Under the pieces are notes generated by a model. The model was not told the DNA's origin, ran no database searches, and was given only the letters and a program-made list of their open reading frames with translations. Positions 1 to 64,000 of a stretch of DNA of 64,000 nucleotides are shown here, in pieces; within the stretch, counting starts at the first letter, position 1; each line of letters begins with the position of its first letter. The DNA is from Candidatus Pacearchaeota archaeon (GTDB lineage Archaea; Nanobdellota; Nanobdellia; Pacearchaeales; GW2011-AR1). Location: contig JACQLK010000016.1 of NCBI GenBank assembly GCA_016204145.1, positions 9,181-73,180 of the forward strand, written 5' to 3'. The position numbers and the translations under genes are program-made.

Positions 1-223
1 TAAATATGTCCGTTCTCAGCATATCTATGAAGAAAATCGGTATTCTCAAGATTAAAACAAGATTTATTTATCTTGTCGGATATTGAAACTCCTCGCTCTT
101 TTCTATTAAGATATCCTAAAATGGAGGAAGTGTCAAATAAAACAATCTTGTACGCCGAGACAAGCTCGTCAAGAGTTCCCTTTCGAAAAGTTTCATTTGC
201 TTGAGCCGTCTCCATCAAGTCCC

Positions 224-952
224 TTAAATCCAGCCCTTTTTAAAAATTCCGCTGTCTTTGATTTCAAAACTCATTTCTTTAATCGGCATGCTTCTGTGCT
301 TCAGCAAAATCGCCTTTCTTCTTTTGTTTTCAAGCTTTAATTCAATTATGCATTTGCTCCAATATTTCAAAAGGTCACCGCCGACGAAGTTGACTTTTTT
401 CTTCGCGCCGCTTTTTATTTCCTCGTCGGAAAGAAATCCGGAGTAAACCTGGTTTGTTATTATCACCGGAATTTCCTGTTTCCTTGAAATTTCGGCAAGC
501 GTCCTCATTTGCTCCGCCATCTTCCAATTTGTTTCCCGAATTTTGCCGTCGTCTTCTCTTGCTTCTCCGATACTCAGGCGGTAAAGCGTCGCCATTCCGT
601 CGACGACTATTAAATTTACGTGCTCTTTTTTCAGTTTGTCGAGCAATTGAGAAAAGCATTTTTTCTGCTCGTCAAAATTCGTCGGTTGAAGAAGGAGAAT
701 GTTTTTTAAAATCTTCTCGGAATTTTCCGCAGTGATTTGTTTCACTCTTTCGACGCTGAAACCTCCCTCGCTGTCTATGAAAATTATCTTGTTTCCTTTT
801 TTCGCCTGACTGCAAGCCGCAAGAATGCAAAAATTTGTTTTCCCGCTCCCGGGAGGCCCGGCAATCATCGTGATCACGTCTGTTTCATAGCCGCCGAAAA
901 GCCACTTGTTCAAATCAAAACTTCCGGTAGAGATTTTCTCCAATTTTTCCAT
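224..952 (-). CDS. radB: RadB-like RecA-family ATPase (DNA repair/recombination)
   Basis: 242 aa starting with STGSFDLNKWLFGG..GPPGSGKT (Walker A) and LIVVDG (Walker B); short RecA fold with no N-terminal HhH domain, as in RadB. Confidence 0.6.
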   Translation of the reverse strand: MEKLEKISTGSFDLNKWLFGGYETDVITMIAGPPGSGKTNFCILAACSQAKKGNKIIFIDSEGGFSVERVKQITAENSEKILKNILLLQPTNFDEQKKCFSQLLDKLKKEHVNLIVVDGMATLYRLSIGEAREDDGKIRETNWKMAEQMRTLAEISRKQEIPVIITNQVYSGFLSDEEIKSGAKKKVNFVGGDLLKYWSKCIIELKLENKRRKAILLKHRSMPIKEMSFEIKDSGIFKKGWI

Positions 953-1033
953 AAAAAAACACTGCTGGGAAATTAATAAGCATTGCCATTCCGCAACATA
1001 TAATTTTATAAATGAAAAACAGAAAGAAAAGTT

Positions 1034-1636
1034 ATGAATAAAGAATTGTTGATTAATGCGGTCATGTCAAGAAATCCGAAAAAAATTTTAAACAAGACCG
1101 AATGTTACGCTCTTTACGAATCCGGATTTTTTGGAAACAAGGCGCGGACATGGAATTCATACGAAGAAATTTTGAAAAGCGAATGGAAAGGCGGAGTTTG
1201 TATGCGTTCAAAAAAAGGGGTCTCAAGAAAAGAAGTCAGATACAATATTAAAATTGAAGATGTTCCGTTGCACATTGAACATTTCCAAAAGATTGGAATC
1301 CCGGAAGACATGATTTCATTCAACCAAAGCATGCCTGACAGAAATTTAATTTTGCAGGGGGAAGTCATGAACTATCAGGGAGGGATTTACCTTTTTGGAA
1401 CAATCCTTAAAAAACCGATGAATATCGCGCTGGCGGAAAAAAGCTTCATCCTTGAAAATGATGCGGCGGGACCGCTTCTTGAAAGCAGATTGAGCGCAGA
1501 GAGTTGTCGGGATTTGCAAAATCTCCTCGAAGTTTTCCCGGAGAGCGTCGTTGAATTCAGCGCATACTCTATTCCCGTCGGAAATCTCGCGGAAACGGGA
1601 AGGAACACCGTATTTTGGGAAGTGAGGAATTATTAA
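1034..1636 (+). CDS. hypothetical protein
   Basis: 200-aa ORF, no recognisable motif. Confidence 0.35.
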   Translation: MNKELLINAVMSRNPKKILNKTECYALYESGFFGNKARTWNSYEEILKSEWKGGVCMRSKKGVSRKEVRYNIKIEDVPLHIEHFQKIGIPEDMISFNQSMPDRNLILQGEVMNYQGGIYLFGTILKKPMNIALAEKSFILENDAAGPLLESRLSAESCRDLQNLLEVFPESVVEFSAYSIPVGNLAETGRNTVFWEVRNY

Positions 1637-1773
1637 TAAAAATTCTAGAAAGTAAAGTTTGTTGCTTCGCAAAATTCAGAGATTAGATTAATTCTGCCAA
1701 ATTTCTCGCTGAGAAAAAATTTAATCCAAAAAGAGTTTATCGCATCATCTATATCGTCATCGGTAATTTTTAT

Positions 1774-1836
1774 CACATTAATCTTCCCTTGGCGTAGCAC
1801 CTTAACGGAGTTTGGTGCGGAGCAATAAATATCCGA
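1774..1836. repeat. ~60-nt conserved motif (copy 1 of 2, inverted relative to 52752..52795)
   Basis: reverse complement gatatttattgctccgcaccaaactccgttaaggtgctacgcc matches 52752..52795 gatatttattgctccgcgcctgactccgtcgtggtgctccgc. Confidence 0.45.
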
Positions 1837-1983
1837 ACGAAGTGAAGCAAATTTTTTAATGGAATAAGTTTTGTTGTCAAATCAAATTTGTTTTCTTGGG
1901 ACGGGCCGGCAATTTCGCATCCCTTCGGTAAAAATAATTATGATTAAAATAAATTATCCTATCGTTATAGCGTCGGTTTTGCC

Positions 1984-2096
1984 AGTTAACATTGGCTTGT
2001 TGGAAGGGTGGGCGGGTGGGAACGAACCCAGGCGGGATTGGCGGTGGGATAAACAAAATGAGGGGTTGCGAGTAGTGAGCTGTGGACGGTGGGAGA
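1984..2096 (+). repeat. G-rich intergenic repeat, copy A (GTTAACA module + perfect G4 motif GGGTGGGCGGGTGGG at 2006..2020)
   Basis: agttaacattgg..gggtgggcgggtggg..ggcggg..ggtggg..gaggggttgcgag; G-rich island in AT-rich intergenic DNA, shares modules with copies at 12245, 18628, 24059, 29609, 30993, 42698, 52699, 52856, 54389, 62603. Confidence 0.6.
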
Positions 2097-2118
2097 GAAA
2101 AAATATTTTGGAATAAAT

Positions 2119-2814
2119 CTATTTTGTTCTGACCAGTTGCTCAAGCATTTTCTGTCCTTCAGGCAAACTCTTAGGAACAAATATTCTAAAATCAAAATCT
2201 TCAGGAAAATGTCCCCCTATTTCCAGATTTCCTCCTCCTGCAAAAAGACGTCCGTCATAGTCAACCCCGTCGTAATAATGGTCTGAAGTATAAGATCTTG
2301 GATTTAATCCCGCACTTACCTTAAAAATTTCATATCTTCCTCCTTCAACAAATTTCCCTACAGATTCTTTTAACTTTTTCATTTGCTCTTCTCCATTAAA
2401 TCCTTCAAAATAAACCATCTGAAATCTTTCCCTTGAAAAATTTGCCGGGTTGGATTCCAATTCATATGCTTCGGGTATAACTCCTCCATGCTGATCTTTT
2501 ATGTACCTAATATTTTTAACTCTTGGTTCTCGGTCTCCGCCATTAAAATCAAGACTATAATGGGGAATGATATTTTTATTCAAAATTCTTGAAAGATAAT
2601 TCCTATATTTGTCAAAATTTTTTTTGAAAGTTTGCTCGTCCATCCTTGAGAATTCAGATCTTTCCTTCCAGAACATTTCCATTTCTGGAACTTCCAAATA
2701 AACATTTGCTGCGACTCCTTTGTCAGAAAGTAAATTCGTTACAAGAAATCTTAGAAATTCGCTTCCTCCTGAATATTTATACTTGAATTCTTTCCAAGGT
2801 TCTTTTTGTGCCAT
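2119..2814 (-). CDS. hypothetical protein
   Basis: 231-aa ORF, Gly-rich C-terminus (GGGNLEIGGHFPEDFDF), no confident family. Confidence 0.4.
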   Translation of the reverse strand: MAQKEPWKEFKYKYSGGSEFLRFLVTNLLSDKGVAANVYLEVPEMEMFWKERSEFSRMDEQTFKKNFDKYRNYLSRILNKNIIPHYSLDFNGGDREPRVKNIRYIKDQHGGVIPEAYELESNPANFSRERFQMVYFEGFNGEEQMKKLKESVGKFVEGGRYEIFKVSAGLNPRSYTSDHYYDGVDYDGRLFAGGGNLEIGGHFPEDFDFRIFVPKSLPEGQKMLEQLVRTK

Positions 2815-2874
2815 GTTTTGGTTCTAATAGAAAAAGTAAAAAAAGATTATTTAAATATTTAGACAATAAATCAT

Positions 2875-3138
2875 CTACTTCATCCCCTTAAAGTCCTTTT
2901 CGATTTTTTCAAGCTCTTTTGTTATATCTGAAACAGCGTCGTTTATCGCTTTTTTCGCGCTCTTTCCCTTTGTTCTCACAAGAAGAACCGGGTTTTTAGT
3001 CGGATGTTCCCTTCTCCATGCCGCAAAATTCACGCCGGAATCCCTGTTCAAATAAACCCTTAAAATCTCGGCGATTGTCAAATCATCGACTTCAAACTCA
3101 ATCTCGTCCTTTGAACTCTTGAGAATTTTCAATTCCAT
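2875..3138 (-). CDS. rpoL: DNA-directed RNA polymerase subunit L (Rpo11)
   Basis: 87 aa, MELKILKS..EFEVDD..EHPTKNPVLLVRTKG pattern typical of archaeal RpoL. Confidence 0.65.
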   Translation of the reverse strand: MELKILKSSKDEIEFEVDDLTIAEILRVYLNRDSGVNFAAWRREHPTKNPVLLVRTKGKSAKKAINDAVSDITKELEKIEKDFKGMK

Positions 3139-3250
3139 AGGAAGAAATCCAAAAAGTTATTTATAAATTCTTCTGTTACATTGGAAAAGTTTATGTGTCT
3201 GTCTCAAAATTTCCGCGAGGCAGATAAAAATTTACAAGAGAAATTTATTT

Positions 3251-3856
3251 TTATTTCCCCTTGCTCAAATCCAAATAATCGTCATCGGAAGGCGGAGGCA
3301 TGTCCTTCACGTCGGAAATCTTCGCGTCTTGAATTAAATTGAAATCCGCTCTTATTATCGCGTTATCGGCGCCTTTTTCCGGCTTTCTCAGCCGTATTCC
3401 AAGATACTGCTCGATTTTTTTTATCAGCAACAAGCTTTTTTCCGGAACATAGCCGATTTCAAGCGTCTTTATCGCAATCTCCGGCTCCCTGAGCGCTTTT
3501 GCGAGCTGTTCTTGAGTCATCTTTCTTGCTCTTCTGGCGCGCATTATGACCCAGTGAAAATTCATTATAAGGGAATTCTTCAAACTAAAGTCCTCTTTGA
3601 GGTTTTGCTTGAAATTCCTTTCAACGATATTCCTCAACGTCACATCTTCCTGTTTTTGCGGTCTTGCGTACGGATTTCTCGCGACATTGACCTGCGGCTT
3701 CGGTCGGTTATCCTCTTCCGGCTTCGGGGTTCTTATTATCGGAATTTCCTCGACAATGGAGCATCTTCTGCAAACTTTCACTATCCCTCTTGAAGAAATC
3801 GCGTCAAACAAAATCGCCCTCTCATCCGAAACCCCGCACTTGAAGCATTCTGCCAT
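3251..3856 (-). CDS. MBF1-like transcription regulator (N-terminal Zn ribbon + C-terminal XRE-type HTH)
   Basis: CFKCG..CRRCS zinc ribbon then HTH segment MTQEQLAKAL..IKTLE. Confidence 0.5.
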   Translation of the reverse strand: MAECFKCGVSDERAILFDAISSRGIVKVCRRCSIVEEIPIIRTPKPEEDNRPKPQVNVARNPYARPQKQEDVTLRNIVERNFKQNLKEDFSLKNSLIMNFHWVIMRARRARKMTQEQLAKALREPEIAIKTLEIGYVPEKSLLLIKKIEQYLGIRLRKPEKGADNAIIRADFNLIQDAKISDVKDMPPPSDDDYLDLSKGK

Positions 3857-3908
3857 GAAAAAACATAATAGGCGTCTTTTTAATATTTTGTATTGTGAAA
3901 AATATTAT

Positions 3909-4199
3909 TTATTTTTCTTTAGAAACTAAATTCCTTAATAAACCGACTAATCCTCCGGCCGGTTTATTGCCTTTATTCCCGCTAATTCCCCTAACGACCA
4001 AATCAAATATAGTCAAACCAGTAGCTACTCCTAAAAGAAGAGATAAATTTTTGGAAGACATTTCATCAAACGAGTAAGCCGATAAAAAGGCAAGCCCGAC
4101 GGAGGAATACCAATGCTTTTTGTACCATCCCAAATATTCCTGTTGCAAATCAGAGGTATAATCCGATGTTCTATTAGTAATGTAATCTACTATGTCCAT
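3909..4199 (-). CDS. small membrane protein, hypothetical
   Basis: 96 aa with hydrophobic segments. Confidence 0.3.
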   Translation of the reverse strand: MDIVDYITNRTSDYTSDLQQEYLGWYKKHWYSSVGLAFLSAYSFDEMSSKNLSLLLGVATGLTIFDLVVRGISGNKGNKPAGGLVGLLRNLVSKEK

Positions 4200-4317
4200 A
4201 AAATTTCTTCGTTTTCAGATTTAAAAAGATTATGGTATAAGGGATTTGTTTAATAAAAAGATTTTGCTTAATAAGTCAAAAGAATTAAGGAGTTCTGAAC
4301 AAAGCTTGTGAAAAATA

Positions 4318-4971
4318 TCAATCCAAATATTTCCCTATTTCATCCGAAGATGCCGGCTCGTAAAACGCCTTTTTTTCATTGACAAAAATGACCGGCAATT
4401 CGCTTAAGTTGTATTTTCTCGTCAAATAAGAAAGCGATTCTATTTCCTGGTTTGCGGCAATCGGAATCAAAAGAACGTCGCCTCCTTTTTCATTTTTCAA
4501 ATCGTTCAAAATTTTTCCAAAAACGTTCTGTTTGGATTTTATTTCTATGTCTTCTGTCCCGTAATTGTACAAATAAACGGCCGTGTTCAGCTCGCCGCAT
4601 TTTTGCTTTATTTCAAGCGCGTTCATCCACAGCAACGTTCGAAGCAAATCGTATTTTCTGTGAATTGTTTTCATTGAATCCGTAAGTTCGCTTTTTGTGT
4701 CATATTTCTCGAGCTGCCTCGCTTCGCTGTAAATTTTGTCCGCAAAGCGGGTCGTCGCCTCCTTCAAATCCGCGCACGAAGTGAGATTGCTCTCAAACAA
4801 TTTTCCAAGCGCAAAAGAATCGTAAAGCGAAACCTCTGATTGATAAAACGCGACACTAACGCCGTCCGCCCTTAATTGCTCCATGTAAACGCCGAACACG
4901 AGCCCGAGCAAAAAAAACAAAATTGTGAGAAAAAGCGCCTGCCAAAAAACGTGTTTTTTGTTTTCCGTCAT
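4318..4971 (-). CDS. membrane-anchored hypothetical protein
   Basis: N-terminal TM helix (ALFLTILFFLLGLVFGV); co-oriented directly downstream of the GT2 gene. Confidence 0.4.
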   Translation of the reverse strand: MTENKKHVFWQALFLTILFFLLGLVFGVYMEQLRADGVSVAFYQSEVSLYDSFALGKLFESNLTSCADLKEATTRFADKIYSEARQLEKYDTKSELTDSMKTIHRKYDLLRTLLWMNALEIKQKCGELNTAVYLYNYGTEDIEIKSKQNVFGKILNDLKNEKGGDVLLIPIAANQEIESLSYLTRKYNLSELPVIFVNEKKAFYEPASSDEIGKYLD

Positions 4972-4983
4972 TTTATTTCTGTT

Positions 4984-6213
4984 TTACCTCCACGAATAAT
5001 TTCCCGTAAAAAATTTATACAGCGAAATGATGACCACTAAAGGCCTTAGCATTATGTATGTTAAAGAATAAAAAATCACGTTAAAAAATCCTTCCTTTTC
5101 GCGGATGTGCTCGTTGACTCTCTTCAATGCGAAAAAAACAAATGCCATTCCGAAGACAAAAAGAACAACTCCGAGAAAATTCAAGACGGACGGATTGAAA
5201 TTAACGTCTTCCATTGCGATTAAGACGGTTTGTGCGGCTATCGAATATTTCGTGGATAAATACCACAAAAGAATTTCCTGAAAAATCCTGTAAAAGAATA
5301 TTCCCAATCCGAAGACGCCGAGAACAAGGGATATTGAAAAAAATGGAAGAATAAACCAACCGAGCATTCCTTTCCTGAAAAAAGAATCCTTGTATTTCAA
5401 AATTGTCTGATATCCCCCGATGTTCCATCTTATTCTCTGCTTGAACCATTTTCCCAAAGTGTCGGGCGCGACCGTCGTGGATTTTGAAATAAAAGACATT
5501 CTCACGTCGTATCCTTCGTGAACCAAATGCCACGTCACTTCGATGTCCTCTGTCATGTTCTTCGCGTCAAAGCCGTTGATTTTTTCCAGCGCGGATTTTC
5601 TGTACAAAGCCAAAGGTCCTGGGGTGACGTAAATTGAATCCAGAAAATCAAGGAGTTTTCTTGAGAAGGCGATTACCTTGTATTCTATCGCCTGCATCTT
5701 TCTTAAAAAATTGTTCTGATTGCGGACAAGAATCCTCGTCGTTACAGCCCCGACTTTTTCATCGTTGAAAAATCCGGCCATTGAAGATATGGCGTGTTCG
5801 TCGGGATAGGAATCCGCGTCGACAACCCCGATGATTTCCCCTTTCGCAATTTTCAGTGCCTGATTCAGCGAGTCCGCCTTTCCCGAATTTTTCTTGTCAA
5901 AAACAATGACATTTTGGAATTTCCTTTCAAGTTTTTTTGCAATTTCCAGCGTCTTGTCCGAGCTACCGTCGTTTATTATTATCACTTCAACAATATTTTT
6001 ATAATTTGATTTCAGAACCGTCTCCGCCGTTTCTTCGATGCTGTCCTGCTCGTTGTAAGCGGGAATCAAAATTGAAACAGAATAATTTTTCCCGGGCGTC
6101 GGAACTGAAAAAATCTCTTTCCGGTTTTGCATGAACGTCAGGGTAAAAAGGGAAAGAAAGTAAAGCGTAATAAACATGTACGCCAAATAGATTGTTGTTA
6201 AAATTTCAACCAT
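4984..6213 (-). CDS. family 2 glycosyltransferase, membrane (cellulose/chitin-synthase-like architecture)
   Basis: ILIPAYNE..D..DAD motif region, N- and C-terminal TM segments. Confidence 0.75.
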   Translation of the reverse strand: MVEILTTIYLAYMFITLYFLSLFTLTFMQNRKEIFSVPTPGKNYSVSILIPAYNEQDSIEETAETVLKSNYKNIVEVIIINDGSSDKTLEIAKKLERKFQNVIVFDKKNSGKADSLNQALKIAKGEIIGVVDADSYPDEHAISSMAGFFNDEKVGAVTTRILVRNQNNFLRKMQAIEYKVIAFSRKLLDFLDSIYVTPGPLALYRKSALEKINGFDAKNMTEDIEVTWHLVHEGYDVRMSFISKSTTVAPDTLGKWFKQRIRWNIGGYQTILKYKDSFFRKGMLGWFILPFFSISLVLGVFGLGIFFYRIFQEILLWYLSTKYSIAAQTVLIAMEDVNFNPSVLNFLGVVLFVFGMAFVFFALKRVNEHIREKEGFFNVIFYSLTYIMLRPLVVIISLYKFFTGNYSWR

Positions 6214-6751
6214 TCTCTTGGCCCTTCATTTCTTTTAAAATTCCTTCCGATTCGGAAACATTGAAATAATTGTAAAAATCGTCGCTCAAAGAAAGTTCGT
6301 AAGTCCTTCCGGCCCTTTTCTTTTTTATCAGTCCCAAGTCGAAGAATTTTTTTATGTGCTCGTACGCCTTGTTGCTTCTTATTTTCGTGAGAACGCTCTG
6401 TTTCATCGGCTGTTTGTAAGCTATTATTGCGAGCGTCTCCTGCTCCGATTTTGAAAATTCCGCGCTTCCCGTCGCAAGTTTGTTTATTATTCCGGTAAAT
6501 TCCGGTTTGACGTCCATTTTCCACATTCCGCTTTTTTCAACAATTTCCATCGCGGAATCGTCTTTTTCGTATTTTTCCTGAAGTTTTTCTATGCATTCCC
6601 TTATGATTATCGGATTCAAATCGCTCAGCGAAATAAGTTCCGGCATAGAAAGAAATTTTCCCGCAATGAAAAAAATCGCCTCGACTTTTCTCAAATTCTC
6701 CTTTTCCTTCTCTTCTTCAATATCCTTCACGGCTTTTCCGGAAATTTCCAT
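6206..6751 (-). CDS. scpB: ScpB-like segregation/condensation protein (winged helix)
   Basis: LRKVEAIFFIAGKFLSMPELISLS pattern resembling ScpB N-terminal wH, size 181 aa. Confidence 0.5.
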   Translation of the reverse strand: MEISGKAVKDIEEEKEKENLRKVEAIFFIAGKFLSMPELISLSDLNPIIIRECIEKLQEKYEKDDSAMEIVEKSGMWKMDVKPEFTGIINKLATGSAEFSKSEQETLAIIAYKQPMKQSVLTKIRSNKAYEHIKKFFDLGLIKKKRAGRTYELSLSDDFYNYFNVSESEGILKEMKGQENG

Positions 6752-6782
6752 GATTTAAGAGAATCAGAGTGCTTAAAAAATC

Positions 6783-6998
6783 TTATCTTGAACAGCTGAA
6801 ATCAACGCCGCCGAAAAGATAATTCGGATTTCTTCCCTCTCTGTTCATTTGTTCGTTCAATCGGTTGACGTATTGCGCGCACGAATCCCTGTCGCTTCTC
6901 GCCTTATTTAAAGAACATCCGGAATAAAAGATAATTGAGGCGGCAAATAATGCGCATGTAAAATCTCTCGTTAAGTGTTTGTATTCCATGAAAATCAA
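6783..6998 (-). CDS. small lipoprotein-like secreted protein
   Basis: signal-like N-terminus ending ..FYSGCSL. Confidence 0.3.
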   Translation of the reverse strand: MIFMEYKHLTRDFTCALFAASIIFYSGCSLNKARSDRDSCAQYVNRLNEQMNREGRNPNYLFGGVDFSCSR

Positions 6999-7534
6999 TT
7001 CCCTCCCGGGTTTAAAATTGTAACTGAATCTGGCTCGGACAAGTGATTCCTCTTGAAAGTGTCGCTTATCGTAAAACTTAGGCAGGAAAGTTCGGAGATA
7101 TTAACAAGCCCTGCGGAATTATTTGGGTCAAATGCAAAATTTTCCCTCATCAAATCTATCTCGCCCCTGTCTGAACAGCTTGCATAAAAATTGAATCTTC
7201 CCGGAACTTTTTGATCGGAAAGAAGAACAATCGTCTTGAAAACCTCTTCGGAACCGGGATAGTAAATTTTTATTTTAAAATCAAAAGGATTTGCGGGATT
7301 CTTCTTAAAATAAAATTTTGTCATGGTTTTGAAAAAAGCGGGAAAAACGCCCGCACCAAGATATTGCCGAAGAACATCGTCTTTTGGCTTGATGTATTCG
7401 CCAAGCCCGCCGTATATTTCTCTCCCTTTCGGCTCGGGCATTTTGTCTCCGACTTTCAACTCGTCCGCGAATGCCGGAATTGACGCAAAAAGCGAAGCCG
7501 CCGCAACTAATGAAGCCAATGTTTTTCTCATCAA
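6995..7534 (-). CDS. secreted hypothetical protein
   Basis: signal peptide MMRKTLASLVAAASLFASIPAFA. Confidence 0.4.
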   Translation of the reverse strand: MMRKTLASLVAAASLFASIPAFADELKVGDKMPEPKGREIYGGLGEYIKPKDDVLRQYLGAGVFPAFFKTMTKFYFKKNPANPFDFKIKIYYPGSEEVFKTIVLLSDQKVPGRFNFYASCSDRGEIDLMRENFAFDPNNSAGLVNISELSCLSFTISDTFKRNHLSEPDSVTILNPGGN

Positions 7535-7585
7535 ATCGCAGAAGGGAAGAATTATTTAAATGTTGTCATTAAAGAATTAGGACAG

Positions 7586-7978
7586 TTACAACGCAATGTT
7601 GCATGGAGGAATTTTAAAAAGCAAATTCTCCCTATATTCTTCTATCCTGTCTATGTTTCCGTCAGAAACGAGATTATCCAGGTAAATTCTTCCTTTTTTG
7701 CCTTCATCAAATCTAAAAACCAGAAAGGGATATTTGCTTATTTTGCCGTTGCATTTCACATATCCCTCCGTGTCAAAAGTATCGGAAAGCTCGTCGCCGC
7801 CGTCATAAATAAAAGTATATCCTTTTGCTCCGTCAATTGACATCCATTCTTTTTTAAGGATTAAGTTTCCTCTTGCGCTAGGCATTTCTTCTCCGATTTT
7901 TCTCGGCTCGGCGCTTGCAATTAAAGGGGTTCCAAAAAAGACAGCTCCCGCAAGAATAAGAGAGAATAATTTTGTCAT
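7586..7978 (-). CDS. secreted hypothetical protein
   Basis: signal peptide MTKLFSLILAGAVFFGTPLIASA; N-terminal region similar to that of 6995..7534. Confidence 0.4.
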   Translation of the reverse strand: MTKLFSLILAGAVFFGTPLIASAEPRKIGEEMPSARGNLILKKEWMSIDGAKGYTFIYDGGDELSDTFDTEGYVKCNGKISKYPFLVFRFDEGKKGRIYLDNLVSDGNIDRIEEYRENLLFKIPPCNIAL

Positions 7979-8030
7979 AAGTAAACAAATCTATTCTCTT
8001 TTAAGGGATTGTTGTGCTGAAAAATATATT

Positions 8031-9116
8031 TCAAATCTTAAACCTAAGCAGTCCGCCCATTCCGGAAATGTTGAAAAACTGCTCTCCCTCTTTCGTCTCT
8101 GTTGAAACAACTTCAACGTTCGCATTTATATTTTCAGCCATTTCTTTCAATTCTCTCGCAATATTCTTGTCAAGATTTTTTGACAAAATCAGCGTGTTTA
8201 CCGCGCCGTATTGAAGCGCTTTTCTCAAATCATCTTCCTTGTAAACAGCCATGTCAGGTTTTTCGCCGAGCGTCTCAAAAAATTTCTCAAGAATCTTTTG
8301 TTCCTTGATAATTTCCTGATTTGCAAGAATCTCCCTTGACTTGGCAACAAGCTCTTTCAATCCCGACTCGTCCGCGTCTCCGAGATCAATCACTCCGATT
8401 ACCTTCTCTCTCAGTTTTGTCGGAAGATATTCCTCGTCGAGAAATTCATCCTTTGTCGGAATCGGTCCTCCGACGAGAATTCCTTTCAGCTTCGGCATTT
8501 CAAAAAATATTTTTTTCATTTCCTCGGCAACCCGTTTGTAAAATTCCTTCGTCAATCCTTCTGTGATGCGGTGAAATCTTTGGGACGATTGTCCTCCCGC
8601 TCTTACTTTTGACGGAACTCCCGAAGTCATCTTTTGAAGAAGCTCTATGCTCTTTCCCTCGAGCATTCCGATTGCCGCATCTTTCCTATCCATAACAAGA
8701 AGTCCGAAAACCTCGTCAACCTCAAGCATTTCCCTGAGCGGCTGAGTTATAAATTCCTTGTCGCATCTGTAAATCCTTGTCTTCAAAGGCATCGGCGGAA
8801 GAATTTCCCATAACTGCAAATCCTGCTGTCCCTCGTTTTTCGAGATGTTTCCGCAAAAAATCGCAACGCCGTTTTCAGGCGTTTTCTTATAACTTTTCAG
8901 TTGTCTCGCCACTTTATCAAGCGCGTCGCCGACATTTTTCCTCGTAGCCGTCGACTTTATGTTTTTCGCCGTCGATTTCTCCGCTTCCAATTGGTCGACG
9001 ACGCTGTAAATATTCTGTCCCGCGGGAACATAAACAGTTATCAATTCCGTCTGTCTTCCCCGATATTTTTCCAACTCGTTTAGGACGTCTTCAAGTTCTG
9101 TTTTATCCATGACCAT
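8031..9116 (-). CDS. prf1: peptide chain release factor aRF1
   Basis: NIKS motif (AKNIKSTATRK) and GGQ motif (RAGGQSSQRF). Confidence 0.85.
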   Translation of the reverse strand: MVMDKTELEDVLNELEKYRGRQTELITVYVPAGQNIYSVVDQLEAEKSTAKNIKSTATRKNVGDALDKVARQLKSYKKTPENGVAIFCGNISKNEGQQDLQLWEILPPMPLKTRIYRCDKEFITQPLREMLEVDEVFGLLVMDRKDAAIGMLEGKSIELLQKMTSGVPSKVRAGGQSSQRFHRITEGLTKEFYKRVAEEMKKIFFEMPKLKGILVGGPIPTKDEFLDEEYLPTKLREKVIGVIDLGDADESGLKELVAKSREILANQEIIKEQKILEKFFETLGEKPDMAVYKEDDLRKALQYGAVNTLILSKNLDKNIARELKEMAENINANVEVVSTETKEGEQFFNISGMGGLLRFKI

Positions 9117-9189
9117 ATCTAATAAATAAAAAGTTTGTTTAAATAATTAATCATATAAATGTTTATAAAAAAGAAAATCATTCAGCAAT

Positions 9190-9453
9190 ATGGTTAAAGG
9201 AATTGAATCCAAAGTCGCTGAAACAAGCAGTTTTTGGGAAGGATTTGACTGGTCGTTTGGATACATGCCAAATCCAAAAGAAGTTGTCGAAGCGGTTAGG
9301 CAATTACCTGAAGTAATGAGGGAAATAAGAGATAACAGATATGAAAGGCGGGAAAGAATCGGGTGTTTAACCGGAGCTGCACTTGACGTACTTGTGACAT
9401 ATGTCGCCCTGCCGGGTACAATTGGTCATATTATTTACGACATTTTCAAATAA
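9190..9453 (+). CDS. hypothetical protein
   Basis: 87-aa ORF in intergenic gap. Confidence 0.25.
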   Translation: MVKGIESKVAETSSFWEGFDWSFGYMPNPKEVVEAVRQLPEVMREIRDNRYERRERIGCLTGAALDVLVTYVALPGTIGHIIYDIFK

Positions 9454-9481
9454 TTTCAAAACAGACAGAAATCTTCTCAGA

Positions 9482-11941
9482 CTAAACCAAATTGTGCGTT
9501 GCGGTTAAATCCTTTTCAAACTTTTTTAATTTTTTCGGAATCTCGATTCCCGAAATTTCGTTTCTCAAGCTTATGCCTTTTTCCTTTTTCTCCTTCCAAA
9601 CCGCGCTGTTGAAGTTCATAAGCTCTTCCATCAAACTCAAATCTGATTTTCCCTTGTTGGATTTTGGAAATTCCGATTTAAGCAGATCGATTTTCGCCTC
9701 TTTTGCAATTACGCTTGAAAGCTGCGGAACAATGGGATAAATCAAAGTCAAAAATCTTTCAAGAAGAAAATGCAGTGCATATTTCGCCGAATCGCTTTCC
9801 TCTCTCGTGAATTTTTTGTTTTCGTTGTAAGCCCGCGATTTTATCATCTCGATGTAATTCGACGCAAAAACGTCCCATAAAAAATTTCTCAATTTTGTGG
9901 CGGGACGGTAAAAATCATACGAGCCGTAACAGCTGTCCGAAAACTCTGTCAAATCCTCAATATAATCTATGAAAAGTTTGTCAAGCTCGGCAAGTTTCGG
10001 TCTTGAATTTGGCTTTTCAAAGAGAAAAACAAATTTGGAAACATTGATTATTTTGTTTATCGTCTTCAGTTCTCCCCTTATTTTTTCCTCTGAACAGCTC
10101 AAATCCTGCTTTGACAAATCTCCCTCTGTCGCAGCCCACAACCTTATCGCCTCCGCCCCGTACTGCGAAAGAAGTTTCTGAGGGTCGACGACATTTCCCA
10201 GAGATTTTGACATTTTTCTTCCCTGCGAATCAAGAATGTGCTGATTTATCCAAACGTCCTTGAAGCACGGCTTTTTCGTCTCAAGATAGCCGCGAAGAAT
10301 CGTGTAATAAAGCCACGTCCTGACAATTTCCTTTCCCTGCGGTCTCAGCGCCGCCGGATAGGCCTTCTTGAAAAAATCATCGTCAGTTTTGTATTTCAAA
10401 ATAAAAAGTTCTGAAATCGACGAATCCATCCACGTGTCAAGAACGCGCGTCTCTCCCGTCCATTTTAATTTTTTGAAATCCTTAGATTTTTTTCCCGTAT
10501 GCTTTCCGCTTTTCCAAACTTCTGCATTTTCAGGAACACTTTCCTTCCACGGCTGATAATATTTTCCCGCAGGGGGAACGGCGACAATTTTTTCCCCTGA
10601 ACTCTCGGAATGCCAAAGAGGAATTTCCGTCGCGTAAAATCTCCTTCTTGAAATCGGCCAGTCTATTGAAACGGAATCAATCCAATCGATGAGAATTTTT
10701 CTCGATTCCTCCGGAAAAAATTTTATCTTTTTCGACATTTTTTTGACGTCGTTCTTGAATTCCAATTGCTTCAGATAAAATTCAGGCATTTCGATGAATT
10801 CTATTTCAGCTTTCGAGCGCTCGGAAATCGGCGTGCGATGCATTATTTTTTCCTGCTTTTGCAGAAAATTTTTTCCCTTGAGTTCTTCGATTATTTTCTG
10901 CCTCGCCTCTTTCACTTTCAGTCCCTTCAAAAATCCGGCATGCTCGTTCATTCTTCCGTCGGCGTTTATCGCGATTGTCGGCTTTATTTTCATATCCCTG
11001 AAAAATTGTATGTCTGATAAATCTCCGGCAGAGCACATCATTGCAAGCCCGGTTCCCTTGTCGGCCTGCGCGAGAGAATGCGCCTTTATCGGAACTTCTT
11101 TCCCAAACAAAGGAGTTATCGCAGTTTTTCCTTCAAGATGCCCGTATCTTTTGTCGTCCGGATTAAAAATAACCATGCTGCATGTGCAGATTAATTCAGG
11201 TCTTGTCGTCCCGATGACGATCCCCTCGCCGGTTTCCTTGACCTTCCATTTCACGTAGTTGAAATTTGATTCCAAATCCAGATAATCAATCTCGGAGTCC
11301 GCGACGGTTGTCTGCAATGCAGAATCCCAGTTATTTATTCTCGTGTCTTCGTAAATCAGCCCTTTTTTGTACAGCTCTATGAAAGTCGCCTGCGTTAATT
11401 TTCTGTAGTCCGGAGAATCGGTCATATAAACCGCTCCGATGTGATTCCCCTGCCTGTAAGATGTAAATGAAATCCCGAGCTTTGAAAAAGAACTCATGGT
11501 TTCTACGGAGGTTTCGTTCAAAAGCCTCTCGCAATATTTCAAAAATTCGCCCCTTGAAACTTTGAACGGACTCACTCCGAATTTTTTCTCGGCGCCTATT
11601 TCAATCGGCAAGCCGTTTCTGTCCAATCCCAACGGAAAAACCACTGAGAATCCCTTCATTCTTTTGTATCTGGCGAAAAAATCCATGTAGCAATATGTTA
11701 CCGACTGCCCGATGTGAACAGGGGCATTTACATACGGCGGCGGCGTGTCTATGGAATAAATCTTCTTCGTTTTTCCGCCAAACCTGAAAATCTCCGACTT
11801 TTCCCATCCATTTGTTATTTCTTTCTCGATATCGACGTTCCAGTTTTTTATCTTCCCGAATTCCATATCCGGTTGAGCAAAAAGATAATTATAAAGTTTG
11901 CCGATTTCAAAAATTTTAAAATTGCCGAAGAAACTGCTCAT
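9482..11941 (-). CDS. valS: class Ia aminoacyl-tRNA synthetase, most likely valyl-tRNA synthetase
   Basis: PPPYVNAPVHIGQ (HIGH-region variant like archaeal ValRS PPPTVSG.MHIGHA), KMSKSLGN motif; 819 aa; tRNA-Val gene also present in the window. Confidence 0.6.
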   Translation of the reverse strand: MSSFFGNFKIFEIGKLYNYLFAQPDMEFGKIKNWNVDIEKEITNGWEKSEIFRFGGKTKKIYSIDTPPPYVNAPVHIGQSVTYCYMDFFARYKRMKGFSVVFPLGLDRNGLPIEIGAEKKFGVSPFKVSRGEFLKYCERLLNETSVETMSSFSKLGISFTSYRQGNHIGAVYMTDSPDYRKLTQATFIELYKKGLIYEDTRINNWDSALQTTVADSEIDYLDLESNFNYVKWKVKETGEGIVIGTTRPELICTCSMVIFNPDDKRYGHLEGKTAITPLFGKEVPIKAHSLAQADKGTGLAMMCSAGDLSDIQFFRDMKIKPTIAINADGRMNEHAGFLKGLKVKEARQKIIEELKGKNFLQKQEKIMHRTPISERSKAEIEFIEMPEFYLKQLEFKNDVKKMSKKIKFFPEESRKILIDWIDSVSIDWPISRRRFYATEIPLWHSESSGEKIVAVPPAGKYYQPWKESVPENAEVWKSGKHTGKKSKDFKKLKWTGETRVLDTWMDSSISELFILKYKTDDDFFKKAYPAALRPQGKEIVRTWLYYTILRGYLETKKPCFKDVWINQHILDSQGRKMSKSLGNVVDPQKLLSQYGAEAIRLWAATEGDLSKQDLSCSEEKIRGELKTINKIINVSKFVFLFEKPNSRPKLAELDKLFIDYIEDLTEFSDSCYGSYDFYRPATKLRNFLWDVFASNYIEMIKSRAYNENKKFTREESDSAKYALHFLLERFLTLIYPIVPQLSSVIAKEAKIDLLKSEFPKSNKGKSDLSLMEELMNFNSAVWKEKKEKGISLRNEISGIEIPKKLKKFEKDLTATHNLV

Positions 11942-11987
11942 TTAAAATTTAGGAAAAATTTTAAATACCACGAATTTATGGAATAAA

Positions 11988-12146
11988 ATGGCGGACAATC
12001 CAGTAAACCTTCCGGGCGGATTCGGCGGACTCGTGAGGTTCAACGAGGAATACACAAGTTACTTCAACTTCAAACCGATTCATATAATGATTTTCGTCGC
12101 AGGCATAATTGCATTCAGGATTTTTCTAGGATTTTGGTTTAAGTAA
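11988..12146 (+). CDS. preprotein translocase Sec61-beta-like subunit (52 aa, not in ORF track)
   Basis: MADNPVNLPGGFGGLVRFNEEYTSYFNFKPIHIMIFVAGIIAFRIFLGFWFK: GGLVR(Y/F) motif plus single C-terminal TM helix. Confidence 0.55.
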   Translation: MADNPVNLPGGFGGLVRFNEEYTSYFNFKPIHIMIFVAGIIAFRIFLGFWFK

Positions 12147-12244
12147 AAATAACGACGATGCTCCAACCTTGGCGTTTCCCTTGAAAAGAGAAATTTGCAA
12201 AAGGATAATATGCAAAAAATATTTATCAGTGCATAATTAATTTG

Positions 12245-12294
12245 ATGGGGGATTGTAAGTTAAAATTTATTTCTGTTTCCGTGGGGCGGGCGGG
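12245..12294 (+). repeat. G-rich intergenic repeat, copy B
   Basis: tgggggattgtaagttaaaatttatttctgtttccgtggggcgggcggg; ~70 nt upstream of NAC start; shares gattgtRRgttaaaatttRttt with copy J. Confidence 0.55.
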
Positions 12295-12364
12295 AAAGAA
12301 ACAAGAGAGTTAAAAAAATATTTCCAACAGAAAACCATAAAAACCTTTTTAATTTTCCTTTAAA

Positions 12365-12682
12365 ATGTTTCCAAACATAGACCCAAAGAAAATGCAGGCA
12401 ATGATGAAGCAAATGGGAATCGCACAGGAAGAAATATCCGCCGAGAAAGTAACAATCGAAAAAACCGGCGGTGGAAAGATGATAATAAAAAACCCGTCTG
12501 TGACGAAAATAAAAATTCAGGGACAAGAAACATTTCAAATCTCCGGAGAAATTTCCGAAGACGAATTTTCCGAAGAAGACGTGAAAACTATTGTTGAAAA
12601 AACAGGGGCATCCAAATCAGAAGCAAAAAAAGCGCTTGAAAAAACCGGCGATTTGGCAGACGCGATTTTGGAGTTGAGTTAA
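12365..12682 (+). CDS. nac: nascent polypeptide-associated complex alpha subunit
   Basis: MFPNIDPKKMQAMMKQMGI start and C-terminal UBA-like KALEKTGDLADAILEL. Confidence 0.85.
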   Translation: MFPNIDPKKMQAMMKQMGIAQEEISAEKVTIEKTGGGKMIIKNPSVTKIKIQGQETFQISGEISEDEFSEEDVKTIVEKTGASKSEAKKALEKTGDLADAILELS

Positions 12683-13668
12683 TTTCTCTCCGCTTGTTTC
12701 AGAATAATTTTAGAATGGTATTCTTGAACTCCTTTTAAAAATTCAGACGCAACTACGCTTAATCCGGGCGCCAAGTCCACTCTTTCGTTCCAATCATTAA
12801 TGCCAAGTTGAACTGCTTTTTCCAAAAACCGTCCTCTTTCAGAATAAACATCTCCCAATTGACCTCTTTGTTTAGCAGTCACGAATACTTCATCGCCCTC
12901 ATAAGGGCTGCCTTTGCAATTTTTAGTAATTCTCTCTATATCATTTTTCAATTGAGGTTCTTTGACAGAAAGTTCATAAAGCTCCTTAACAATTTTTATT
13001 CTATCATCCAAAACTCTTGCATCATATTTTTCCCTGAAATCCTTCGGCGCCGGCAAACCAAGCAAATCCAACGCCTCAACATAGGACAAATCCATCCATC
13101 TTTCATTATCAGAGCGGTTTTTTAAAAACTCCGCGGTTTCCTGCAAATTTTTCTGTCTATACCTTGAAATGGCATTGTTAAATCTGAAAAATAATTCAAC
13201 ATCCTCGCCCGTGTGGAATTCAAGAGCGGGCTTTGAAATTCTCAACGCCGTGGAAAAACAGCCGTCCTTGCCGAGGGAGTATTCCGCATTTTGCCCAAAT
13301 CGGGAAAAATCATAAGGAGGAATAATTATTTGCCCTTCTTTTAATTTCCATTCGGGACCAGTGTACCCGTTATCAGAATATTCTGCATATCTGTCCATCG
13401 GCAAAACAAAATTATGTCCAAAACTTTTTTCCGGCTCAATAATTTTGAGTGCCGCAAGTTTGTTATCAATCTCGCTCGCTTTATACGGGACAAATCTCCA
13501 ATGGGATCTTAAAACGCCAAGACGTCTCATCGTTGTAATTCCATGCCTACCAACCGAATTTTCCACAGCCAAAACCCGCTGTCCCACTGCATTTGATAAT
13601 TTGGTTTCCAAATCCGAAAAAGCTCTTTTAAAATTTTCAACCTTTTCCGACGCCTCAAGAAGATTCAT
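12679..13668 (-). CDS. hypothetical protein
   Basis: 329-aa ORF, no confident family. Confidence 0.4.
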   Translation of the reverse strand: MNLLEASEKVENFKRAFSDLETKLSNAVGQRVLAVENSVGRHGITTMRRLGVLRSHWRFVPYKASEIDNKLAALKIIEPEKSFGHNFVLPMDRYAEYSDNGYTGPEWKLKEGQIIIPPYDFSRFGQNAEYSLGKDGCFSTALRISKPALEFHTGEDVELFFRFNNAISRYRQKNLQETAEFLKNRSDNERWMDLSYVEALDLLGLPAPKDFREKYDARVLDDRIKIVKELYELSVKEPQLKNDIERITKNCKGSPYEGDEVFVTAKQRGQLGDVYSERGRFLEKAVQLGINDWNERVDLAPGLSVVASEFLKGVQEYHSKIILKQAERN

Positions 13669-13716
13669 GTAAAAATAACAAATTCAAATTATTTAAACAT
13701 TGTTGTGATAAAATCC

Positions 13717-13926
13717 TTAACCGCTGTAAAAATTATACCTTTCAGAACATTCCAGCACTTCTTTTCTAAACGGGCTGTCCGACGATGAAAGCCCTCTTTG
13801 ACGGCACATTGACAAAATCCAAGTCGCATATTCCGGTTTTGCGGGAATATTTCCTTTCGTATTTGAAATCTTCCTCACTTCCTCCATAATTTCAAAATTG
13901 CTCAACGGCTTGTATTGCTCTCTCAT
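13717..13926 (-). CDS. hypothetical small protein
   Basis: 69-aa ORF. Confidence 0.25.
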   Translation of the reverse strand: MREQYKPLSNFEIMEEVRKISNTKGNIPAKPEYATWILSMCRQRGLSSSDSPFRKEVLECSERYNFYSG

Positions 13927-14065
13927 GAAAACCCTGCATCTCTTTCTCTTTTAAATATTATTATGGTAAAAATTGAAAATCCGGAATTCACAACCTTTTT
14001 AAAGAAACATATAAAAAGCCCGATATCTTGTATAATTATGCTTCTAAAAACCCCAAAAAAACTGC

Positions 14066-14506
14066 ATGGAAGAAATAATTCAGGAAAAAATAAGCGCGGA
14101 CCATCTTTTGTATGTCAGTTTGAAATACACCAAAACATGTGACGTGATATTCAATTTAATTCTTCGCTGGAGAAAAATGATTGAAACCAGCATTGACGAG
14201 CTTTTGAAGCGCGCAAAAAAAAGAAAAAAAATTTCCGCCATTCCGGGGAACCCCGCAAAAAAAATCGAGGAAGTCAGAAAACTCTTCAAAAAAGACAAAA
14301 ATTTTCAGGACGTAATAGACATGTATGAAATGTTCAGGAAAGTCGAGGAACTCAGAAAAGAAAGAATCGGCGAATTCAGGAAAAACGTCACGCTGAAAAT
14401 TTTTTACAAGGGCGAGGAAATAAACGTCAATCTGGAACAGCTGAAAATTTACGCGGAAAAGTTGGAAAAATTTATAAGCGTAACTAAACAATTTCTTTTG
14501 CATTAA
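14066..14506 (+). CDS. hypothetical protein (Lys/Glu-rich)
   Basis: 146-aa ORF upstream of minD. Confidence 0.3.
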   Translation: MEEIIQEKISADHLLYVSLKYTKTCDVIFNLILRWRKMIETSIDELLKRAKKRKKISAIPGNPAKKIEEVRKLFKKDKNFQDVIDMYEMFRKVEELRKERIGEFRKNVTLKIFYKGEEINVNLEQLKIYAEKLEKFISVTKQFLLH

Positions 14507-14523
14507 CTATCGGTGTTCTTAAA

Positions 14524-15309
14524 ATGAAAAGGGTAATCGTTATAACTTCTGGAAAAGGCGGCGTCGGGAAAACGACAACCGCGATAAATCTCGGCGCGGC
14601 GATGAATATTTTCGGTCGCGAAGTTCTCATTGTCGACGGCAATTTGACAACGCCGAACGTCGGAATTCATTTCGGCTCTCCCGAGGTGCCGGTAACGTTA
14701 AATCACGTTCTTTCAAACAAGGCGGAGGTTTTCGAGGCGGTTTACGAGCACGAATCCGGATTGAAAATAATTCCCGCCTCGCTTTCTGTGAAAGAATTGA
14801 AAAAAATAAAGCCGGAAAAAATAGGCAATTTCAAAAAGGACTTTACGAAAATTTCAGACATAGTGGTTGTTGACAGTTCTGCCGGATTGGGAAACGAGGC
14901 GACATCGGTTATGGCGGTCGCGGACGAATTAATAATTGTCACAAATCCCGAAATGCCTGCGATAACAGATGCGCTAAAAACATTGAAATTGGCTCAGGAA
15001 ATGAAAAAGCCGATTCTGGGCGTTATAATAACAAAAGTCAGGGAAGACGACATTGAAATGCAGCCCGACGTCGTCAAGGAAATGCTTGAAATTCCGATAC
15101 TCGGAATGGTTCCTTACGACTTAAGCGTTTCAAAATCGCTCAACATGAAAGACGCCGTCGTTCACACGCATCCCAAAAGCAAGGCGGCGAGGGCGTACAA
15201 GGAAATTGCGGCGAAAATCCTGAACGTGAAATACGATTCAAAAAAAGACGCGGAAAACTTTATTGAAAAAATTCTCAAGAAATTCGGATTTGGGAAAAAG
15301 AGGAAATAA
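14524..15309 (+). CDS. minD: MinD/ParA-family cell division ATPase
   Basis: deviant Walker A ITSGKGGVGKTT. Confidence 0.85.
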   Translation: MKRVIVITSGKGGVGKTTTAINLGAAMNIFGREVLIVDGNLTTPNVGIHFGSPEVPVTLNHVLSNKAEVFEAVYEHESGLKIIPASLSVKELKKIKPEKIGNFKKDFTKISDIVVVDSSAGLGNEATSVMAVADELIIVTNPEMPAITDALKTLKLAQEMKKPILGVIITKVREDDIEMQPDVVKEMLEIPILGMVPYDLSVSKSLNMKDAVVHTHPKSKAARAYKEIAAKILNVKYDSKKDAENFIEKILKKFGFGKKRK

Positions 15310-15357
15310 TCTTTTAATCACGATAATAATTTTAAAGCGAGTGCATATGAAATTTGG

Positions 15358-15786
15358 ATGTACAACACTAGATTTTTCCGAGAATACAGAAGACCTGAAC
15401 TTCCAGTTTTTATAGATTCTAATTTCGGTGATCTTGATTTGGAATTAAAAAATATAGGACATCTTCTGGAATTGAATTACTTCAGACAAGAAAATCCCAG
15501 CATTAAAAATATGCGCGCAAATTCTTCCTACCTTTTGGCAAATTCAAATCCTTTGGCAATTGCAAGATTGCAGGCGGTAAAATGGACCAAACCTTTGGAT
15601 AGCGAGCAGTTGGGAGAGATATCATTATGGATTGAACATTTAAATCTGGACCAAAAATTTCCTGAATTGGAAGAAATAGCTAAATGCTATGGATTAGTTA
15701 ACAAAGGTACGAGAAATGATTTTAAAAATCGTCGCGTAGATTATGTTATTTCTACTTGGTCCTTAAATTCTCATTTAACAAGATAA
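15358..15786 (+). CDS. hypothetical protein
   Basis: 142-aa ORF, visibly more AT-rich than neighbours. Confidence 0.35.
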   Translation: MYNTRFFREYRRPELPVFIDSNFGDLDLELKNIGHLLELNYFRQENPSIKNMRANSSYLLANSNPLAIARLQAVKWTKPLDSEQLGEISLWIEHLNLDQKFPELEEIAKCYGLVNKGTRNDFKNRRVDYVISTWSLNSHLTR

Positions 15787-17013
15787 TCACCCCTTTATCC
15801 CTACTACCGCGGTCTCGGGATTTCTGACAAAATTCGCCTTGTCTCTGAAAATGGAAATTATTTTCCCAAACGTTTTCTGCAAAAACCCGCTTCCGACGCT
15901 GTTGTAGCTTATTCTGACGTCGTTTAAATTTCGCGTCGAGACGACGGATATTTTATTTGAATTATCAGCGACAATCTTGTGCTCCCGCGTCAAAGAATTT
16001 TCCGCTTTATTTTTTGCTTCAATTTCAATTTTTGAAGAATCTGCATTTGTAGATTTTTTGGAAAGCAAAACATTGTCGTCTTTTATTTCAATTGACGTTG
16101 CCCCGTTAAGGATTATTGAATTGCCTTTTGCCGTAATTTTAGGAATAGTTCCGGTATTTTGCACTTCTATTTTTGAGTCCGCCGGCTGGATTGCAACATC
16201 TCCGTCTTTTGAAACAGGGATGTAGGGATTTCCCTTGTTGAATGTCAAAACCGCTCCCTTTCCGGAATTTGATTCAACAATAAGATTATTTTTGCCGAAA
16301 GAAACGTCTATTTTTCCGTGCTCGACGCCGTCAAAAAACAAATCGTTTTCTTTGAGAAAAGTCGACTGCAAATTCGCGAGCTTGTTTCCGATTTTCACGT
16401 TGTTCAAAGATGTCTCGTCCGAAAGAACAGAATACAACCTTCCCTGAAAAGAATTTATTTTTCCGCTCATCAAAAAATCGCCGGGAATTCTCACGTTGCT
16501 TCCTTCCATCGTCGTGAGATAGTCCTTCAAGCCCGGCGCTTGAACAGAAGTCGGAAAAGATGGAAGCGTTGAACTCGGAGGAATCCTGAGATTTATTCCC
16601 GTCTCGGAATTGAATTTCAACTGTGTATCGGCGGGAACGGTCGCTTGAACTTTTTGCAGCGTAAAGGTTCCCTCTTTTAATGTCAAATCCGCATTTACCA
16701 ATTCCCCTTGCGCGTTCACATCGGCAACGACCGGCGCTTTTCTTAAATCCTGTCCGTATATTCCTTTGAAACTGCTTCCTTTTGTATCAAGATCGCACGT
16801 CTCAATTAAACAAGAGATTCTTTTTATCTCGTTATTTTGCTGCGCAATTTCAAAATTTCCCTGTCCGTAAATTGTATTTTGCGGCAAGCCGCATCCTGAA
16901 AATACTTCGTATCCCGGAATATCTACTTCGCACGACTCCGCGGCGAAAATCAGTTGCGGTGAAAAAGACAGCGTAACCGCAAAAAACAAAATTGTTAAAA
17001 TTTCCTTTTTCAT
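15787..17013 (-). CDS. secreted hypothetical protein
   Basis: signal peptide MKKEILTILFFAVTLSFSPQLIFA; Gly/Asn/Ser-rich, beta-rich-looking. Confidence 0.45.
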   Translation of the reverse strand: MKKEILTILFFAVTLSFSPQLIFAAESCEVDIPGYEVFSGCGLPQNTIYGQGNFEIAQQNNEIKRISCLIETCDLDTKGSSFKGIYGQDLRKAPVVADVNAQGELVNADLTLKEGTFTLQKVQATVPADTQLKFNSETGINLRIPPSSTLPSFPTSVQAPGLKDYLTTMEGSNVRIPGDFLMSGKINSFQGRLYSVLSDETSLNNVKIGNKLANLQSTFLKENDLFFDGVEHGKIDVSFGKNNLIVESNSGKGAVLTFNKGNPYIPVSKDGDVAIQPADSKIEVQNTGTIPKITAKGNSIILNGATSIEIKDDNVLLSKKSTNADSSKIEIEAKNKAENSLTREHKIVADNSNKISVVSTRNLNDVRISYNSVGSGFLQKTFGKIISIFRDKANFVRNPETAVVGIKG

Positions 17014-17055
17014 TATGAAAAATTCCTTTTTTTATGCTGAAATTTATTTTTCATT

Positions 17056-17772
17056 TTAATATTTGTTTATGAAAACAAATTCCAATGTTTCGTTGTTTAT
17101 TTTTGAATTTTCGTCCCTGAATGAAAAAATCGTTCCGTTTTCAGATTCCTGCATGTCAACGTATAAATCGTTTTTCAGCGCGATGTCCAGCGCGCAATTT
17201 AAGCAAATGCCGTCGTGCGTCATTTGTTCCTGCAAAAATTCCTGAACCGCATTGTAAACAATTCCGTATCTCACCTGGACTTCTATTTTGAAATCCTTGA
17301 GCAAGGTGGAACTCTGCCCTTGCTTTATCGTTATCGGATAAATTATTTCAAAACTCACTTTGTCTTCGGATATTGTCGGCGTCGCGGAAATTTCTCCGGA
17401 GGTTATTTCCGTTTCCTTAAAATCCTGAAAATTTCTTATGCACAGCGACGCGATCTTCCCGAAATTGCTCGACATTTCGTTTTCCATTTTTTCTTTTGAC
17501 GGCATGTGATTTTCGCCGCCATAATAATAGTAAGGAAAACCCAATTCATCGGAAAGATTAGGCGGAATCAAATAGCCGCCGCCGTAGGCGGCTGCGTAAA
17601 CAATTTTGTCGCTCGCATCTTGCAGGCAATCTTGTACAAAATTATTGACGTTTTGCGCTTCCGGATTTAAAAAGCCGAAATTGCCCCGCATAAAAAAAGC
17701 CAGGGCGGAAACCGCGATGACGATGATTGCAACGATTAAAAAAATTGTCAGTTGCCCTCTTTTTTTCATCAA
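17056..17772 (-). CDS. type IV pilin-like protein (class III signal peptide)
   Basis: MMKKRGQLTIFLIVAIIVIAV: K/R-G-Q followed by hydrophobic helix, the archaeal prepilin peptidase recognition pattern. Confidence 0.5.
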   Translation of the reverse strand: MMKKRGQLTIFLIVAIIVIAVSALAFFMRGNFGFLNPEAQNVNNFVQDCLQDASDKIVYAAAYGGGYLIPPNLSDELGFPYYYYGGENHMPSKEKMENEMSSNFGKIASLCIRNFQDFKETEITSGEISATPTISEDKVSFEIIYPITIKQGQSSTLLKDFKIEVQVRYGIVYNAVQEFLQEQMTHDGICLNCALDIALKNDLYVDMQESENGTIFSFRDENSKINNETLEFVFINKY

Positions 17773-17802
17773 TATTAATGAAAAAAGGGATATAAAAATT
17801 TA

Positions 17803-18459
17803 ATGACGCAAAATTTTTATTCTCTGTTTCTCTGTTCCAATATGGAAGACGCTCGCAAATCTCTGATTCTGAACATAATCGGAATTTTCCCGTTGGTAAT
17901 GGGAATTCTCGCGATTTTCAATTCGCTTAAAATTGGCTCCGTCTCGCAGATTTTGTGGATTTGCTATTTTTGCCTGATTCTTATCGGGATGGGCATTTTG
18001 TCAGGAAATGATTTTCTTGTAATGAGTCAAATCTATATTCTTTTTATTCCGTTGATTTTTTGGGACGTTGATTTTATTTACCATTGGATTTTCCAAGAGC
18101 CGCTTTGGGGAATAAGCGACTATTTCTTTGTCGGAAATTTCGACCTTGGAAAAATAATAAGCTTGCAGCATCTCGCGACGATTCCAATGACAATTTATTC
18201 CCTGCGTTTGATGGGGCCGAAGAGAAAGGACGCGTGGAAATTGAGCGTTGTTCAAATAATTGCCGTTTATCTTTTGACAAACGCGTTTTTTCCGGGAACA
18301 AACATAAATTGCATTTCAGAACCGTGTGTGAATTTCAACCTAGGGCTTCCTTATGTTGCGACATGGTTCCTTGCATTTTTCACGATGATTTTCATAAGCG
18401 TTCTTGTCATCAATGGCTTTTTCTTCAGAAAATCAAAATTCAAAGAAAGGTTTATGTGA
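17803..18459 (+). CDS. polytopic membrane protein, hypothetical
   Basis: multiple hydrophobic helices. Confidence 0.45.
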   Translation: MTQNFYSLFLCSNMEDARKSLILNIIGIFPLVMGILAIFNSLKIGSVSQILWICYFCLILIGMGILSGNDFLVMSQIYILFIPLIFWDVDFIYHWIFQEPLWGISDYFFVGNFDLGKIISLQHLATIPMTIYSLRLMGPKRKDAWKLSVVQIIAVYLLTNAFFPGTNINCISEPCVNFNLGLPYVATWFLAFFTMIFISVLVINGFFFRKSKFKERFM

Positions 18460-18627
18460 AAGAAACAGATTATCCGAAAAAGTGAATGTGCAAACCGCAT
18501 TTAAAATCCAAAAGAACATGTTTCTCAATTCCTCGCTGATGAAAAAATGTTAATATCCAATCAAACTATAACATCGAAATGTTTTTTGGAATTAACCCTG
18601 TTTCATCTGCAATAGGCAATTTTTTAT

Positions 18628-18660
18628 TTTGCGCGGGGAGGAGCAACACAGGGGTGATGA
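18628..18660 (+). repeat. G-rich intergenic repeat, copy I (degenerate)
   Basis: ttttgcgcggggaggagcaacacaggggtgatg. Confidence 0.4.
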
Positions 18661-18717
18661 TTTCCATAATGTAAAAACTTATCGCGGTGGATTTTATCAT
18701 TAAAATTTCCCTGGGCT

Positions 18718-19062
18718 TTATTTTATCTTCGCCCCGACTTCGACATCCTTCTCGGGAGAAATCAAAATAACTTGCATTTCATCTTTGCTCGCCGCCGCAA
18801 GAAGCATTCCGTTGCTTTCAATTCCTTTCAACATTCGCGGAGCAAGATTCGCGACGATAATTATCTTTTTGTTTTTCAGTTCGTCTTTTGAGTAATGTTT
18901 TTTTATTCCCGCGCAAATCACGCGCTTTCCGATTTCTTTTCCCAAATCAACGCTCAGTTTGTAAAGCTTGTCCGCGCCTTCAATGTCCTCAACTTTCAAG
19001 ATTTTTCCGACTCGCAAATCCGTTTTCGCGAAGTCGTCGTATGAGATTATGGATTCGGTCAT
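18718..19062 (-). CDS. tRNA-binding protein (Trbp111/CsaA-like, stand-alone MetRS C-terminal domain)
   Basis: DLRVGKILKVEDIEGADKLYKLSVDLG..VANLAPRMLKGIESNGMLL matches Myf/tRNA-binding OB domain. Confidence 0.8.
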   Translation of the reverse strand: MTESIISYDDFAKTDLRVGKILKVEDIEGADKLYKLSVDLGKEIGKRVICAGIKKHYSKDELKNKKIIIVANLAPRMLKGIESNGMLLAAASKDEMQVILISPEKDVEVGAKIK

Positions 19063-19502
19063 TTTACCGCTCCATCTTCAATCTCAAAGTAAGCTTCTTT
19101 ATCAGACGGATTAAAAATTAATTTGGCCTTTGTCTTTAGCAGAAAATCTATTCCCAATAAACTCGGTTGGAGAGAATTATCTTCTCCTTTGATAGGAAAA
19201 TCCACAGACATTTCAACTTCAAAATCCCCGAATTTTAGTTTTGCTTTTTCAAGGACTATTGTAAAAATTTGCCCTCCACCAATATTTACGGGTTTATGCT
19301 TGCCTTGTAGTTTGGCAAGTTGCACTTTTGAAATTCTAGTCCTTTTCATATCCAAAGGACCGATAAGAGTTACCGGACTTCCTGTGTCTACAATTGCCCG
19401 TATGGGAATGAATAAATGCGGGTCTTCCGACCTTAATAAAAAAACAGCAATAATCCTCAAGCTTCCGGCAAAAAATTCTACATTTAAAGGAATTTTTCTC
19501 AT
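19059..19502 (-). CDS. retropepsin-like aspartic protease
   Basis: IVDTGSP catalytic motif (D-T/S-G) and LLGIDFL flap-like segment. Confidence 0.55.
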   Translation of the reverse strand: MRKIPLNVEFFAGSLRIIAVFLLRSEDPHLFIPIRAIVDTGSPVTLIGPLDMKRTRISKVQLAKLQGKHKPVNIGGGQIFTIVLEKAKLKFGDFEVEMSVDFPIKGEDNSLQPSLLGIDFLLKTKAKLIFNPSDKEAYFEIEDGAVK

Positions 19503-19503
19503 C

Positions 19504-19749
19504 TTAAAGAATCAAGATAAATCCTTCTGGATGAACAAACTCTATAAAAGTGAAGGAAGGGTTTTCTCCTCTTTTTTCAATTTCTTTTATTACAACATCT
19601 ACATTTTCATTAGAAACAATCGGTTTAGAATTTTTTATAGCCACGAATTTGCCGACAAAGCCCTCTTTTTGTAATTTAGATATATTTCTATGAAACCATT
19701 CGCTGTCTCTCTCAAAGTTTTCCAAAATCTGCGTTTCTTGGCTTGTCAT
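19504..19749 (-). CDS. small hypothetical protein co-transcribed with retropepsin-like protease
   Basis: 81 aa, 1-nt gap to downstream protease gene. Confidence 0.4.
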   Translation of the reverse strand: MTSQETQILENFERDSEWFHRNISKLQKEGFVGKFVAIKNSKPIVSNENVDVVIKEIEKRGENPSFTFIEFVHPEGFILIL

Positions 19750-19891
19750 TTTAATGAAGAACTCTTTTTCCTTTTAGGGGATGAAAGCAGTAGAAAATCA
19801 ACTTTTTTAAATTTTGCGGAACAAGAATCAAACCCTCTTTTCATTTAAGGGCTAGGCAAAACCTCTTTATAAATTTTTTAGTTTTTAAAAA

Positions 19892-22612
19892 TTACCCCAA
19901 GCTCTCCTCGATTATCTTAATCTCATCTGAAGTCAAACCGTAGAGTTTGTAAACCTCGGCGTCGATTTCATAGTCAATGTTTTTTATCTGTTGTTCCAAT
20001 CTTTCTTTTTCATTTCCGGAAACGCCGGAGTCGTGATTTTTCTTTTGAATCTCAAGCATTTCATTGACGAGGGAAATGATTTTTTGTTGTTGGGGAGGAG
20101 AAACTTTCGGAATAATTATTCTTTCAGTAACGGGATTATCAAATTGCATTGTTCTTATCGCTTTTCCAAAAATAAATCTATAGGCGTACCAATTAGTTAG
20201 TTTTGAGTTAATTATCGCAATTAAGAATTCTGAAGAAAATTTATTCTTATTTTGAAGTTGATTAATTGTATCCACAATTATATAATCATTAATTTTTAAA
20301 TCATTAGATAAAGAAGCTGTTATTTTTATATGGTCAATTGGATTCTCAATGTGTGCTACTATTCTCTGAACCAAAATAGAATTTTGTTTGATAAACGCTT
20401 TTTCATCTTTAACAACTTTTTTAGATATATACCCTTTAACATCTGAAGAAATAACATATCTTCCAATTTGCATACCTCCTAAAACCATTAAATCAGATTT
20501 TTTATCTGTAACTTCTTTTTGGTAAATAGCTCCTCGCCGATTAATAATTAAATCATTTAACGAAACCCCAGAATTTTTTATTTTTCTTCCGACGTTTAAT
20601 TCTTTATCAGAAATTCCATTCAGCAAAAATCCAAACTCTTTGAAAGTTTCTTTGTTTATCTTTCCAACACATTTAATTTCTTGGTTGTCTCTTACACAAG
20701 AATTATAAAATTTTTCACTCTTATTTTTATTATAAAAATAAATAACTTGTTCAAGTTTTACTTCTTTCCAAACTTTTCCTACGTCAACAACTTCTTTTAA
20801 ACCTTGCAAAAGTTTTTCTCTTATTTCTTCCCAAGTTGAAGAATAAACAAATGGTTTAGGAATAATAAACCCATTAATTCCTTTAGAATTTAATAAATCA
20901 ACTGCAAGAGACATAAACAAACAAGCCGTATCAGTATTTCCTAATTTAAACTTCTTTTCTAATAATTCTCTATCCTTCTCTGGCAAATCCGCACCATACG
21001 GCGGATTCCCGACGACAACGTCAAATCCTCCGTTTCTGAAAACATCAGGGAACTGCGCGTTCCAATTAAACGCCTTGTCTCCCGCTACTTTTGAATCGTC
21101 AATCAAGGAGTTTCAGTTTTTTATGTTATTTTTCAAATTAGGAAGCAAAAGCTTTCTCGTCTCCCTTGTTTCTCCTTCAAGAAGTTTCAGCAGCAAATTC
21201 AACTGCGCCAGCTCAACCGCCTTCTCGTCCAAGTCAACGCCGTAAACGCATCTTGAAAGAATTGTGATTTTTTGCGCCAAATTCAACCTGTCCTCGTAAT
21301 TTTTAAAAGTTGAATTTTTGCTTTTGTCTCCTCTCTTCATTTTTTCCTCAACAGCATCGCAAACCTCCTGAAACGCGCGAATCAAAAAACTTCCGGAGCC
21401 GCAGGCAGGGTCAACTATTCTGACTTCCAATATTTCGTCAATGGATTTATCTTTTACATATTCTCCGACAGTATTTTTGACGATGTAATCCACAATGTAA
21501 GAGGGAGTGTAGTAAATTCCCATCTTTTTTCTTTTTCCGCTTTCGGAATCCAACTTTACTCTTTGTTCTGTTCCCCTCAAAACAACGCCGAGGTATTGCT
21601 CATATATGCTCCCGAGCAAATCGCCGGGAATCTCGTCAAACATATATCGCGACTGCTTATTTTCCACGCCAAAATAAAGAATTTTTATTATTTTTTCCAA
21701 ATTCTCATCATCTAAAAAAATATTTTTCTCATCTTCAAGTATTCCCGAAGAAAATAATTTTGAATTGTATGATTTGTCAAAAATCTTGAACTGTTCATCC
21801 AATGCAGGCCACAATTTCACCTTTAATCGGCCTTCTCGTGAATCCTTGACAAGTCCAAGCAAAAAATTCTGATTCTCCAATCCCCTGTCTTCGGCGGAGC
21901 GCATAAAAATCAACCTATCAATTAAAATCTGTATCGCCTCGTCTATCTGCTCGTCTGTCAGATAATTCCTTAATTTCTTCAAATCGTTGGAGAGCAATCT
22001 TCTTATTTCAAGCAAATCGGCTAAAATGCTTTCGTCAACCGGGACAAATTGCTTTTCGTCTTTTTTTGATAAAAGTTTATTTATTTCTTGTTTTTCAAAA
22101 CTTTCCCTTGAAATAAGCCACAACTTGTCAAATTCTTTTTCAAAATCCTTAAACTCAAGCCAGAATAATAAATTCTTGTCTATGTTTTTTATATTTGAAA
22201 GCGCGTGATAAACCCTGAAATATTTAAAATTAGTAAGAACCGAAAATTTTATTTTCCTGTGGTAGGCGTAAGAAACCGCCTGTCTTCCCTCGTCTTCCGA
22301 TAAAGAAACATTTGTTTTTTTCGCCTCAACAACCAAGCTTTCCTGATTTCCGATTCTTAAAATATAATCCGCCCTTCCTTTAAGCACTCTTTTTTCTTTT
22401 GAAATATCTTCCCTATTCCAGCCCAATGCTTCAAACAGCGGCTCAATGAATTGAAATTTTATATCTTCCTCAGGCATTGAATCCAATTCGCTCTTTGATT
22501 TCAGCGAAAATTTGCGGACTATCTTTTCTACTTCTAATTTCGCTTCTTCCTTAGTTGTCATTTTATATTTTTTTGAAAAGCACCTCCGCCTTCTTAATTT
22601 TATTCGTCTCAA
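19892..22612 (-). pseudogene. Type IIG restriction-modification fusion enzyme (PD-(D/E)xK nuclease + gamma-class N6-adenine methyltransferase + TRD) interrupted by one in-frame TGA at 21113..21115
   Basis: N-terminal GRADYILRIGNQESLVVEAKK (D..E.K nuclease motif), motif I VDPACGSGSFL, then TGA, then in the same frame motif IV VVGNPPYG; listed halves 21113..22612 and 19892..21106 are separated by only two codons. Confidence 0.7.
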
Positions 22613-23948
22613 ATATTTTATTAATCTTCTCCGACGTTTGCGGAATGAACGGCGAAAGATAAAAACTTATTTTTCTTATCGCTTCAACCAATTCAAACAA
22701 AACTTTTTTGTCATGCGTCTCCCACGGCTTTTTTTCCTGAACATATTCGTTGCAAATATCAACAAAAGCAAAAATTTCATTCAGCACTTTGTCAAGCTCG
22801 TAATTTTCAAAATGATTTTCAATTTCTTTTTCCTTAAATTTTTTCATCAAATCGTTTTGCGTTTTCTCAATCCCGTATTTTTCCGCCAGCGCGCTCACGC
22901 GCGAAACGAGATTTCCCAGCTTGTCCGCGAGCTCGTTGTTATGCCTGTCAACAAGCGCGGTTCTTGAAAAATCCCCATCTTCACCGAAAGGCACGCTTCT
23001 CATCAAAAAATATCTCGCCGAATCCAAGCCCGCGAGCGAAACCAGCTCGTCGACGTTTATCACGTTTCCCGTCGTCTTTGAGATTTTCTCGCCTTCAATC
23101 GTCAGCCATCCGTGCGCGAAGACATTTTTCGGCGGCTTGATTCCGGCAGAAAGAAGAATCGCGGGCCAAATCGCGGAATGAAACCACAAAATTTCTTTTC
23201 CCATCAAATGCAAATCCGCGGGCCAGAATTTCTCTTTTCCTTTTTCCCTCGTCGCGGAGTAATAATTCGTCAGCGCGTCAAACCAAACGTAAGCGATGTG
23301 TTTCTCGTCAAACGGAAGTTTTATTCCCCAGTCAAAGCTCGTTCTTGAAATGCTCAAATCCTGCAATCCCCCTCTCACCCTGTTGATAATTTCCATCTCC
23401 CTGCTTTTCGGAAGGATGAATCCTTTCTTGTAAAGCGCGAGGAGTTTTTTCCGGTATTTCGAAAGTTTGAAAAAATAACTTTTCTCTTTTAATTTCTCGG
23501 CTTTTATTTTATGCACGGGACAAAACCCGTCAACCAAATCTTTCTCCGTGTAATATTGCTCGCAAGGAGTGCAGTAAAATCCCTCGTATTTCCCGAGATA
23601 AATGTCTTTTTTATCATAACACTTTTGCAATATCTCTCTGACAACTTTCTCGTGGTCCTTGTCCGTCGTTCTTATGAATCTGTCATAATCAACATTTAAT
23701 TTTTTCCAATCATCTTTGTATTTTTTCACAAGTTCGTCTACAAATTCCTTCGGCTTCTTCCCTTGTTTTTTCGCCGCGCTTTCAATTTTTTTTCCGTGCT
23801 CGTCTGTTCCCGTGAGAAAAAAAACATCCTCTCCTTTCAAGCGGTGCCATCTCGCCAAGATATCTGCCGCTATCGCGGTGTAAGCGTGCCCCACATGAGG
23901 GATATCATTCGGATAAAAAATCGGCGTCGTGACGTAAAATTTCTTCAT
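22563..23948 (-). CDS. metG: methionyl-tRNA synthetase (catalytic core, no C-terminal tRNA-binding domain)
   Basis: PIFYPNDIPHVGHAYT (HIGH), KISKT (KMSKS variant), CxxC knuckles (CTPCEQY..CPVH). Confidence 0.85.
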   Translation of the reverse strand: MKKFYVTTPIFYPNDIPHVGHAYTAIAADILARWHRLKGEDVFFLTGTDEHGKKIESAAKKQGKKPKEFVDELVKKYKDDWKKLNVDYDRFIRTTDKDHEKVVREILQKCYDKKDIYLGKYEGFYCTPCEQYYTEKDLVDGFCPVHKIKAEKLKEKSYFFKLSKYRKKLLALYKKGFILPKSREMEIINRVRGGLQDLSISRTSFDWGIKLPFDEKHIAYVWFDALTNYYSATREKGKEKFWPADLHLMGKEILWFHSAIWPAILLSAGIKPPKNVFAHGWLTIEGEKISKTTGNVINVDELVSLAGLDSARYFLMRSVPFGEDGDFSRTALVDRHNNELADKLGNLVSRVSALAEKYGIEKTQNDLMKKFKEKEIENHFENYELDKVLNEIFAFVDICNEYVQEKKPWETHDKKVLFELVEAIRKISFYLSPFIPQTSEKINKIFETNKIKKAEVLFKKI

Positions 23949-24058
23949 CCACTTCTAAAAAAAGTGAAATATAAAAATGCTTTGTTGAAAAAGATTTAGG
24001 CAAGATACGGCATTGAAATGCCGTCAAGTTGCGCAAAAACATATGACGGTGGTTTTTT

Positions 24059-24100
24059 AGTTAACATTTGTTTTTGCGGGGCGGGGAGTTTCGGATGGGA
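24059..24100 (+). repeat. G-rich intergenic repeat, copy C
   Basis: agttaacatttgtttttgcggggcggggagtttcggatggga, ~110 nt upstream of the MetRS start. Confidence 0.5.
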
Positions 24101-24113
24101 GAATTAAATTCAA

Positions 24114-24506
24114 TTAAATGGCGTATTCGTAAGAATCAGCGACATATCTCTCTATGCTCCCGACTTTTCTTTCATACAACTCGCGTTCCTGCCTTGTAAC
24201 TTTTCCCGTCTTTGTCCAGTCAATCAAATCAATTCGAGCTGAAGTGTCAAAACTAACAAGAAGATATTTTAGTCGGGAATTTGCAACTTTTCCTTCAACA
24301 TAATCTCTTACTATATCCACGCTAAATCCTCTTTCCTGGATTTGTTGAAAAATCCTTTCACAAGTTGCTTTTCTTTTTTTATCGTCCACAACAACCAAAT
24401 GGTACCTTGCAAGCGCGGGATTGTCTGGAGATTGTTGCCAATTCCACAAAACATGTCTGCTTCCGGCGGAAATTTTTTTAAGGGCATATAAATTAACTTT
24501 TCTCAT
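24114..24506 (-). CDS. hypothetical protein
   Basis: 130-aa ORF. Confidence 0.4.
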   Translation of the reverse strand: MRKVNLYALKKISAGSRHVLWNWQQSPDNPALARYHLVVVDDKKRKATCERIFQQIQERGFSVDIVRDYVEGKVANSRLKYLLVSFDTSARIDLIDWTKTGKVTRQERELYERKVGSIERYVADSYEYAI

Positions 24507-24557
24507 AGATTATAAAAAAAGATAGTTATAAAAATTTAATGAAATTGAAGCTCTGGT

Positions 24558-24727
24558 GCGGCTTTGGTCTAATGGCATGACGTCACCTTCCCATGGCACT
24601 TTTCACTGAAGGTGAAAAAGGCATAAGCGGAATTCGCAAGAATTCTGGCTACGAGCATTTTTTCAGAAAATGCGGAAATGATTCTCGGAAAAAGGTGGCT
24701 GCGCGGGTTCGATTCCCGCAAGCCGCA
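24558..24727 (+). tRNA. intron-containing tRNA, anticodon probably CCC (Gly); ~98-nt intron at canonical 37/38 position (approx 24594..24691)
   Basis: acceptor GCGGCTT/AAGCCGC, T-arm GCGGG-TTCGATT-CCCGC, anticodon stem TCACC/GGTGG only pairs across a ~98-nt insert; intron contains cGGAATTCgcaaGAATTCtg hairpin with GNRA loop. Confidence 0.6.
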
Positions 24728-24730
24728 TAA

Positions 24731-25426
24731 ATGCACAAACTATTTAAACGACTTCATATTATTTTGGAAATGTTCGGAAATTTTGGAAAGAGAGAGTGCA
24801 AAAGGTGCGGCGAAAATTCAAGCAACAAGCATAATTTCTGTCCTAATTGCGGAGTGCCTTTCAACAACAAGAAAACAAAAAGAAACGATTTCGGAATGCT
24901 CGGAGAAAGCGATTTTGACGAGGCAGGGGAATTTCAAAATCCGTTTTTTGGCGGCCTTGCGGGGGGGATGATAAATAAAATGTTTGAATCCGCCGTGAAA
25001 ATGTTTGAAAAAGAAATGGAAAGGGAAATGAAAAGGGGAATGCAAAATCCGAGGACGAATTTCCAGCTTTTCATAAACGGCAAGCCGGTAAAATTTGAAA
25101 ACGCTCCGGGGCAAAGAAATTTTGAAGGGAGAAGAGCGGAAATCCAAAATAGCGCCCTCCCAAAAAACAATCTTAAAGATTTCCCGTCTCTTCCGAAAAA
25201 AGAGCCGACCACGGAAGTCAGAAGATTCTCAAACAAGTTGATATACGAGATAAATCTTCCAGGCGTAAAATCTGACAAGGACATTTCAATTGTGAAACTC
25301 GAAAACAGCATCGAAATAAAGGCCGTTGCGGGCGACAGCGCGTATAAAAAAATAATCCCGATAAATCTTCCCGTCACGAATTACAATTTGTCAAACGGAA
25401 AACTCGTTCTTGAACTCGGGGAGTAA
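24731..25426 (+). CDS. small heat-shock protein (Hsp20/alpha-crystallin domain) with N-terminal zinc ribbon; true start may be 24770
   Basis: CKRCG..CPNCG then C-terminal EVRRFSNKLIYEINLPGVKSDKDISIVKLENSIEIKAV..NGKLVLEL. Confidence 0.7.
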   Translation: MHKLFKRLHIILEMFGNFGKRECKRCGENSSNKHNFCPNCGVPFNNKKTKRNDFGMLGESDFDEAGEFQNPFFGGLAGGMINKMFESAVKMFEKEMEREMKRGMQNPRTNFQLFINGKPVKFENAPGQRNFEGRRAEIQNSALPKNNLKDFPSLPKKEPTTEVRRFSNKLIYEINLPGVKSDKDISIVKLENSIEIKAVAGDSAYKKIIPINLPVTNYNLSNGKLVLELGE

Positions 25427-25556
25427 AAAATTTTTTAATCTTTTCAAAAAGAATAGGGAATTCTCATTCCGCTTCAGATACGTCAAGGGCTTTTTGCTTG
25501 AAACAACATAAAGACAAGATTCAAACGTCAAAAAATTCGGGAATATTCTGACAAAT

Positions 25557-25877
25557 TCAAGGATAATATCCTATCGTCTCTGCCCTTTCCTTTTCAATTT
25601 GTTTTAACATTGAATCCAACTCGTCGGATGTTGTTGAGGAAAGCGAAACGCCGCGACTTTTCAGGGAATCCAAGGATTCTCTCAAATAACTGAGCGTTAT
25701 GGGATAATCCAAAGGCGAATTTCTCTTTGTAAATTCCACTTTTGCATCGTGAAATTTCCTTGCAAACAAATCCCCGTCAACGCCTTTTCTTAGAATCCAG
25801 TTTTCATACATCACAATTATTGGATTGTCCACAAGAATTGGGTGATATTCTTGACCAGTTGTTGTTTCTAAATCCAT
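25557..25877 (-). CDS. hypothetical protein
   Basis: 106-aa ORF. Confidence 0.35.
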   Translation of the reverse strand: MDLETTTGQEYHPILVDNPIIVMYENWILRKGVDGDLFARKFHDAKVEFTKRNSPLDYPITLSYLRESLDSLKSRGVSLSSTTSDELDSMLKQIEKERAETIGYYP

Positions 25878-25983
25878 ATTTGAACCATTGAAAGATACTT
25901 TATAATAATTATTGTGCTAAATTTATTTTCTGCAAATTCAGTTTTTCTACCGTTGTAGTTTCTTTTTTCTAAAAAGAAACCAA

Positions 25984-26058
25984 TGAGCCTGCAAGGATTT
26001 GAACCTTGGACCCCTGCCGTATCAGAGCAGTGCTCGTACCAGGCTGAGCTACAGGCTC
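25984..26058 (-). tRNA. tRNA-Ile (anticodon GAT)
   Basis: cloverleaf folded by hand: acceptor GAGCCTG/CAGGCTC, D GCTC/GAGC, anticodon stem CTGCT/GGCAG loop CTGATAC, T-arm CAAGG-TTCAAAT-CCTTG, 75 nt. Confidence 0.9.
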
Positions 26059-26245
26059 ACACTAAAGACAAAAACAAAAGCATTTTAAAGGTTTTCTTAA
26101 AAATCCCAATCTTTAAAAAGCGATTTTTTCTACAAGTGTTATGAATAAATTAAATTTTCCGCACTTGACCGAAAGGAAGGTTAAGCGAAGAGAACTAAAA
26201 GGAGAGTTAAGCTAAGGGAAACTTGGTTCCCTAGCGTGTCTCGCA

Positions 26246-26818
26246 ATGGCACACGGAGCATACTATTACATCGCGCAGGCGTGGAAAAAACCCGACGCAA
26301 AAATACTAAGGGAAAGAATGACTTCTTGGAGAGCTACGGAAACCGTCGTAAAAGTCGACAAGCCATTGCGTCTTGACAGGGCGAGGGCTTTGGGCTACAA
26401 AGACAAAAAAGGATTTGTCGTCGTCCGTGTCAGAGTAGTGAGAGGCGGACACAAAAGATCCCGTCCGATAAAAGGAAGAATGGGCAGAAGAATGCACACA
26501 AGAAAAAATTTGAAAATGAGCTATCAATGGATTGCCGAGCAAAGAGCGGCGAACAAGTATGCAAATCTTGAGGTCTTAAATTCATACCAAGTTGGAAAAG
26601 ACGGACAGCATTTTTTCTACGAAGTGATTCTTGTCGACCCTGAAATGCAAGAGATAAAAAACGATCCGACGATTTCATGGATTGCAAGCCCTGGAAATAA
26701 GGGAAGAGTTTTCCGCGGCTTGACGTCGGCGGGAAAAAAGTCAAGAGGACTGCTTCACAAAGGTCCGGGATTGAAGGTCCGCCCGAGCGCGAGGGCGAGA
26801 AAGCACAAGGGGAAATAA
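26246..26818 (+). CDS. rpl15e: 50S ribosomal protein L15e
   Basis: MAHGAYYYIAQAWKKPD.. characteristic L15e N-terminus, basic 190 aa. Confidence 0.9.
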   Translation: MAHGAYYYIAQAWKKPDAKILRERMTSWRATETVVKVDKPLRLDRARALGYKDKKGFVVVRVRVVRGGHKRSRPIKGRMGRRMHTRKNLKMSYQWIAEQRAANKYANLEVLNSYQVGKDGQHFFYEVILVDPEMQEIKNDPTISWIASPGNKGRVFRGLTSAGKKSRGLLHKGPGLKVRPSARARKHKGK

Positions 26819-26825
26819 TTTTAAA

Positions 26826-27221
26826 ATGGACTCCTCGTCAATTATTCTCTACAACGGCGAAGGAGAAATTCTTCTTCAAGAAAGAGAAAAAGACATAGAA
26901 TTTTATCCGGGAATTTTCGGTCTTTTCGGAGGCAGCGTGGAAAACGGCGAAAGCCATCTTGAATGCATCTCAAGGGAAATTATGGAAGAATTGGGATACA
27001 AACTAAGAAATCCCGGATTTTTCGCCAAAAAAAGAATAAACGGAAATTTCAATTATATCTATTCAGAAAGGTACGACGCTTCGCAAAAATTAATTCTCGG
27101 CGAAGGCGCAAGCATGCAATGGGCAAGAAAAGAACTGATTGAAACGCTCGATATGGTTCCGTTTCAAAAAGAGGCAATTTACGAATTCATATCTTCGGGA
27201 AAATTGAACTCTCGAATTTAA
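26826..27221 (+). CDS. NUDIX hydrolase
   Basis: Nudix box GGSVENGESHLECISREIMEELG. Confidence 0.8.
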   Translation: MDSSSIILYNGEGEILLQEREKDIEFYPGIFGLFGGSVENGESHLECISREIMEELGYKLRNPGFFAKKRINGNFNYIYSERYDASQKLILGEGASMQWARKELIETLDMVPFQKEAIYEFISSGKLNSRI

Positions 27222-27460
27222 ATAATCTTTTGAGAAACAATTTTCGCCAAATCCCATTCTCCTCTTTCGCGTTCTTTGTTCCCGTCAGAGACAAAGATGC
27301 TTCCTATCGCCTCATCGACGGTCTGGGATAGAACATGATAAAAATTTTCTGGGTCTTTCAAATAAAGTTCCCTTAAAGCCGGATTTTTTAATTCAAGTTC
27401 AAGTCTGTAATCTCCATCTTCCAAAAGCAAATTGTATTTCTCATTGGTCATAAAAGACAT
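27218..27460 (-). CDS. hypothetical protein
   Basis: 80-aa ORF. Confidence 0.3.
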   Translation of the reverse strand: MSFMTNEKYNLLLEDGDYRLELELKNPALRELYLKDPENFYHVLSQTVDEAIGSIFVSDGNKERERGEWDLAKIVSQKII

Positions 27461-27541
27461 TTAAAAAATTAATATATAAAATTTGTCGGGCTGCAAAATA
27501 TATAACCATAAAATTAAAAACTTCTTTTCTTTAAATTATTA

Positions 27542-27757
27542 ATGGCATTCAATCTCTTCTCTCTTCTCGCAGTAATCGGGCTTTTAATTTTAACTTGGGG
27601 GATTTTGACTAAAAAAGACAATAAAAGAAATTTTTTATTTTTAATCGGCGGAGCTTTATTGATAATTTACAGCATTTACATCAAAGACATAATTATCGTC
27701 GCGGTTCAAGTTATTTTCACATTGGCTGCGGGATATAAATTATGGAGAAAAAAATAA
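27542..27757 (+). CDS. small two-helix membrane protein
   Basis: 71 aa, two hydrophobic segments. Confidence 0.35.
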   Translation: MAFNLFSLLAVIGLLILTWGILTKKDNKRNFLFLIGGALLIIYSIYIKDIIIVAVQVIFTLAAGYKLWRKK

Positions 27758-27758
27758 A

Positions 27759-29471
27759 ATGCTCTATCGCAAACTCGCCGAATTTTACAAAGAAGCGTCG
27801 GAAAATCCGAGCCGCCTGAAAAAAACCGAAATCCTTGCAAAATTCCTCGGAGAAATTCATGAATCAGACAAGGAGGTTTTGTATCTTCTTCTCGGGGATA
27901 TTTACCCCGAATACAGCGAGAAAAAAATCGGAATAAGCAGTCAGCTTGCGATAAAAGCGATTTCAAAATCAATCGGCACGGAAAACTCGGAAGTTGTTCG
28001 CGAATGGAAAAAACTCGGCGACCTCGGACTCGTGATTGAGATGTTGAAGAAAAAAAAGAGGCAAGCGACTCTTGGCAAAAGCGATTTGACGACGCAAAAA
28101 GTTCTTGAAAACTTCAGGAAACTCCCGGAATTGGAGGGGAAAGGAACTGTTGAAAAAAAACTTTCTTTGATTGTTGAACTGTTGACTTCCGCCTCTGACA
28201 TTGAGGCGCTCTATCTCGTAAGGACTTTGATTGGCGATTTGAGAATCGGATTGAAAGAAAGCACTATCAAGGAAGCGATTGCTTCGGCGTTTTTCAGCAG
28301 CGACAAGGAGTCGGCGAAAAAAATACAGGACGCCATCGACCGCTCAAATGACATTGTGAAAGTTTTCGAAATGGCAAAGCGCGGAAAGTTGAATGAAATA
28401 GAAAACGTCTCGCTCGAAATCGGCAAGCCGATAAAAGTCATGCTTGCGCAAAAAGCGAAAACAATCGAAGAGGGATTTGAAGCCGTGGGAAAGCCGTGCG
28501 CGGTTGAATACAAATACGACGGGTTCAGAATGCTGATTCACAAAAAAGGCGACGACGTGATTCTTTTTACAAGGCGCTTGGAAAATGTCACAAAACAGTT
28601 TCCCGAAGTCGTCGATTACGTGAAAAAATATGTCGGCGGAAAATCGTTCATCCTCGATTCCGAAGCGGTCGGTTTCGACAAAAAAACAAAAGAATACAAA
28701 CCGTTTCAGGAAATAAGCCAGAGAATAAGAAGAAAATACGACATTGAAAAACTCCGCGAAGAGCTTCCTGTTGAGGTAAATGTTTTCGACATGATATATT
28801 ACGAAGGAAAGTCGCTTCTGAACGAGCCGTTTGAAAAAAGAACCGCGCTGATAAAAAAAATTCTGAAAGATCAAAGATACAAAATAATACGCGCGAAACA
28901 ATTGATTACCGGCGACGAAAAAAAAGCAAAGGAATTTTACAAACAGGCCCTGAAGGACAGACAGGAAGGCGTGATGATGAAAAACCTCGGCTCAATTTAT
29001 CAGCCGGGAAGCCGCGTCGGATTTATGCTGAAAATAAAGCCCGCGGAAAATGATTTGGATTTGGCGATTGTCGGCGCGGAATTTGGCGCCGGAAAAAGAA
29101 GCGGCTGGCTCTCAAGTTTCATTCTCGCGTGCAAGGATGAAAAATCCGGAAAATTTTTGGAAATAGGAAAAGTCGGCACCGGAATAAAGGAATTGGCTGA
29201 GTCCGAAGGCACGTCTTTCGAAGAGCTGACAAAAATGATAAAGCCGCTGATTGAAAAAGAGGACGGAAAAAGCGTGAAGATAAAACCAAAGATTGTCGTC
29301 GCTGTGACTTATCAGGAAATCCAGCGCTCGCCGACGTACAATTCGGGATTTGCGTTGAGGTTCCCCCGCTTTACCGCCCTCAGGGTTGACAAGCCGCTTT
29401 CTGAAATCACGACGCTGCGGGAAGTTGAAAAGGACTACGAAAAGCAAAAAAGAAATTTCAGATACGGATAA
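27759..29471 (+). CDS. lig: ATP-dependent DNA ligase
   Basis: adenylation motif EYKYDGFR (KxDGxR), 570 aa. Confidence 0.9.
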   Translation: MLYRKLAEFYKEASENPSRLKKTEILAKFLGEIHESDKEVLYLLLGDIYPEYSEKKIGISSQLAIKAISKSIGTENSEVVREWKKLGDLGLVIEMLKKKKRQATLGKSDLTTQKVLENFRKLPELEGKGTVEKKLSLIVELLTSASDIEALYLVRTLIGDLRIGLKESTIKEAIASAFFSSDKESAKKIQDAIDRSNDIVKVFEMAKRGKLNEIENVSLEIGKPIKVMLAQKAKTIEEGFEAVGKPCAVEYKYDGFRMLIHKKGDDVILFTRRLENVTKQFPEVVDYVKKYVGGKSFILDSEAVGFDKKTKEYKPFQEISQRIRRKYDIEKLREELPVEVNVFDMIYYEGKSLLNEPFEKRTALIKKILKDQRYKIIRAKQLITGDEKKAKEFYKQALKDRQEGVMMKNLGSIYQPGSRVGFMLKIKPAENDLDLAIVGAEFGAGKRSGWLSSFILACKDEKSGKFLEIGKVGTGIKELAESEGTSFEELTKMIKPLIEKEDGKSVKIKPKIVVAVTYQEIQRSPTYNSGFALRFPRFTALRVDKPLSEITTLREVEKDYEKQKRNFRYG

Positions 29472-29608
29472 AATAATTTTGCGCGGGAATTGTTGAAATA
29501 TGTTAATGTAAAATTATAATAAAAATATTAATATTATCGCGTCGGTTTTGCATTAACATCGGTCTCTAAGAGAAGGTAGGCGGAATAAATTTGAAAAATC
29601 AAAATTTG

Positions 29609-29670
29609 ATTGTGGGTTAAAATTTGTTTTGAACCGGGATTTTTGGCGGCGGGACAAAACTTATAAATTA
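29609..29670 (+). repeat. G-rich intergenic repeat, copy J (with TATA-like ttataaatta)
   Basis: gattgtgggttaaaatttgttttgaaccgggatttttggcggcgggacaaaacttataaatta, ends 10 nt before surface-protein ATG. Confidence 0.45.
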
Positions 29671-29679
29671 TAGTTCTTA

Positions 29680-30909
29680 ATGAATGAAATGAAAAGAGGT
29701 TTGAACGTTCTCGTTTTAGTTGCATTTTTGCTCGCGTTTCAAATTGTTCCCGTTTCCGCAGACCCTTCTTTTTCCCCGTCATCATTTTCAATCAGCCCGG
29801 GACAAAATTCATCTTTTACAATTACGATAACAAATCCAGACACTTACGCGGACACGGGATTGGCAACAAACATTACAAGAGTAAACATTACTCTTCCTTC
29901 AAGCGTTGTTTTTGTCAGCGGGACGGAAAGCACCGACTCCGCCTCGGCATTTTCAGCGACTGCAAATGTTTTGTCATGGGACAATTCTTCTTATGTCATC
30001 GGCTCATCGACAGGGGGAGACAACGTGAAAACGTTTTCATTTGTCGCAAACGCAACAACTTTGGGAATCCTCGCAATTGTCGTGAGAACAATGAACTCGA
30101 CGACGACAACGACAAAAAATATTTCCCTCACTGTCTCGGACTCTGTCGCTCCGCAAGTAACGCTCGTCAGCCCGGAGAACAACAATGAAGATGCCGACGG
30201 GGTTCTCGTATTCAGCTGCAACGCAACAGACAACCTCGCGCTAAACTCAATGAAACTTGCAATTTACTTCAACGACAGCGAAACATACGGCAACAGCATA
30301 AGCGTAAACGGAACGGCAAGCAATCAGTCAAGTTGGGATTACACATTTAACTCAAACGGAGAATACAAATGGAACTGCTTCGCAAACGACACCGCGGGAA
30401 ATTCCGCATGGGCTTCAAACAGAACGATAAAAATAGACGCGCTTTCATTGTCGGCGCAGGCATGCGCCTCAAACTGGACATGCGCTAACTGGAGCGTTTG
30501 TTCAAACGGAACTCAAACAAGAACTTGCACTGATGCAAACTCCTGCGGAAACGTAACTGGAAAGCCGGCTGAAACGCAAACGTGCACTCCCCCTTGCGCT
30601 TCGTCGTGGAAATGCGCCGATTGGACCCCCGCAAAATGTCCAAAAGATGGAAAACAAACAAGAACTTGCACGGATGCAAACGCGTGCGGCGACTTGTCGG
30701 GAAAACCGTCTGAATCCCTGACTTGCGAATACAAAAGTTCAATTGGAATTTTTGTCGCCGCGGGAATAATCCTTGCTCTGATAGCGGGCAGTGTCGGAGC
30801 GTTTTTTTATCTGAGGAAAAACAAAGTCGATGAATTGTATCCGCAATCAACTGAAAACGCAAACCAAAATTATCCGCAAAATCAGGGATATAATTTCGAA
30901 TATTCTTGA
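29680..30909 (+). CDS. surface/cell-envelope protein: signal peptide, N-glycosylation sequon-rich region, two tandem 6-Cys modules, C-terminal TM anchor
   Basis: signal MNEMKRGLNVLVLVAFLLAFQIVPVSA; tandem CASNWTCANWSVCSNGTQTRTCTDANSCG / CASSWKCADWTPAKCPKDGKQTRTCTDANACG; C-terminal IGIFVAAGIILALIAGSVGAFFYLRKN. Confidence 0.6.
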   Translation: MNEMKRGLNVLVLVAFLLAFQIVPVSADPSFSPSSFSISPGQNSSFTITITNPDTYADTGLATNITRVNITLPSSVVFVSGTESTDSASAFSATANVLSWDNSSYVIGSSTGGDNVKTFSFVANATTLGILAIVVRTMNSTTTTTKNISLTVSDSVAPQVTLVSPENNNEDADGVLVFSCNATDNLALNSMKLAIYFNDSETYGNSISVNGTASNQSSWDYTFNSNGEYKWNCFANDTAGNSAWASNRTIKIDALSLSAQACASNWTCANWSVCSNGTQTRTCTDANSCGNVTGKPAETQTCTPPCASSWKCADWTPAKCPKDGKQTRTCTDANACGDLSGKPSESLTCEYKSSIGIFVAAGIILALIAGSVGAFFYLRKNKVDELYPQSTENANQNYPQNQGYNFEYS

Positions 30910-30992
30910 ATTGTTCAATAAGTCATCACAATAAAATCTGCATCGCTTCGCTCATTATAAAAAAAATAATAACCCTAAATCTACTGATTTAT

Positions 30993-31040
30993 GTTAACAT
31001 TGGTTTCCGGGGGTGGGCGAGTTAGGGGACTTGGCGATGG
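30993..31040 (+). repeat. G-rich intergenic repeat, copy D
   Basis: gttaacattggtttccgggggtgggcgagttaggggacttggcgatgg, ~100 nt upstream of TBP. Confidence 0.55.
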
Positions 31041-31141
31041 ATAAGGAAAATATTTTGTTTAAGAAATAATTGAATTCTGTAATTTTTAAACAAAGCAAAA
31101 TATTCCTGAAGGTTTATAAATAACTTTTTCTTTAAAAAGCC

Positions 31142-31708
31142 ATGTCCGGAAAAAATTCCGCAAGCGCGTACCAAATCCAAAACATCGTCGCCACAACGTC
31201 CCTTGAAAAACCGGTTCCTCTTGTAAAACTCGCAAGAACCCAGCCAAACACGGAGTACAATCCAAAGACATTTCCCGGTTTGGTTTTAAGGGTAAAGGAG
31301 CCGAAATCGGCGGTTCTCGTATTCTCATCCGGAAACCTTGTCTGCACCGGAACAAAATCAATCGCCCAAGTGAAACAGGTCATTGACGTTGTCATAAAGC
31401 AATTGAGAAAAATAAACGTGAACGTCACCATAAAACCGAAGATAACGGTGCAAAACATCGTCGCTTCCGGAACGATAAATTTGAAATTGAACCTTAATTT
31501 TCTTGCGATTGAAATGGAAAACACGGAATACGAGCCGGAACAATTTCCGGGATTGGTTTACAAGCTGAACGAGCCGAACGCGACTTTTCTTTTGTTCAGC
31601 AACGGAAAACTCGTTTGCACCGGAACAAAAAACCGCCAACAATTGGAAGACAGCATGGACCAGCTTTTGAAAAACGTCAAAACCGCGCTGAAAAATTACA
31701 AGGGATGA
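31142..31708 (+). CDS. tbp: TATA-box binding protein
   Basis: two direct repeats each with NIVAT/S..L and LVCTGTK signature; ends with TGA stop. Confidence 0.95.
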   Translation: MSGKNSASAYQIQNIVATTSLEKPVPLVKLARTQPNTEYNPKTFPGLVLRVKEPKSAVLVFSSGNLVCTGTKSIAQVKQVIDVVIKQLRKINVNVTIKPKITVQNIVASGTINLKLNLNFLAIEMENTEYEPEQFPGLVYKLNEPNATFLLFSNGKLVCTGTKNRQQLEDSMDQLLKNVKTALKNYKG

Positions 31709-31728
31709 TATTAAAATTTTAAACAAAA

Positions 31729-32124
31729 TCAATTTCTTCTCATTCTTCTAAAATCGTTCCACTGGCGAAAATATCTCGTCACTTGTTCCGGGTCTATGAA
31801 ATAATATCCCGCTCTCTCAAAATATATCGCATTCGGATTCCATTCCGGGATGCCCTCTCGTTTGTCGTGGAAACTAAAAATTTTACCGGAACTTAAATCA
31901 GTTGTCTGCATGGACAAAATTGCGTTAGAATTCGACAACCTTGCTCTCTCTTCTGCATGAACATAAGAAATTCCTCTACCAAATTGAAATTTTGCTTCTC
32001 CGACATATCTGAAATTTTTCGCTTCTTCTCTGCCGTAAAAACGGGGATTGCAGAGGAATAATTTTCCTTCCTCAAGAAATAAATCAGCTATTAGGGGTTT
32101 TGTAAGACGAATAATTTGCTCCAT
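31729..32124 (-). CDS. hypothetical protein
   Basis: 131-aa ORF. Confidence 0.4.
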   Translation of the reverse strand: MEQIIRLTKPLIADLFLEEGKLFLCNPRFYGREEAKNFRYVGEAKFQFGRGISYVHAEERARLSNSNAILSMQTTDLSSGKIFSFHDKREGIPEWNPNAIYFERAGYYFIDPEQVTRYFRQWNDFRRMRRN

Positions 32125-32170
32125 AAAATTGGGAATATAAGAGCGTTATAAATATTGCGATGCAAAACAA

Positions 32171-32242
32171 AGCCTCCGGAGAGAGTTGAACTCCCGACCC
32201 CCGGTTTACAAAACCGATGCTCTGCCACTGAGCTACGGAGGC
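32171..32242 (-). tRNA. tRNA-Thr (anticodon TGT)
   Basis: hand-folded cloverleaf: acceptor GCCTCCG/CGGAGGC, anticodon stem TCGGT/ACCGG loop TTTGTAA, T-loop TTCAACT, 72 nt. Confidence 0.9.
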
Positions 32243-32302
32243 GTATATAAAATTTAACAGAACGGGTTATTTAAAAGATTTCTTATTTCCAAAAAGAGAG
32301 AT

Positions 32303-32848
32303 TTACTTCTCTTTTTCAACTTTTATTATCCTTATCTCGCAAAGCGAAAGCGGATAAATCTTTTTCAGTTTCACGCTTAAATTTCTCTGAAGCTCGTTCC
32401 TTATCGCTTCTTCAAAAATCTCGTCTGATTTTTTTTCCTTGATGTAATTTGAAAGTTCCTCTCTCGCTTTCAGTCGCAAGGCGTTTCTTATTTTTCTGGA
32501 GACCTTTTTTCTTGTGACGAGAAACGGCTTCAGCGTCAAAGTGGCATTCTTGCATTCCGCGGAAAAAGAATCCTCGACGTAATCCGTCCCTTTCCTGACC
32601 ATTCTTCTCAAAAAATACGGAAGAATTTTTATCTGCCTCGGAATCGCAGTTATTTCCTTGCCGTCGGATTTTATCGTCAATTGAAACAGCGCGCTCTTGC
32701 CTTTCAAAAACCTCGTCAAATCGTAATTGATTATTCTGCCGTTCAATTCTTCTTGCTCGTAGGCCTGAAGTTGCGTTTCCTTTTTTATAATCGGAATTTC
32801 AATGTCAAAAAATCTTTTTTTCTTTTTCGCCTGCGCCATGCGAGACAA
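32303..32848 (-). CDS. rps3ae: 30S ribosomal protein S3Ae
   Basis: MAQAKKKKRFFDIEIP.. N-terminus and size (181 aa) typical of S3Ae/S1e. Confidence 0.8.
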   Translation of the reverse strand: MSRMAQAKKKKRFFDIEIPIIKKETQLQAYEQEELNGRIINYDLTRFLKGKSALFQLTIKSDGKEITAIPRQIKILPYFLRRMVRKGTDYVEDSFSAECKNATLTLKPFLVTRKKVSRKIRNALRLKAREELSNYIKEKKSDEIFEEAIRNELQRNLSVKLKKIYPLSLCEIRIIKVEKEK

Positions 32849-32971
32849 CCTCCATGTTTTCTCGCGCTCTTTCCGTTTGGCGCGGAAGGGTGATTTCTTC
32901 CGACACCTTGACGGAAATCACGCAATGAAAATCACGCGGATTTTTCCTCCAATTTAATTTCTGTTTCCATT

Positions 32972-33289
32972 TTATTCCTGCAGTTGTTTTCCGCTCCTTT
33001 TATTTCTTCTGCCTTGTCGGTATTTTGATTTTCCGCAAACCGAGCAAGTGTACATTATGTTCGTCTTCTTCGTGATTTTGGATTTTCTCTTGAATTTTGA
33101 AACCGCGGGTTTGGAACCCCATTTTCCCTTGTTTCCAATCCCTCTTCCGAGTCCTCTTGCTTTAGCCCGGGTAATGCTTCCCCGAGTAAGCGTTCCTCTT
33201 TTTGCTCCCGTCGAAACGAGTTTTATTTTCTGCCCGGTTTTCTTGTTGCAATGAGAACAATATCTATTTGTGGTTTTTGGAATTTTCAT
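32972..33289 (-). CDS. rpl44e: 50S ribosomal protein L44e
   Basis: MKIPKTTNRYCSHCNKKTGQK...CSVCGK: two CxxC knuckles and very basic, L44e-like. Confidence 0.75.
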   Translation of the reverse strand: MKIPKTTNRYCSHCNKKTGQKIKLVSTGAKRGTLTRGSITRAKARGLGRGIGNKGKWGSKPAVSKFKRKSKITKKTNIMYTCSVCGKSKYRQGRRNKRSGKQLQE

Positions 33290-33400
33290 TTTTAGTGTTG
33301 GAAAATTCTAAAGTTGCAGATTTCCTATTCAAAGGAGAATCTGTTCTTTGGAATATTCATTCAATCAAAAGAAAAAGTGCGTTTTTAAAGTTAAGGTTTA

Positions 33401-33472
33401 TGGTCCTGCGAGGAATTGAACCTCGGTCTCATCCACGTCAAGGACGCGTCTTAGCCGTTGGACTACAGGACC
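33401..33472 (-). tRNA. tRNA-Val (anticodon GAC)
   Basis: hand-folded: acceptor GGTCCTG/CAGGACC, anticodon stem CGTCC/GGATG loop TTGACGT, T-arm CGAGG-TTCAATT-CCTCG, 72 nt. Confidence 0.9.
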
Positions 33473-33559
33473 TTGAACCAAAAGAAAAAATTTGTTTATA
33501 AAATCTTTTAATTCTGTGCAATTCCATAATGTATATCAAATAACAACAAATCTTAATAA

Positions 33560-34249
33560 ATGCGGCGTCTTGAAATCCGGATGATTGAAAGAAAAAGCGA
33601 CGGAATTTATGAAAGGGAGAGTATGATCGTTTCGGAAGGATTTGTCGTTGCGGACAGTTACGAAAGGTTCGGTTTAAAAAATTCTCCGTTTGAAGAATAT
33701 TTGGACGTTCCAACTTTTTTTGTCTTCAAAATAAATGAGGGCCATCCGTTGGTGTTGTTGAATACCGGCGAGAGCATGAGAGTTTATCCGAAATCAGATT
33801 TTGACGCAATTCAAGAAAAAAAACACTACCGTTTTCCGGCTCAAATGGTAGAAGACAAAATCGCCCATGATTTGGCGGCGTTTATTCTCGCCCCGTACAA
33901 CGCTCCATACAGCCGCGACAAAAATGAAAAAGGGTTTAAAAAAATAAGCGATATCGCCGGAGAACAGGACTCATTTTTGGAAAATTCTCTGTTATATATT
34001 GAGCACGGAATAAGAATTGAATCTACAACTCAAATGGTATTCCCTGTGATGCCTTCGGGGGTTATGAATTATTTTTATAATTGGGTTAGAAGAGAACACG
34101 AAATAAGCCACTATGACGATAAACTGCATAAATTTGCAAGCGACGGCAAAATAAAAATTCCAGCCGATAATGCAAGAAGCTTAACTTCTAAAGTAAACGC
34201 TTTGCTTGAAGAAAGATTCGGCGTTCCGCTTTTGTTAAAAGGACATTAA
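33560..34249 (+). CDS. hypothetical protein
   Basis: 229-aa ORF. Confidence 0.4.
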   Translation: MRRLEIRMIERKSDGIYERESMIVSEGFVVADSYERFGLKNSPFEEYLDVPTFFVFKINEGHPLVLLNTGESMRVYPKSDFDAIQEKKHYRFPAQMVEDKIAHDLAAFILAPYNAPYSRDKNEKGFKKISDIAGEQDSFLENSLLYIEHGIRIESTTQMVFPVMPSGVMNYFYNWVRREHEISHYDDKLHKFASDGKIKIPADNARSLTSKVNALLEERFGVPLLLKGH

Positions 34250-34869
34250 TATCTCTCTTTATAACGTCCGCGTTTCTCGACTTTTTCAAGCTGTTTCAAG
34301 ACCTTTTCGAAATCTTTTGAAATTTTATATCCTTTCAAAACATCGTCAAATAAAATTTTCCAGTTCCCGAAATGCTTCGCTTCCAACGCCTCTTTCAAGA
34401 GATGCAAATCAACCGCCTTGTCTTCTATTTTCCGGCTGATAAAACCCAGTCCGAAATCGATAAAATAAACTTCCGCGTTTTTGAGAATCATGTTGCTTGT
34501 CGTCAAATCACCGTGAATGATGTCGGAATCGTGGAGCTTCGCAATGCTCTCTCCGATTTTTACGCATATTTCTCCCTGTTTTTCCCGTGAAAAACCGCCT
34601 AGATTATCGGAAAGTTTTTGTCCTGCAACAAAATCAAGAACTATTTCTTTTTTCAATTCGTCAATTTTTTCAACCTTTGGAACGGGAATTATTTTTGACG
34701 CCTTCTCAAGAAGTTTCGCCTCGCTCCTTGTCCTGAATTTTCGTATTTTTTCATCCAGTTCGTGAATGCGATAGGATTTTTTTATTCTTCTCTTTATCGC
34801 ATTTTTTCCTGCCATGAAAATCACCGCTTCGGCGCCGCGCTGAATTATTTTTTCTTGCATCTTATACAA
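34246..34869 (-). CDS. bud32: Bud32/Kae1-associated RIO-type kinase (KEOPS subunit)
   Basis: GAEAVIF..catalytic loop IIHGDLTTSNMIL, DFGLG motif, 207 aa. Confidence 0.75.
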   Translation of the reverse strand: MYKMQEKIIQRGAEAVIFMAGKNAIKRRIKKSYRIHELDEKIRKFRTRSEAKLLEKASKIIPVPKVEKIDELKKEIVLDFVAGQKLSDNLGGFSREKQGEICVKIGESIAKLHDSDIIHGDLTTSNMILKNAEVYFIDFGLGFISRKIEDKAVDLHLLKEALEAKHFGNWKILFDDVLKGYKISKDFEKVLKQLEKVEKRGRYKERY

Positions 34870-35263
34870 ATTTTATTTTCTTCTCAAACAAAGAAATTCC
34901 AAAGGCGATTATGACGCTGAAATCCGCGACAAGGCAATATTTGCAATACGCCTTCAAAACAAAAATTTGCAGCGAAAGAAAATAAATTGCTATCAGCATC
35001 CCGACGAACAGCGACATTCTTATTAATTTTTCATTTTTGTTGTTTGGCTTGAATATCTGAATAATTATCGCAAGAGAAAGCAAAGAAAAAATCCCGACGC
35101 CGTAAACGCTGTTTTTTATTCCGAACATATAAGCATAAGTTGAATTTTGAATCACAGAACATCCTTGCTCAACATTGCATATTTCAGACAGCGGCTCGAA
35201 TGCAAGCACCACCGAACTTCCGAGGGCAAACAAAATAAAAACAAGCATGAACCAATATTTCAT
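34862..35263 (-). CDS. VKOR-like (vitamin K epoxide reductase family) 4-TM disulfide-forming membrane protein
   Basis: 133 aa, 4 predicted TM helices, loop cysteine pair SEICNVEQGCS and CKYC (CxxC) at start of last helix. Confidence 0.45.
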   Translation of the reverse strand: MKYWFMLVFILFALGSSVVLAFEPLSEICNVEQGCSVIQNSTYAYMFGIKNSVYGVGIFSLLSLAIIIQIFKPNNKNEKLIRMSLFVGMLIAIYFLSLQIFVLKAYCKYCLVADFSVIIAFGISLFEKKIKFV

Positions 35264-35423
35264 CCCATTAAATCAAAAAGAAAATTTAAAAACCTTTATT
35301 CGGAGTTGTTGGTTAACATTTATTTTTGCAGGCAACTGGAAACTTACCATGCAATTGGAATTTATTTTTATTATTTTTTCTCAGGAGAATGAGAGGGATA
35401 AAAAAATAAATCTGACAAAATTC

Positions 35424-36794
35424 TCAAAATCTCATCTTTTTCCCGAATTTTTTCAGCATTTTTTGCATCTGCTTCTGGCTCAATCCCCCTGAAACGTCGC
35501 CGGAAGCCATTCCGGACTTGACCATGTCATTTAACATTTTGTATTGCTTCAAAAGCGAGCGAACATCAGACGTATTTACGCCGGCGCCTTTTGCTATCCT
35601 CGCAATTCGCGGCGTTTGTTTCTCGAGGATTTCCGGGTTCTCCTTTTCCTCTTTTGTCATTGATTTTAAAATATGCTCCCATTTGGAAATTTTTTCCTGC
35701 TGGGATTCCAGCATCCCTTCTGGGATTTTACCCTGAACTTTCGCAAATCCGGGAATCATTGATTTTATTTTTTCAAAACCGCCGAGAGAATTCATTGATT
35801 TCACTTGCTCAATAACATCTTCCAATCCTATTTTTCCGCTCTCAATTTTTTTCTGCATTTCTTTTTGCTTGTCTTCGTGAGTCACGGATTTTATCTTTTC
35901 AATCAGCGATTCCAAATCCCCCATTCCGAGCAATCTTGACAAAAACGCTTTCGGATTAAATTCCTCAATGTCGTTTATTTTTTCCCCTGTTGTTATGAAA
36001 TAAACTCCCGATTTTGTTTCGGCGCAGGCGGTCAAGGCGCCCCCGCCTTTCGCAGTGCTGTCCATTCTTGTGATTATTACTCCTGAAATTTTCACCGCTT
36101 CTGTGAATTCCTGCGCCTGTTTTTTCGCCGCCTGTCCTATGTCTGCGGGCATCACAAGTATTGATTCCGTCGGAGAAATTTCCCTGTTCAATGATTTTAT
36201 TTCCTTTATCAAGTCGTCGTCAAGGGTATGCCTTCCCGCCGTATCAACAATGACAACGTCGTATTTCTTTATTTCTCCTTCAAAATTCTTCCATATTTTC
36301 ATCGGGTTTTTTTCTTTTGCATCGATTAAATAATTCAACTTGTTTTTCTCCGCGAGTTGTTTCAATTGCTCAGAGGCCGCGGGACGATGAACATCCAAAC
36401 CGAGCAAAACGACCTTGTTCCCCCTTTTTGCAAAATAATTTCCAAGCTTCGCGACAGTCGTCGTCTTTCCGGCGCCGTAAAGTCCGAGAAGCATTATCCT
36501 GTTTTGCCCTTTTTGCAATTTCAGCTTTTTTTCTTCGCCGAGAATTTTCAAAAGCTCATCGTGAAGAATTTTTATCACGTGTTCTTTTTTGTCTATCTGC
36601 TTTATCCTTTCGTCCAACGCGACCGTTCTTATTTCCTCGCTCAGCTCTTTGACGAGGGAAACGTTCACATCCGCCTCTATCAAAGCCCGCTGCAAATCGC
36701 GGATTATCGAGTCGAGAAGGTTTTTGTCCAAAAAAATCGCGTTTGCTATTTTGTCCGTCGCCTTTCTTAGGACCTCGCCGAGTTTTTCAAGCAT
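35424..36794 (-). CDS. srp54: signal recognition particle protein SRP54 (start moved to MLEKLGEVL.. at 36794)
   Basis: GLYGAGKTTT Walker A, DTAGR, M-domain Met-rich C-terminus. Confidence 0.9.
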   Translation of the reverse strand: MLEKLGEVLRKATDKIANAIFLDKNLLDSIIRDLQRALIEADVNVSLVKELSEEIRTVALDERIKQIDKKEHVIKILHDELLKILGEEKKLKLQKGQNRIMLLGLYGAGKTTTVAKLGNYFAKRGNKVVLLGLDVHRPAASEQLKQLAEKNKLNYLIDAKEKNPMKIWKNFEGEIKKYDVVIVDTAGRHTLDDDLIKEIKSLNREISPTESILVMPADIGQAAKKQAQEFTEAVKISGVIITRMDSTAKGGGALTACAETKSGVYFITTGEKINDIEEFNPKAFLSRLLGMGDLESLIEKIKSVTHEDKQKEMQKKIESGKIGLEDVIEQVKSMNSLGGFEKIKSMIPGFAKVQGKIPEGMLESQQEKISKWEHILKSMTKEEKENPEILEKQTPRIARIAKGAGVNTSDVRSLLKQYKMLNDMVKSGMASGDVSGGLSQKQMQKMLKKFGKKMRF

Positions 36795-36844
36795 TCGCCG
36801 ATTAAGTGCCCAATATTTATAAATTATCCTTGGCAATGTCAGTC

Positions 36845-37999
36845 ATGAAAAAAAGGGGGATTAATGGAAATTCCAAAAACATATGGCTTCTCGGAAGTTC
36901 AAGTTTTTTCAACGACATCGGAAGCGAAATGATTGACCTGATTCTCCCGTTTTACATCCTCTCGCTCGGCGGAGGAGGAATTGCGCTGGGTTTGATTTCC
37001 GGATTGAAAGAAGGCCTTTCAAGCATTTTCAAAATTTTCGGAGGATATGTTTCCGACAGGACGGGAAAAAGAAGGGTTTTTGTTTTTGTCGGATATTTTA
37101 TTTCCGCAATATTCAAATTTCTCATAGGACTTGCAAATTCGTGGCACTATCTGATCGGATTTGTTTCAATAGAACGCCTCGGAAAAGCGAGGGACGCTCC
37201 GAGGGACGCGATAATTTCCCAATCTGGAATCCAAACCGGAAGGAGTTTCAGCATAGTGCAGGCAATGGATACTCTCGGCTCCGTGGTCGGAACATTGATT
37301 GTTTTGTTCTTATTCTGGAAATTCTCTTTTTCTCTGAAAACAATAATTTTCGCGGCGGCGGGAATTTCCGCAATATCGTTGATTCCGCTTTTCTTTGTAA
37401 AAGAGCCGAAATTCAAAACGTCCGGGAAAAATCTTATTGACGGAATAGTCGATTTGAGGCCCGAGTTGAAATATTTTATTTTCGTCTCTTCGGTTTTCGC
37501 TTTCACAAACATCGGGCTTTACGCATTTTTCCTCGTCGTGGCAAAAAACGCGACAAACAGTTTCACTTACGCGACGATTCTCTATCTTTTTTTCACGGGC
37601 CTTTACGCGCTTTTCCTCGTTCCGTTTGGAAAACTCTCTGATAAAATCGGAAGGAAAAAAATTCTTCTCTCGGGTTATTTGCTTTTCTTTCTCGTGGCTG
37701 CAGGATTCGGCTCTTTCAAAAATGTTTTCCATCTTGCAATTTTATTCTCGCTTTACGGGCTTGTTTATGCGATGATTTACTCCAATCAAAAAGCGTTCGT
37801 ATCCGACGTTTCGGGAAAAATGAAAGGCACCGCGTTCGGATTTTTTCACATGATCACCGGACTTGCCGGAATCGGCGGCGGGATTGTCGCGGGGATTTTG
37901 TGGAACTCCAATCCGAAAATAATGTTTGTCTATCTGTCGGCAATGGCGCTCGTTTCCTTTTTTTTGCTTTGCTTTGTAAAGGAAAAAAAGAAGATGTAG
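36845..37999 (+). CDS. MFS transporter
   Basis: 12-TM profile, GYVSDRTGKRR MFS signature between TM2-TM3. Confidence 0.7.
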   Translation: MKKRGINGNSKNIWLLGSSSFFNDIGSEMIDLILPFYILSLGGGGIALGLISGLKEGLSSIFKIFGGYVSDRTGKRRVFVFVGYFISAIFKFLIGLANSWHYLIGFVSIERLGKARDAPRDAIISQSGIQTGRSFSIVQAMDTLGSVVGTLIVLFLFWKFSFSLKTIIFAAAGISAISLIPLFFVKEPKFKTSGKNLIDGIVDLRPELKYFIFVSSVFAFTNIGLYAFFLVVAKNATNSFTYATILYLFFTGLYALFLVPFGKLSDKIGRKKILLSGYLLFFLVAAGFGSFKNVFHLAILFSLYGLVYAMIYSNQKAFVSDVSGKMKGTAFGFFHMITGLAGIGGGIVAGILWNSNPKIMFVYLSAMALVSFFLLCFVKEKKKM

Positions 38000-38219
38000 T
38001 TTAATTTAACTGGAAAAAGCAGCTTCGCAATAATGATTGCTCAATATGGGAAGAAAATTAATTGCAAAAAGCATAATGACGCTGAACGGATTTAACATTA
38101 ATTTCCGTTTCCGCAGGACGGAAATCTTTTTGCGGGATTAAAATTTTCCAAGTAGATTGGAGGAGCGATTTCAGAAAAAATATTTAAACTTCTTTAGGTT
38201 GTTATAAAAAAGGGGTAAA

Positions 38220-38987
38220 ATGAAAAAACCGTATATAAAAAAAATCGCTGAAATCGCCGGGTTTAAAATATGGTATGTGAACGGATATTGGATAAGAAAA
38301 AATCTCGACCCGGCATTTACAAATTTCGGAGGGCACAGACATTTTGAATTCATACCAAAAGACGAATTGTGGATAGACAAGGAAAACGGCAGAACCGAGG
38401 CGCATTATTTCATCGAGAATTTTCTCGCAATCCAAAGAGAATTAAAAAAAGGCGAAACGTATCCCGAGGCGGTGGAAACGGCGAACAAAATAGAAATTCG
38501 GGAGAGAAATCGCTCGAAATTCCTAAAAAAAATCAGGAAGATAAAAGTAAAGGAAAAAATCCTCAAAAAAATATACAAAAAACCGCTGTTTGGGAAATAT
38601 ACAAAAAACCTGAAAATAAAAATCGTCCGCGGAAATCTCGTGCGTTCGCTGTTTTATCTGGATTTCACAGGCGGCGGACACGACAAAATTTACAGTTTCA
38701 TCCCTGAAGATGAAATATGGATTGACGACGACGTTTACAAAAAAGAGCGGGCTTTGGTTTTAATTCACGAACTCCATGAGAGGGCGTTGATGTCAAAAGG
38801 ATGGCCCTATGCTTCGACCGGACAAAAAGTATTCACAAGAAAAAAACAAACCGAAAAACGCTCCGCGCATTTCGCCGCGGAAGGGCTCGAGTATTGGTGC
38901 AGGAATCATCCAAAAAGCATAAAGAGGATTCTCCTTCGGGAAATAAGGGAGAACGAGCGGCTGATTAAAAAATCCGCGCAGGATTAA
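38220..38987 (+). CDS. hypothetical basic protein with internal domain duplication
   Basis: two copies of GGH..F(I/S)FIP(K/E)DE(L/I)WID motif (aa ~35-55 and ~140-160). Confidence 0.45.
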   Translation: MKKPYIKKIAEIAGFKIWYVNGYWIRKNLDPAFTNFGGHRHFEFIPKDELWIDKENGRTEAHYFIENFLAIQRELKKGETYPEAVETANKIEIRERNRSKFLKKIRKIKVKEKILKKIYKKPLFGKYTKNLKIKIVRGNLVRSLFYLDFTGGGHDKIYSFIPEDEIWIDDDVYKKERALVLIHELHERALMSKGWPYASTGQKVFTRKKQTEKRSAHFAAEGLEYWCRNHPKSIKRILLREIRENERLIKKSAQD

Positions 38988-39211
38988 TGTGCTCTGAACT
39001 TCCCAGGGGAGATTCTTTGCCGATTTTAAAAAAGATTAATGCAATAAAAATTTTCCGAAGATTATATAAGATGATGGCGCGATGAGTTCTTTTGAATATT
39101 AAAACGATTTTATCATCTCACAATTTCTTTCTGATTTTTGACCGTGAGCAACTTGCCAAACAATTGAAATTTATGATGTATTTTATCTTTTGGCGCTCCG
39201 TGTTGGATAGT

Positions 39212-39735
39212 GAAAAACCCCATGGCAAGACCATAGGGCATCAGAAAAAATCCATTAATGCTAACTGACTATTTTTTCTTCCTTGATTTTTTATGTAATT
39301 TCTGATTATCTCCGCGTTGATTCCTTCACCTACTGTGCTGACGTAACCACAATCCCTCCAAAACTCTCCGCCCCACAAGTCCTTTTTCAGTTCAGGATAT
39401 TGTTCAAATAGTTTTCTGGCAGTTATGCTTTTCACAATTCTGAAAAGCTGAGATGGGGAATATTTCGGAACGGACTGAAGCAGGAAGTGAACATAATCCT
39501 CGTCAAATCCAATCGTTTCAAGATTCATCGTGTATCTTTTTTGCATTTCTTCGCAGATGGTTTTGAAAGTTTCTGTATATTTTTTCTGCAAGAACAAATC
39601 TTTTCTATATTTTATGACAAAGACAAAGTGATACTTTATTCTGAAAACTTTATGATATGATTTGAAAAGTTCATCCATGCAGAAGTTACGTTCTACAAAC
39701 TTATAGGTTTATCCCTGTGCCAAGAGCACAGGGTA
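39212..39735. mobile_element. IS200/IS605-family insertion sequence (TnpA only) with subterminal hairpins
   Basis: TnpA ORF flanked by hairpins ccccatggcaagaccataggg (39217..39238) and ccctgtgccaagagcacaggg (~39712..39732). Confidence 0.7.
39241..39678 (-). CDS. tnpA: IS200/IS605 Y1 transposase TnpA
   Basis: YHFVFVIKYRK, HuH motif YVHFLL, catalytic Y in GYVSTVG region, 145 aa. Confidence 0.85.
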   Translation of the reverse strand: MDELFKSYHKVFRIKYHFVFVIKYRKDLFLQKKYTETFKTICEEMQKRYTMNLETIGFDEDYVHFLLQSVPKYSPSQLFRIVKSITARKLFEQYPELKKDLWGGEFWRDCGYVSTVGEGINAEIIRNYIKNQGRKNSQLALMDFF

Positions 39736-39937
39736 TTGGGGGGAATAAACGCCTTTCTTTTTGCTGTAAAGCGACTTTCCCGTGAACGGCTTTTCAGCTC
39801 CCTTCCCCTTTAAAATTTCATATTGGTCTTTTGCGAGAATTTTCCTCAATTCTTCTTCGGTTTTTTGAATTTTTTTCACAATGCCATAACCTCTTGGGAC
39901 TGACAAACTTTTTAACCTGTTATAAATTTCCTTTTTC

Positions 39938-41155
39938 ATGAAGCAAAAAATCCGCGTTCTTGTCGCGATGTCGGGCGGCGTTGATTCTTCCGTTGCAGCG
40001 CTGATGATGAAGAAAAACGGCTTTGACGTGCTCGGCGTTTTCATGAAAAATTACTCCGACACAAAAAATGAACTCGGGGAATGCAGTTGGAAAGACGAAA
40101 GAAAAATGGCGATGAAGATTTGTTCTTTGCTTGGAATTCCCCTAATCACTCTGGACTTTGAAAAACAATACAAAAAACAAGTCATTGAAAAAATGTTCCG
40201 CGATTACAAAAAAGGAATAACTCCCAATCCAGACATTGATTGCAACCGGAAAATAAAATTCCCGTTGCTGATAAAGGCGATGAAAAAACTCAGAGCTAAA
40301 TATATTGTGACAGGACATTATTCAAGAATAAAGAAAACAAAAAATAATCTAAGATTGTTTCGCGCGCGCGACGAAATGAAAGATCAAAGTTATTTTCTTT
40401 ATCGCCTTAATCAAAATGAGTTAAAGCACCTGAAATTCCCGATTGGCGATTTCACAAAAAAACAAGTTCGCGAGATTGCAAGAAAAAATAATTTCCCTAA
40501 TTTCGACAAGAAATCTACGGTCGGAATCTGTTTTGTCGGAAAAGTAAATTTAAAAAGATTTCTTCAGAAAAAAATAAAGCCGAAGAAGGGAAAAATCATC
40601 TCTCCCGACGGAAAAGTCATCGGAGAGCATGACGGAATTTATTATTACACAATCGGACAACGCCTCGGCTCAAGATACGGGATAAACATCTCAAAGGACA
40701 CCGATGACAAACGGTTTTTGAAAAGATGGTATGTCGCAAGAAAAGACGCGAAAACAAACGCAATAATCGCCGCGCCGGAAAATCATCCGCTGCTTTTCAG
40801 AAAAGAAATTTTCATAAAAAACACGCATTGGATAAATAAAGATGAAATTGAAAAATTGATTTCTTCCGGTGAAAGGACTGGTTCAAAATCAAAAATCAGG
40901 AAAATATTTGCGAACGAAGTAAGCAACAATTTTGGGGAGGGCGGTCGGGGGATTGGCGGAGGGATTAATGAAAAAAATTTCAATGTCCTCGCGCGAATCC
41001 GCCAAGTCGGAGAATTGCTTCCGTGCAAAATTATTTTTGGAAAAAAAATAAAAGTTGCTCTCAAAAAACCAATTACCGGCGTCAGCGAAGGTCAAGCAAT
41101 AGTTATTTACAAAGGAAAAGAAGTTTTAGGCGGAGGAGAAATTTGTTTTAATTAA
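39938..41155 (+). CDS. mnmA: tRNA 2-thiouridylase MnmA
   Basis: PP-loop VAMSGGVDSS, catalytic Cys region GICFVG; 405 aa with Gly-rich insertion GEGGRGIGGGI. Confidence 0.85.
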   Translation: MKQKIRVLVAMSGGVDSSVAALMMKKNGFDVLGVFMKNYSDTKNELGECSWKDERKMAMKICSLLGIPLITLDFEKQYKKQVIEKMFRDYKKGITPNPDIDCNRKIKFPLLIKAMKKLRAKYIVTGHYSRIKKTKNNLRLFRARDEMKDQSYFLYRLNQNELKHLKFPIGDFTKKQVREIARKNNFPNFDKKSTVGICFVGKVNLKRFLQKKIKPKKGKIISPDGKVIGEHDGIYYYTIGQRLGSRYGINISKDTDDKRFLKRWYVARKDAKTNAIIAAPENHPLLFRKEIFIKNTHWINKDEIEKLISSGERTGSKSKIRKIFANEVSNNFGEGGRGIGGGINEKNFNVLARIRQVGELLPCKIIFGKKIKVALKKPITGVSEGQAIVIYKGKEVLGGGEICFN

Positions 41156-41905
41156 TCACGCGCTTATCCGCATTTTATCTCTTGTTTCAACGAATTTCTT
41201 GAAATATTCTTCATTTGCAAAGTATTCCGGTTCTGAGGAAAAATCCGACTGAACAAGATAGCACATGAAACTGACATTTGGAAGAACATAACCTGGCCTC
41301 GCATCTTTTAAAAAAGCCCCGGTAGGAAACGCGAATTCCTCCTCGTGAGCCCTTATAATTCCTTTAAGTGTTGGAGTGAAAGTGATCATATATTTTATTT
41401 TGGATAATTGTTCTATTCTATCTCCTGGCTTTTTTGAAACATGATATTTTAATTCATTTATCATTTCCGAAAAAACTTTTGGAGAGGCGTTTTTCCCCCT
41501 GAATTTCTTGGCTACGGTGGCGTCAATGCAAACAATGGTATTGGGATTTTCATCATGCGGCACAATTTCTCCGTCGTAAGTGAAAGGACCGAATGGACTG
41601 ACCTGATTGCAGATAAACGCCGCCTTCCCAATGGTATCAAATGATTTCGGCGGCTCATTAAATCTTCTTAATGCCGTTCTTAAAATTCCTGCCGGCTCAT
41701 CGCCTTTAAAAGCTCCTATAAAAAACGGGTTAAATTCCTCAAGCACCCTAACAAGCTGGCTTTCGTTCGCGGGAAAATAAGGATGAAAATCCCCCCATGC
41801 TTCATTCAAAATTCCTGTAAAACCCCCGAGATGGAGGAAATGTTCATGATAGTCGAGAATTACGCAAGACAAAGAAGAAGCGGAAGAAACTTTTTCAATT
41901 TCCAT
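41156..41905 (-). CDS. hypothetical protein
   Basis: 249-aa ORF. Confidence 0.4.
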   Translation of the reverse strand: MEIEKVSSASSLSCVILDYHEHFLHLGGFTGILNEAWGDFHPYFPANESQLVRVLEEFNPFFIGAFKGDEPAGILRTALRRFNEPPKSFDTIGKAAFICNQVSPFGPFTYDGEIVPHDENPNTIVCIDATVAKKFRGKNASPKVFSEMINELKYHVSKKPGDRIEQLSKIKYMITFTPTLKGIIRAHEEEFAFPTGAFLKDARPGYVLPNVSFMCYLVQSDFSSEPEYFANEEYFKKFVETRDKMRISA

Positions 41906-41999
41906 GGGTTACCCATAAAAATAATGATATTTAAATTTATATGTTCTGAATTTCCATTTAAATCAAACATTTTAAAAACTTCTCTGCATTAAATAAAAT

Positions 42000-42536
42000 A
42001 TGCAACTCGACGAAGCAATAAAAGGGAGAAGAAGCGCGAAAAAATTCTCAAGCAAAAAGCCGGACTGGAGGGACGTGATTGAATGCATCGACGCCGCGCG
42101 CTACGCGCCGCGAGCGGGAGGGCATTTCACATTGAAATTTATTTTCGTTTCTGACAGGGAAAAGATAAATAAAATCGCGGAGGCGGCGCAGCAGGAATTC
42201 ATATCGCAGGCGCATTATGTCGTTGTCGCATTTTCAACTCCAAAAATAACAATCAACTCCTTCGGAAAAAGGGGCGAAATTTACGTAAGGCAGCAGGCGG
42301 GCGCGGCAATACAAAATTTTCTGCTGAAAGCCGAGGAAAAGAAACTTTCGGCATGCTGGGTCGGGCATCTTGTCGACGAACAGATAAAAAGGGAATTCAG
42401 AATTCCCGACGCCGCGCTAATTGAAGCGGTCATTCCCGTCGGATATGAATTTGAAAAAACAAAGCCGTCAAAAAAAACAAGCATTGACGGCATCCTTTAT
42501 TTCGACAGATTCGGAAAAAAGAGAATGAGGGGATAA
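42000..42536 (+). CDS. nitroreductase-family flavoprotein
   Basis: AIKGRRSAKKFS..D.I..AARYAPRAGG motif typical of nitroreductase fold. Confidence 0.75.
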   Translation: MQLDEAIKGRRSAKKFSSKKPDWRDVIECIDAARYAPRAGGHFTLKFIFVSDREKINKIAEAAQQEFISQAHYVVVAFSTPKITINSFGKRGEIYVRQQAGAAIQNFLLKAEEKKLSACWVGHLVDEQIKREFRIPDAALIEAVIPVGYEFEKTKPSKKTSIDGILYFDRFGKKRMRG

Positions 42537-42697
42537 TTTAATATCCTTGTTAAGATTTTGAGAAATCTGCCACAATTATTTGAAAAAGGGTTGATGTAAA
42601 TCCGCATTCTGGACATTAATGGAAAAGATTGTTAGTCGGCGCGAATTTGATAGGACTATGCTGGCAACAATTTTATGACCGATTAAACGTGGTTGGA

Positions 42698-42800
42698 TAT
42701 TCACGTCTGTTTCCGCGGGGCGGACGGCGGGCAACTTTGCGAGACAAAATTGCAAAACTCACAACGAGCGAAGTTGCGAGTTAGGGGATTGGAGGAAGGA
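42698..42800 (+). repeat. G-rich intergenic repeat, copy E (G-run + ~70-nt ttGCGAG module)
   Basis: tgtttccgcggggcggacggcgggcaactttgcgagacaaaattgcaaaactcacaacgagcgaagttgcgagttaggggattggaggaagg; ~90% identical to module in copy F. Confidence 0.6.
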
Positions 42801-42818
42801 TTTTGAAAAATTTTAATC

Positions 42819-43124
42819 TCAAGAATATAATTTTATTCCGCCTATTCTCCCGATCAAATTGTAAATCAGCGCCAAAACGATTCCGAATATAAAACCAAAA
42901 AGGAGAAATGTGAGAGGAATTGCAATAATCAGCGTCGTATTTGAAGGAACATATTTGTCAAGATAGGTCGAAATTTGCGGATAAAACGAAACCGCGGTTG
43001 AAACGCCGGAGACAACAACAGCTGAAAAAATTATTCCGGTTAAAAAACTTACGAGCGCAAAAAATCCCGCAAAGGAAAAAACGCCGACTTTTTTTATCGT
43101 CACTTCCTGCAATTCGTCACCCAT
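42819..43124 (-). CDS. small membrane protein
   Basis: 101 aa, two to three hydrophobic helices. Confidence 0.35.
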   Translation of the reverse strand: MGDELQEVTIKKVGVFSFAGFFALVSFLTGIIFSAVVVSGVSTAVSFYPQISTYLDKYVPSNTTLIIAIPLTFLLFGFIFGIVLALIYNLIGRIGGIKLYS

Positions 43125-43173
43125 TGAATGAAAAGGGGAAAGGGGTTTAAAAAAGTTTAGAGGGAAGAATTAT

Positions 43174-43689
43174 TTAATAAGAAGCACCATCGTCAACGCC
43201 GTAATGAAGTTTTATATATTCTTTAAACTTTTTATTTCCTAATAAATAAACCCAAATTTTATCTATTGGTAAAACCCGTATATCTTCATCAAAAGATTTA
43301 TTTGAGATAATTATAACCTTTTTATCTGAATGAAGAAAATTTAGAAATCTATAGAGTAAAAGAGTGTCGTGTTTTTCATCACCTTTATCCTCCCCAAGCA
43401 AATCCGCTTTTTCAATCCAATTATTTAAATAAGAAATAATTTCTGTTCTTCTTTCTTCTTGTGTTTTTAATTTTTCGTTTATTTTTTTAGATATGTCTTC
43501 AAAAACAGAAGGAATCATATATGCTTTCTTATGGTTGCAAGAAGTTGTCAGATATACAAAAAATAGTTCAGCTGTCTCATAATTCTCGTCTTTAAAAAAA
43601 TAATTTATTATATCTTTATCAACAATAAAAACTTCATTAAAATCTTGGTCATTAGAATTAATAACTTCCATTGAAAAAATAAAAATCAA
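43174..43689 (-). CDS. hypothetical protein, possible PIN-like nuclease (toxin candidate)
   Basis: acidic residues in FIVDKD.., ..ISNKSFDEDI pattern; 4-nt overlap with upstream small ORF. Confidence 0.3.
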   Translation of the reverse strand: MIFIFSMEVINSNDQDFNEVFIVDKDIINYFFKDENYETAELFFVYLTTSCNHKKAYMIPSVFEDISKKINEKLKTQEERRTEIISYLNNWIEKADLLGEDKGDEKHDTLLLYRFLNFLHSDKKVIIISNKSFDEDIRVLPIDKIWVYLLGNKKFKEYIKLHYGVDDGASY

Positions 43690-43940
43690 TCAAAATTTTG
43701 ATTTAGAAGATTCGCTCCTTTTATAGCGTTCCTAAATCCTTCAGTTGGTTTTACCCCTTTTTTAATTGGTTTTATATCTAATCTTTTTGGTGAATTTTTT
43801 ATAATTCTTACTTCTACAAATTCATCTTCACTTATGCCGTGTTTTGCTCTTTCAAAAGGGGACAACCTATTCCCAGAGACAATAGTTATACTTTCTACCT
43901 TTGGTTCATTTTTTTCCATAAGATTTGTATCTCCACTCAT
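43686..43940 (-). CDS. small hypothetical protein (antitoxin candidate)
   Basis: 84 aa, overlaps downstream gene by 4 nt (ATGA-type coupling). Confidence 0.3.
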   Translation of the reverse strand: MSGDTNLMEKNEPKVESITIVSGNRLSPFERAKHGISEDEFVEVRIIKNSPKRLDIKPIKKGVKPTEGFRNAIKGANLLNQNFD

Positions 43941-44119
43941 TTTTTAAAGTTTTCTATAAAAATTAAGAACACCTCCTTTCATCTTTTTCATAATTTATCT
44001 GAGTAATACTTCTATTTATATTTATTGTTTTTATTGCAAGGTAAAAAAGTTTCATAGTTCCAACTAATCCTCTCAAAACAAAAAATATAATAAAAATAAA
44101 AAAAGAAGAATAATTGTTC

Positions 44120-45199
44120 TTACTTCCAGAACTCAATGCCCAAGTCGGACATTTCTCTCTGCGCGGCAACCGACTGCTCTTCCGCCTGCTTGCCCAGCAC
44201 GTAAGGAGATTTTACTCCGGTCATGATTGTTATAACCCTAACTTTTCCGACGAAATCCTTGTTGATTCTCGCTCCGATTATTACCGACGCCTCGTCGCTC
44301 AAATTTTCCGAGACAGTTCTTCCGATAACGTCGAATTCGTGCAATTGCAAATCAGGACCGCAAGTAATGTGGACTAAAGCTCCTGTCGCTCCTCTGTAAT
44401 CAACGTCGAGCAACGGATGCGTTAACGCCTGATTGACCGCTTCCATTACCCTGTTCTGCGTGTCCGCCTCTCCGATTCCGATGACAGCGACTCCGCCGCC
44501 TTTCATTATCGTGGAAACGTCCGCGTAATCAAGGTTGATTAAACTTGGAAGAGTTATTGTTTCGACAATTCCTTTAATCATTGTAGATACAAGCTCGTTG
44601 GCAACCGCAAACGCCTGTTCAATCGGCAATTGTCCCGCGATATCCACAAGTCGGTTGTTATCAAGAACAATGCAAGTGTCTGTAACCTCTCGCAATTCCT
44701 GCAAGCCGAATTCCGCCTTGTCTATTCTCGCCTTTTCCGCTTCGAAAGGCATTGTAACAACTCCGATGACAATCGCGCCTGTTTCTTTCGCAACCTGCGC
44801 GACAACCGGGGCTGCTCCCGTTCCTGTTCCTCCTCCCATTCCCGCAATTACGAAAACCATGTCGGAATTTGAAAGCGCTTTTTTCAGCTCGCTAAGCGTC
44901 TCCTTGGCTGCCTCTCTTCCTCTGTTGGGCAATCCTCCTGCCCCCAATCCTCTTGTAAGTTCCTTTCCAATGAGAATCTTCTCGTCTGCTTTTGTAACGC
45001 TCAAGTGCAATGCGTCCGTGTTTGCGGCGTAAACCGTCGCTCCCGTTATGCCTTTGTTGTAAAGCCATGTTACTGAATTCGCTCCGCATCCTCCGACGCC
45101 GATTACCTTGATGTTTGCCTTTCCCGCTTTCAACTCGTCAAAGTTTATGCTGTGGCTGTCTGCGTTTTTAACCGCTTCTTTGGCAAAATCCAAAACCAT
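44120..45199 (-). CDS. ftsZ: cell division GTPase FtsZ
   Basis: GVGGCGANSV, tubulin signature GGGTGTGAAPVVA. Confidence 0.95.
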   Translation of the reverse strand: MVLDFAKEAVKNADSHSINFDELKAGKANIKVIGVGGCGANSVTWLYNKGITGATVYAANTDALHLSVTKADEKILIGKELTRGLGAGGLPNRGREAAKETLSELKKALSNSDMVFVIAGMGGGTGTGAAPVVAQVAKETGAIVIGVVTMPFEAEKARIDKAEFGLQELREVTDTCIVLDNNRLVDIAGQLPIEQAFAVANELVSTMIKGIVETITLPSLINLDYADVSTIMKGGGVAVIGIGEADTQNRVMEAVNQALTHPLLDVDYRGATGALVHITCGPDLQLHEFDVIGRTVSENLSDEASVIIGARINKDFVGKVRVITIMTGVKSPYVLGKQAEEQSVAAQREMSDLGIEFWK

Positions 45200-45661
45200 T
45201 TTGACCTCCTTTCATAATTTTACTCCTTTTTCTGAATGAAATTCAGAACTATTGCAATTTATTGGATAATGATTTTTTAAATCTTTATGTGATGCGTTAT
45301 ATCTGAATTTTTAGACACTTCGCGCCAAAATTGCCAATAGAATTAATATTTTTCATGGAAAAGATGAATGCCTTTTCTTTAAATAATTTTAGTTACTCAA
45401 GAAATCGGTGAAATCGGGGATTTTTTGGAAAATTTTGCGGGATTTTCCGCAAAAAACGGGAAAAATTTTATTTTTATGAATTATTTTTTATCCATTTTAA
45501 TTGATAAGAAATTTTTTGATTGTTATCTGAAAAAATTTTAACGTAAAATCCTGATTATAAATATTAACAGCAGTTGTTGATTAACATAAATTTTGGAGCG
45601 TGGGATTTTTTATTTTCTTCTTGGCAGATGAACTGAACAAATTTAACCCGTCAAAAACATT

Positions 45662-46330
45662 TCACTCTTTTTCCAAAATTTCCGTTTCAATATTATTCTC
45701 TTTGCATTCTTTCACAAATTCCTCCGCGTCCTCTTTCGTTCCGACGATGCTCCCGTAATGCATCGGGATAGCGAGAAACGGCTTTATCATTTTCGCCGCC
45801 TCAGCGGCTTCTTCGGAATTCATGGTGTACTTTCCGCCGACGGGAAGAAGCGCGATTAATTTTTTGTCCGCCTGATTGTATCCTGTAAGTTTTTGCATCT
45901 CCCCTATTTTATCTGTGTCGCCGGCATGATAAATTATCGCGCCATTTATTTTTACTATATATCCCACCCACGACTCGTCTTTCGGATGAAATGATTTGTC
46001 GGTATTGTATGCCGGAACCGTCGAAATTTTCAAATTTCCGAAATCAAATTCCTGATTCGGCTCCGCGATTTCCATTTTTATCTTCGCGTCTTTAATCCGG
46101 TTTATCGTGCTCTGGCAGTCCGCGGTGCAAATTATTTTTGTTCCGTCTTTCGCGAGCTTGCTTATGTCCGCGAAACTGCAATGGTCGTGATGGCTGTGAG
46201 TTATCAGAATATAATCCGCTTTTTCAATTCCGTCGGGGATGTTGTAAGGGTCTATGTAAATGTTCGATGAATTTTTTATCAAAAATCCAGCGTGCCCGAG
46301 CCATTTTAATTCAACGCCGTCAATCTTCAT
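45662..46330 (-). CDS. metallo-beta-lactamase-fold hydrolase
   Basis: HSHHDHC metal-binding motif. Confidence 0.8.
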   Translation of the reverse strand: MKIDGVELKWLGHAGFLIKNSSNIYIDPYNIPDGIEKADYILITHSHHDHCSFADISKLAKDGTKIICTADCQSTINRIKDAKIKMEIAEPNQEFDFGNLKISTVPAYNTDKSFHPKDESWVGYIVKINGAIIYHAGDTDKIGEMQKLTGYNQADKKLIALLPVGGKYTMNSEEAAEAAKMIKPFLAIPMHYGSIVGTKEDAEEFVKECKENNIETEILEKE

Positions 46331-46378
46331 ATTTTCATAAAAATAAAACGGTTTTTAAAGATTTGCGGAAGCAAGGGT

Positions 46379-46903
46379 TTATTTCGTCTTTTTAAGGATA
46401 AATTTCGCTCGTTTTTCAATGCTCATGAAAGGCACGTTGATGATGCTGTAGCCCAACTCTCTGTAGGCGCGGACTATTTCCGCCTGTATTTTTTCCAGCT
46501 CCTCTTTTGACTCTTGCCTCAACAAGTCCTTTTTGTAAAACTTCAGCGACTCCAAAATGAATACTTTCGCGTAATTGAATCTTTTCGCGTATTCAAAATT
46601 GTCTCTTGGGACATCAAGAAGGTTTATCCGGTAATATGCAACCGTGTCCCCAAAGCCGCGGTCGGAAAAAACAATTTTATTTGTGTTTTTCAGAAATTCC
46701 ACCTTATCTTTTTGCATCCTGAAAATTTCATCGTGAAAAATCCTCTTGTCAATTTCTGCTATTGACTTTCCCGGAAATTTTTTCTCGGCTATTCTCCTTG
46801 CCGCTTCCGGAATAATCTCATGCCCTTGTTTCTGAAGTTGATTTATAACAGCGGTTTTTCCTGTGCAGGGTCCGCCGGAGATAAAGACGATATTCGCAGT
46901 CAT
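46379..46903 (-). CDS. P-loop NTPase (AAA_28/NadR-kinase-like small ATPase)
   Basis: Walker A ISGGPCTGKTA; paralogous in architecture to 59046..59585. Confidence 0.5.
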   Translation of the reverse strand: MTANIVFISGGPCTGKTAVINQLQKQGHEIIPEAARRIAEKKFPGKSIAEIDKRIFHDEIFRMQKDKVEFLKNTNKIVFSDRGFGDTVAYYRINLLDVPRDNFEYAKRFNYAKVFILESLKFYKKDLLRQESKEELEKIQAEIVRAYRELGYSIINVPFMSIEKRAKFILKKTK

Positions 46904-47034
46904 TATAATTTTCCAAATTAAAGCCGATATTTAAAATTTTATGCTAAATATTTTATCTCCTTAAATAAATATTCTAAATTTTAGCAAGTTTTGCCCTGAA
47001 AAACCTATTTAAAAGCTATTTTCCTATTTTAGTC

Positions 47035-47820
47035 ATGGAAGACGTGGAAAGATTTTTCAGGCAAATCAGGAAGGCGAGAAACGACATAAAAGTCGACAGA
47101 AAGAATTTTTGGAGCAAGAACAGGATAAATTTCAAGAATAACATAAAAACCCTTGTCTCGTTTTTCAAGTTTCCGGACGGCTGGACTGTAAATGTCATCG
47201 CCTCGTCGTTTTTATTGGACAAACCGTCGATGCCTTATGACAAGGATATCTGGAGTTTCTCAGACGTTGTCGCCGCGACAGAAAACCAGGGACACGACAT
47301 TATCCTGTTTTTCAACAAAGGCGACTTGGAGTTTCTTTCAGCTCCCGCGCTTCTCCCAATCATAGTCCATGAAGTGAGGCACATTTACCAAGCGGCTGAA
47401 AATCCGAAAAAATACGTGCAAGCAACTGTAAACGACGAGTTAAGCCGCGAGTATGAAACGGGCGCCGACGCTGAAGTAAGAAAATACAGCGACGAATTTC
47501 GCAGGGAAAATGTCCTTGAAAAAATAATGTTCTGCTATGACGAACGCGGATGGAACGGCGCGAAAAAAATGGCCGACTACCTTCACATGGAAGCGCAGGA
47601 CTCTTTCGGCGGCGGATACGACCAATCAATGAACAAGGAAGAATACGAAACGTTCCTGAAAGCGATGGAAGAAAGAGACATAGACCTTTTCGTCGACTAT
47701 TTCATAAAAAGCATAGGCGGAGAAGAAGCCCAAAAAGAAGGTCAGGAAGTAAAAAAATTCGTCAGGGAATCAAAAATAAAAAAATTCATAAAAAACATCG
47801 TCGCAAAAAAGTCGGCTTGA
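47035..47820 (+). CDS. hypothetical protein with HExxH motif (possible Zn metallopeptidase)
   Basis: IIVHEVRHIYQAAE; its last ~15 codons and 3' flank are duplicated at 50706..50793. Confidence 0.45.
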   Translation: MEDVERFFRQIRKARNDIKVDRKNFWSKNRINFKNNIKTLVSFFKFPDGWTVNVIASSFLLDKPSMPYDKDIWSFSDVVAATENQGHDIILFFNKGDLEFLSAPALLPIIVHEVRHIYQAAENPKKYVQATVNDELSREYETGADAEVRKYSDEFRRENVLEKIMFCYDERGWNGAKKMADYLHMEAQDSFGGGYDQSMNKEEYETFLKAMEERDIDLFVDYFIKSIGGEEAQKEGQEVKKFVRESKIKKFIKNIVAKKSA

Positions 47821-47866
47821 GATGATTATGTTTTGTAAATGAGCCATTGAGGAATTCCGAGAAGTT
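47781..47866 (+). repeat. left direct repeat (~90 nt) bounding a 2.9-kb island
   Basis: aaaattcataaaaaacatcgtcgcaaaaaagtcggcttgagatg...gtaaatgagccattgaggaattccgagaag, ~85% identical to 50706..50793. Confidence 0.7.
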
Positions 47867-48224
47867 TCTTTTGAAATCCCGCTTTTATTGGAATTTTTGG
47901 AAAATTAATCCAGGAATTCATCCAACCATTTTTTGTTTTTAATAAATAATGCCCAAAAGGAAATTTTTTTGAACGCCTAATAAAAACTATTGTTCCGCTA
48001 TTTTTAAGATATTTTTCGGTCTTTGGAATTACTTTTCCATAAGAATAATTAAATCCTTTTTTATTTAGAATTTTAGCAATATCTCTGCAATAAAAATTCG
48101 GCTTGTCGGCTTTTTTTATTCCAAAAAATTTTAAAGATTTTTTGTAGCTGATTCCTAAAATACTTGCAACGCATGCAACGGCACATCCCATGGAATCTTT
48201 TTGGGGAATTGGTTTGAATTGCAT
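47826..48224 (-). CDS. papain-fold cysteine peptidase, C39-like
   Basis: putative catalytic Cys in DSMGCAVACVASIL and His in FPFGHYLL ~85 aa apart. Confidence 0.5.
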   Translation of the reverse strand: MQFKPIPQKDSMGCAVACVASILGISYKKSLKFFGIKKADKPNFYCRDIAKILNKKGFNYSYGKVIPKTEKYLKNSGTIVFIRRSKKFPFGHYLLKTKNGWMNSWINFPKIPIKAGFQKKLLGIPQWLIYKT

Positions 48225-48247
48225 TTTTTCTTGTCTCCCGCTGTCTC

Positions 48248-48667
48248 CTATAAAGTTATTTTTTCTAGGCAGTTTCTTTTTTCCACAGGTATGACCCTTA
48301 AAATTTCTTCTGCCATCTCACTTAAAACAGTAGCTCTAAAACTTCCTCCGATTATAGGTCTTCTTGTAAAAACTCCCCTGTATCCTAAAGGAGATCTTCT
48401 AATTTCAACTACTGTTCTGTCAAGAGAAAAGATATTTTCGGATTCATCAACGTATTCAGTTACGTGGGGAGTTTCTAAAAAATTGCCCCCAGAGATCCCT
48501 GGGGCTCCTGCTCCAAAATTTCCTCCTAAAATAGAAGAATTAGAAACATCATTTTTTTCCTTTAATCCATAATTAATACAAATAACCTCAATCTTTCTAA
48601 GGATATCTTCGCTAAATGCAGGATATACATATTCCCGCCTGCGAATAGTAAATTTTGTTTTCGTCAT
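48248..48667 (-). CDS. hypothetical protein
   Basis: 139 aa, Gly-rich segment GGNFGAGAPGISGGNF; operonic with C39-like gene. Confidence 0.35.
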   Translation of the reverse strand: MTKTKFTIRRREYVYPAFSEDILRKIEVICINYGLKEKNDVSNSSILGGNFGAGAPGISGGNFLETPHVTEYVDESENIFSLDRTVVEIRRSPLGYRGVFTRRPIIGGSFRATVLSEMAEEILRVIPVEKRNCLEKITL

Positions 48668-49023
48668 TTTCTTTCCTCAAAAAATTTTATTATACCCTCT
48701 AATTTTTCTCTATCTTTCTTTAATCTCTGAAATTTTTCTTCAATCTCGCTTTCTGTTGCGGGTCTGAGATTTTTTAATTTTAAACCCTCGTATTCCACAA
48801 AATGGTCTTTCGCCAGCTCGGGAAAGAACAACTCAACTTTTACGTACTCTATATAGTAAGGGGAGTCATCTCCTGGAAATCTCTTTGCGGACGGATTTTC
48901 AAAATAAAGAAGATTGCTTGAATTATCTGAATTTGAGATTTTCTGAGAATAAAAAGTTCTACGAATAGGATTTCCATCTGCGTCTCTGAAAACTTTATTT
49001 TTTTCCTTTGTTTTCTTTGTCAT
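48664..49023 (-). CDS. hypothetical protein
   Basis: 119 aa, 4-nt overlap with downstream ORF; starts MTKKTK like its neighbour MTKTK. Confidence 0.35.
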   Translation of the reverse strand: MTKKTKEKNKVFRDADGNPIRRTFYSQKISNSDNSSNLLYFENPSAKRFPGDDSPYYIEYVKVELFFPELAKDHFVEYEGLKLKNLRPATESEIEEKFQRLKKDREKLEGIIKFFEERK

Positions 49024-49149
49024 TTTATTTTCTCATTCTATAGTGGTAATTTAGTTATAATCTTACATATTTACAACTATATAAGTTTTTTCCTAAAAAT
49101 GCCTTAAAAAACACGATAAACTTATAAAGATACCTTAATTTATTCAAAT

Positions 49150-49635
49150 ATGCCTGTCAAATCAGCATTGAAGTCAAGAATCATCGACGAGAAAGACAAA
49201 AAGATACTTGCGGTTCTTCAGGAAAACGGAAGGGAACAACTTAATAAAATTGCAAAGAAAGTCGGCTTGAGCATTGACTCAACACACAAAAGAATTAAGG
49301 TAATGATTGAGAAAGGAGTTTTTCACCCGACAATTTTAATTGACCCTCGTATAATCGGATTTCCTCTGGTTGCAGACGTTAAAATAAAACTGAAAAACAT
49401 AGAACAAAAGGATTTGGATAGGTTTATTTCTCATCTTAAAAATCATCCGCGATGCATTGAACTTCTCTCAATAATGGGCGACTACGATTTCACTTGCGTT
49501 CTAATTGCCAAGGACGGAGACGAACTTGAAAAATTATCAACGGAAATAAGGCAAAAATTCAAGGATTTGATTGACGAATGGAAAAGCAATTTGGTTTTGA
49601 AAACGCACAAGTTTGAGGAATATGATTTGGAATAA
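49150..49635 (+). CDS. Lrp/AsnC-family transcriptional regulator
   Basis: N-terminal HTH (DKKILAVLQENGREQLNKIAKKVGLSIDSTHKRIK) + C-terminal RAM-like domain. Confidence 0.8.
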   Translation: MPVKSALKSRIIDEKDKKILAVLQENGREQLNKIAKKVGLSIDSTHKRIKVMIEKGVFHPTILIDPRIIGFPLVADVKIKLKNIEQKDLDRFISHLKNHPRCIELLSIMGDYDFTCVLIAKDGDELEKLSTEIRQKFKDLIDEWKSNLVLKTHKFEEYDLE

Positions 49636-49673
49636 GAAGAAATATTTAAAAGGGTTAGAACATTGTAAGAACA

Positions 49674-50426
49674 ATGGAAATAATAAAACAAATAACAAGG
49701 GCGGGAAATTCCTCAAACGTTCTTCTTCCAAAAGAATGGCTTGGCGGAACGGCAAGAGTTGAATTGATTGAAAAACCGTTGAGCATAAAAGAAGATATTT
49801 TTGAAATTTTAAATCCTTATTTAAAAAACGCCCTTGGAATTTATCTTGCGGGAAGCTATGCAAGAAAAGAAGAAACAAAGGACAGCGATGTTGATATCTT
49901 AGTCATAACTGACGGGATAAACAAAAGAATAAAGAAGGGAAGATATGAAATAATTTTGATTTCAAAAACAGAACTTGATAAAACGCTTAAAAGAAATGCG
50001 ATTCCGCTGTTGCCGATGATTAAAGAAGCAAAAACGATTCTGAATGAAGGGTTAATGGGGGGATATAAAAAAATAAAATTAAATAAAGAAAATACAAAAT
50101 CTATTTTAGAAATAACAAAATCATCGAGAAATGTTTGCGGGGAAAGCATAAAAATTTCCAAACAACTTGGAGAAAATGCATCTGACGAGATAATGTACTC
50201 TTTGATTCTTGGGTTGAGGACGATTTATATAATTGATTCGCTGAAAAGAAATAAAATTCCAACGACAAAAGGATTGAAAAATCTGATAATAAAATTAACA
50301 AATTCAGAAGAGCCATATAATGCTTATCTAAGGGTGAAAAATGATAAAAAAACAAAATCCGTTATAAGCGTTGAAATCGCGGAAAAACTAAACTGTTATC
50401 TTATTGAAAAATTAGGGAAATTATGA
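49674..50426 (+). CDS. AbrB-like DNA-binding domain fused to minimal nucleotidyltransferase (MNT) domain
   Basis: N-terminus ITRAGNSSNVLLPKEWLGGTARVELIEK (swapped-hairpin AbrB-like), then GSYARKEETKDSDVDILVITDG (GS..R...SDxD NTase motif). Confidence 0.55.
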   Translation: MEIIKQITRAGNSSNVLLPKEWLGGTARVELIEKPLSIKEDIFEILNPYLKNALGIYLAGSYARKEETKDSDVDILVITDGINKRIKKGRYEIILISKTELDKTLKRNAIPLLPMIKEAKTILNEGLMGGYKKIKLNKENTKSILEITKSSRNVCGESIKISKQLGENASDEIMYSLILGLRTIYIIDSLKRNKIPTTKGLKNLIIKLTNSEEPYNAYLRVKNDKKTKSVISVEIAEKLNCYLIEKLGKL

Positions 50427-50602
50427 AAAATAAATCTATGAAAAAGGGGCTTGCAAGTTATGACAAAGCTATAGAAGAGCATAAGAATAAAATCATTGAA
50501 GAAAAAAAGAAAGAAAATCCAAATGTTGAATTGATAAATTATTGGGAAAAAGAAATCAAAAGTTTTGAGAATAACAGGAAGAAATTAATGGGAGACGTCT
50601 GA
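50423..50602 (+). CDS. small hypothetical protein translationally coupled to NTase gene
   Basis: 59-codon ORF MKNKSMKKGLASYDKAIEEHK.., start overlaps NTase stop (ATGA). Confidence 0.3.
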   Translation: MKNKSMKKGLASYDKAIEEHKNKIIEEKKKENPNVELINYWEKEIKSFENNRKKLMGDV

Positions 50603-50705
50603 ATTATTAATTCGTTTATTTTCGCCTTAATTATCCCTAATTTCACAGCCACGCCGCTCAATAAACTTCTTCAGATAATTTTCGCAAAAAAAATTATCGC
50701 GAGAA

Positions 50706-50793
50706 AAAATTCATAAAAAACATCGTCGCAAAAAAGACGGCGTGAGATGGAAATCAATTTTGGTAAATAAGCCGTTGAGGAATTTCGGGAAAG
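50706..50793 (+). repeat. right direct repeat bounding the 2.9-kb island; contains a remnant of the 47035..47820 C-terminal coding tail
   Basis: aaaattcataaaaaacatcgtcgcaaaaaagacggcgtgagatg... would encode KKFIKNIVAKKTA* like the end of 47035..47820 (KKFIKNIVAKKSA*). Confidence 0.7.
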
Positions 50794-50819
50794 AGTAGGG
50801 GATTTGTGAAGAAGTTAAA

Positions 50820-51551
50820 CTAACGACATATGGAATTATTTTTATGTATAATACACAGAGGGACAGTAAATTGATATTTTCTTTCGTCTTTAGAACAGAA
50901 ATCACAGGTAAAGTTTAATTTTAGGTCATAGTTTCCTTCAGGTAGTTTGCTTGCGTCACAACTTCCTTCACTGCCCTTACCGCAATAATCCTGTTTTATT
51001 CTGAGATATATATACTTTCCTTCTTGTGAACTTATGTTAATGTCAGTTTCTGGATCTAAGTGGGCAAAAAGAAATTTATCATTCATATAATCTACTCTGA
51101 AATGTCCAGTATTAACTTTTCCTGAATTTATTACAACTAAAGAGATACCCCACTCTTTATCAGGGTCTGCTAAATATTCTGCATACACTTCAGATTTATT
51201 AGAATATTCTGGATATCTAAAATCTATTTCTATATCCGCCCAATTTGAACTGGATGTTTGTTTTAGAAGCCCCCTATTTTGATTAGATAAGTTTTCATTA
51301 GATAGTATTCCAAAAATACTTGTAGTAATAGTAACAAACATAAGAAAGGATACTAAAGTCAGAGATGAGATTTGAACAAAATTAGATAGATTTTGGTATT
51401 TTAAACTTTCATATTGATTAGAACTTATTTTTTTACTATCTCTTAAACCTATTAGATTTTTATTCTGTTTATAAAAAGAAACAAAATTTACAATTGATAA
51501 ACATCCTGTAGCTATAGCAATGAAGATTAACCAGTTAATTATAGTACCCAT
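50820..51551 (-). CDS. membrane-anchored/secreted hypothetical protein
   Basis: N-terminal TM MGTIINWLIFIAIATGCLSIV, AT-rich gene. Confidence 0.4.
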   Translation of the reverse strand: MGTIINWLIFIAIATGCLSIVNFVSFYKQNKNLIGLRDSKKISSNQYESLKYQNLSNFVQISSLTLVSFLMFVTITTSIFGILSNENLSNQNRGLLKQTSSSNWADIEIDFRYPEYSNKSEVYAEYLADPDKEWGISLVVINSGKVNTGHFRVDYMNDKFLFAHLDPETDINISSQEGKYIYLRIKQDYCGKGSEGSCDASKLPEGNYDLKLNFTCDFCSKDERKYQFTVPLCIIHKNNSICR

Positions 51552-51554
51552 TTC

Positions 51555-52622
51555 TCACAACCCCAGCCTCTCCACGAATTTTTTCTTGTCAAATGCCTCT
51601 ATCTCGCCGTAATTCTGTCCCGTGCCGAGATACAATATCGGTTTTTTCACGACATATCCCACAGAAAGCGAGGTTCCGCCTTTTTCGTCTATGTCCGCCT
51701 TCGTGAGAATTATCGCGTCAATCCCAATCGCGGAATTAAAACTTCCCGCCTGCTCGACCGCGTCGTTTCCGGTGATGCTTTCCCCGATGAAAATTTTCAA
51801 ATCCGGCGCGCAAACCCTGACGATTTTTTCCATCTCTCTCAAAAGATTTTTCGCGGTGTGCATTCTCCCGGCGGTGTCTATGAGAACGCATTCTATTGAA
51901 TTCTTTTTCGCGTATTTTATCGCGTCAAATCCCACCGACGCGGGATCGGAGCCGTATTCGTGCGAAATCACATTGACTCCGATTTTATCTCCGTGAAATT
52001 TCAACTGCTCTATGCTCGCAGCCCTGAACGTGTCCGCCGCCGCGAGAATTGCAGAGACGCCGCGCGACTTCAAATTCTCCGCGACTTTCGCAACCGTCGT
52101 CGTCTTTCCCGAACCGTTTATTCCGCAAAACAAAATAACATAAGGATTTTTCTCTTTCTCATTTTTCTCTTTTATTTTTTCAACAAGATCGAACGGCTCT
52201 ATCAATATGTCTTCTATGATGTCTTTCAGCGAATCCTTTATCTGCTCTTCGACTTCTTTTTTCAAAAATTCCTGATTCACGATTTTTCCCTTCAATTCGC
52301 TTATTATCTTTTCGGCTACGGGAAACGCGACGTTGTTTTCAAGGAGAAGCGTTTTCAATTCCTCCCCGTAAACGTCAAACTCCTTGTCTGAAATCTTGAC
52401 CTTTGAAATTTTCTCCCTGACCCTTTCAAAAAAACTCTTCGTCTCCTCTTCCTCGCTTTTCTCCGGCGCGGGAACAATTATCTTTTTTCGCGGTTTTTCT
52501 CCTTCCTTTCTCCCAATTTCTTTTTCCTTTTCGGTTTTCTCCGGGAATTCTTCCGGCTTCGTCTTCTCTCTTGTTATTTTTTCGGCCCAGCTCTTTATCT
52601 TTTCTTTCAGGAATTTGAACAT
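51555..52622 (-). CDS. ftsY: signal recognition particle receptor FtsY
   Basis: acidic/Lys-rich N-terminus, NG domain with GINGSGKTTT, DTAGR. Confidence 0.9.
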   Translation of the reverse strand: MFKFLKEKIKSWAEKITREKTKPEEFPEKTEKEKEIGRKEGEKPRKKIIVPAPEKSEEEETKSFFERVREKISKVKISDKEFDVYGEELKTLLLENNVAFPVAEKIISELKGKIVNQEFLKKEVEEQIKDSLKDIIEDILIEPFDLVEKIKEKNEKEKNPYVILFCGINGSGKTTTVAKVAENLKSRGVSAILAAADTFRAASIEQLKFHGDKIGVNVISHEYGSDPASVGFDAIKYAKKNSIECVLIDTAGRMHTAKNLLREMEKIVRVCAPDLKIFIGESITGNDAVEQAGSFNSAIGIDAIILTKADIDEKGGTSLSVGYVVKKPILYLGTGQNYGEIEAFDKKKFVERLGL

Positions 52623-52698
52623 GATTTTATCAGGAAACGAGATTTTTTTAAGGTTTGGGTTTATAATTTTAAAAGAAATCTTCTATGAAGTATTTTGT

Positions 52699-52712
52699 TC
52701 CCGCCCGCCTCC
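52699..52712 (-). repeat. G-rich repeat, copy K (reverse orientation, C-rich on + strand)
   Basis: cccgcccgcctcc; revcomp ggaggcgggcgggaaca resembles copy H ggaggc..gggcgggcgggatgaaca; ~80 nt upstream of FtsY start. Confidence 0.45.
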
Positions 52713-52751
52713 TATGAAACCTTAATAATCTCTAAAATTTGCTTTCGCTTC

Positions 52752-52795
52752 GTTCAGATATTTATTGCTCCGCGCCTGACTCCGTCGTGGTGCTC
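52752..52795 (+). repeat. ~60-nt conserved motif (copy 2 of 2; partner at 1774..1836)
   Basis: gatatttattgctccgcgcctgactccgtcgtggtgctccgc. Confidence 0.45.
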
Positions 52796-52855
52796 CGCTA
52801 AAGAAAAATACTAATGTGAAAACTCTGTCTTATCATCATATCGTCGCATCATCAT

Positions 52856-52976
52856 TCTTTCTCCTGGGGGCGGGGACAAATTTATCAAGTAAATTTTTGG
52901 AACGCGAGTAGGCGAGCAACTTTGCGAGACAGAATTGCAAAACTCACAACGAGCGGGGTTGCGAGTCGGGGAATTG
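52856..52976 (+). repeat. G-rich intergenic repeat, copy F (most complete: G-run + BRE/TATA-like module + ttGCGAG module)
   Basis: cctgggggcggggacaaatttatcaagtaaatttttggaacgcgagtaggcgagcaactttgcgagacagaattgcaaaactcacaacgagcggggttgcgagtcggggaattggaggaag. Confidence 0.65.
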
Positions 52977-53040
52977 GAGGAAGAATGATCCAATAAGTTA
53001 AATCTAAATTTTTATAAACAACAGTTGTTTTTGCTTTTCC

Positions 53041-54291
53041 ATGAAAGGCGTTTTGATTATCCTCGACGGAATCGGCGACTTGCCGTGCAAAATTCTCAAC
53101 GATAAAACTCCTCTCGAGGCCGCCGAAACGCCGAATTTGGATTTCATTTCAAATCGCGGAGAGCTCGGAGGAATGGTTCCCGTAAAAATAGGATTCATTC
53201 CCGAATCCGACGAAGCGACTGTTTCAATTTTCGGAAACGAAATTTCAAGCAGCACAAGAGGGCAATTGGAAGCAAGGGGAACGGACATAAAACTTGTCCG
53301 CGGCGACTTGGCTCTGCGAGCAAACTTCGCGACAATTGATTCCACGGAGAGAAAAAATATAATTGACAGAAGAGCCGGAAGAACCCTCGCGACAAAAGAG
53401 GCGGAAACTCTCGCGGAAGCGCTGAACAAAATAAAAATGCCGTGCGATTTCATTTTCAAGCCGACGATACAGCATCGCGGCGTTTTGGTTTTCAAAGGGG
53501 GATTCTCGGACAACATTTCCGGAAACGATTCTTCATATACAAAAAACAAACTGCGCGGAATTGAAAAAATAAATGAAATTCGCGCGCTTGATGAAAATGA
53601 AAACTCGCAATACGCCGCAAATATCGTGAACGAATTTCTTGAAAAAGCGTTCATGACCCTTGACAAGCATCCTCTTAACGAAGAAAGAAAAAGAAAGGGG
53701 TTGATGCCGGCGAATTATCTTCTCGTGCGCGGAGCCGGAATTGAAACGCCAAAATTGAAATTTTACAGAAAATGGGCCGCTGTTTGTTATATGCCGACGG
53801 AAATCGGCTTCGCAAAAACGTCCGGAATGAGCGTGTTCTCCTTCAAATATCCGGAAATGAAAAACCTCGACGTTTACAAAAATCTTTACGACGGATTGAG
53901 GGAAGCGTGCGATTTCTCGGTAAAAACAATTGAGAAAAACCGGAAAAAATACGATTATTTTTACGTTCACATAAAAGAAACAGACGTTCCGGGACACGAC
54001 AACAAGCCCGTTGAGAAAAAAATGATGATAGAGCAAATTGACAAAATACTTTTCAAGTTCCTGAAAAAATCAATCGATTCGGACAAGAATTTGAAAATTA
54101 TCGTTACCGGAGATCATTCGACTCCGTGCAGAATGAAATCGCATTCCGCCGAGCCGGTTCCTGTTTTATTTTATTCCGGAGAAGGAAAAGCGCCAAAGGA
54201 AAAAAGATTCTGCGAGAGAGACGCCATGGGCGGAAAATTGGGAATGATTTCCGGAAAAGACCTTTTGGAAAAAACCGGATTTGAAAAATAA
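53041..54291 (+). CDS. apgM: 2,3-bisphosphoglycerate-independent phosphoglycerate mutase, archaeal type (ApgM)
   Basis: MKGVLIILDGIGDLP N-terminus and TGDHSTP near C-terminus, 416 aa. Confidence 0.8.
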   Translation: MKGVLIILDGIGDLPCKILNDKTPLEAAETPNLDFISNRGELGGMVPVKIGFIPESDEATVSIFGNEISSSTRGQLEARGTDIKLVRGDLALRANFATIDSTERKNIIDRRAGRTLATKEAETLAEALNKIKMPCDFIFKPTIQHRGVLVFKGGFSDNISGNDSSYTKNKLRGIEKINEIRALDENENSQYAANIVNEFLEKAFMTLDKHPLNEERKRKGLMPANYLLVRGAGIETPKLKFYRKWAAVCYMPTEIGFAKTSGMSVFSFKYPEMKNLDVYKNLYDGLREACDFSVKTIEKNRKKYDYFYVHIKETDVPGHDNKPVEKKMMIEQIDKILFKFLKKSIDSDKNLKIIVTGDHSTPCRMKSHSAEPVPVLFYSGEGKAPKEKRFCERDAMGGKLGMISGKDLLEKTGFEK

Positions 54292-54388
54292 TTTTTGATT
54301 TATCAGTAAACTTCGTAAGAATTATTAAAAAGAGGTTAGTGTAAAATAACTTCAAGTCACTCCTAATCATATTCAATTCGGATTTGGA

Positions 54389-54480
54389 GTTAACACGGGT
54401 TTCGCGGGGAGGGAGGGTGGGGACAAATTTATCAAGTAAATTTTTGGAACGCGGGCGGTCGGGAATTACTCGCGGAATTT
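54389..54480 (+). repeat. G-rich intergenic repeat, copy G (GTTAACA + perfect G4 GGGGAGGGAGGGTGGGG at 54406..54422 + BRE/TATA-like module)
   Basis: gttaacacgggtttcgcggggagggagggtggggacaaatttatcaagtaaatttttggaacgcgggcggtcggg; 38 nt identical to copy F. Confidence 0.65.
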
Positions 54481-54537
54481 TAAGAATTTTCCATCCGTAT
54501 TCTTGATGACGAAAATTCTTAAAAACAAACTTTCTTT

Positions 54538-55095
54538 TTGATTTTTATGATTACTTACAACGAAATTTACGAAGCAGTGAGAAAAGAGCGCGCCGAGGAG
54601 TTGCAGCCGCTGCCGAAAAATTTCCTTGACGAAGTGTCAGTATACCTGAAGGAAAAAAAAGAGTTCTCTTCGAAAAATATCGACGATTTCTCCGATTCGG
54701 CGATGAAGGCGAAAAAACAGCTTGAAAATGCAAGGACTTTGTTTAAGGAATTAATTTTGAGGAGGAGAAAAAAAATACTTAATCTTCTTCTTATTGCAAC
54801 AGAGACGGGAATTTCAAAAAAGGATTCTGAAAACATGCTTGAATTTGAGAAGACGATGTTTGAAAATCTCATGAAATCCGTCGATTCGACCGAAAGTCAG
54901 GTAAACAGCTTATTCAACGTAAAAACAGAAGAAAGGATTGTCTCCGGAAAAACAATCGCGTTTAAGGAAGACGTCGACGAGTTTTTTGACATGGAAGGAA
55001 AACTCATAGGCCCGTTTAAAAAAGGCGAGAAAGCCGAGTTGGATGAGGAAATCGCAAAAATCCTCGTTGAAAGTGAAAAGGCCGAAAGATTGTGA
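54538..55095 (+). CDS. GINS subunit Gins51-like (Sld5/Psf1 family)
   Basis: helical N-terminus (YNEIYEAVRKERAEELQPLPKNFLDEV) + small C-terminal beta domain, 185 aa; located 2 kb upstream of mcm. Confidence 0.5.
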   Translation: MIFMITYNEIYEAVRKERAEELQPLPKNFLDEVSVYLKEKKEFSSKNIDDFSDSAMKAKKQLENARTLFKELILRRRKKILNLLLIATETGISKKDSENMLEFEKTMFENLMKSVDSTESQVNSLFNVKTEERIVSGKTIAFKEDVDEFFDMEGKLIGPFKKGEKAELDEEIAKILVESEKAERL

Positions 55096-55134
55096 ATATT
55101 TTTAAACTTCTTTTTCCAGTTCATTTGGTATAAG

Positions 55135-56964
55135 ATGAAAAAAGAAATTGCGCTGATTTTTGTTTGCGTTTTGCTCGCTTCCGTAATTTCCGCTTCGTTA
55201 ATTTCCGCGGATTTTTTCGGAAGCTGGTTTGCAAAATCAACCGGAAACGCCGTGGCTGCAAAGTGCGTCGATTCGGACGGCGGGAAGGACTATTACAAAA
55301 AAGGAACAACATCCGGAATTGACGCGAAGACGAAAAAGCAAACAAGTCAAGTTGATAAATGCTCAAATTCCAAAACTCTTGTTGAATTTTTCTGCGATGC
55401 GAATAATAGGGTCGCGAGCGCTTCCGCTTCATGCAAAAAAGGATGCGGCTCCGGAGCGTGCGCTGAAATCGCCCCTGCTGCAGCTCCGTCGAAAAAATCA
55501 AGCGCGGCGCAAACGGTCGATAAATCCGGAAGTTTGATGTTTACAACAACTCATTCCGGAATAGGGGACATGTACACATATTATCTGATTTATGACAACG
55601 CAAATTACATTATTCAATCGGGCGATTTCCTCGAATATGACATTTACTGCGACCCTTCAAACAACGATTGCACCGGCGGAATAGAAATAGAGGGAATTTA
55701 CCCTTCGGCATGGGTCGGAAGAAATTTGCGTTTAGTCGACCAAAACCGGTTATCAAATGCGTACGGCAATATTTCCATGTATGCAAGCGGAAAATGGTAT
55801 CATCGAAGAATTAACTTGTCGAGTGCTGTCGGCAAAACTGTAAAAGAAGTCAGCGTAGTCGAAGAAAGCGACAGGGACGGAAAAAGGGATTACTATTACA
55901 GAAATATTGCAATCACAAACGGCGGAATTCTGAAGGTTCCCTTTTACAAAGGAAAAAATGTTCAATCAAGCGCGTTGAACTACCAATCAAAAGCGAGCAG
56001 GTATTCCGTTGCTGCAATCGGCGGAAGTTCATTTGAGATTCAAAAAACATGTCGGCAAATAATAACTCTGACATACCAACTGTCAAAGAGCGAGTGTTCT
56101 CCCGGAGACATAATAAGCGACTTGCAAACCCACACTCAATGCGACCATTATGTCAACGTTCCTTACGGCGGAAAAGTGTGTTATTCGTGGCGCAGCTACC
56201 ATAATTACAATTGCATAAGAAATACTCAAATATCTTGCTCTGCAAACGCCGCCTGTCCTGCGGGGACAACTGAAATAACTTCAGAATATTGCGGCGCGTC
56301 CATTGTGGCAATTGGCGGGGAAATAGGATTCACTCCTTCAAGAATATGGATTTCCGACGACAATAGCGGATGGCAGAAAACCCGTTCAACAATCTTTTCT
56401 TCATATCCCGACGGGGCGAGGATATCTGCAACAGGAGCCGACTGGAATATCGCTCGTCAGGTCTCGTTCTGGGGAAAAGACAATTATCTTGTGGGGATAA
56501 AATACAAGTGGGTAAGCGGCGGCTCGTCGCTTCCGGACCAGCTTTATTACTCGACAAAAAGTCACGGGGACTCGATAAATTTCAGGCAACCTTTCGGAAA
56601 ATGGGAAACGGACGGAAACTGGCATGTTAAAATTCTCGATATGAGAACCCTGGCTGCGGGGGGAAACGACTGGATAAACGGTGAAATCACAAGATTAAGA
56701 TTTGACTTTACTGAAAATGCAGATACCGTTATGGAAATACAATATATTGCAATTGGAAAATATCCGAATACAAGCATATGCGCGCCCGCAAACAAATGCA
56801 TCGGCAATTCAGGAGAGTATTGCAATGACAAAAATGCAATCGCAAGCGTCTCTTCTTTCCAGGAAACATGCAACGACGGAAGGGACGATAACTGCAACGG
56901 ACAAGTGGATGAAGATTGTCCGTCTCTCGAGGAGGACAATCCGAACGACGGCGGAGGAGAATAA
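55135..56964 (+). CDS. large secreted Cys-rich protein
   Basis: signal peptide MKKEIALIFVCVLLASVISASLISA, N-terminal CVDSDGGKDYY motif, C-terminal CNDGRDDNCNGQVDEDC acidic Cys motif, 609 aa. Confidence 0.55.
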   Translation: MKKEIALIFVCVLLASVISASLISADFFGSWFAKSTGNAVAAKCVDSDGGKDYYKKGTTSGIDAKTKKQTSQVDKCSNSKTLVEFFCDANNRVASASASCKKGCGSGACAEIAPAAAPSKKSSAAQTVDKSGSLMFTTTHSGIGDMYTYYLIYDNANYIIQSGDFLEYDIYCDPSNNDCTGGIEIEGIYPSAWVGRNLRLVDQNRLSNAYGNISMYASGKWYHRRINLSSAVGKTVKEVSVVEESDRDGKRDYYYRNIAITNGGILKVPFYKGKNVQSSALNYQSKASRYSVAAIGGSSFEIQKTCRQIITLTYQLSKSECSPGDIISDLQTHTQCDHYVNVPYGGKVCYSWRSYHNYNCIRNTQISCSANAACPAGTTEITSEYCGASIVAIGGEIGFTPSRIWISDDNSGWQKTRSTIFSSYPDGARISATGADWNIARQVSFWGKDNYLVGIKYKWVSGGSSLPDQLYYSTKSHGDSINFRQPFGKWETDGNWHVKILDMRTLAAGGNDWINGEITRLRFDFTENADTVMEIQYIAIGKYPNTSICAPANKCIGNSGEYCNDKNAIASVSSFQETCNDGRDDNCNGQVDEDCPSLEEDNPNDGGGE

Positions 56965-57031
56965 CTTCTCGTCTGATTTTTACCGATTCTTTCACAATAA
57001 ACTATAAAAACGCCCTCCTTTTTCCATAAAC

Positions 57032-59044
57032 ATGGACAAGCTGGGGAAGGAGGAAATAGTTCTTGAAACGAAAAATTTCTTTGACTCTTACAAGAAAGAA
57101 ATCGGCGATTCTCTTAGAAAAGGAAACAACGTCATTTATCTGGATTTTATGAAGCTGTCTCAGCATTCAAACAAGCTCTCCGACGAGCTTCTTTCAAAGC
57201 CCGAGGAAACTCTTGGATTTATGGAAATGGCGATTGAAGAAGTCGGCCTGGTAAACAATGTCCGCGTCCGATTGAACAATCTTCCCGACAGCCAGCAACT
57301 CAAAGTGAGAAACATTCGCTCAAAACATCTCAACGAAATGATAGTCATAGAAGGGATAATAAGGCAGGCAAGCGATGTTCGTCCGCAAGTCGTAAATTCC
57401 AAATTCGAGTGCCCGAGTTGCGGGACAATTATTTCTGTTTTGCAAATTGAAAAAAAATTCCACGAACCGTCGCGCTGTTCCTGCGGAAGAAGAGGCGGGT
57501 TCCGTTTGATTAGCAAAGACATGGTCGACACGCAAAGAATAGTAATTGAAGAATCGCCGGAATCGTTGTCGGGAGGAGAACAGCCGAAGAGAATAAATGT
57601 TTTTGTAAAAGAGGATTTGGTCGAGCCGAGAATGGAGGAAAAAACAACTCCCGGAAGCAGGGTGAAAATTATCGGCGTCTTGAAAGAAGTTCCGGTTCCG
57701 TTGAACACCGGCGGCGTGTCAACAAGATTTGAATTGGCTATTGAAACAAATAATATCATCCCGATGGAGGAAACATTTGAGGAATTGAATATAAGCGAGG
57801 AAGATGAAAAGCAAATTCTTGAGATGTCAAAAGATCCCGGAATCTTCGACAAGCTCGCGCAAAGCATAACTCCGAGCGTTTGGGGTTACGACGAAATAAA
57901 AAAATCCCTTGTCTTGCAATTGTTCGGCGGAGTTAAAAAAGTGCACGCAGACGGACAGAAAAGCAGGGGCGACTTGCATATTCTTTTAATCGGAGACCCG
58001 GGAGTTGCAAAATCGGTAACATTGGGATTCATGGCGCAAATTTCTCCGAAAGGAAGATATGTCGTCGGCAAAAGCGCTTCGGGAGCGGGTTTGACGGCAA
58101 CGGTTGTAAGGGACGAATATTTAAAAGGGTGGAGTTTGGAAGCGGGCGCAATGGTTCTCGCTAACAAGGGACTGGTTTGCATTGACGAGTTGGAAAAAAT
58201 GGATCCTCAGGACAGAAGCTCGATGCACGAAGCGATGGAACAACAAACGATTACAATTTCAAAAGCGAACGTGCAGGCGACGTTAAGGGCGGAAACGTCT
58301 GTTCTCGCCGCGGCAAATCCAAAATTCGGAAGGTTTGACCCTTATCAGTCCGTGGCCCAGCAAATTGACTTGCCTCCGACGCTGATAAATCGTTTTGATG
58401 TAATTTTCACATTAAGGGACATTCCTGACAAGGACAAGGACAGAAAAATAGCGACGCACGTTTTGCACGAGCATATAAAAGAGGGAAAAGACATGGCCAT
58501 TCCGAGGGAACTGTTCAGAAAATACGTCGCGTATGCAAAACAAAAAGTTCATCCAAAACTTTCAAAAGAGGCGGCGGAAGAAATTGAGAATTTCTACGTT
58601 GATTTGAGAAACCGCCCTGTGTCGTCGGAAAGCGCATTGAAGCCGATTCCGATTTCAGCAAGGCAGTTGCAGGCGCTGATTCGCATGTCGGAAGCGTCGG
58701 CAAAAATGCGGCTAAATCCGACGGTGTCGAGAGACGACGCGAAAAAAGCTATTGAAATAATGAAGCATTATCTGATGCAAGTCGGATTTGATTACGAATC
58801 GAACACTTTTGACATAGACAAGATTTACACGGGAATGACCGCTTCAAGAAGAAACAAGGTGCTTATTGTCAGAGAGGCGATAAATTCGCTGAAGGAAAAA
58901 GTCGGCGAGCTTATTCCCGTCGAGGAAATAGAAAAGGAACTCGAAGGAAAATTGACAAAAGACGAAATTGAAGCGTCGATTTTTGAATTGATAAAAAACT
59001 CTGTGATTTTCGAGCCGAGGAGGGGATACGTGCAGAAAATATAA
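57032..59044 (+). CDS. mcm: MCM replicative helicase
   Basis: Zn finger CPSCG..CSCG, Walker A GDPGVAKS, Walker B CIDELEKM, arginine finger region, C-terminal wH. Confidence 0.95.
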   Translation: MDKLGKEEIVLETKNFFDSYKKEIGDSLRKGNNVIYLDFMKLSQHSNKLSDELLSKPEETLGFMEMAIEEVGLVNNVRVRLNNLPDSQQLKVRNIRSKHLNEMIVIEGIIRQASDVRPQVVNSKFECPSCGTIISVLQIEKKFHEPSRCSCGRRGGFRLISKDMVDTQRIVIEESPESLSGGEQPKRINVFVKEDLVEPRMEEKTTPGSRVKIIGVLKEVPVPLNTGGVSTRFELAIETNNIIPMEETFEELNISEEDEKQILEMSKDPGIFDKLAQSITPSVWGYDEIKKSLVLQLFGGVKKVHADGQKSRGDLHILLIGDPGVAKSVTLGFMAQISPKGRYVVGKSASGAGLTATVVRDEYLKGWSLEAGAMVLANKGLVCIDELEKMDPQDRSSMHEAMEQQTITISKANVQATLRAETSVLAAANPKFGRFDPYQSVAQQIDLPPTLINRFDVIFTLRDIPDKDKDRKIATHVLHEHIKEGKDMAIPRELFRKYVAYAKQKVHPKLSKEAAEEIENFYVDLRNRPVSSESALKPIPISARQLQALIRMSEASAKMRLNPTVSRDDAKKAIEIMKHYLMQVGFDYESNTFDIDKIYTGMTASRRNKVLIVREAINSLKEKVGELIPVEEIEKELEGKLTKDEIEASIFELIKNSVIFEPRRGYVQKI

Positions 59045-59045
59045 A

Positions 59046-59585
59046 ATGGCAAAAATAGCTTTTATCGGAACTCATGGGACGGGAAAAACAACTTTGGTCA
59101 ATGAGATTGTCTTTAATCTGAAAAAAAGAGGCGTTAACGCCCTTGCTTTTGAAGAAATCGCAAGAAGTTGCCCGTTGCCAATTAATGAAAATGCAGTAAG
59201 AGAAACACAATTGTGGATTATTGCAAGACAAATCTCGACGGAAATTGAAAAAGAAAGGAATTATGAATTGGTTGTCTGCGACAGAAGTATCTTGGACACA
59301 TATTGCTACCATGAATATTTCTTCGGGAGAGAAAAGAGCTGGGAACTGTTAATCCAGTCTTATATGAAAAGTTATGATAAGCTAATTTTTGTTCCAATAA
59401 AAAATGGTTTTTTGAATGAAGATGGTGTCAGATCAACAAATAAAAATTTCCAAACAAGGATAGATAAGATAATAAAAGGGAGATTATCTGGTTTTGGACT
59501 GGAATATGATTTATTGGAAAATTCAACTATCCAAAATATTTGTAATGCTTATGCAAATAAAATAAATTTGGCCCGTAAAAAATAA
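59046..59585 (+). CDS. P-loop NTPase (AAA_28/NadR-kinase-like), paralog of 46379..46903
   Basis: Walker A IGTHGTGKTT, 179 aa, 2 nt after mcm stop. Confidence 0.5.
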   Translation: MAKIAFIGTHGTGKTTLVNEIVFNLKKRGVNALAFEEIARSCPLPINENAVRETQLWIIARQISTEIEKERNYELVVCDRSILDTYCYHEYFFGREKSWELLIQSYMKSYDKLIFVPIKNGFLNEDGVRSTNKNFQTRIDKIIKGRLSGFGLEYDLLENSTIQNICNAYANKINLARKK

Positions 59586-59602
59586 ATAAGTAAAAGCAGA
59601 AA

Positions 59603-60217
59603 ATGCCAGACGAACAATTCAAGCGAAACATTGCATTCAAGATGAGAATCGGCGAGATATTAGTCGGAAAACCGATAATGGACGGAGAGCGATTTGGAAA
59701 TCTGGAAATCAACGGAAACAAAATCGTGAGAGTGAACGTCGTCGGAAGCATCGTTGACAAATATGAAAGCAGCGGAGAGAAAAAATACGTCTTCCTTACG
59801 CTTGACGACGGCTCGGGACAGATAAAATTAAAGTCCTTCGGAGACGATGCGCAAAAATCCTTAGAAATTCAGCAAGGAGAAACCGTCGCTGTCATCGGCT
59901 TGCTGAGATTTTTCAACAACGAAATTTACATTTCTCCCGAAATAATAAAAGAACAGGATCCAAAATATCTTCTTGTAAGAAAACTTGAACTTGACAATGC
60001 GCCGAAAATCCAGAATAATATTCAAACTCTGATTTCGCAAAGGGAAAAAATAATAGAATTGATAAAAAATTCCGAAAGCCAAGGCGGCATCGACATTGAA
60101 AAAATAAATTCCGTTTCCGGAATTTCCGCGGAAAATGCCGCGGCGGAAATTCAAAAACTTCTCGAAGAAGGCGTGATTTTCGAGCCGCGCCCGGGAAAAG
60201 TGAGATGGTTGGGGTGA
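59603..60217 (+). CDS. OB-fold protein with C-terminal winged helix (RPA2/RPA32-like ssDNA-binding candidate)
   Basis: beta-rich OB-like region (IVRVNVVGSIVDKYESSGEKKYVFLTLDDGSGQIKL) and C-terminal LLEEGVIFEPRPGKVRWL resembling the MCM C-terminal LIKNSVIFEPRRGYVQKI. Confidence 0.45.
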   Translation: MPDEQFKRNIAFKMRIGEILVGKPIMDGERFGNLEINGNKIVRVNVVGSIVDKYESSGEKKYVFLTLDDGSGQIKLKSFGDDAQKSLEIQQGETVAVIGLLRFFNNEIYISPEIIKEQDPKYLLVRKLELDNAPKIQNNIQTLISQREKIIELIKNSESQGGIDIEKINSVSGISAENAAAEIQKLLEEGVIFEPRPGKVRWLG

Positions 60218-60883
60218 TTAATGTTTAACCCAGAATCCGAATGTAGCAACATTATTTCTCCACCAAGCAACTATCATTAAAAATCCGCCAATTATAAATG
60301 CTAATCCAAATAACCAACTCCAAGCCATTCCTTCTGACCAATAAGTTCCAAAAATAATCTCCGAAAATCTAAAAAACAATATCCCTAAAAACATTAAAAG
60401 TATCCCAGTTAAAATCTGTGAGGGATGCTTTATCCCAAATTCTATTCTTTTAATAATTTTTATTATAATTGCAATCCCAAGTCCAATAAAAATAAATCCG
60501 GCAAATGAGTTCACGGGAATAAGTGATTCCTGAAATCTTATTTCAATTAAATTCCATAAGAATTCAAAAAACCAAATGGAAAATCCGTAAGTTAATGTCC
60601 AAAAGAGAAATACATTTGAACCAATGTAAACTCTCTTCTTCCTTATCAAATCATGGATTATTCTCGAAAGTATTGAAAAAAGGAAACCAATTAACAAGAT
60701 ATAAATTATTTTAATTTTAAAAAAGTCATATCTACCAAACATCTCGGTTAATAAAAAATTAAGAAGTATATATAAACCCGTATAGATTAATACCCAGATA
60801 ATAAACCATTTAGTATAGAAAACAAAATTTTTCCTCTCCCAAAATCCCTCTTTATGTTTATGATGATTAGCCAATTTTATCAT
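60218..60883 (-). CDS. polytopic membrane protein (start trimmed to MIKLANHH.. to avoid overlap)
   Basis: 6+ hydrophobic helices, AT-rich. Confidence 0.4.
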   Translation of the reverse strand: MIKLANHHKHKEGFWERKNFVFYTKWFIIWVLIYTGLYILLNFLLTEMFGRYDFFKIKIIYILLIGFLFSILSRIIHDLIRKKRVYIGSNVFLFWTLTYGFSIWFFEFLWNLIEIRFQESLIPVNSFAGFIFIGLGIAIIIKIIKRIEFGIKHPSQILTGILLMFLGILFFRFSEIIFGTYWSEGMAWSWLFGLAFIIGGFLMIVAWWRNNVATFGFWVKH

Positions 60884-61431
60884 CTCCTCTTCCAAATATT
60901 CCAATTGTTTTTGTTGAACCAGTAAGCGACGGAAATCAATGCGACCAATCCCGCCAAAGAAATTGCAAACTTCAACCAATCGTCGGTGAACCTCCAATAA
61001 ATTCCTGTTCCGTAAACCATCAGTCCGGCGCCGCCAACCATCAGTCCGGCGCCAACGACTTCAAGGCCGAAGATAATCGCGCCCGCAAAAATAATTGCAA
61101 TTCCTATCGGAAGCGCGGTAAGAAAAATCTTTTTAAAATATTTTTCCTCTGCGTTTTCAAAATCCTTTTGACAAGGCGTGTAATCATATTGGCAATATCC
61201 CCCGCCGATTGGAACCGGCTTTACCTCTCCTCTTGCATCCGCGACAAGCTGCGTGTTATTCGTCCAAGTTCCGCCTTCGCTCGCGCAAACAGAAGCGTTG
61301 ATTAAATTCTCGGGACAATAGTCGCCGTATTTCGGGCTTTCGCCGTAAAGCGTGGAAATTCCGTAAACCCCGACAAAAATAGTCAAAAGAAAAATCGCAA
61401 CGCCAAAAATTATATTTTTGAAATTTATCAT
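60880..61431 (-). CDS. membrane protein with Cys-containing extracellular segment
   Basis: N-terminal TM, CxxxxxxxxC region, C-terminal Gly-rich TM pair (GAGLMVGGAGLMVYGTG). Confidence 0.4.
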   Translation of the reverse strand: MINFKNIIFGVAIFLLTIFVGVYGISTLYGESPKYGDYCPENLINASVCASEGGTWTNNTQLVADARGEVKPVPIGGGYCQYDYTPCQKDFENAEEKYFKKIFLTALPIGIAIIFAGAIIFGLEVVGAGLMVGGAGLMVYGTGIYWRFTDDWLKFAISLAGLVALISVAYWFNKNNWNIWKRR

Positions 61432-61460
61432 CTTCTGATAAAAGAAAAAATGTTTATAAA

Positions 61461-61928
61461 TTATTCCTCGTATTCTTTTTTAACCGTGAATTCGCCAAAG
61501 CCGGCTTCTTCGTATGCTTGTGCTAATCTTAACGCGTCATTTAAATATTTTGGAATTTTTACAAATATTCTGGAATCATCACAATAGACCTGAAAAGAAG
61601 ATCCAGGAAGATTTTTAAAATCAAATCTATGTGTATAGATGGATATCCACCCAAGACTAGAAGACCCTATTCTCCTCCAGCCCCCATCACGTGATTCCCA
61701 TTCAGGACTCCAAGAAGTACACCCTGAGCCGTCCATATCAGTATAGACTCTAGACCCAAACATATTCCTTGTAATTTTTACAATTCTTTTTTGTTTTTCA
61801 CCATTTTTTCTTCGTTCTTCCTGCCATTTTTCATAATCTCTTCTTTCTTTTATCTCTTCTTGCGTCAATCCTTCAAGCTTAACCATCATCAAATTTCCTA
61901 AAATACATTTATAAATCCTTTTATTCAA
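61461..61928 (-). CDS. hypothetical protein
   Basis: 155-aa ORF. Confidence 0.35.
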   Translation of the reverse strand: MNKRIYKCILGNLMMVKLEGLTQEEIKERRDYEKWQEERRKNGEKQKRIVKITRNMFGSRVYTDMDGSGCTSWSPEWESRDGGWRRIGSSSLGWISIYTHRFDFKNLPGSSFQVYCDDSRIFVKIPKYLNDALRLAQAYEEAGFGEFTVKKEYEE

Positions 61929-61937
61929 AATTATTTC

Positions 61938-62351
61938 ATGGAATCATACGAAGAAATGCTCAACGAAGCATTTGAAAAAGTAAAGCGTCCGGAAAATTCC
62001 AACGGAGAAAGGTCTGAAATCCCGAAGATAGAAGGGCATATAGAAGGGAAAAAAACAATTCTGACAAACTTTTTTCAAATCGCGGAGCATTTGAGAAGAA
62101 ACCCAGAGCATTTCCAAAAATTTATTTTAAGGGAATTGGCGGCGTCGGGGCAAAAAGAAGGAGACCGGCTGGTTTTGAATATGAAAGTGCCGAGCGAAAA
62201 GATAAATCAAAAAATAGAGCAATACGCGAAAGAATTCGTCATTTGCAGGGAATGCGGAAAGCCCGACACCGAATTGATAAAACAAGACCGGCTTTTGTTT
62301 ATGCATTGTCTTGCGTGCGGCGCGAAACATTCTGTCAGAAGCAAAATATAA
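61938..62351 (+). CDS. translation initiation factor aIF2 beta subunit
   Basis: central helical domain + C-terminal zinc ribbon CRECGKPDT...CLACGA. Confidence 0.8.
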   Translation: MESYEEMLNEAFEKVKRPENSNGERSEIPKIEGHIEGKKTILTNFFQIAEHLRRNPEHFQKFILRELAASGQKEGDRLVLNMKVPSEKINQKIEQYAKEFVICRECGKPDTELIKQDRLLFMHCLACGAKHSVRSKI

Positions 62352-62602
62352 AATTATTTATTAAAATTTCGCGCTGCCGATTGCAATATTAATTGCTCTT
62401 GCAAAATGAAAAGTATTGGTTGAAATATTGCATTTAAATTCCTGCCAAGTTGCATAAAACAAGTTAATGAAAAAATCCAAAGCCGCTCCGCTAATGCTCG
62501 CTTGTGGAAAAGATATTAATCCAAAATTTATCACCCCATCATCCCGTATAAATCGTCGGTAGTTCTTATTGAATCAACTCTTTCCTTCAGCGAAAATTCT
62601 GC

Positions 62603-62630
62603 CGGAGGCAAATTTCGGGGGGCGGGCGGG
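62603..62630 (+). repeat. G-rich intergenic repeat, copy H
   Basis: ggaggcaaatttcggggggcgggcggg. Confidence 0.45.
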
Positions 62631-62708
62631 ATGAACAAAAAATGCCCCGAATTGCTTTTTAAAAATTCTAAATTTCATTTCCGTGCCGTTTAAATTCTTT
62701 CTTGAAAT

Positions 62709-63758
62709 TTAAATTTCGTTTTTACGGCGATTCCTCCCGAAAAATTTGAAAAATGAAAACGCAATTGCCGAAACCGCCAGCAAAACGACGAGAAAGACGG
62801 AATACAATTGGAAATAAACAGGGAACGCGCTTTCAACGACTTGGAAGCTGTCTCCGCCGATTGCCGTTTTGTTTTCGTCGTAATCAATCTGCGCGAAAAA
62901 TCTGTAAGAGCCGTATTCCATCCCTCTTGGCAATTGCATTTTGACGTTGAATTTTATTTTTTCCGTCACCGCGCGCGTTTCTCTCGCCTCTGCAACCAAA
63001 TTGTTATTTTTGTCAACAATCCAATATCTTAAAAAGACGTCAAGCTGTTTTTTGTCTCCGACATTTATCAAAGTCAGTTCCGCGGTCAGGGAACCTTGCG
63101 GAGAAATGAATTTTTTTGAAAGAGGAATATTAACAAGAAGGTCAAACAAAGGTCCCGTCGGTTTTTGATAAGCGCATTCCCTTTTTGTATCCGGCATTCC
63201 CGAGTCCCCGACGCAAGTTCCCCTGTTTACGCAAAGCCGTTTTTGAATTCCGCTGTCAGGGCACGGCTCCGGATACCATTCCGTGCAAACCCAGTCGTTC
63301 GTGCATTGTTCAATTATAACTCCTGTGCCGGTGCTTCCGCCGCCGCTGGAAGAAGTAGTCACAGTTGTCGTAGTCGTCTCCGTTGTCGTTGTTGTTTCTG
63401 TTGCAGGAGGTTGTCCCGGGACTGCTTGAAAATTCTCGTTGCCCGCTTCTGATGCCGCTTGTTGAAATCCCGACGATGACGAAGAGCTGAAACTTGAGCT
63501 GCTTGCGGTTCCTCCCGCCAATCCACTTCCAGCGGACTCGACATTGTAATCATTTGAAGAAAGCGTGAAAAAAGAAGTCAATTTGAAAACCTGAATAAAT
63601 GAAACAAAAATCGCGATAAATAAAACCGCTCCCGCAAAAAGATATATTTTTTTTATTTCTGATGAATGAGGATAAACCGAAATGTGGCGTCTTAATCTTT
63701 TTCTTTTGAAAATATTTCTCATTTTAATATTTCTCCTCCAACAAGAAAATATAAACAA
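62709..63758 (-). CDS. surface protein with Ser/Thr-rich linker and 6-Cys module
   Basis: TM anchor, TETTTTTETTTTTVTTSSSGGGSTG linker, CTNDWVCTEWYPEPCPDSGIQKRLCVNRGTCVG module homologous to those in 29680..30909. Confidence 0.5.
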   Translation of the reverse strand: MFIFSCWRRNIKMRNIFKRKRLRRHISVYPHSSEIKKIYLFAGAVLFIAIFVSFIQVFKLTSFFTLSSNDYNVESAGSGLAGGTASSSSFSSSSSSGFQQAASEAGNENFQAVPGQPPATETTTTTETTTTTVTTSSSGGGSTGTGVIIEQCTNDWVCTEWYPEPCPDSGIQKRLCVNRGTCVGDSGMPDTKRECAYQKPTGPLFDLLVNIPLSKKFISPQGSLTAELTLINVGDKKQLDVFLRYWIVDKNNNLVAEARETRAVTEKIKFNVKMQLPRGMEYGSYRFFAQIDYDENKTAIGGDSFQVVESAFPVYFQLYSVFLVVLLAVSAIAFSFFKFFGRNRRKNEI

Positions 63759-64000
63759 AGGAATATTTAAAATCTTTCAAGGCAAATTTGATGCGCGGAA
63801 ATTGCAATTATTGCGTCGTTGTGACTTTGTTGAACTGAAGCGCGGAAACCGCATTGGTTGCTGTATTTGAAATAACTGCCGTTGCCGTAGTGGCGGTTTC
63901 CGTAACAGCCATTGAAAGAGTATATGTTGTTGGAACCGAATCATTATTTGGCGGAACCGCATGCAAATCCGGAACAAGATATCCCGTGAAGTTCTCGGGT

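What the first reader, a model, noticed from the sequence alone, without database searches (positions are those of the whole stretch)
52623..53040. Dispersed family of >=11 modular G-rich intergenic repeats; three elements crowd the FtsY/ApgM divergent region
In a genome that is visibly AT-rich, short G-rich islands recur in intergenic DNA at 1984, 12245, 18628, 24059, 29609, 30993, 42698, 52699 (reverse), 52856, 54389 and 62603. They are built from reusable modules: (1) aGTTAACAyKGGyTTyCG (copies A, C, D, G; B and E carry tgtttccg without the GTTAACA); (2) runs GGGG-C-GGG(G)-C-GGG; (3) ggggacaaatttatcaagtaaatttttggaacgcg, identical in F and G and degenerate in J, which looks like BRE+TATA; (4) a ~70-nt gcaactttgcgagacaRaattgcaaaactcacaacgagcgRRgttgcgagt..ggRattggaggaag segment (E, F, part of A). 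Ten of eleven are G-rich on the + strand. Six of those sit upstream of + strand genes (NAC, surface protein, TBP, ApgM, GINS-like, and distantly the intron-tRNA). The one reverse copy sits upstream of the - strand ftsY. Orientation therefore tracks the downstream gene for the promoter-proximal copies, while four copies (A, E, I, H) lie between convergent gene ends. This 418-nt spacer alone holds copy K, the unrelated 60-nt motif L2 and copy F. This looks like a regulon-wide cis element or small-RNA family rather than chance.
Basis: seen in the sequence. Interest (0 to 1): 0.75.

Follow-up and report, generated by a model that had tools for sequence, protein, structure and literature searches.

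The report
Strand-polar mosaic intergenic repeats, Pacearchaeota
A small uncultivated archaeon (Pacearchaeota) carries a real, lineage-specific family of short non-coding G-rich repeats that fills almost every long gap between genes, nearly always points the same way along the chromosome and comes and goes between close relatives, so it looks more like fast-spreading repeat DNA than a conserved gene switch.

Summary
The G-run GGGGCGGGCGGG (≤2 mismatches) occurs 12 times against 1.4 expected, 11 of them on the + strand. All reported loci exist, and I found three more (35302, 38091, 45571).

The elements share a roughly 95-nt core with fixed spacing: Box1 TTGAAAAAnTGTTAATGTAAA, Box2 AATATTAAT, Box3 GTTAACATTGGTTTTTG, then the G-run. 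Optional modules follow it.

- **Orientation** does not follow the neighbouring genes. It is + in 13 of 14 cases, including three copies between two – genes and four between convergent genes.
- **Conservation** is poor at matching positions in close relatives (80–92% protein identity). Copy number and arrangement differ, and one copy is a 200-nt insertion with a 12-nt duplication, confirmed by an empty site.
- **Range** is narrow. The family is absent from relatives at ≤73% identity and from 758 kb of control DNA.
- **RNA** evidence is negative. The core has no conserved structure and no Rfam match.

My best reading is a lineage-specific, duplicative mosaic repeat family. Its polarity matches the inferred replication direction. 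Some copies carry promoter-like boxes. An IS200-type transposase lies in the window, but its hairpins are not in the repeats.

The parts
1977..2104 (+). Element A: Box3 (GTTAACATTGG), a four-tract G-run at 2006-2020, GGGATTGGCGG, a partial module 4 (GGGGTTGCGAGT), and the 3' motif GAAAAAATATTT.
   Evidence: G4Hunter score 1.6. Lies between convergent genes.
1729..1862 (+). P module (TTTATCGC..CATCATC..TATATCGTC) followed by a sense copy of L2 (1770-1855). It sits upstream of element A in the same spacer.
12250..12323 (+). Element B: Box3 variant GTTAAAATTTATTT, TGTTTCCG, and an exact GGGGCGGGCGGG. It is flanked by AAAAAATATTT at 12214 and 12313.
   Evidence: The flanking word is also the usual 3' motif of the family, so it is not secure as a target duplication.
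18586..18660 (+). Element C, a weak and degenerate member (GGAATTAACCC .. GCGCGGGGAGGAGC).
   Evidence: Core HMM E=0.73 only.
24047..24105 (+). Element D: Box3 plus GGGGCGGGG. It lies between two - strand genes (MetRS and a 130-aa ORF).
   Evidence: G4Hunter score 1.8.
29488..29585 (+). Element H1: a full core (Box1, Box2, Box3) with a degenerate G-run, directly after the DNA ligase gene.
   Evidence: Core HMM E=2.6e-13 (it is a training member). Alignment.
29603..29668 (+). Element H2: Box3 variant plus GGCGGCGGGAC, abutting the BRE/TATA box (AAAACTTATAAAT) of the surface-protein gene.
   Evidence: PWM 12.3. Conserved in L012 (52 nt, 94%) and partly in L015.
30911..31098 (+). Element I. With one repeat copy it forms a 200-nt insertion, flanked by the direct repeats AATATTCTTGAA (30899-30910) and AATATTCCTGAA (31099-31110). 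The G-rich core is at 30985-31060.
   Evidence: Empty site in L012: the surface-protein stop codon directly abuts the TBP TATA box, and only one repeat copy is present.
35302..35378 (+). Element X35 (new): Box3 plus the GCAACT..GCAATTGGAATTTATTTTT module, G-poor. It lies between two - strand genes (VKOR, SRP54).
   Evidence: The spacer is 1 nt in L005, 160 nt here and about 280 nt in L012.
38091..38186 (+). Element X38 (new, degenerate): TTTAACATTAATTTCCGTTTCCG .. GATTGGAGGAG .. AAAAAATATTT.
39030..39083 (-). P module copy. It is 96% identical over 54 nt to a non-orthologous P copy in L004.
39218..39733 (-). Context: an IS200/IS605-type element. tnpA is at 39241-39678, flanked by the hairpins CCCTGTGC-TCTTG-GCACAGGG and CCCTATGG-TCTTG-CCATGGGG.
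   Evidence: PF01797 E=5.5e-32. NF033573 scores 124.7 bits; the REP-associated transposase model scores below its cut-off. Hairpins. PDB relatives are ISDra2 and IS608 TnpA.
40923..40972 (+). A G-run plus GGGATTGGCGGAGGGAT inside the MnmA coding sequence, encoding GEGGRGIGGGI in a lineage-specific insert of about 40 aa. Possibly an in-frame element fragment.
   Evidence: (D14).
42575..42815 (+). Element E: Box1, Box2, a 60-nt insert, TGTTTCCG, a G-run, module 4 (42726-42801), and the 3' end GGGGATTGGAGGAAGG.
   Evidence: Lies between convergent genes.
45528..45612 (+). Element X45 (new): a core with a weak G-run, between two - strand genes (FtsZ and a metallo-beta-lactamase-fold protein).
   Evidence: Core HMM E=2.7e-6, not a training member. 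Also.
52698..52730 (-). Element K: ATTATTAAGGTTTCATAGGAGGCGGGCGGGAAC, the only reverse copy. It is the downstream tail of the inverted L2 unit.
   Evidence: L2 is followed by a T-run plus G-run in all three copies.
52734..52822 (-). L2, read in sense on the - strand. It has a central hairpin, GCACC..GAC-GGA-GTC..GGYGC.
   Evidence: (I1).
52860..52990 (+). Element F: G-run (52867), module 3 (52868-52906, palindromic AAATTTATCAAGTAAATTT), module 4 (52911-52986), and the 3' end GGGAATTGGAGGAAG. It lies upstream of the conserved ApgM TATA box at 53008.
54320..54470 (+). Element G: a full core, a four-tract G-run, module 3 (54415-54453), and a 3' end. It lies upstream of the conserved GINS TATA box at 54515.
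   Evidence: training member, E=4.9e-15. G4Hunter score 2.2.
62508..62655 (+). A P module and an L2-like leader, followed by element J (GGGGGGCGGGCGGGATGAAC at 62617). Lies between convergent genes.

Best explanation
These are members of a lineage-specific family of short (about 100-250 nt), non-coding, modular interspersed repeats. The family multiplies and rearranges within intergenic DNA by duplicative copy-and-insert events or recombination. It is not a set of conserved operator sites.

**Anatomy.** A full copy has a core of about 95 nt with fixed spacing:
- Box1, TTGAAAAAnTGTTAATGTAAA;
- about 25 nt further, Box2, AATATTAAT;
- about 20 nt further, Box3, GTTAACATTGGTTTTTG;
- then a G-run, GGGGCGGGYGGG.

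Optional modules follow the G-run: a promoter-like palindrome (module 3), module 4 or the GCAACTT..GCAATTGG module, and a purine-rich, A-rich 3' end.

**Behaviour.** Copies are tolerated only between genes. They account for nearly all long spacers and are gained, lost and tandemly duplicated on the time scale that separates relatives with 80-92% protein identity.

**Polarity (inferred).** The G-rich strand is almost always the + strand. From codon-third-position skew, gene-strand bias and the orientation of an IS200 element, I infer that the + strand is the lagging strand. My reading is that either spread is coupled to replication (a single-stranded or template-switch intermediate), or copies with the G-rich strand on the lagging-strand template are selected against.

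**Side effect (inferred).** Some copies bring promoter-like BRE/TATA boxes next to genes.

**Shown:** family reality, architecture, intergenic restriction, polarity, turnover, one insertion with a target duplication, and the lack of conserved RNA structure.

**Inferred:** the replication direction, the mechanism of spread and any regulatory effect.
For: 1. **Enrichment and restriction.** 12 G-runs against 1.43 expected. All 7 Box3 matches on the + strand are intergenic.
2. **Specificity.** The core HMM hits only the window and close relatives, all on the + strand. Non-training copies include 45528-45604 (E=2.7e-6) and L015 462-536 (E=2.5e-7). Nothing scores below E=0.1 in 61 kb of distant relatives or 758 kb of control loci.
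3. **Spacer length.** The five longest of 15 +/+ spacers and four of the six longest convergent spacers hold elements. Other spacers have a median of 24-84 nt.
4. **Turnover.**
   - Element I is a 200-nt insertion with a 12-nt direct repeat and a precise empty site in L012.
   - L012 has insertions of 250 nt and 165 nt that the window lacks.
   - The VKOR/SRP54 spacer is 1, 160 or about 280 nt in three genomes.
   - The nitroreductase 3' spacer holds different numbers and orders of elements in L136, L137 and L140.
   - ApgM and GINS core promoters are conserved while the upstream elements are swapped.
5. **Paralogues closer than orthologues.** The core identity matrix gives:
   - L012v against L012a, same genome: 85%;
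   - wH against L012a, orthologous site: 80%.

   Repeat pairs give:
   - modules 3 and 4 within the window: 97% and 89%;
   - P between non-orthologous sites of two genomes: 96%. Coding DNA is about 83%.
6. **Polarity independent of genes.** 13 of 14 copies are +, p=0.002.
7. **Replication direction.** The + strand component of GC3 skew is -0.08 (95% CI -0.12 to -0.04), with the same sign in all thirds of the window. There are 50 genes on - against 31 on +.
8. **No coding capacity, no conserved RNA fold, no Rfam hit**.
9. **Assembly breaks.** Independent short-read assemblies break inside modules 3 and 4 and the G-run.
Against: - No transposition machinery is linked to the family. Copies lack terminal inverted repeats, and they lack the hairpins that flank the only transposase in the window.
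- Only one of four resolvable junctions shows a clear target duplication. The 11-nt repeat around B is also a family 3' motif.
- Indels between relatives could partly be deletions.
- The fixed spacing of three RTTAAY boxes and the G-run looks like a protein-binding array, which suggests a function.
- H2 keeps its place next to a real promoter in the window and L012; in L015 the G-run sits about 30 nt further upstream.
- The replication direction is inferred from weak skews in a 64-kb piece. No second replichore was available to test whether polarity flips.
- Only about 85 kb from this clade could be examined.
Confidence: 0.5

Rival explanations
1. A family of small non-coding RNA genes or transcribed units. 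The P module (TTATATAAT-type TATA box) and module 3 act as promoters. They drive short + strand RNAs such as L2, module 4 and G-run-containing leaders, which act in trans or as antisense RNAs to convergent genes.
For: - P is 96% identical over 54 nt between non-orthologous sites of two genomes, well above the roughly 83% coding identity.
- The L004 copy of P-L2 folds with z=-3.2 and ends in a hairpin plus T-run.
- The L2 central hairpin is kept in 3 copies, with one compensatory pair.
- Module 3 scores like a real promoter.
- Module 4 folds well on the - strand, z=-4.2 and -3.2.
- Copies in convergent spacers need no promoter role for the flanking genes.
Against: - The shared core has no conserved structure (-1.15 kcal/mol).
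- + strand z-scores of whole elements run from -1.7 to +0.3.
- The two window copies of L2 fold no better than shuffles.
- Differences between the two module 4 copies favour opposite strands for different stems (reading).
- A, C and D have no promoter-grade box.
- There are no Rfam or C/D-box matches.
- Copies are not kept at orthologous sites.
Confidence: 0.15
2. A regulon-wide cis-regulatory element. One DNA-binding protein recognises the RTTAAY boxes and/or the G-run and co-regulates the downstream genes.
For: - Three RTTAAY boxes and the G-run keep a fixed spacing of about 25, 20 and 17 nt.
- G-runs often abut A-rich BRE/TATA-like sequence. In H2, F and G the run ends in GGGAC directly followed by AAA(A/T)(C/T)TTAT.
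- H2 is conserved next to the surface-protein promoter.
- An Lrp/AsnC protein (49150-49635) and an HTH protein (3251-3856) are encoded in the window.
Against: - Seven of 14 copies have no co-oriented downstream gene: four lie in convergent spacers and three are antisense between two - genes.
- There is no association with a + gene on the right, p=0.55.
- The flanking genes are unrelated housekeeping genes.
- The core promoters of ApgM and GINS lie downstream of the elements and are conserved while the elements are not.
- The family is absent from relatives at 62-73% identity that keep the same genes and synteny.
- Long stretches (39-76 nt) are 89-97% identical between copies, far more than a binding site needs.
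Confidence: 0.12
3. Functional strand-polar chromosomal signals. G-rich (G4-prone) elements are kept in one orientation relative to replication and placed after lagging-strand (head-on) transcription units. They would act as polar barriers, terminators, or recombination or segregation signals, comparable to Chi, KOPS or Ter.
For: - Polarity of 13 in 14 is independent of gene orientation.
- A consistent strand skew runs across the window.
- Elements lie preferentially downstream of + (inferred head-on) genes: 9/31 against 4/49, p=0.03.
- Six of the seven + strand G4Hunter peaks of 1.5 or more are family members. The seventh is the family-like G-run inside MnmA.
- A T-run precedes the G-run in most copies.
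Against: - Only 2 copies have four G-tracts. Several members (X35, X38, X45, H1) are G-poor.
- A functional signal should be conserved in position, yet copies turn over quickly.
- Known polar oligomers are short and occur in coding DNA too.
- No archaeal system of this kind is known (my knowledge).
- The replication direction is only inferred.
Confidence: 0.12
4. Non-autonomous elements mobilised in trans by the IS200/IS605 Y1 transposase encoded at 39241-39678, in the manner of PATE or REP/BIME elements. This would explain the strand polarity through insertion into the lagging-strand template.
For: - A Y1 transposase is present.
- Its coding (top) strand is the - strand, which is the inferred leading-strand sequence and lagging-strand template, as expected for this family (plus established IS608/ISDra2 biology).
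- The repeat family is strongly strand-polar.
- L2 has a hairpin and occurs in both orientations next to G-runs, like the REPs in BIMEs.
Against: - The hairpins that flank tnpA occur nowhere else in the window or the relatives.
- The core has no stable hairpin.
- The one secure insertion has a 12-nt duplication, which Y1 transposition does not produce.
- The protein reads YVH where the HUH motif should be (alignment). It scores as IS200, not as a REP-associated transposase (26 bits against a cut-off of 80).
Confidence: 0.08

Closest known systems
Bacterial interspersed mosaic elements (BIMEs, built from REP sequences) of enterobacteria and pseudomonads
   Same: Short, non-coding and strictly extragenic. 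They are built as mosaics of a few reusable modules and are often clustered or tandem. They sit after gene ends and between convergent genes, vary between strains, and a Y1 (IS200-like) transposase gene is present in the genome.
   Different: REPs are imperfect palindromes in alternating orientation, and a RAYT gene is flanked by them. Here the core has no palindrome or conserved fold and orientation is almost uniform. The Y1 protein is IS200-type with unrelated hairpins. The organism is a DPANN archaeon.
MITEs (miniature inverted-repeat transposable elements), including archaeal ones in Sulfolobus and methanogens
   Same: The size is similar (100-250 nt). They are non-coding and multi-copy, show presence/absence polymorphism, and one insertion has a target-site duplication.
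   Different: There are no terminal inverted repeats, no parent IS with matching ends, inconsistent duplications, a modular composition, and strong strand polarity.
IS200/IS605-derived palindrome-associated elements (PATEs), and the replication-coupled orientation bias of IS608/ISDra2
   Same: The orientation bias fits the inferred replication direction. An IS200-type tnpA is in the window.
   Different: There are no subterminal hairpins, no similarity to the ends of the resident IS, and a 12-nt duplication at the one secure junction.
Rickettsia palindromic elements (RPEs) and similar repeats of reduced genomes
   Same: An abundant short repeat family in a small symbiont-type genome. There may be an in-frame fragment inside a coding gene (MnmA 40923-40972).
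   Different: RPEs are palindromic and often sit inside genes. This family is almost entirely intergenic and is not palindromic.
Archaeal origin recognition boxes (ORB, with a G-string)
   Same: A G-string lies next to a conserved AT-rich box, with GTTTCC-like sequence before the G-run.
   Different: ORBs cluster in inverted pairs around an AT-rich unwinding region next to orc1/cdc6 (PMC4010727). These copies are spread over 62 kb in one orientation. No Orc1/Cdc6 match was found among the 71 ORFs scanned. There is no TCCA..TGGA dyad (ORB consensus from memory).

Membership tests
MITE | Terminal inverted repeats at both ends | tested here: not met
   Inverted-repeat search of five element regions found only weak, internal, AT-rich pairs and none at the ends.
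MITE | Target-site duplication of constant length | tested here: inconclusive
   Element I has a 12-nt duplication with an empty site in L012. Two L012 insertions show 0-3 nt. The 11-nt repeat around B is also a family 3' motif.
MITE | Ends shared with an autonomous IS in the genome | tested here: not met
   The only transposase found is IS200-type, and its end hairpins have no other copy. Only 64 kb of the genome was available.
REP/BIME with RAYT | Repeat unit is an imperfect palindrome (REP hairpin) | tested here: not met
   The consensus fold of 7 cores is -1.15 kcal/mol. Only the separate L2 module has a conserved hairpin.
REP/BIME with RAYT | REP-associated tyrosine transposase flanked by the repeats | tested here: not met
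   The Y1 protein scores 124.7 bits on the IS200 model and 26.4 bits (cut-off 80) on the REP_Tyr_transpos model. It is flanked by its own unique hairpins.
REP/BIME with RAYT | Extragenic mosaic of reusable modules | tested here: met
IS200/IS605-derived PATE | Subterminal hairpins recognised by TnpA, with no target duplication | tested here: not met
   No hairpins. There is a 12-nt duplication at element I.
IS200/IS605-derived PATE | Orientation bias relative to replication | tested here: inconclusive
   13 of 14 copies are on one strand and the strand skew is consistent. The replication direction is inferred, and no second replichore was seen.
Archaeal ORB / replication origin | Inverted ORBs clustered around an AT-rich region next to orc1/cdc6 | tested here: not met
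   Copies are dispersed from 1977 to 62655 in one orientation. No Orc1/Cdc6 family match was found among the 71 ORFs scanned.
Canonical G-quadruplex motif | Four G3+ tracts with loops of 1-7 nt | tested here: inconclusive
   Only A (2006-2020) and G (54397-54417) qualify. A G4Hunter-type score of 1.5 or more is reached in A, D, I, F, G and J, and also in the family-like G-run inside MnmA. X35, X38, X45 and H1 are G-poor. Folding itself cannot be tested with these tools.
Archaeal BRE/TATA promoter | Match to this genome's own promoter profile, about 25-40 nt upstream of a transcript or gene start | tested here: inconclusive
   The PWM was built from 56 upstream regions. H2 scores 12.3 and is the real surface-protein promoter. 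Module 3 scores 8.1, but it lies about 118-165 nt from the ATG, upstream of the genes' own TATA boxes. A, C and D have no hit. The threshold gives about 260 hits per strand.
Described structured RNA families (Rfam, including C/D-box sRNA) | Covariance-model match at or near the gathering score | tested here: not met
   Only tRNAs pass. The best hits on the elements have E>1 (sR20 14.6 bits against 44; SNORD111 19.2 against 46).
Chi/KOPS-type polar oligomers | A short strand-biased word spread through coding and non-coding DNA | tested here: not met
   Strand bias is present. However, the elements are 100-250 nt long, and 10 of 12 G-run hits are intergenic. The other two overlap at one site in MnmA.

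The most novel reading that the evidence does not exclude
The family is a previously undescribed kind of strand-polar element in DPANN archaea, under one of two readings.

1. It is a mobile element without hairpins or inverted repeats that spreads through a replication-coupled single-stranded or template-switch intermediate.
2. It is a functional polar signal. G4-prone runs are kept on the lagging strand at the downstream ends of head-on transcription units, and they manage encounters between replication and transcription.

Under either reading, polarity should flip at the replication origin and terminus.
Probability: 0.15. Interest if true: 0.75.

Novelty: new variant of a known kind. Interest (0 to 1): 0.5.

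Why it matters
DPANN archaea have tiny, densely packed genomes and are usually thought to carry little repeat DNA.

Here a repeat family occupies almost every long spacer, about one copy per 4.5 kb. It pushes apart genes that abut in relatives, differs between close strains and is almost perfectly strand-polar.

If this holds, it has four consequences:
- **Assembly.** It explains why assemblies of this clade fragment at these sites.
- **Strain typing.** It offers markers for strain typing and for inferring replication direction in uncultivated archaea.
- **Annotation.** It warns against reading recurrent intergenic motifs as regulons.
- **Mechanism.** It poses a concrete question: how does a repeat without hairpins or inverted ends spread in one orientation?

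If the polarity proves to be functional, it would be the first replication-oriented signal of this kind described in archaea, as far as I know.

Tried and rejected
**Searches that led nowhere**
- **Genome-contig scan with ApgM.** It returned only 4 loci at 62-66% identity. The source species is not among the representatives, and those loci lack the family.
- **Metagenome-contig scan.** I searched for the P module (TTATATAATC N8-14 TTTTATTGCA). The pattern was too AT-rich: 120+ chance hits, none matching a P/L2 profile. The scan was wasted.
- **Four viral-contig scans.** Modules 3 and 4, L2 and Box1-Box2 gave no true copies.
- **Rfam.** Gathering and permissive thresholds on the window, the spacer and the relatives returned only tRNAs.
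- **Literature.** Searches on Pacearchaeota repeats and on G-quadruplexes in DPANN archaea found nothing describing such a family.

**Ideas rejected**
- **C/D-box sRNA.** The GATGATG-rich P region lacks D and D' boxes.
- **Coding potential.** The 59-aa ORFs that overlap A and E are unrelated, and six-frame translations are full of stops.
- **DGR-type mutagenic homing** (G/C-run as an IMH). Variation between copies is not confined to adenines (reading).
- **Origin of replication at the FtsY/ApgM spacer.** The cumulative GC-skew minimum at about 52-53 kb follows the switch in gene strand. Element polarity does not flip there.
- **Terminator for upstream genes.** The 50 - strand genes have no matching - strand copies.

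**Limits**
- Iterated nhmmer on the 37-nt 5' module alone added little because the motif is too short.
- Direct repeats around A (10 nt) and E (9 nt) are no better than shuffles, p=0.13 and 0.17.
Full report
**Source and context.** ApgM (53041-54291) is 100% identical to a protein of a Candidatus Pacearchaeota MAG, on a contig of 76.7 kb. The window averages about 39% G+C. It carries housekeeping genes: RadA, ScpB, eRF1, LeuRS-type and MetRS synthetases, NAC, DNA ligase, TBP, SRP54, FtsZ, FtsY, ApgM, GINS, MCM and eIF2-beta. About 14% of the window is intergenic.

- All eleven loci are as described.
- GGGGCGGGCGGG with up to 2 mismatches occurs 12 times against 1.43 expected. No shuffle in 100 reaches 12, and 11 of the 12 are on the + strand.
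- All seven + strand matches to [GA]TTAACA[CT] are intergenic (p about 1e-6).
- The long module pairs are confirmed: 42726-42801 with 52911-52986 (76 nt, 89%), 52868-52906 with 54415-54453 (39 nt, 97%), and 52734-52822 inverted against 1770-1855 (89 nt, 81%).
- I found three more members at 35302, 38091 and 45528.
- Independent short-read assemblies of the same strain break inside module 3, module 4 and the G-run, as expected for multi-copy DNA.

**Anatomy.** Copies from the window and from close relatives align into a common core of about 95 nt.
- It starts with Box1, TTGAAAAAnTGTTAATGTAAAtCC.
- About 25 nt further comes Box2, AATATTAAT.
- About 20 nt further comes Box3, GTTGTnnGGTTAACATTGGTTTTTG.
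- About 17 nt after the TTAA of Box3 comes the G-run.

After the G-run come optional parts:
- module 3, which contains the palindrome AAATTTATCAAGTAAATTT;
- module 4, or a shorter GCAACTTGCC..GCAATTGGAATTTATTTTT module;
- a purine-rich end, GGGGATTGGAGGAAGG or GAAAAAATATTT.

Element I equals E with the inner part of module 4 missing.

A second unit shares the same spacers. It consists of the P module, which has a TTATATAAT box, followed by L2. In all three copies L2 is followed by a T-run and a G-run in its own orientation. The single reverse G-run, K, is therefore the tail of the inverted L2 unit in the FtsY/ApgM spacer, not a separate ftsY element.

**Specificity.** A profile of the core hits only the window and close relatives, always on the + strand. 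The hits include copies that were not used to build it: 45528-45604 (E=2.7e-6), L015 462-536 (E=2.5e-7) and L140 715-782 (E=5e-4). Nothing scores below E=0.1 in 61 kb from relatives at 62-73% ApgM identity, or in 758 kb of unrelated metagenome loci. G-run density is as follows:

| Sequence set | G-run hits | Size |
|---|---|---|
| Window | 12 | 64 kb |
| Close relatives | 5 | 20 kb |
| Distant relatives | 1 (inside a gene) | 61 kb |

**Orientation.** Elements lie in 5 of 15 +/+ spacers (exactly the five longest), 4 of 16 convergent spacers, 3 of 33 -/- spacers and 1 of 16 divergent spacers.
- Seven copies therefore have no co-oriented downstream gene.
- D, X35 and X45 are antisense between two - genes.
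- Thirteen of 14 copies are + (p=0.002). The core-type copies are 12 of 12.
- Presence goes with a + gene on the left (p=0.03), not on the right (p=0.55).
- Third-codon-position GC skew has a strand component of -0.08 (95% CI -0.12 to -0.04), with the same sign in each third of the window. Fifty genes are on - and 31 on +.

From these I infer that the whole window lies in one replichore with the - strand as leading strand. The G-rich strand of the elements is then the lagging strand. The IS200-type element at 39218-39733 has its coding strand on -, as expected from what is known of IS608 and ISDra2. That is consistent with the inference but is a single case.

**Comparison with relatives.** Protein look-ups gave syntenic pieces from six or seven related genomes:
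- L004 (ApgM 88% identical);
- L012 (surface protein 86%);
- L015 (surface protein 80%);
- L136, L137-139 and L140 (nitroreductase 88-92%).

These comparisons show the following.
1. The core promoters of ApgM (ATCTAAATTTTTATAAA) and GINS (ACGAAAATTCTTAAAAACAAAC) are conserved. The elements upstream of them are replaced by other family modules. L2 is in the opposite orientation in L004.
2. Element I is a 200-nt insertion. In L012 the surface-protein stop codon directly abuts the TBP TATA box. The window has AATATTCTTGAA and AATATTCCTGAA on either side of the insert, where L012 has a single copy.
3. L012 carries a 250-nt G-rich element next to tRNA-Val and a 165-nt element after tRNA-Thr. Both sites are empty in the window, and neither shows a clear duplication.
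4. The VKOR/SRP54 spacer is 1 nt in L005, 160 nt here and about 280 nt in L012.
5. The spacer after the nitroreductase gene holds one element here, two in tandem in L140, three in L137 and an inverted P module in L136.
6. The inserted L012 copy is most similar (85%) to another copy 3.7 kb away in the same genome, not to copies in other genomes.

All of this points to duplicative gain, loss and rearrangement on a short time scale.

**What it is not.**
- It is not coding.
- It matches no described RNA family.
- It has no conserved fold. The RNAalifold consensus for seven cores is -1.15 kcal/mol.
  - Whole-element z-scores on the + strand run from -1.7 to +0.3.
  - Module 4 folds better on the - strand (z=-4.2 and -3.2).
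  - The few differences between its two copies do not agree on a strand.
- It is not a MITE, because it has no terminal inverted repeats.
- It is not REP-like, because it has no palindrome.
- It does not carry the hairpins of the resident IS200 element.
- It is not an origin. Copies are dispersed and unidirectional, and no Orc1/Cdc6 match was found among the ORFs scanned (PMC4010727 for ORB organisation).
- It has no viral counterpart.

**G4 and promoter readings.**
- Only A and G have four G-tracts.
- Six of the seven + strand G4Hunter-type peaks of 1.5 or more are family members. The seventh is the family-like run inside MnmA.
- Several members are G-poor.
- I built a promoter profile from 56 upstream regions of this genome.
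  - H2 scores 12.3 and is the real surface-protein promoter.
  - Module 3 scores 8.1, about the median for real promoters.
  - Module 3 lies upstream of the genes' own TATA boxes.
  - A, C and D have no hit, and the profile is unspecific in this AT-rich DNA.

**Verdict.** The family is real and lineage-specific. The best explanation is a duplicative, mosaic intergenic repeat with replication-related polarity, and some copies carry promoter-like boxes.

The mechanism of spread is unresolved. One junction has a 12-nt duplication and two have none. No transposase is linked to the family.

The fixed box spacing and the very high conservation of P leave room for a protein-binding or RNA role. The regulon reading is the least consistent with the comparative data.

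The main limit is that only about 85 kb of this clade could be examined, all from one chromosomal region.

Noticed in passing
window 39218-39733 (-): A compact IS200/IS605-type element. tnpA (145 aa; PF01797 E=5.5e-32, NF033573 124.7 bits) is flanked by two related hairpins that share the loop TCTTG. In the alignment to ISDra2 TnpA the HUH motif reads YVH, so the enzyme may be impaired or atypical.
   Followed up: partly
window 40923-40972 (inside MnmA, 39938-41155): The strongest G4-type peak in the window lies in a coding region. It resembles element A (GGGATTGGCGG) and encodes GEGGRGIGGGI. It sits within an insert of about 40 aa that bacterial MnmA structures and more distant homologues lack. 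One 63% homologue has a similar Gly-rich insert. It may be an in-frame element fragment.
   Followed up: partly
window 55135-56964 (+): A 609-aa ORF lies between GINS and MCM, with only a weak MopE-type metal-binding motif. It is absent from L004, where GINS is followed directly by MCM. This is a 1.9-kb gene-content difference between close relatives.
   Followed up: no
window 39030-39083 (-) and L004 1414-1467 (+): The P module is 96% identical over 54 nt between non-orthologous sites of two genomes whose coding DNA is about 83% identical. It carries a strong TATA-like box (CTTATATAAT). It may be the promoter of the L2 unit.
   Followed up: partly
window 19892-22561 (-): An MmeI-like type IIL restriction-modification gene appears split into two ORFs (21113-22561 and 19892-20914), separated by 198 nt. 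It lies in a low-GC stretch (28% at 20-21 kb), so it is probably acquired and possibly decaying.
   Followed up: no
L012 4280-4470 and 2570-2713; window 24558-24727: tRNA-Val and tRNA-Thr of the 86% relative carry inserts of about 100 nt and about 23 nt, presumably introns, that are absent from the window's copies. The window has one intron-containing tRNA of 170 nt that ARAGORN misses and Rfam finds.
   Followed up: partly
window 47779-47824 and 50704-50749: A 46-nt direct repeat, 96% identical (AAAAAATTCATAAAAAACATCGTCGCAAAAAAG..). One copy is at the end of a gene and the other is in a 393-nt convergent spacer. It shares the ATCGTCGC word with the P module.
   Followed up: no
window 54478-54524: A 14-bp perfect inverted repeat (TTTTAAGAATTTTC .. 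GAAAATTCTTAAAA). Its right arm is the GINS TATA region. By eye, only the right arm is conserved in L004.
   Followed up: no
L001/L002 ends (window about 54406-54417): Logan contigs of the same strain end in the G-run of element G, followed by Nextera adapter sequence. This suggests that short-read assembly or sequencing stalls at these G-rich repeats.
   Followed up: no

Follow-up and report, generated by a model that had tools for sequence, protein, structure and literature searches.

The gene at 59603..60217 (+ strand) of the window, a 64,000-nucleotide stretch from a Candidatus Pacearchaeota (DPANN) genome, encodes a 204-residue protein that belongs to the archaeal Rpa2/RPA32 family and that, in its relatives, follows the gene for the replicative helicase MCM in a conserved order. 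The explanation that we favor, and consider very probable when taken whole with the roles proposed below, is that the product is an ordinary archaeal Rpa2/RPA32-like protein, hereafter Rpa2. Both the family and the likeness of its winged helix (wH) to that of MCM were already known from the literature. The modestly novel point is that rpa2 is found in a conserved operon with mcm, and not with other RPA genes.

Sequence and predicted structure of Rpa2

The AF2 model of Rpa2 (mean pLDDT 83) comprises an OB fold, a helix, a linker and a wH. The OB fold is single and of the DBD-D/OB-3 type, with strands spanning residues 23 to 118 (approximately 59669..59956, + strand). It is followed by a helix formed by residues 121 to 132 (59963..59998, + strand; pLDDT 80-90) at the position of the RPA32 trimerization helix, and by a wH (60029..60214, + strand) made of three helices and a β-hairpin (residues 192 to 202). 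A conserved N-terminal motif, FKRNIAxKxRIGxIL, precedes the OB fold, and phmmer aligns this N-terminus to KRMPATRLYIKDILEG of P. abyssi RPA32. Residues K7, R8, A11, K13, R43, N45 and D68-D69-G70-S71 are invariant among the relatives, as are Y122, L123, R126 and E129 from the post-OB helix, and invariant motifs include the N-terminal KR..A.K, DDGSG and, in the wing, FEPRPG. By analogy with P. abyssi and eukaryotic RPA, the post-OB helix would be an oligomerization helix (PMC10122647).

A phmmer search of the PDB matched P. abyssi RPA32 (7.8e-6) and yeast Rfa2 (2.7e-5). The leading Foldseek matches of the model, between 1.7e-11 and 1e-8, were STN1 (1.7e-11), P. abyssi RPA32 (5e-11) and then human RPA32, with TMt values of 0.75-0.84 and an rmsd of 2.3-3 Å over RPA32 OB folds. 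The RPA2-like identity that a preliminary description of this DNA had put forward as a candidate is thus backed by sequence and predicted fold. The sole Pfam match above threshold is the generic OB domain PF01336 (9.4e-10, residues 44-112), with RPA_C, Stn1 and RMI2 below threshold. RPA_C reaches 18.7 bits on the window protein itself, under its gathering score of 22.6; across the family it matches 34 of 47 proteins (best 3.1e-8). We found 2840 homologues, many of them named "RPA family protein" by JGI; NCBI labels the window protein merely as "OB-fold nucleic acid binding domain-containing protein".

Since human STN1 (6w6w_C) is the best Foldseek match and Pfam gives weak matches to Stn1 (7e-4) and RMI2 (0.004), the protein might instead be a Stn1/CST-like or RMI2-like subunit, acting in end protection or recombination rather than as a general RPA. 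We regard this as highly improbable: both Pfam matches lie under their gathering scores (19.1 bits against 21.5 for Stn1), STN1 carries two tandem C-terminal wH domains whereas the Rpa2 model has one, and the closest sequence is an archaeal RPA32. Moreover, the OB folds of Stn1, RMI2 and RPA32 are structural relatives, so that cross-matches are expected. The chromosomes of these archaea are presumably circular, which also counts against a role in end protection.

The architecture of Rpa2 is that of RPA32 from P. abyssi and P. furiosus (PDB 8AAJ_B, 8OEJ_B, 9F27). The Pyrococcus and window proteins have in common an N-terminal helix-hairpin, one OB fold, a trimerization-type helix, a flexible linker and a C-terminal wH. 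P. abyssi RPA32 is the best sequence match of Rpa2 and its second-best fold match, behind human STN1, and the motifs KR..A....I.DIL.G, DDG(S/T)G and, in the wing, EG.I(F/Y)EP..G are common to both sides. Rpa2 is shorter, with 204 residues against 268-272, and the helix-turn-helix and acidic linker located between the helix and the wH in Pyrococcus are much reduced. Eukaryotic RPA32 and STN1 also display the OB(DBD-D)-helix-wH arrangement (Foldseek E 1e-11 to 1e-6), although Rpa2 is devoid of the N-terminal phosphorylation tail of eukaryotic RPA32. The archaeal RPA2-like or RPA-associated (Rpap) proteins, which we take to fall under COG3390, such as M. jannaschii MJ_1654 and H. volcanii Rpap1/3, combine an OB fold with a C-terminal wH related to RPA32/STN1. 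These proteins have been described previously (Berthon 2008, PMC2643942; MacNeill 2021, PMC8329085), and archaeal RPA2-like OB-wH proteins are widespread (PMC8329085).

Relationship between the Rpa2 and MCM winged helices

The C-terminal wH of the window MCM (58856..59041, + strand; residues ~609-670) ends in VIFEPRRGYVQKI and is weakly recognized by Pfam MCM_WH_arc (residues 609-667, E 6.4e-4). The resemblance of the Rpa2 tail to this MCM tail, first pointed out in the preliminary description, is real and goes beyond chance. Pairwise BLASTP aligns the two tails with 11 identities over 21 residues (E 0.007), and hhalign, run with 81 Pacearchaeal Rpa2 wH sequences against 74 MCM wH sequences, aligns the whole domain (probability 94.7%, E 6.4e-8, 55 aligned columns, 35% identity). 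The Rpa2 tail, ...EEG(I/V)IFEPRPGK(V/I)RWLG, is almost invariant in 34 relatives.

These alignments bear on a reading in which the tails resemble each other by chance or composition and the protein is a generic OB protein unrelated to replication, for instance a tRNA-binding or nuclease-associated one. Such a reading could appeal to the generic PF01336 "tRNA_anti-codon" domain as the only match above threshold, to an NCBI annotation that names the OB fold only, and to a pairwise tail match of just 21 residues, yet the profile-profile alignment spans the whole wH, the full-length protein resembles RPA32 by sequence and fold, and the replication-gene context is conserved. We give it next to no credence, and consider it refuted by the RPA32 sequence and fold matches and the whole-wH profile alignment.

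The wH of Rpa2 is of the RPA32 type, its profile (A2) matching the P. abyssi RPA32 wH (9f27_A) at 5.4e-10. When 47 family members are combined into a wH profile, solved MCM wH domains rank directly after P. abyssi RPA32 (Mth 2MA3, 3e-6; 8X7T_D, 3.7e-6; Sso, 3.6e-3). In sequence, the Rpa2 wH is nearer to the best-scoring archaeal MCM wH domains, Mth 2MA3 and 8X7T_D (~3e-6), than to the human RPA32 wH (3.8e-3), with which the Sso MCM wH is on a par. Helix order and the hairpin G.(I/V)(F/Y)EP..G are as in the archaeal MCM wH (PF21120; PDB 2MA3 from Mth, 2M45 from Sso), the carrier being an OB protein for Rpa2 and an AAA+ helicase for MCM. Pfam MCM_WH_arc is matched by 23 of the 47 family members, and PF21120 scores 13.9-17.9 bits on Rpa2 against a cutoff of 26.1. 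Judged from these profile comparisons, the Rpa2 wH is homologous to the MCM wH of PF21120, yet is no member of that family.

The tail had also been proposed to mimic the MCM C-terminus as a special trait of this protein. This is unsupported, because the P. abyssi RPA32 tail LLAQGEIYEPETGYYKLL shows the same likeness and the family profile matches the Mth and Sso MCM wH domains; the resemblance is general to archaeal Rpa2 and MCM wH domains, and RPA2-like and MCM wH domains were already aligned by MacNeill in 2021 (Fig. 3C, PMC8329085). The likeness reflects descent from a shared ancestor, the two replisomal wH domains being close relatives, and is no lineage-specific mimic.

The P. abyssi Rpa2 wH binds primase (PMC10122647) and PolD (PMC11686378), and for the MCM wH, work cited in PMC11686378 describes a role in regulating ATPase activity and binding to Orc1. 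The wing reads EPRPGK in Rpa2 and EPETGY in P. abyssi RPA32, where E261 and Y264 are contacts of PolD, with E261 touching PriSL as well. Partner specificity of the window Rpa2 may differ, since these two residues align to R (invariant) and K (mostly conserved) of FEPRPGK.

Gene context of rpa2

The five open reading frames noted in the preliminary description are all present in the ORF list, on the + strand and at the same coordinates, and Pfam backs each of its gene labels (Gins51-like, MCM, P-loop and OB protein). The mcm gene (57032..59044) encodes a 670-residue helicase without intein, in which the N-terminal domain, OB fold with Zn motif, AAA+ P-loop, lid and wH are all found, and which matches the full Pfam set (MCM, 1.9e-90, 302 bits; MCM_OB; MCM_lid; MCM_N) and NCBIfam MCM (4.7e-215, 716 bits). 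A putative TATA box read by eye, TATAAAAA (57003..57010, + strand), precedes the mcm ATG by ~26 nt and could possibly yield a leaderless mcm-AAA_28-rpa2 transcript. The P-loop gene (59046..59585, 179 residues) starts 1 nt past the mcm stop and is separated from rpa2 by a 17-nt spacer. Its product belongs to AAA_28 (6.1e-17, 62.8 bits against a cutoff of 27) and, with weak, sub-threshold matches to dTMP kinase and NadR kinase, is predicted to be small nucleotide/nucleoside-kinase-like.

Co-occurrence of the OB-wH gene with mcm in other DPANN genomes, which the preliminary description had suggested as a check, is confirmed. Of 80 species-representative relatives, 73 carry mcm upstream of rpa2 and on its strand, 41 of these with a gap of at most 200 nt; in the more distant Woesearchaeota/Nanoarchaeia contexts, mcm immediately precedes rpa2 in 6 of 7. 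The mcm gene adjoins or overlaps rpa2 in loci L086, L087, L089, L093, L094 and L095, where the identity of Rpa2 to the window protein is 27-42%, and overlaps or 1-nt spacings between the mcm stop and the rpa2 start occur across Pacearchaeota, Woesearchaeota and other Nanoarchaeia. The gene for aIF2/eIF2 beta follows rpa2 on the same strand in ~67 of 80 loci and adjoins it directly in L086, L088-L090 and L093-L095. In the window, three minus-strand genes stand between rpa2 and this gene (61938..62351, + strand), whose identical copy in L001 matches Pfam eIF-5_eIF-2B. The conserved core in Nanoarchaeia is (ligase)-TBP-mcm-rpa2-eIF2beta.

Of the replication gene cluster proposed earlier, the mcm-rpa2 core is thus conserved, but the GINS, 609-residue and P-loop genes are no constant members among the 80 relatives. 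Only 7 of 80 have an AAA_28 homologue between mcm and rpa2; elsewhere this slot holds HIT (as in the closest relative), MazG, NT5C or HD, or is empty. The genes found there are many and interchangeable, and the P-loop gene is one of them. The Gins51-like gene (54538..55095, + strand) encodes 185 residues from a TTG, or 182 from the ATG at 54547. Pfam matches give the helical A domain followed by a small B domain that characterizes Gins51 (GINS15), with Gins51_C at 33.4 bits (cutoff 27, residues 140-184) and a weak Sld5 helical domain at 17.4 bits (residues 10-119); NCBIfam Gins23 scores just 23.7 bits against 120. The protein had no sequence match in the PDB, and a tblastn search of the 80 related loci gave no match to it, even with the limit relaxed to E<1; GINS next to mcm is specific to this lineage. 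The 609-residue protein (55135..56964, + strand) has an N-terminal signal-like segment and a Cys-rich C-terminus, as read from the sequence, a weak Pfam MopE motif, and a segment (residues 421-541) resembling a phage "Megatron" protein (3.8e-9). This gene for a secreted Cys-rich surface protein is missing from the 80 related loci and is a passenger, outside the replication module.

In other archaea rpa2 usually adjoins rpa1 (PMC2643942, PMC8329085), which is not so in the window. Pyrococcus has an rpa41-rpa14-rpa32 cluster, and in Halobacteria, Methanosarcinales and Thermoplasmatales RPA2-like genes form a tandem with a gene of the rpa1 type, whereas they accompany mcm in Nanoarchaeia. No gene of the Rpa1 (OB plus Zn-finger) or Rpa3 type was found with Pfam among ~45 of the 76 window ORFs, by an OB-profile search of 3005 ORFs in 906 kb of related DNA, or within ~6-10 kb of rpa2 in >90 loci, and a Cys-motif screen of all 76 window ORFs gave none of the Rpa1 type. 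The heteromeric RPA context of Rpa2 is therefore putative.

This gene context raises the alternative that Rpa2 is a dedicated MCM accessory factor working without Rpa1 and Rpa3, a minimal helicase-tethered SSB of reduced genomes. It would be stoichiometric with MCM, its MCM-like wH would bind the helicase or a shared partner, and it would handle ssDNA leaving the helicase. In its favor, conservation of the mcm-rpa2 order runs deep, with stop and start codons that overlap or stand 1 nt apart; none of the loci has an Rpa1- or Rpa3-like gene near rpa2; outside RPA, the nearest relative of the Rpa2 wH is the archaeal MCM wH; the wing FEPR.G is common to Rpa2 and the MCM of the same organism (EPETGY in P. 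abyssi); and P. abyssi Rpa2 alone can bind ssDNA. Gene order, however, is no proof of physical contact, and the array also holds TBP and eIF2beta, which are not replisome components. MCM-aIF2beta linkage exists without rpa2 in other archaea (PMC2643942), the L088 lineage has TBP-rpa2-eIF2beta without mcm, and the conserved post-OB helix suggests a conventional oligomerization core. We consider this alternative unlikely. Its extension to Nanoarchaeia (Pacearchaeota and Woesearchaeota), with an Rpa2-like protein uncoupled from Rpa1/Rpa3 and co-translated with MCM as a helicase-coupled minimal SSB or recruitment factor, its FEPR.G wing possibly binding the partner of the MCM wH, seems equally doubtful.

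Proposed function and implications

As an ordinary Rpa2, the protein would act through three parts. The OB fold and the conserved basic N-terminal helix-hairpin would bind ssDNA exposed behind the helicase, as isolated P. abyssi Rpa2 binds ssDNA (PMC10122647). The post-OB helix would mediate oligomerization, with Rpa1/Rpa3-type partners or with itself, and the flexibly tethered wH would recruit replisome enzymes in the manner of its P. abyssi counterpart. We infer that a promoter upstream of mcm drives transcription of rpa2 along with mcm; rpa2 would often be translationally coupled to mcm in relatives, so that helicase and Rpa2 would be made together.

The assignment provides a specific annotation for a protein that NCBI names by its OB fold and that is found in thousands of DPANN assemblies. 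The (ligase)-TBP-mcm-rpa2-eIF2beta array also extends the replication-translation gene linkage of Berthon et al. (2008), who reported MCM-(Gins23)-aIF2beta in Thermococcales, M. kandleri and M. thermautotrophicus (PMC2643942). Both arrays link mcm to the aIF2 beta gene in one orientation, whereas that of Nanoarchaeia has rpa2 between mcm and eIF2beta, TBP before mcm, and no Gins23. If the tight mcm-rpa2 coupling mirrors physical contact or regulation, the handover of ssDNA from helicase to RPA could be studied in these minimal genomes as a simple system; and if the minimal helicase-coupled SSB were to prove true, the reduced genomes of DPANN would have arrived at a stripped-down replisome.

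Identity of the OB-winged-helix protein

An ORF check of the window returned five plus-strand ORFs in succession, placed as in the preliminary description. The first (54538..55095; 185 aa from a TTG start, 182 aa from the ATG at 54547) encodes a Gins51-type GINS subunit. Pfam detects a Gins51_C domain at residues 140-184 (33.4 bits against a cutoff of 27) preceded by a weak Sld5 helical domain, which thus gives the A-B domain order of Gins51. A sequence search of the PDB gave no meaningful match to this protein, so its assignment is that of Pfam. The second ORF encodes a secreted Cys-rich protein of 609 aa (55135..56964), whose sole Pfam/NCBIfam signal is a weak MopE motif. Its residues 421-541 resemble part of the siphophage baseplate 'Megatron' protein (8gtc_M, E 3.8e-9), a sequence likeness that suggests a common carbohydrate- or cell-surface-binding module. 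The mcm gene (57032..59044, 670 aa) matches PF00493 at 1.9e-90, together with OB, lid and N-terminal domains and a weak archaeal MCM winged helix (wH). It has no intein; one is present in mcm of L094, the locus of a more distant relative (2601-5999; Pfam Intein_splicing; 1132-aa product), and mcm is ~3.0-3.4 kb long in L094 and in nine of the loci from related archaea (L006, L015, L024, L049, L054, L070, L072, L075 and L081). An AAA_28 P-loop gene (59046..59585, 179 aa; Pfam AAA_28 6.1e-17) starts 1 nt past the mcm stop, and its product also bears sub-threshold similarity to dTMP kinase and NadR kinase (Pfam/NCBIfam). After a 17-nt spacer comes rpa2 (59603..60217), which encodes the 204-aa OB-wH protein (PF01336 9.4e-10).

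The nearest solved sequence relatives of this protein are P. abyssi RPA32 (7.8e-6, residues 5 to 191 aligned) and yeast Rfa2. An AlphaFold2 model built from 34 homologues (mean pLDDT 83) begins with a short strand and helix, followed by an OB barrel (23-118); a further helix (121-132) and a disordered linker (136-143) then lead to a wH of three helices and a β-hairpin (143-202). The top Foldseek matches in the PDB were human STN1 (1.7e-11), P. abyssi RPA32 (5e-11) and human RPA32, and the OB fold superposes on RPA32 with an rmsd of 2.3-3 Å. A family wH profile, made from the C-terminal ~70 residues of 47 diverse members, matched P. abyssi RPA32 wH structures at 5.4e-10. In Pfam, the window protein gave RPA_C, Stn1, RMI2 and MCM_WH_arc matches, all sub-threshold, and RPA_C was found in 34 of the 47 members. 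The sequence, fold, wH-profile and RPA_C matches thus cover those defining features of the Rpa2/RPA32 family that could be tested here. The best-supported reading, in which we have good confidence, is that the protein is the Nanoarchaeial Rpa2; the suggestion of an RPA2-like factor in the preliminary description is borne out by the RPA32/Rfa2 sequence match, the predicted fold and the Foldseek matches to RPA32 and STN1. Our results establish its family and architecture, the wH homology and the synteny.

Searching 1.84 billion cluster representatives with a family profile retrieved 1755 clusters at E<=1e-3, of which 1276 reached E<=1e-10, and almost all full-length matches terminate in ...EGEI(F/Y)EP(R/K)PG..(K/R).L. 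The database entry for an identical protein reads 'OB-fold nucleic acid binding domain-containing protein [Candidatus Pacearchaeota archaeon]', which places the window in a DPANN archaeon of the Pacearchaeota. The archaeal OB and wH protein family has been described before (Berthon 2008, PMC2643942; MacNeill 2021, PMC8329085), and structural work on P. abyssi Rpa2 has been published (PMC10122647, PMC11686378). Neither the family and its wH domain nor the likeness of that domain to MCM is new.

The winged helix and the MCM tail

The C-terminus of the OB-wH protein had been described as mimicking the MCM tail. The two tails share 11 of 21 residues (pairwise BLASTP, E 0.007), and hhalign of Pacearchaeal Rpa2 wH domains against the MCM wH domains of the same genomes aligned the two over their full length (55 columns) at 35% identity (probability 94.7%, E 6.4e-8). 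In the PDB, the family wH profile ranked the P. abyssi RPA32 wH first, followed by the M. thermautotrophicus MCM wH (2MA3, 3e-6) and another archaeal MCM (8X7T_D, 3.7e-6), and at lower ranks by RPC6 (1e-3), the S. solfataricus MCM wH (3.6e-3) and the human RPA32 wH (3.8e-3). MCM_WH_arc is the second commonest Pfam match in the family (23 of 47 members), P. abyssi RPA32 itself ends in LLAQGEIYEPETGYYKLL, and the Mth MCM wH had already been aligned with archaeal RPA2-like wH domains (MacNeill 2021, PMC8329085). Thus, the wH domains of Rpa2 and MCM are closely related replisomal domains. The likeness is real and spans the entire domain, but it is not peculiar to this organism, and mimicry is the wrong term for it.

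The wing of P. abyssi Rpa2 meets PolD through E261 and Y264, and PriSL through E261 as well (PMC11686378). The Pacearchaeal counterparts of these two residues are the invariant R and the mostly conserved K of FEPRPGK; the organism's own MCM wing reads FEPRRGY. This difference from P. abyssi may bear on the choice of partner.

Gene order around rpa2

We compared the neighbourhood of rpa2 in 80 species-representative loci encoding relatives 55-65% identical to the window protein. In 73 of them rpa2 is preceded by mcm in the same orientation; in three of the other seven the contig leaves no room for it. The two genes are separated by <=200 nt in 41 loci, by 200-700 nt in 27 and by more in five. 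Downstream of rpa2, ~67 loci carry eIF2beta in the same orientation, and at least 28 have DNA ligase ahead of mcm. The arrangement recurs in more distant members (27-42% identity; annotated as Woesearchaeota, Nanoarchaeia or Pacearchaeota): mcm abuts or overlaps rpa2 in L086, L087, L089/L090, L093 (Woesearchaeota CP070803.1), L094 and L095, and eIF2beta does so on the other side in all of these except L087, whose contig stops just past rpa2. Wherever the contig reaches far enough (L089, L093-L095), TBP is found upstream of mcm; DUF424, eIF1A and a PNO1-like KH protein follow downstream in most of these four, with RIO1 also present in L089 and L094. The co-occurrence of the OB-wH gene with mcm thus extends to other DPANN, and the gene orders define (ligase)-TBP-mcm-rpa2-eIF2beta as the conserved unit. 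Linkage of mcm to rpa2 is not universal in the family, since another distant locus, L088 (234-1866), reads TBP-rpa2-eIF2beta-DUF424 with no mcm between TBP and rpa2. A 212-aa gene of L003 (10590-11228, +), from one Pacearchaeota lineage, shares 38 nt with the 3' end of rpa2, which runs in the same direction; this gene was rejected as a conserved partner, having no Pfam match and no homologue in the window or the other 80 loci.

In the window, ligase (27759..29471) and TBP (31142..31708) are found 25 kb upstream, and mcm is now preceded by the GINS and 609-aa surface protein genes, for neither of which did the 80 loci yield a homologue, even at E<1. The adjacency of GINS and mcm is therefore local. 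Ligase and TBP stand directly before mcm in most relatives; in the window a gene for a secreted Cys-rich protein of 409 aa (29680..30909) separates the two. Here the ancestral ligase-TBP-mcm-rpa2 array is broken and rearranged, with surface-protein genes at both breakpoints. Inspection by eye picked out a TATA-like element, TATAAAAA, 26 nt before the mcm ATG, which suggests a separate promoter for mcm-AAA_28-rpa2.

Only 7 of the 80 relatives have an AAA_28 homologue in the slot between mcm and rpa2. The closest relative (Rpa2 83% identical) has a HIT-family gene there with 1-nt spacers, as does L022 a HIT gene, and other slots hold MazG, an NT5C deoxyribonucleotidase, an HD phosphohydrolase, a SAM methyltransferase, small unknown ORFs or nothing (examples: window 59046..59585, L091 2055-2504, L027, L022, L014, L080 and L068). 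The slot genes often have 1-nt spacers to the genes beside them. Interchangeable accessory genes, several of them encoding nucleotide-pool enzymes, concentrate in this hot spot, and the P-loop protein does not belong to the conserved module. Of the replication gene cluster proposed earlier, the five ORFs and the conserved mcm-rpa2 linkage stand, but the GINS adjacency and the P-loop gene do not belong to a conserved unit.

Partners and proposed role of Rpa2

The partner of Rpa2 is the main uncertainty; our searches covered the window and the surroundings of rpa2. No Rpa1, Rpa3 or second OB protein was found in the window by phmmer of Rpa2 against 76 ORFs, by a CxxC...CxxC screen or by Pfam on ~45 ORFs, nor did an HMM of the OB fold alone find one among 3005 ORFs from ~906 kb of related DNA near rpa2. 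A weak match at 18718..19062 proved to be a tRNA_bind (Trbp111-like) domain, and a conserved small mcm-rpa2 gene acting as Rpa3 was rejected given the heterogeneity of the inserted ORFs. The lack of Rpa1- and Rpa3-like genes in the DNA searched leaves room for an Rpa2 that acts without them as a helicase-coupled minimal SSB and recruitment factor, which we consider improbable. Judged by its published dimensions (243 aa, with the OB at residues 71-145; PMC4431734), the NeqSSB-like protein of N. equitans (NEQ199, AAR39053.1) has a length past the OB compatible with an Rpa2-like layout. Binding of ssDNA, dsDNA and RNA as a monomer has been published for it, and would carry over to the present family if NEQ199 belongs there.

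Elsewhere in the window, a further DNA-metabolism gene (224..952, -) encodes a 242-aa Rad51/RecA-family ATPase of RadB or short-RadA type, devoid of an N-terminal DNA-binding domain. At 19892..22561 (-), a 482-aa protein with HSDR_N, MmeI_N and N6-methylase domains is continued by a 340-aa ORF; the pair resembles a type IIG/IIL-like restriction-modification system, either split or encoded by two genes. A full-model Rfam tRNA match at 24558..24727 (+; 170 nt, 45.4 bits), absent from the ARAGORN output, is probably an intron-containing archaeal tRNA.

Isolated P. abyssi Rpa2 binds ssDNA, with its α1-β1 hairpin contacting the DNA (PMC10122647), and its wH recruits primase (PMC10122647) and PolD (PMC11686378). 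By analogy, the OB fold and conserved basic N-terminal element of Nanoarchaeial Rpa2 would bind ssDNA, the conserved helix past the OB fold may mediate oligomerisation, and the tethered wH would recruit replisome enzymes. Co-transcription with mcm, plus translational coupling to it in relatives, would ensure joint supply.

Halobacteria, Methanosarcinales, Thermoplasmatales and Thermococcales carry rpa1-rpa2 tandems (PMC8329085, PMC2643942), whereas Nanoarchaeia carry mcm-rpa2. In the literature searched, nothing specific was found on the RPA content of DPANN or Pacearchaeota. The (ligase)-TBP-mcm-rpa2-eIF2beta unit extends the MCM-aIF2beta linkage noted by Berthon 2008 (PMC2643942), and, by that literature, the mcm-rpa2-eIF2beta operon of Nanoarchaeia and the variable cassette slot in it appear to be new as details of gene context.
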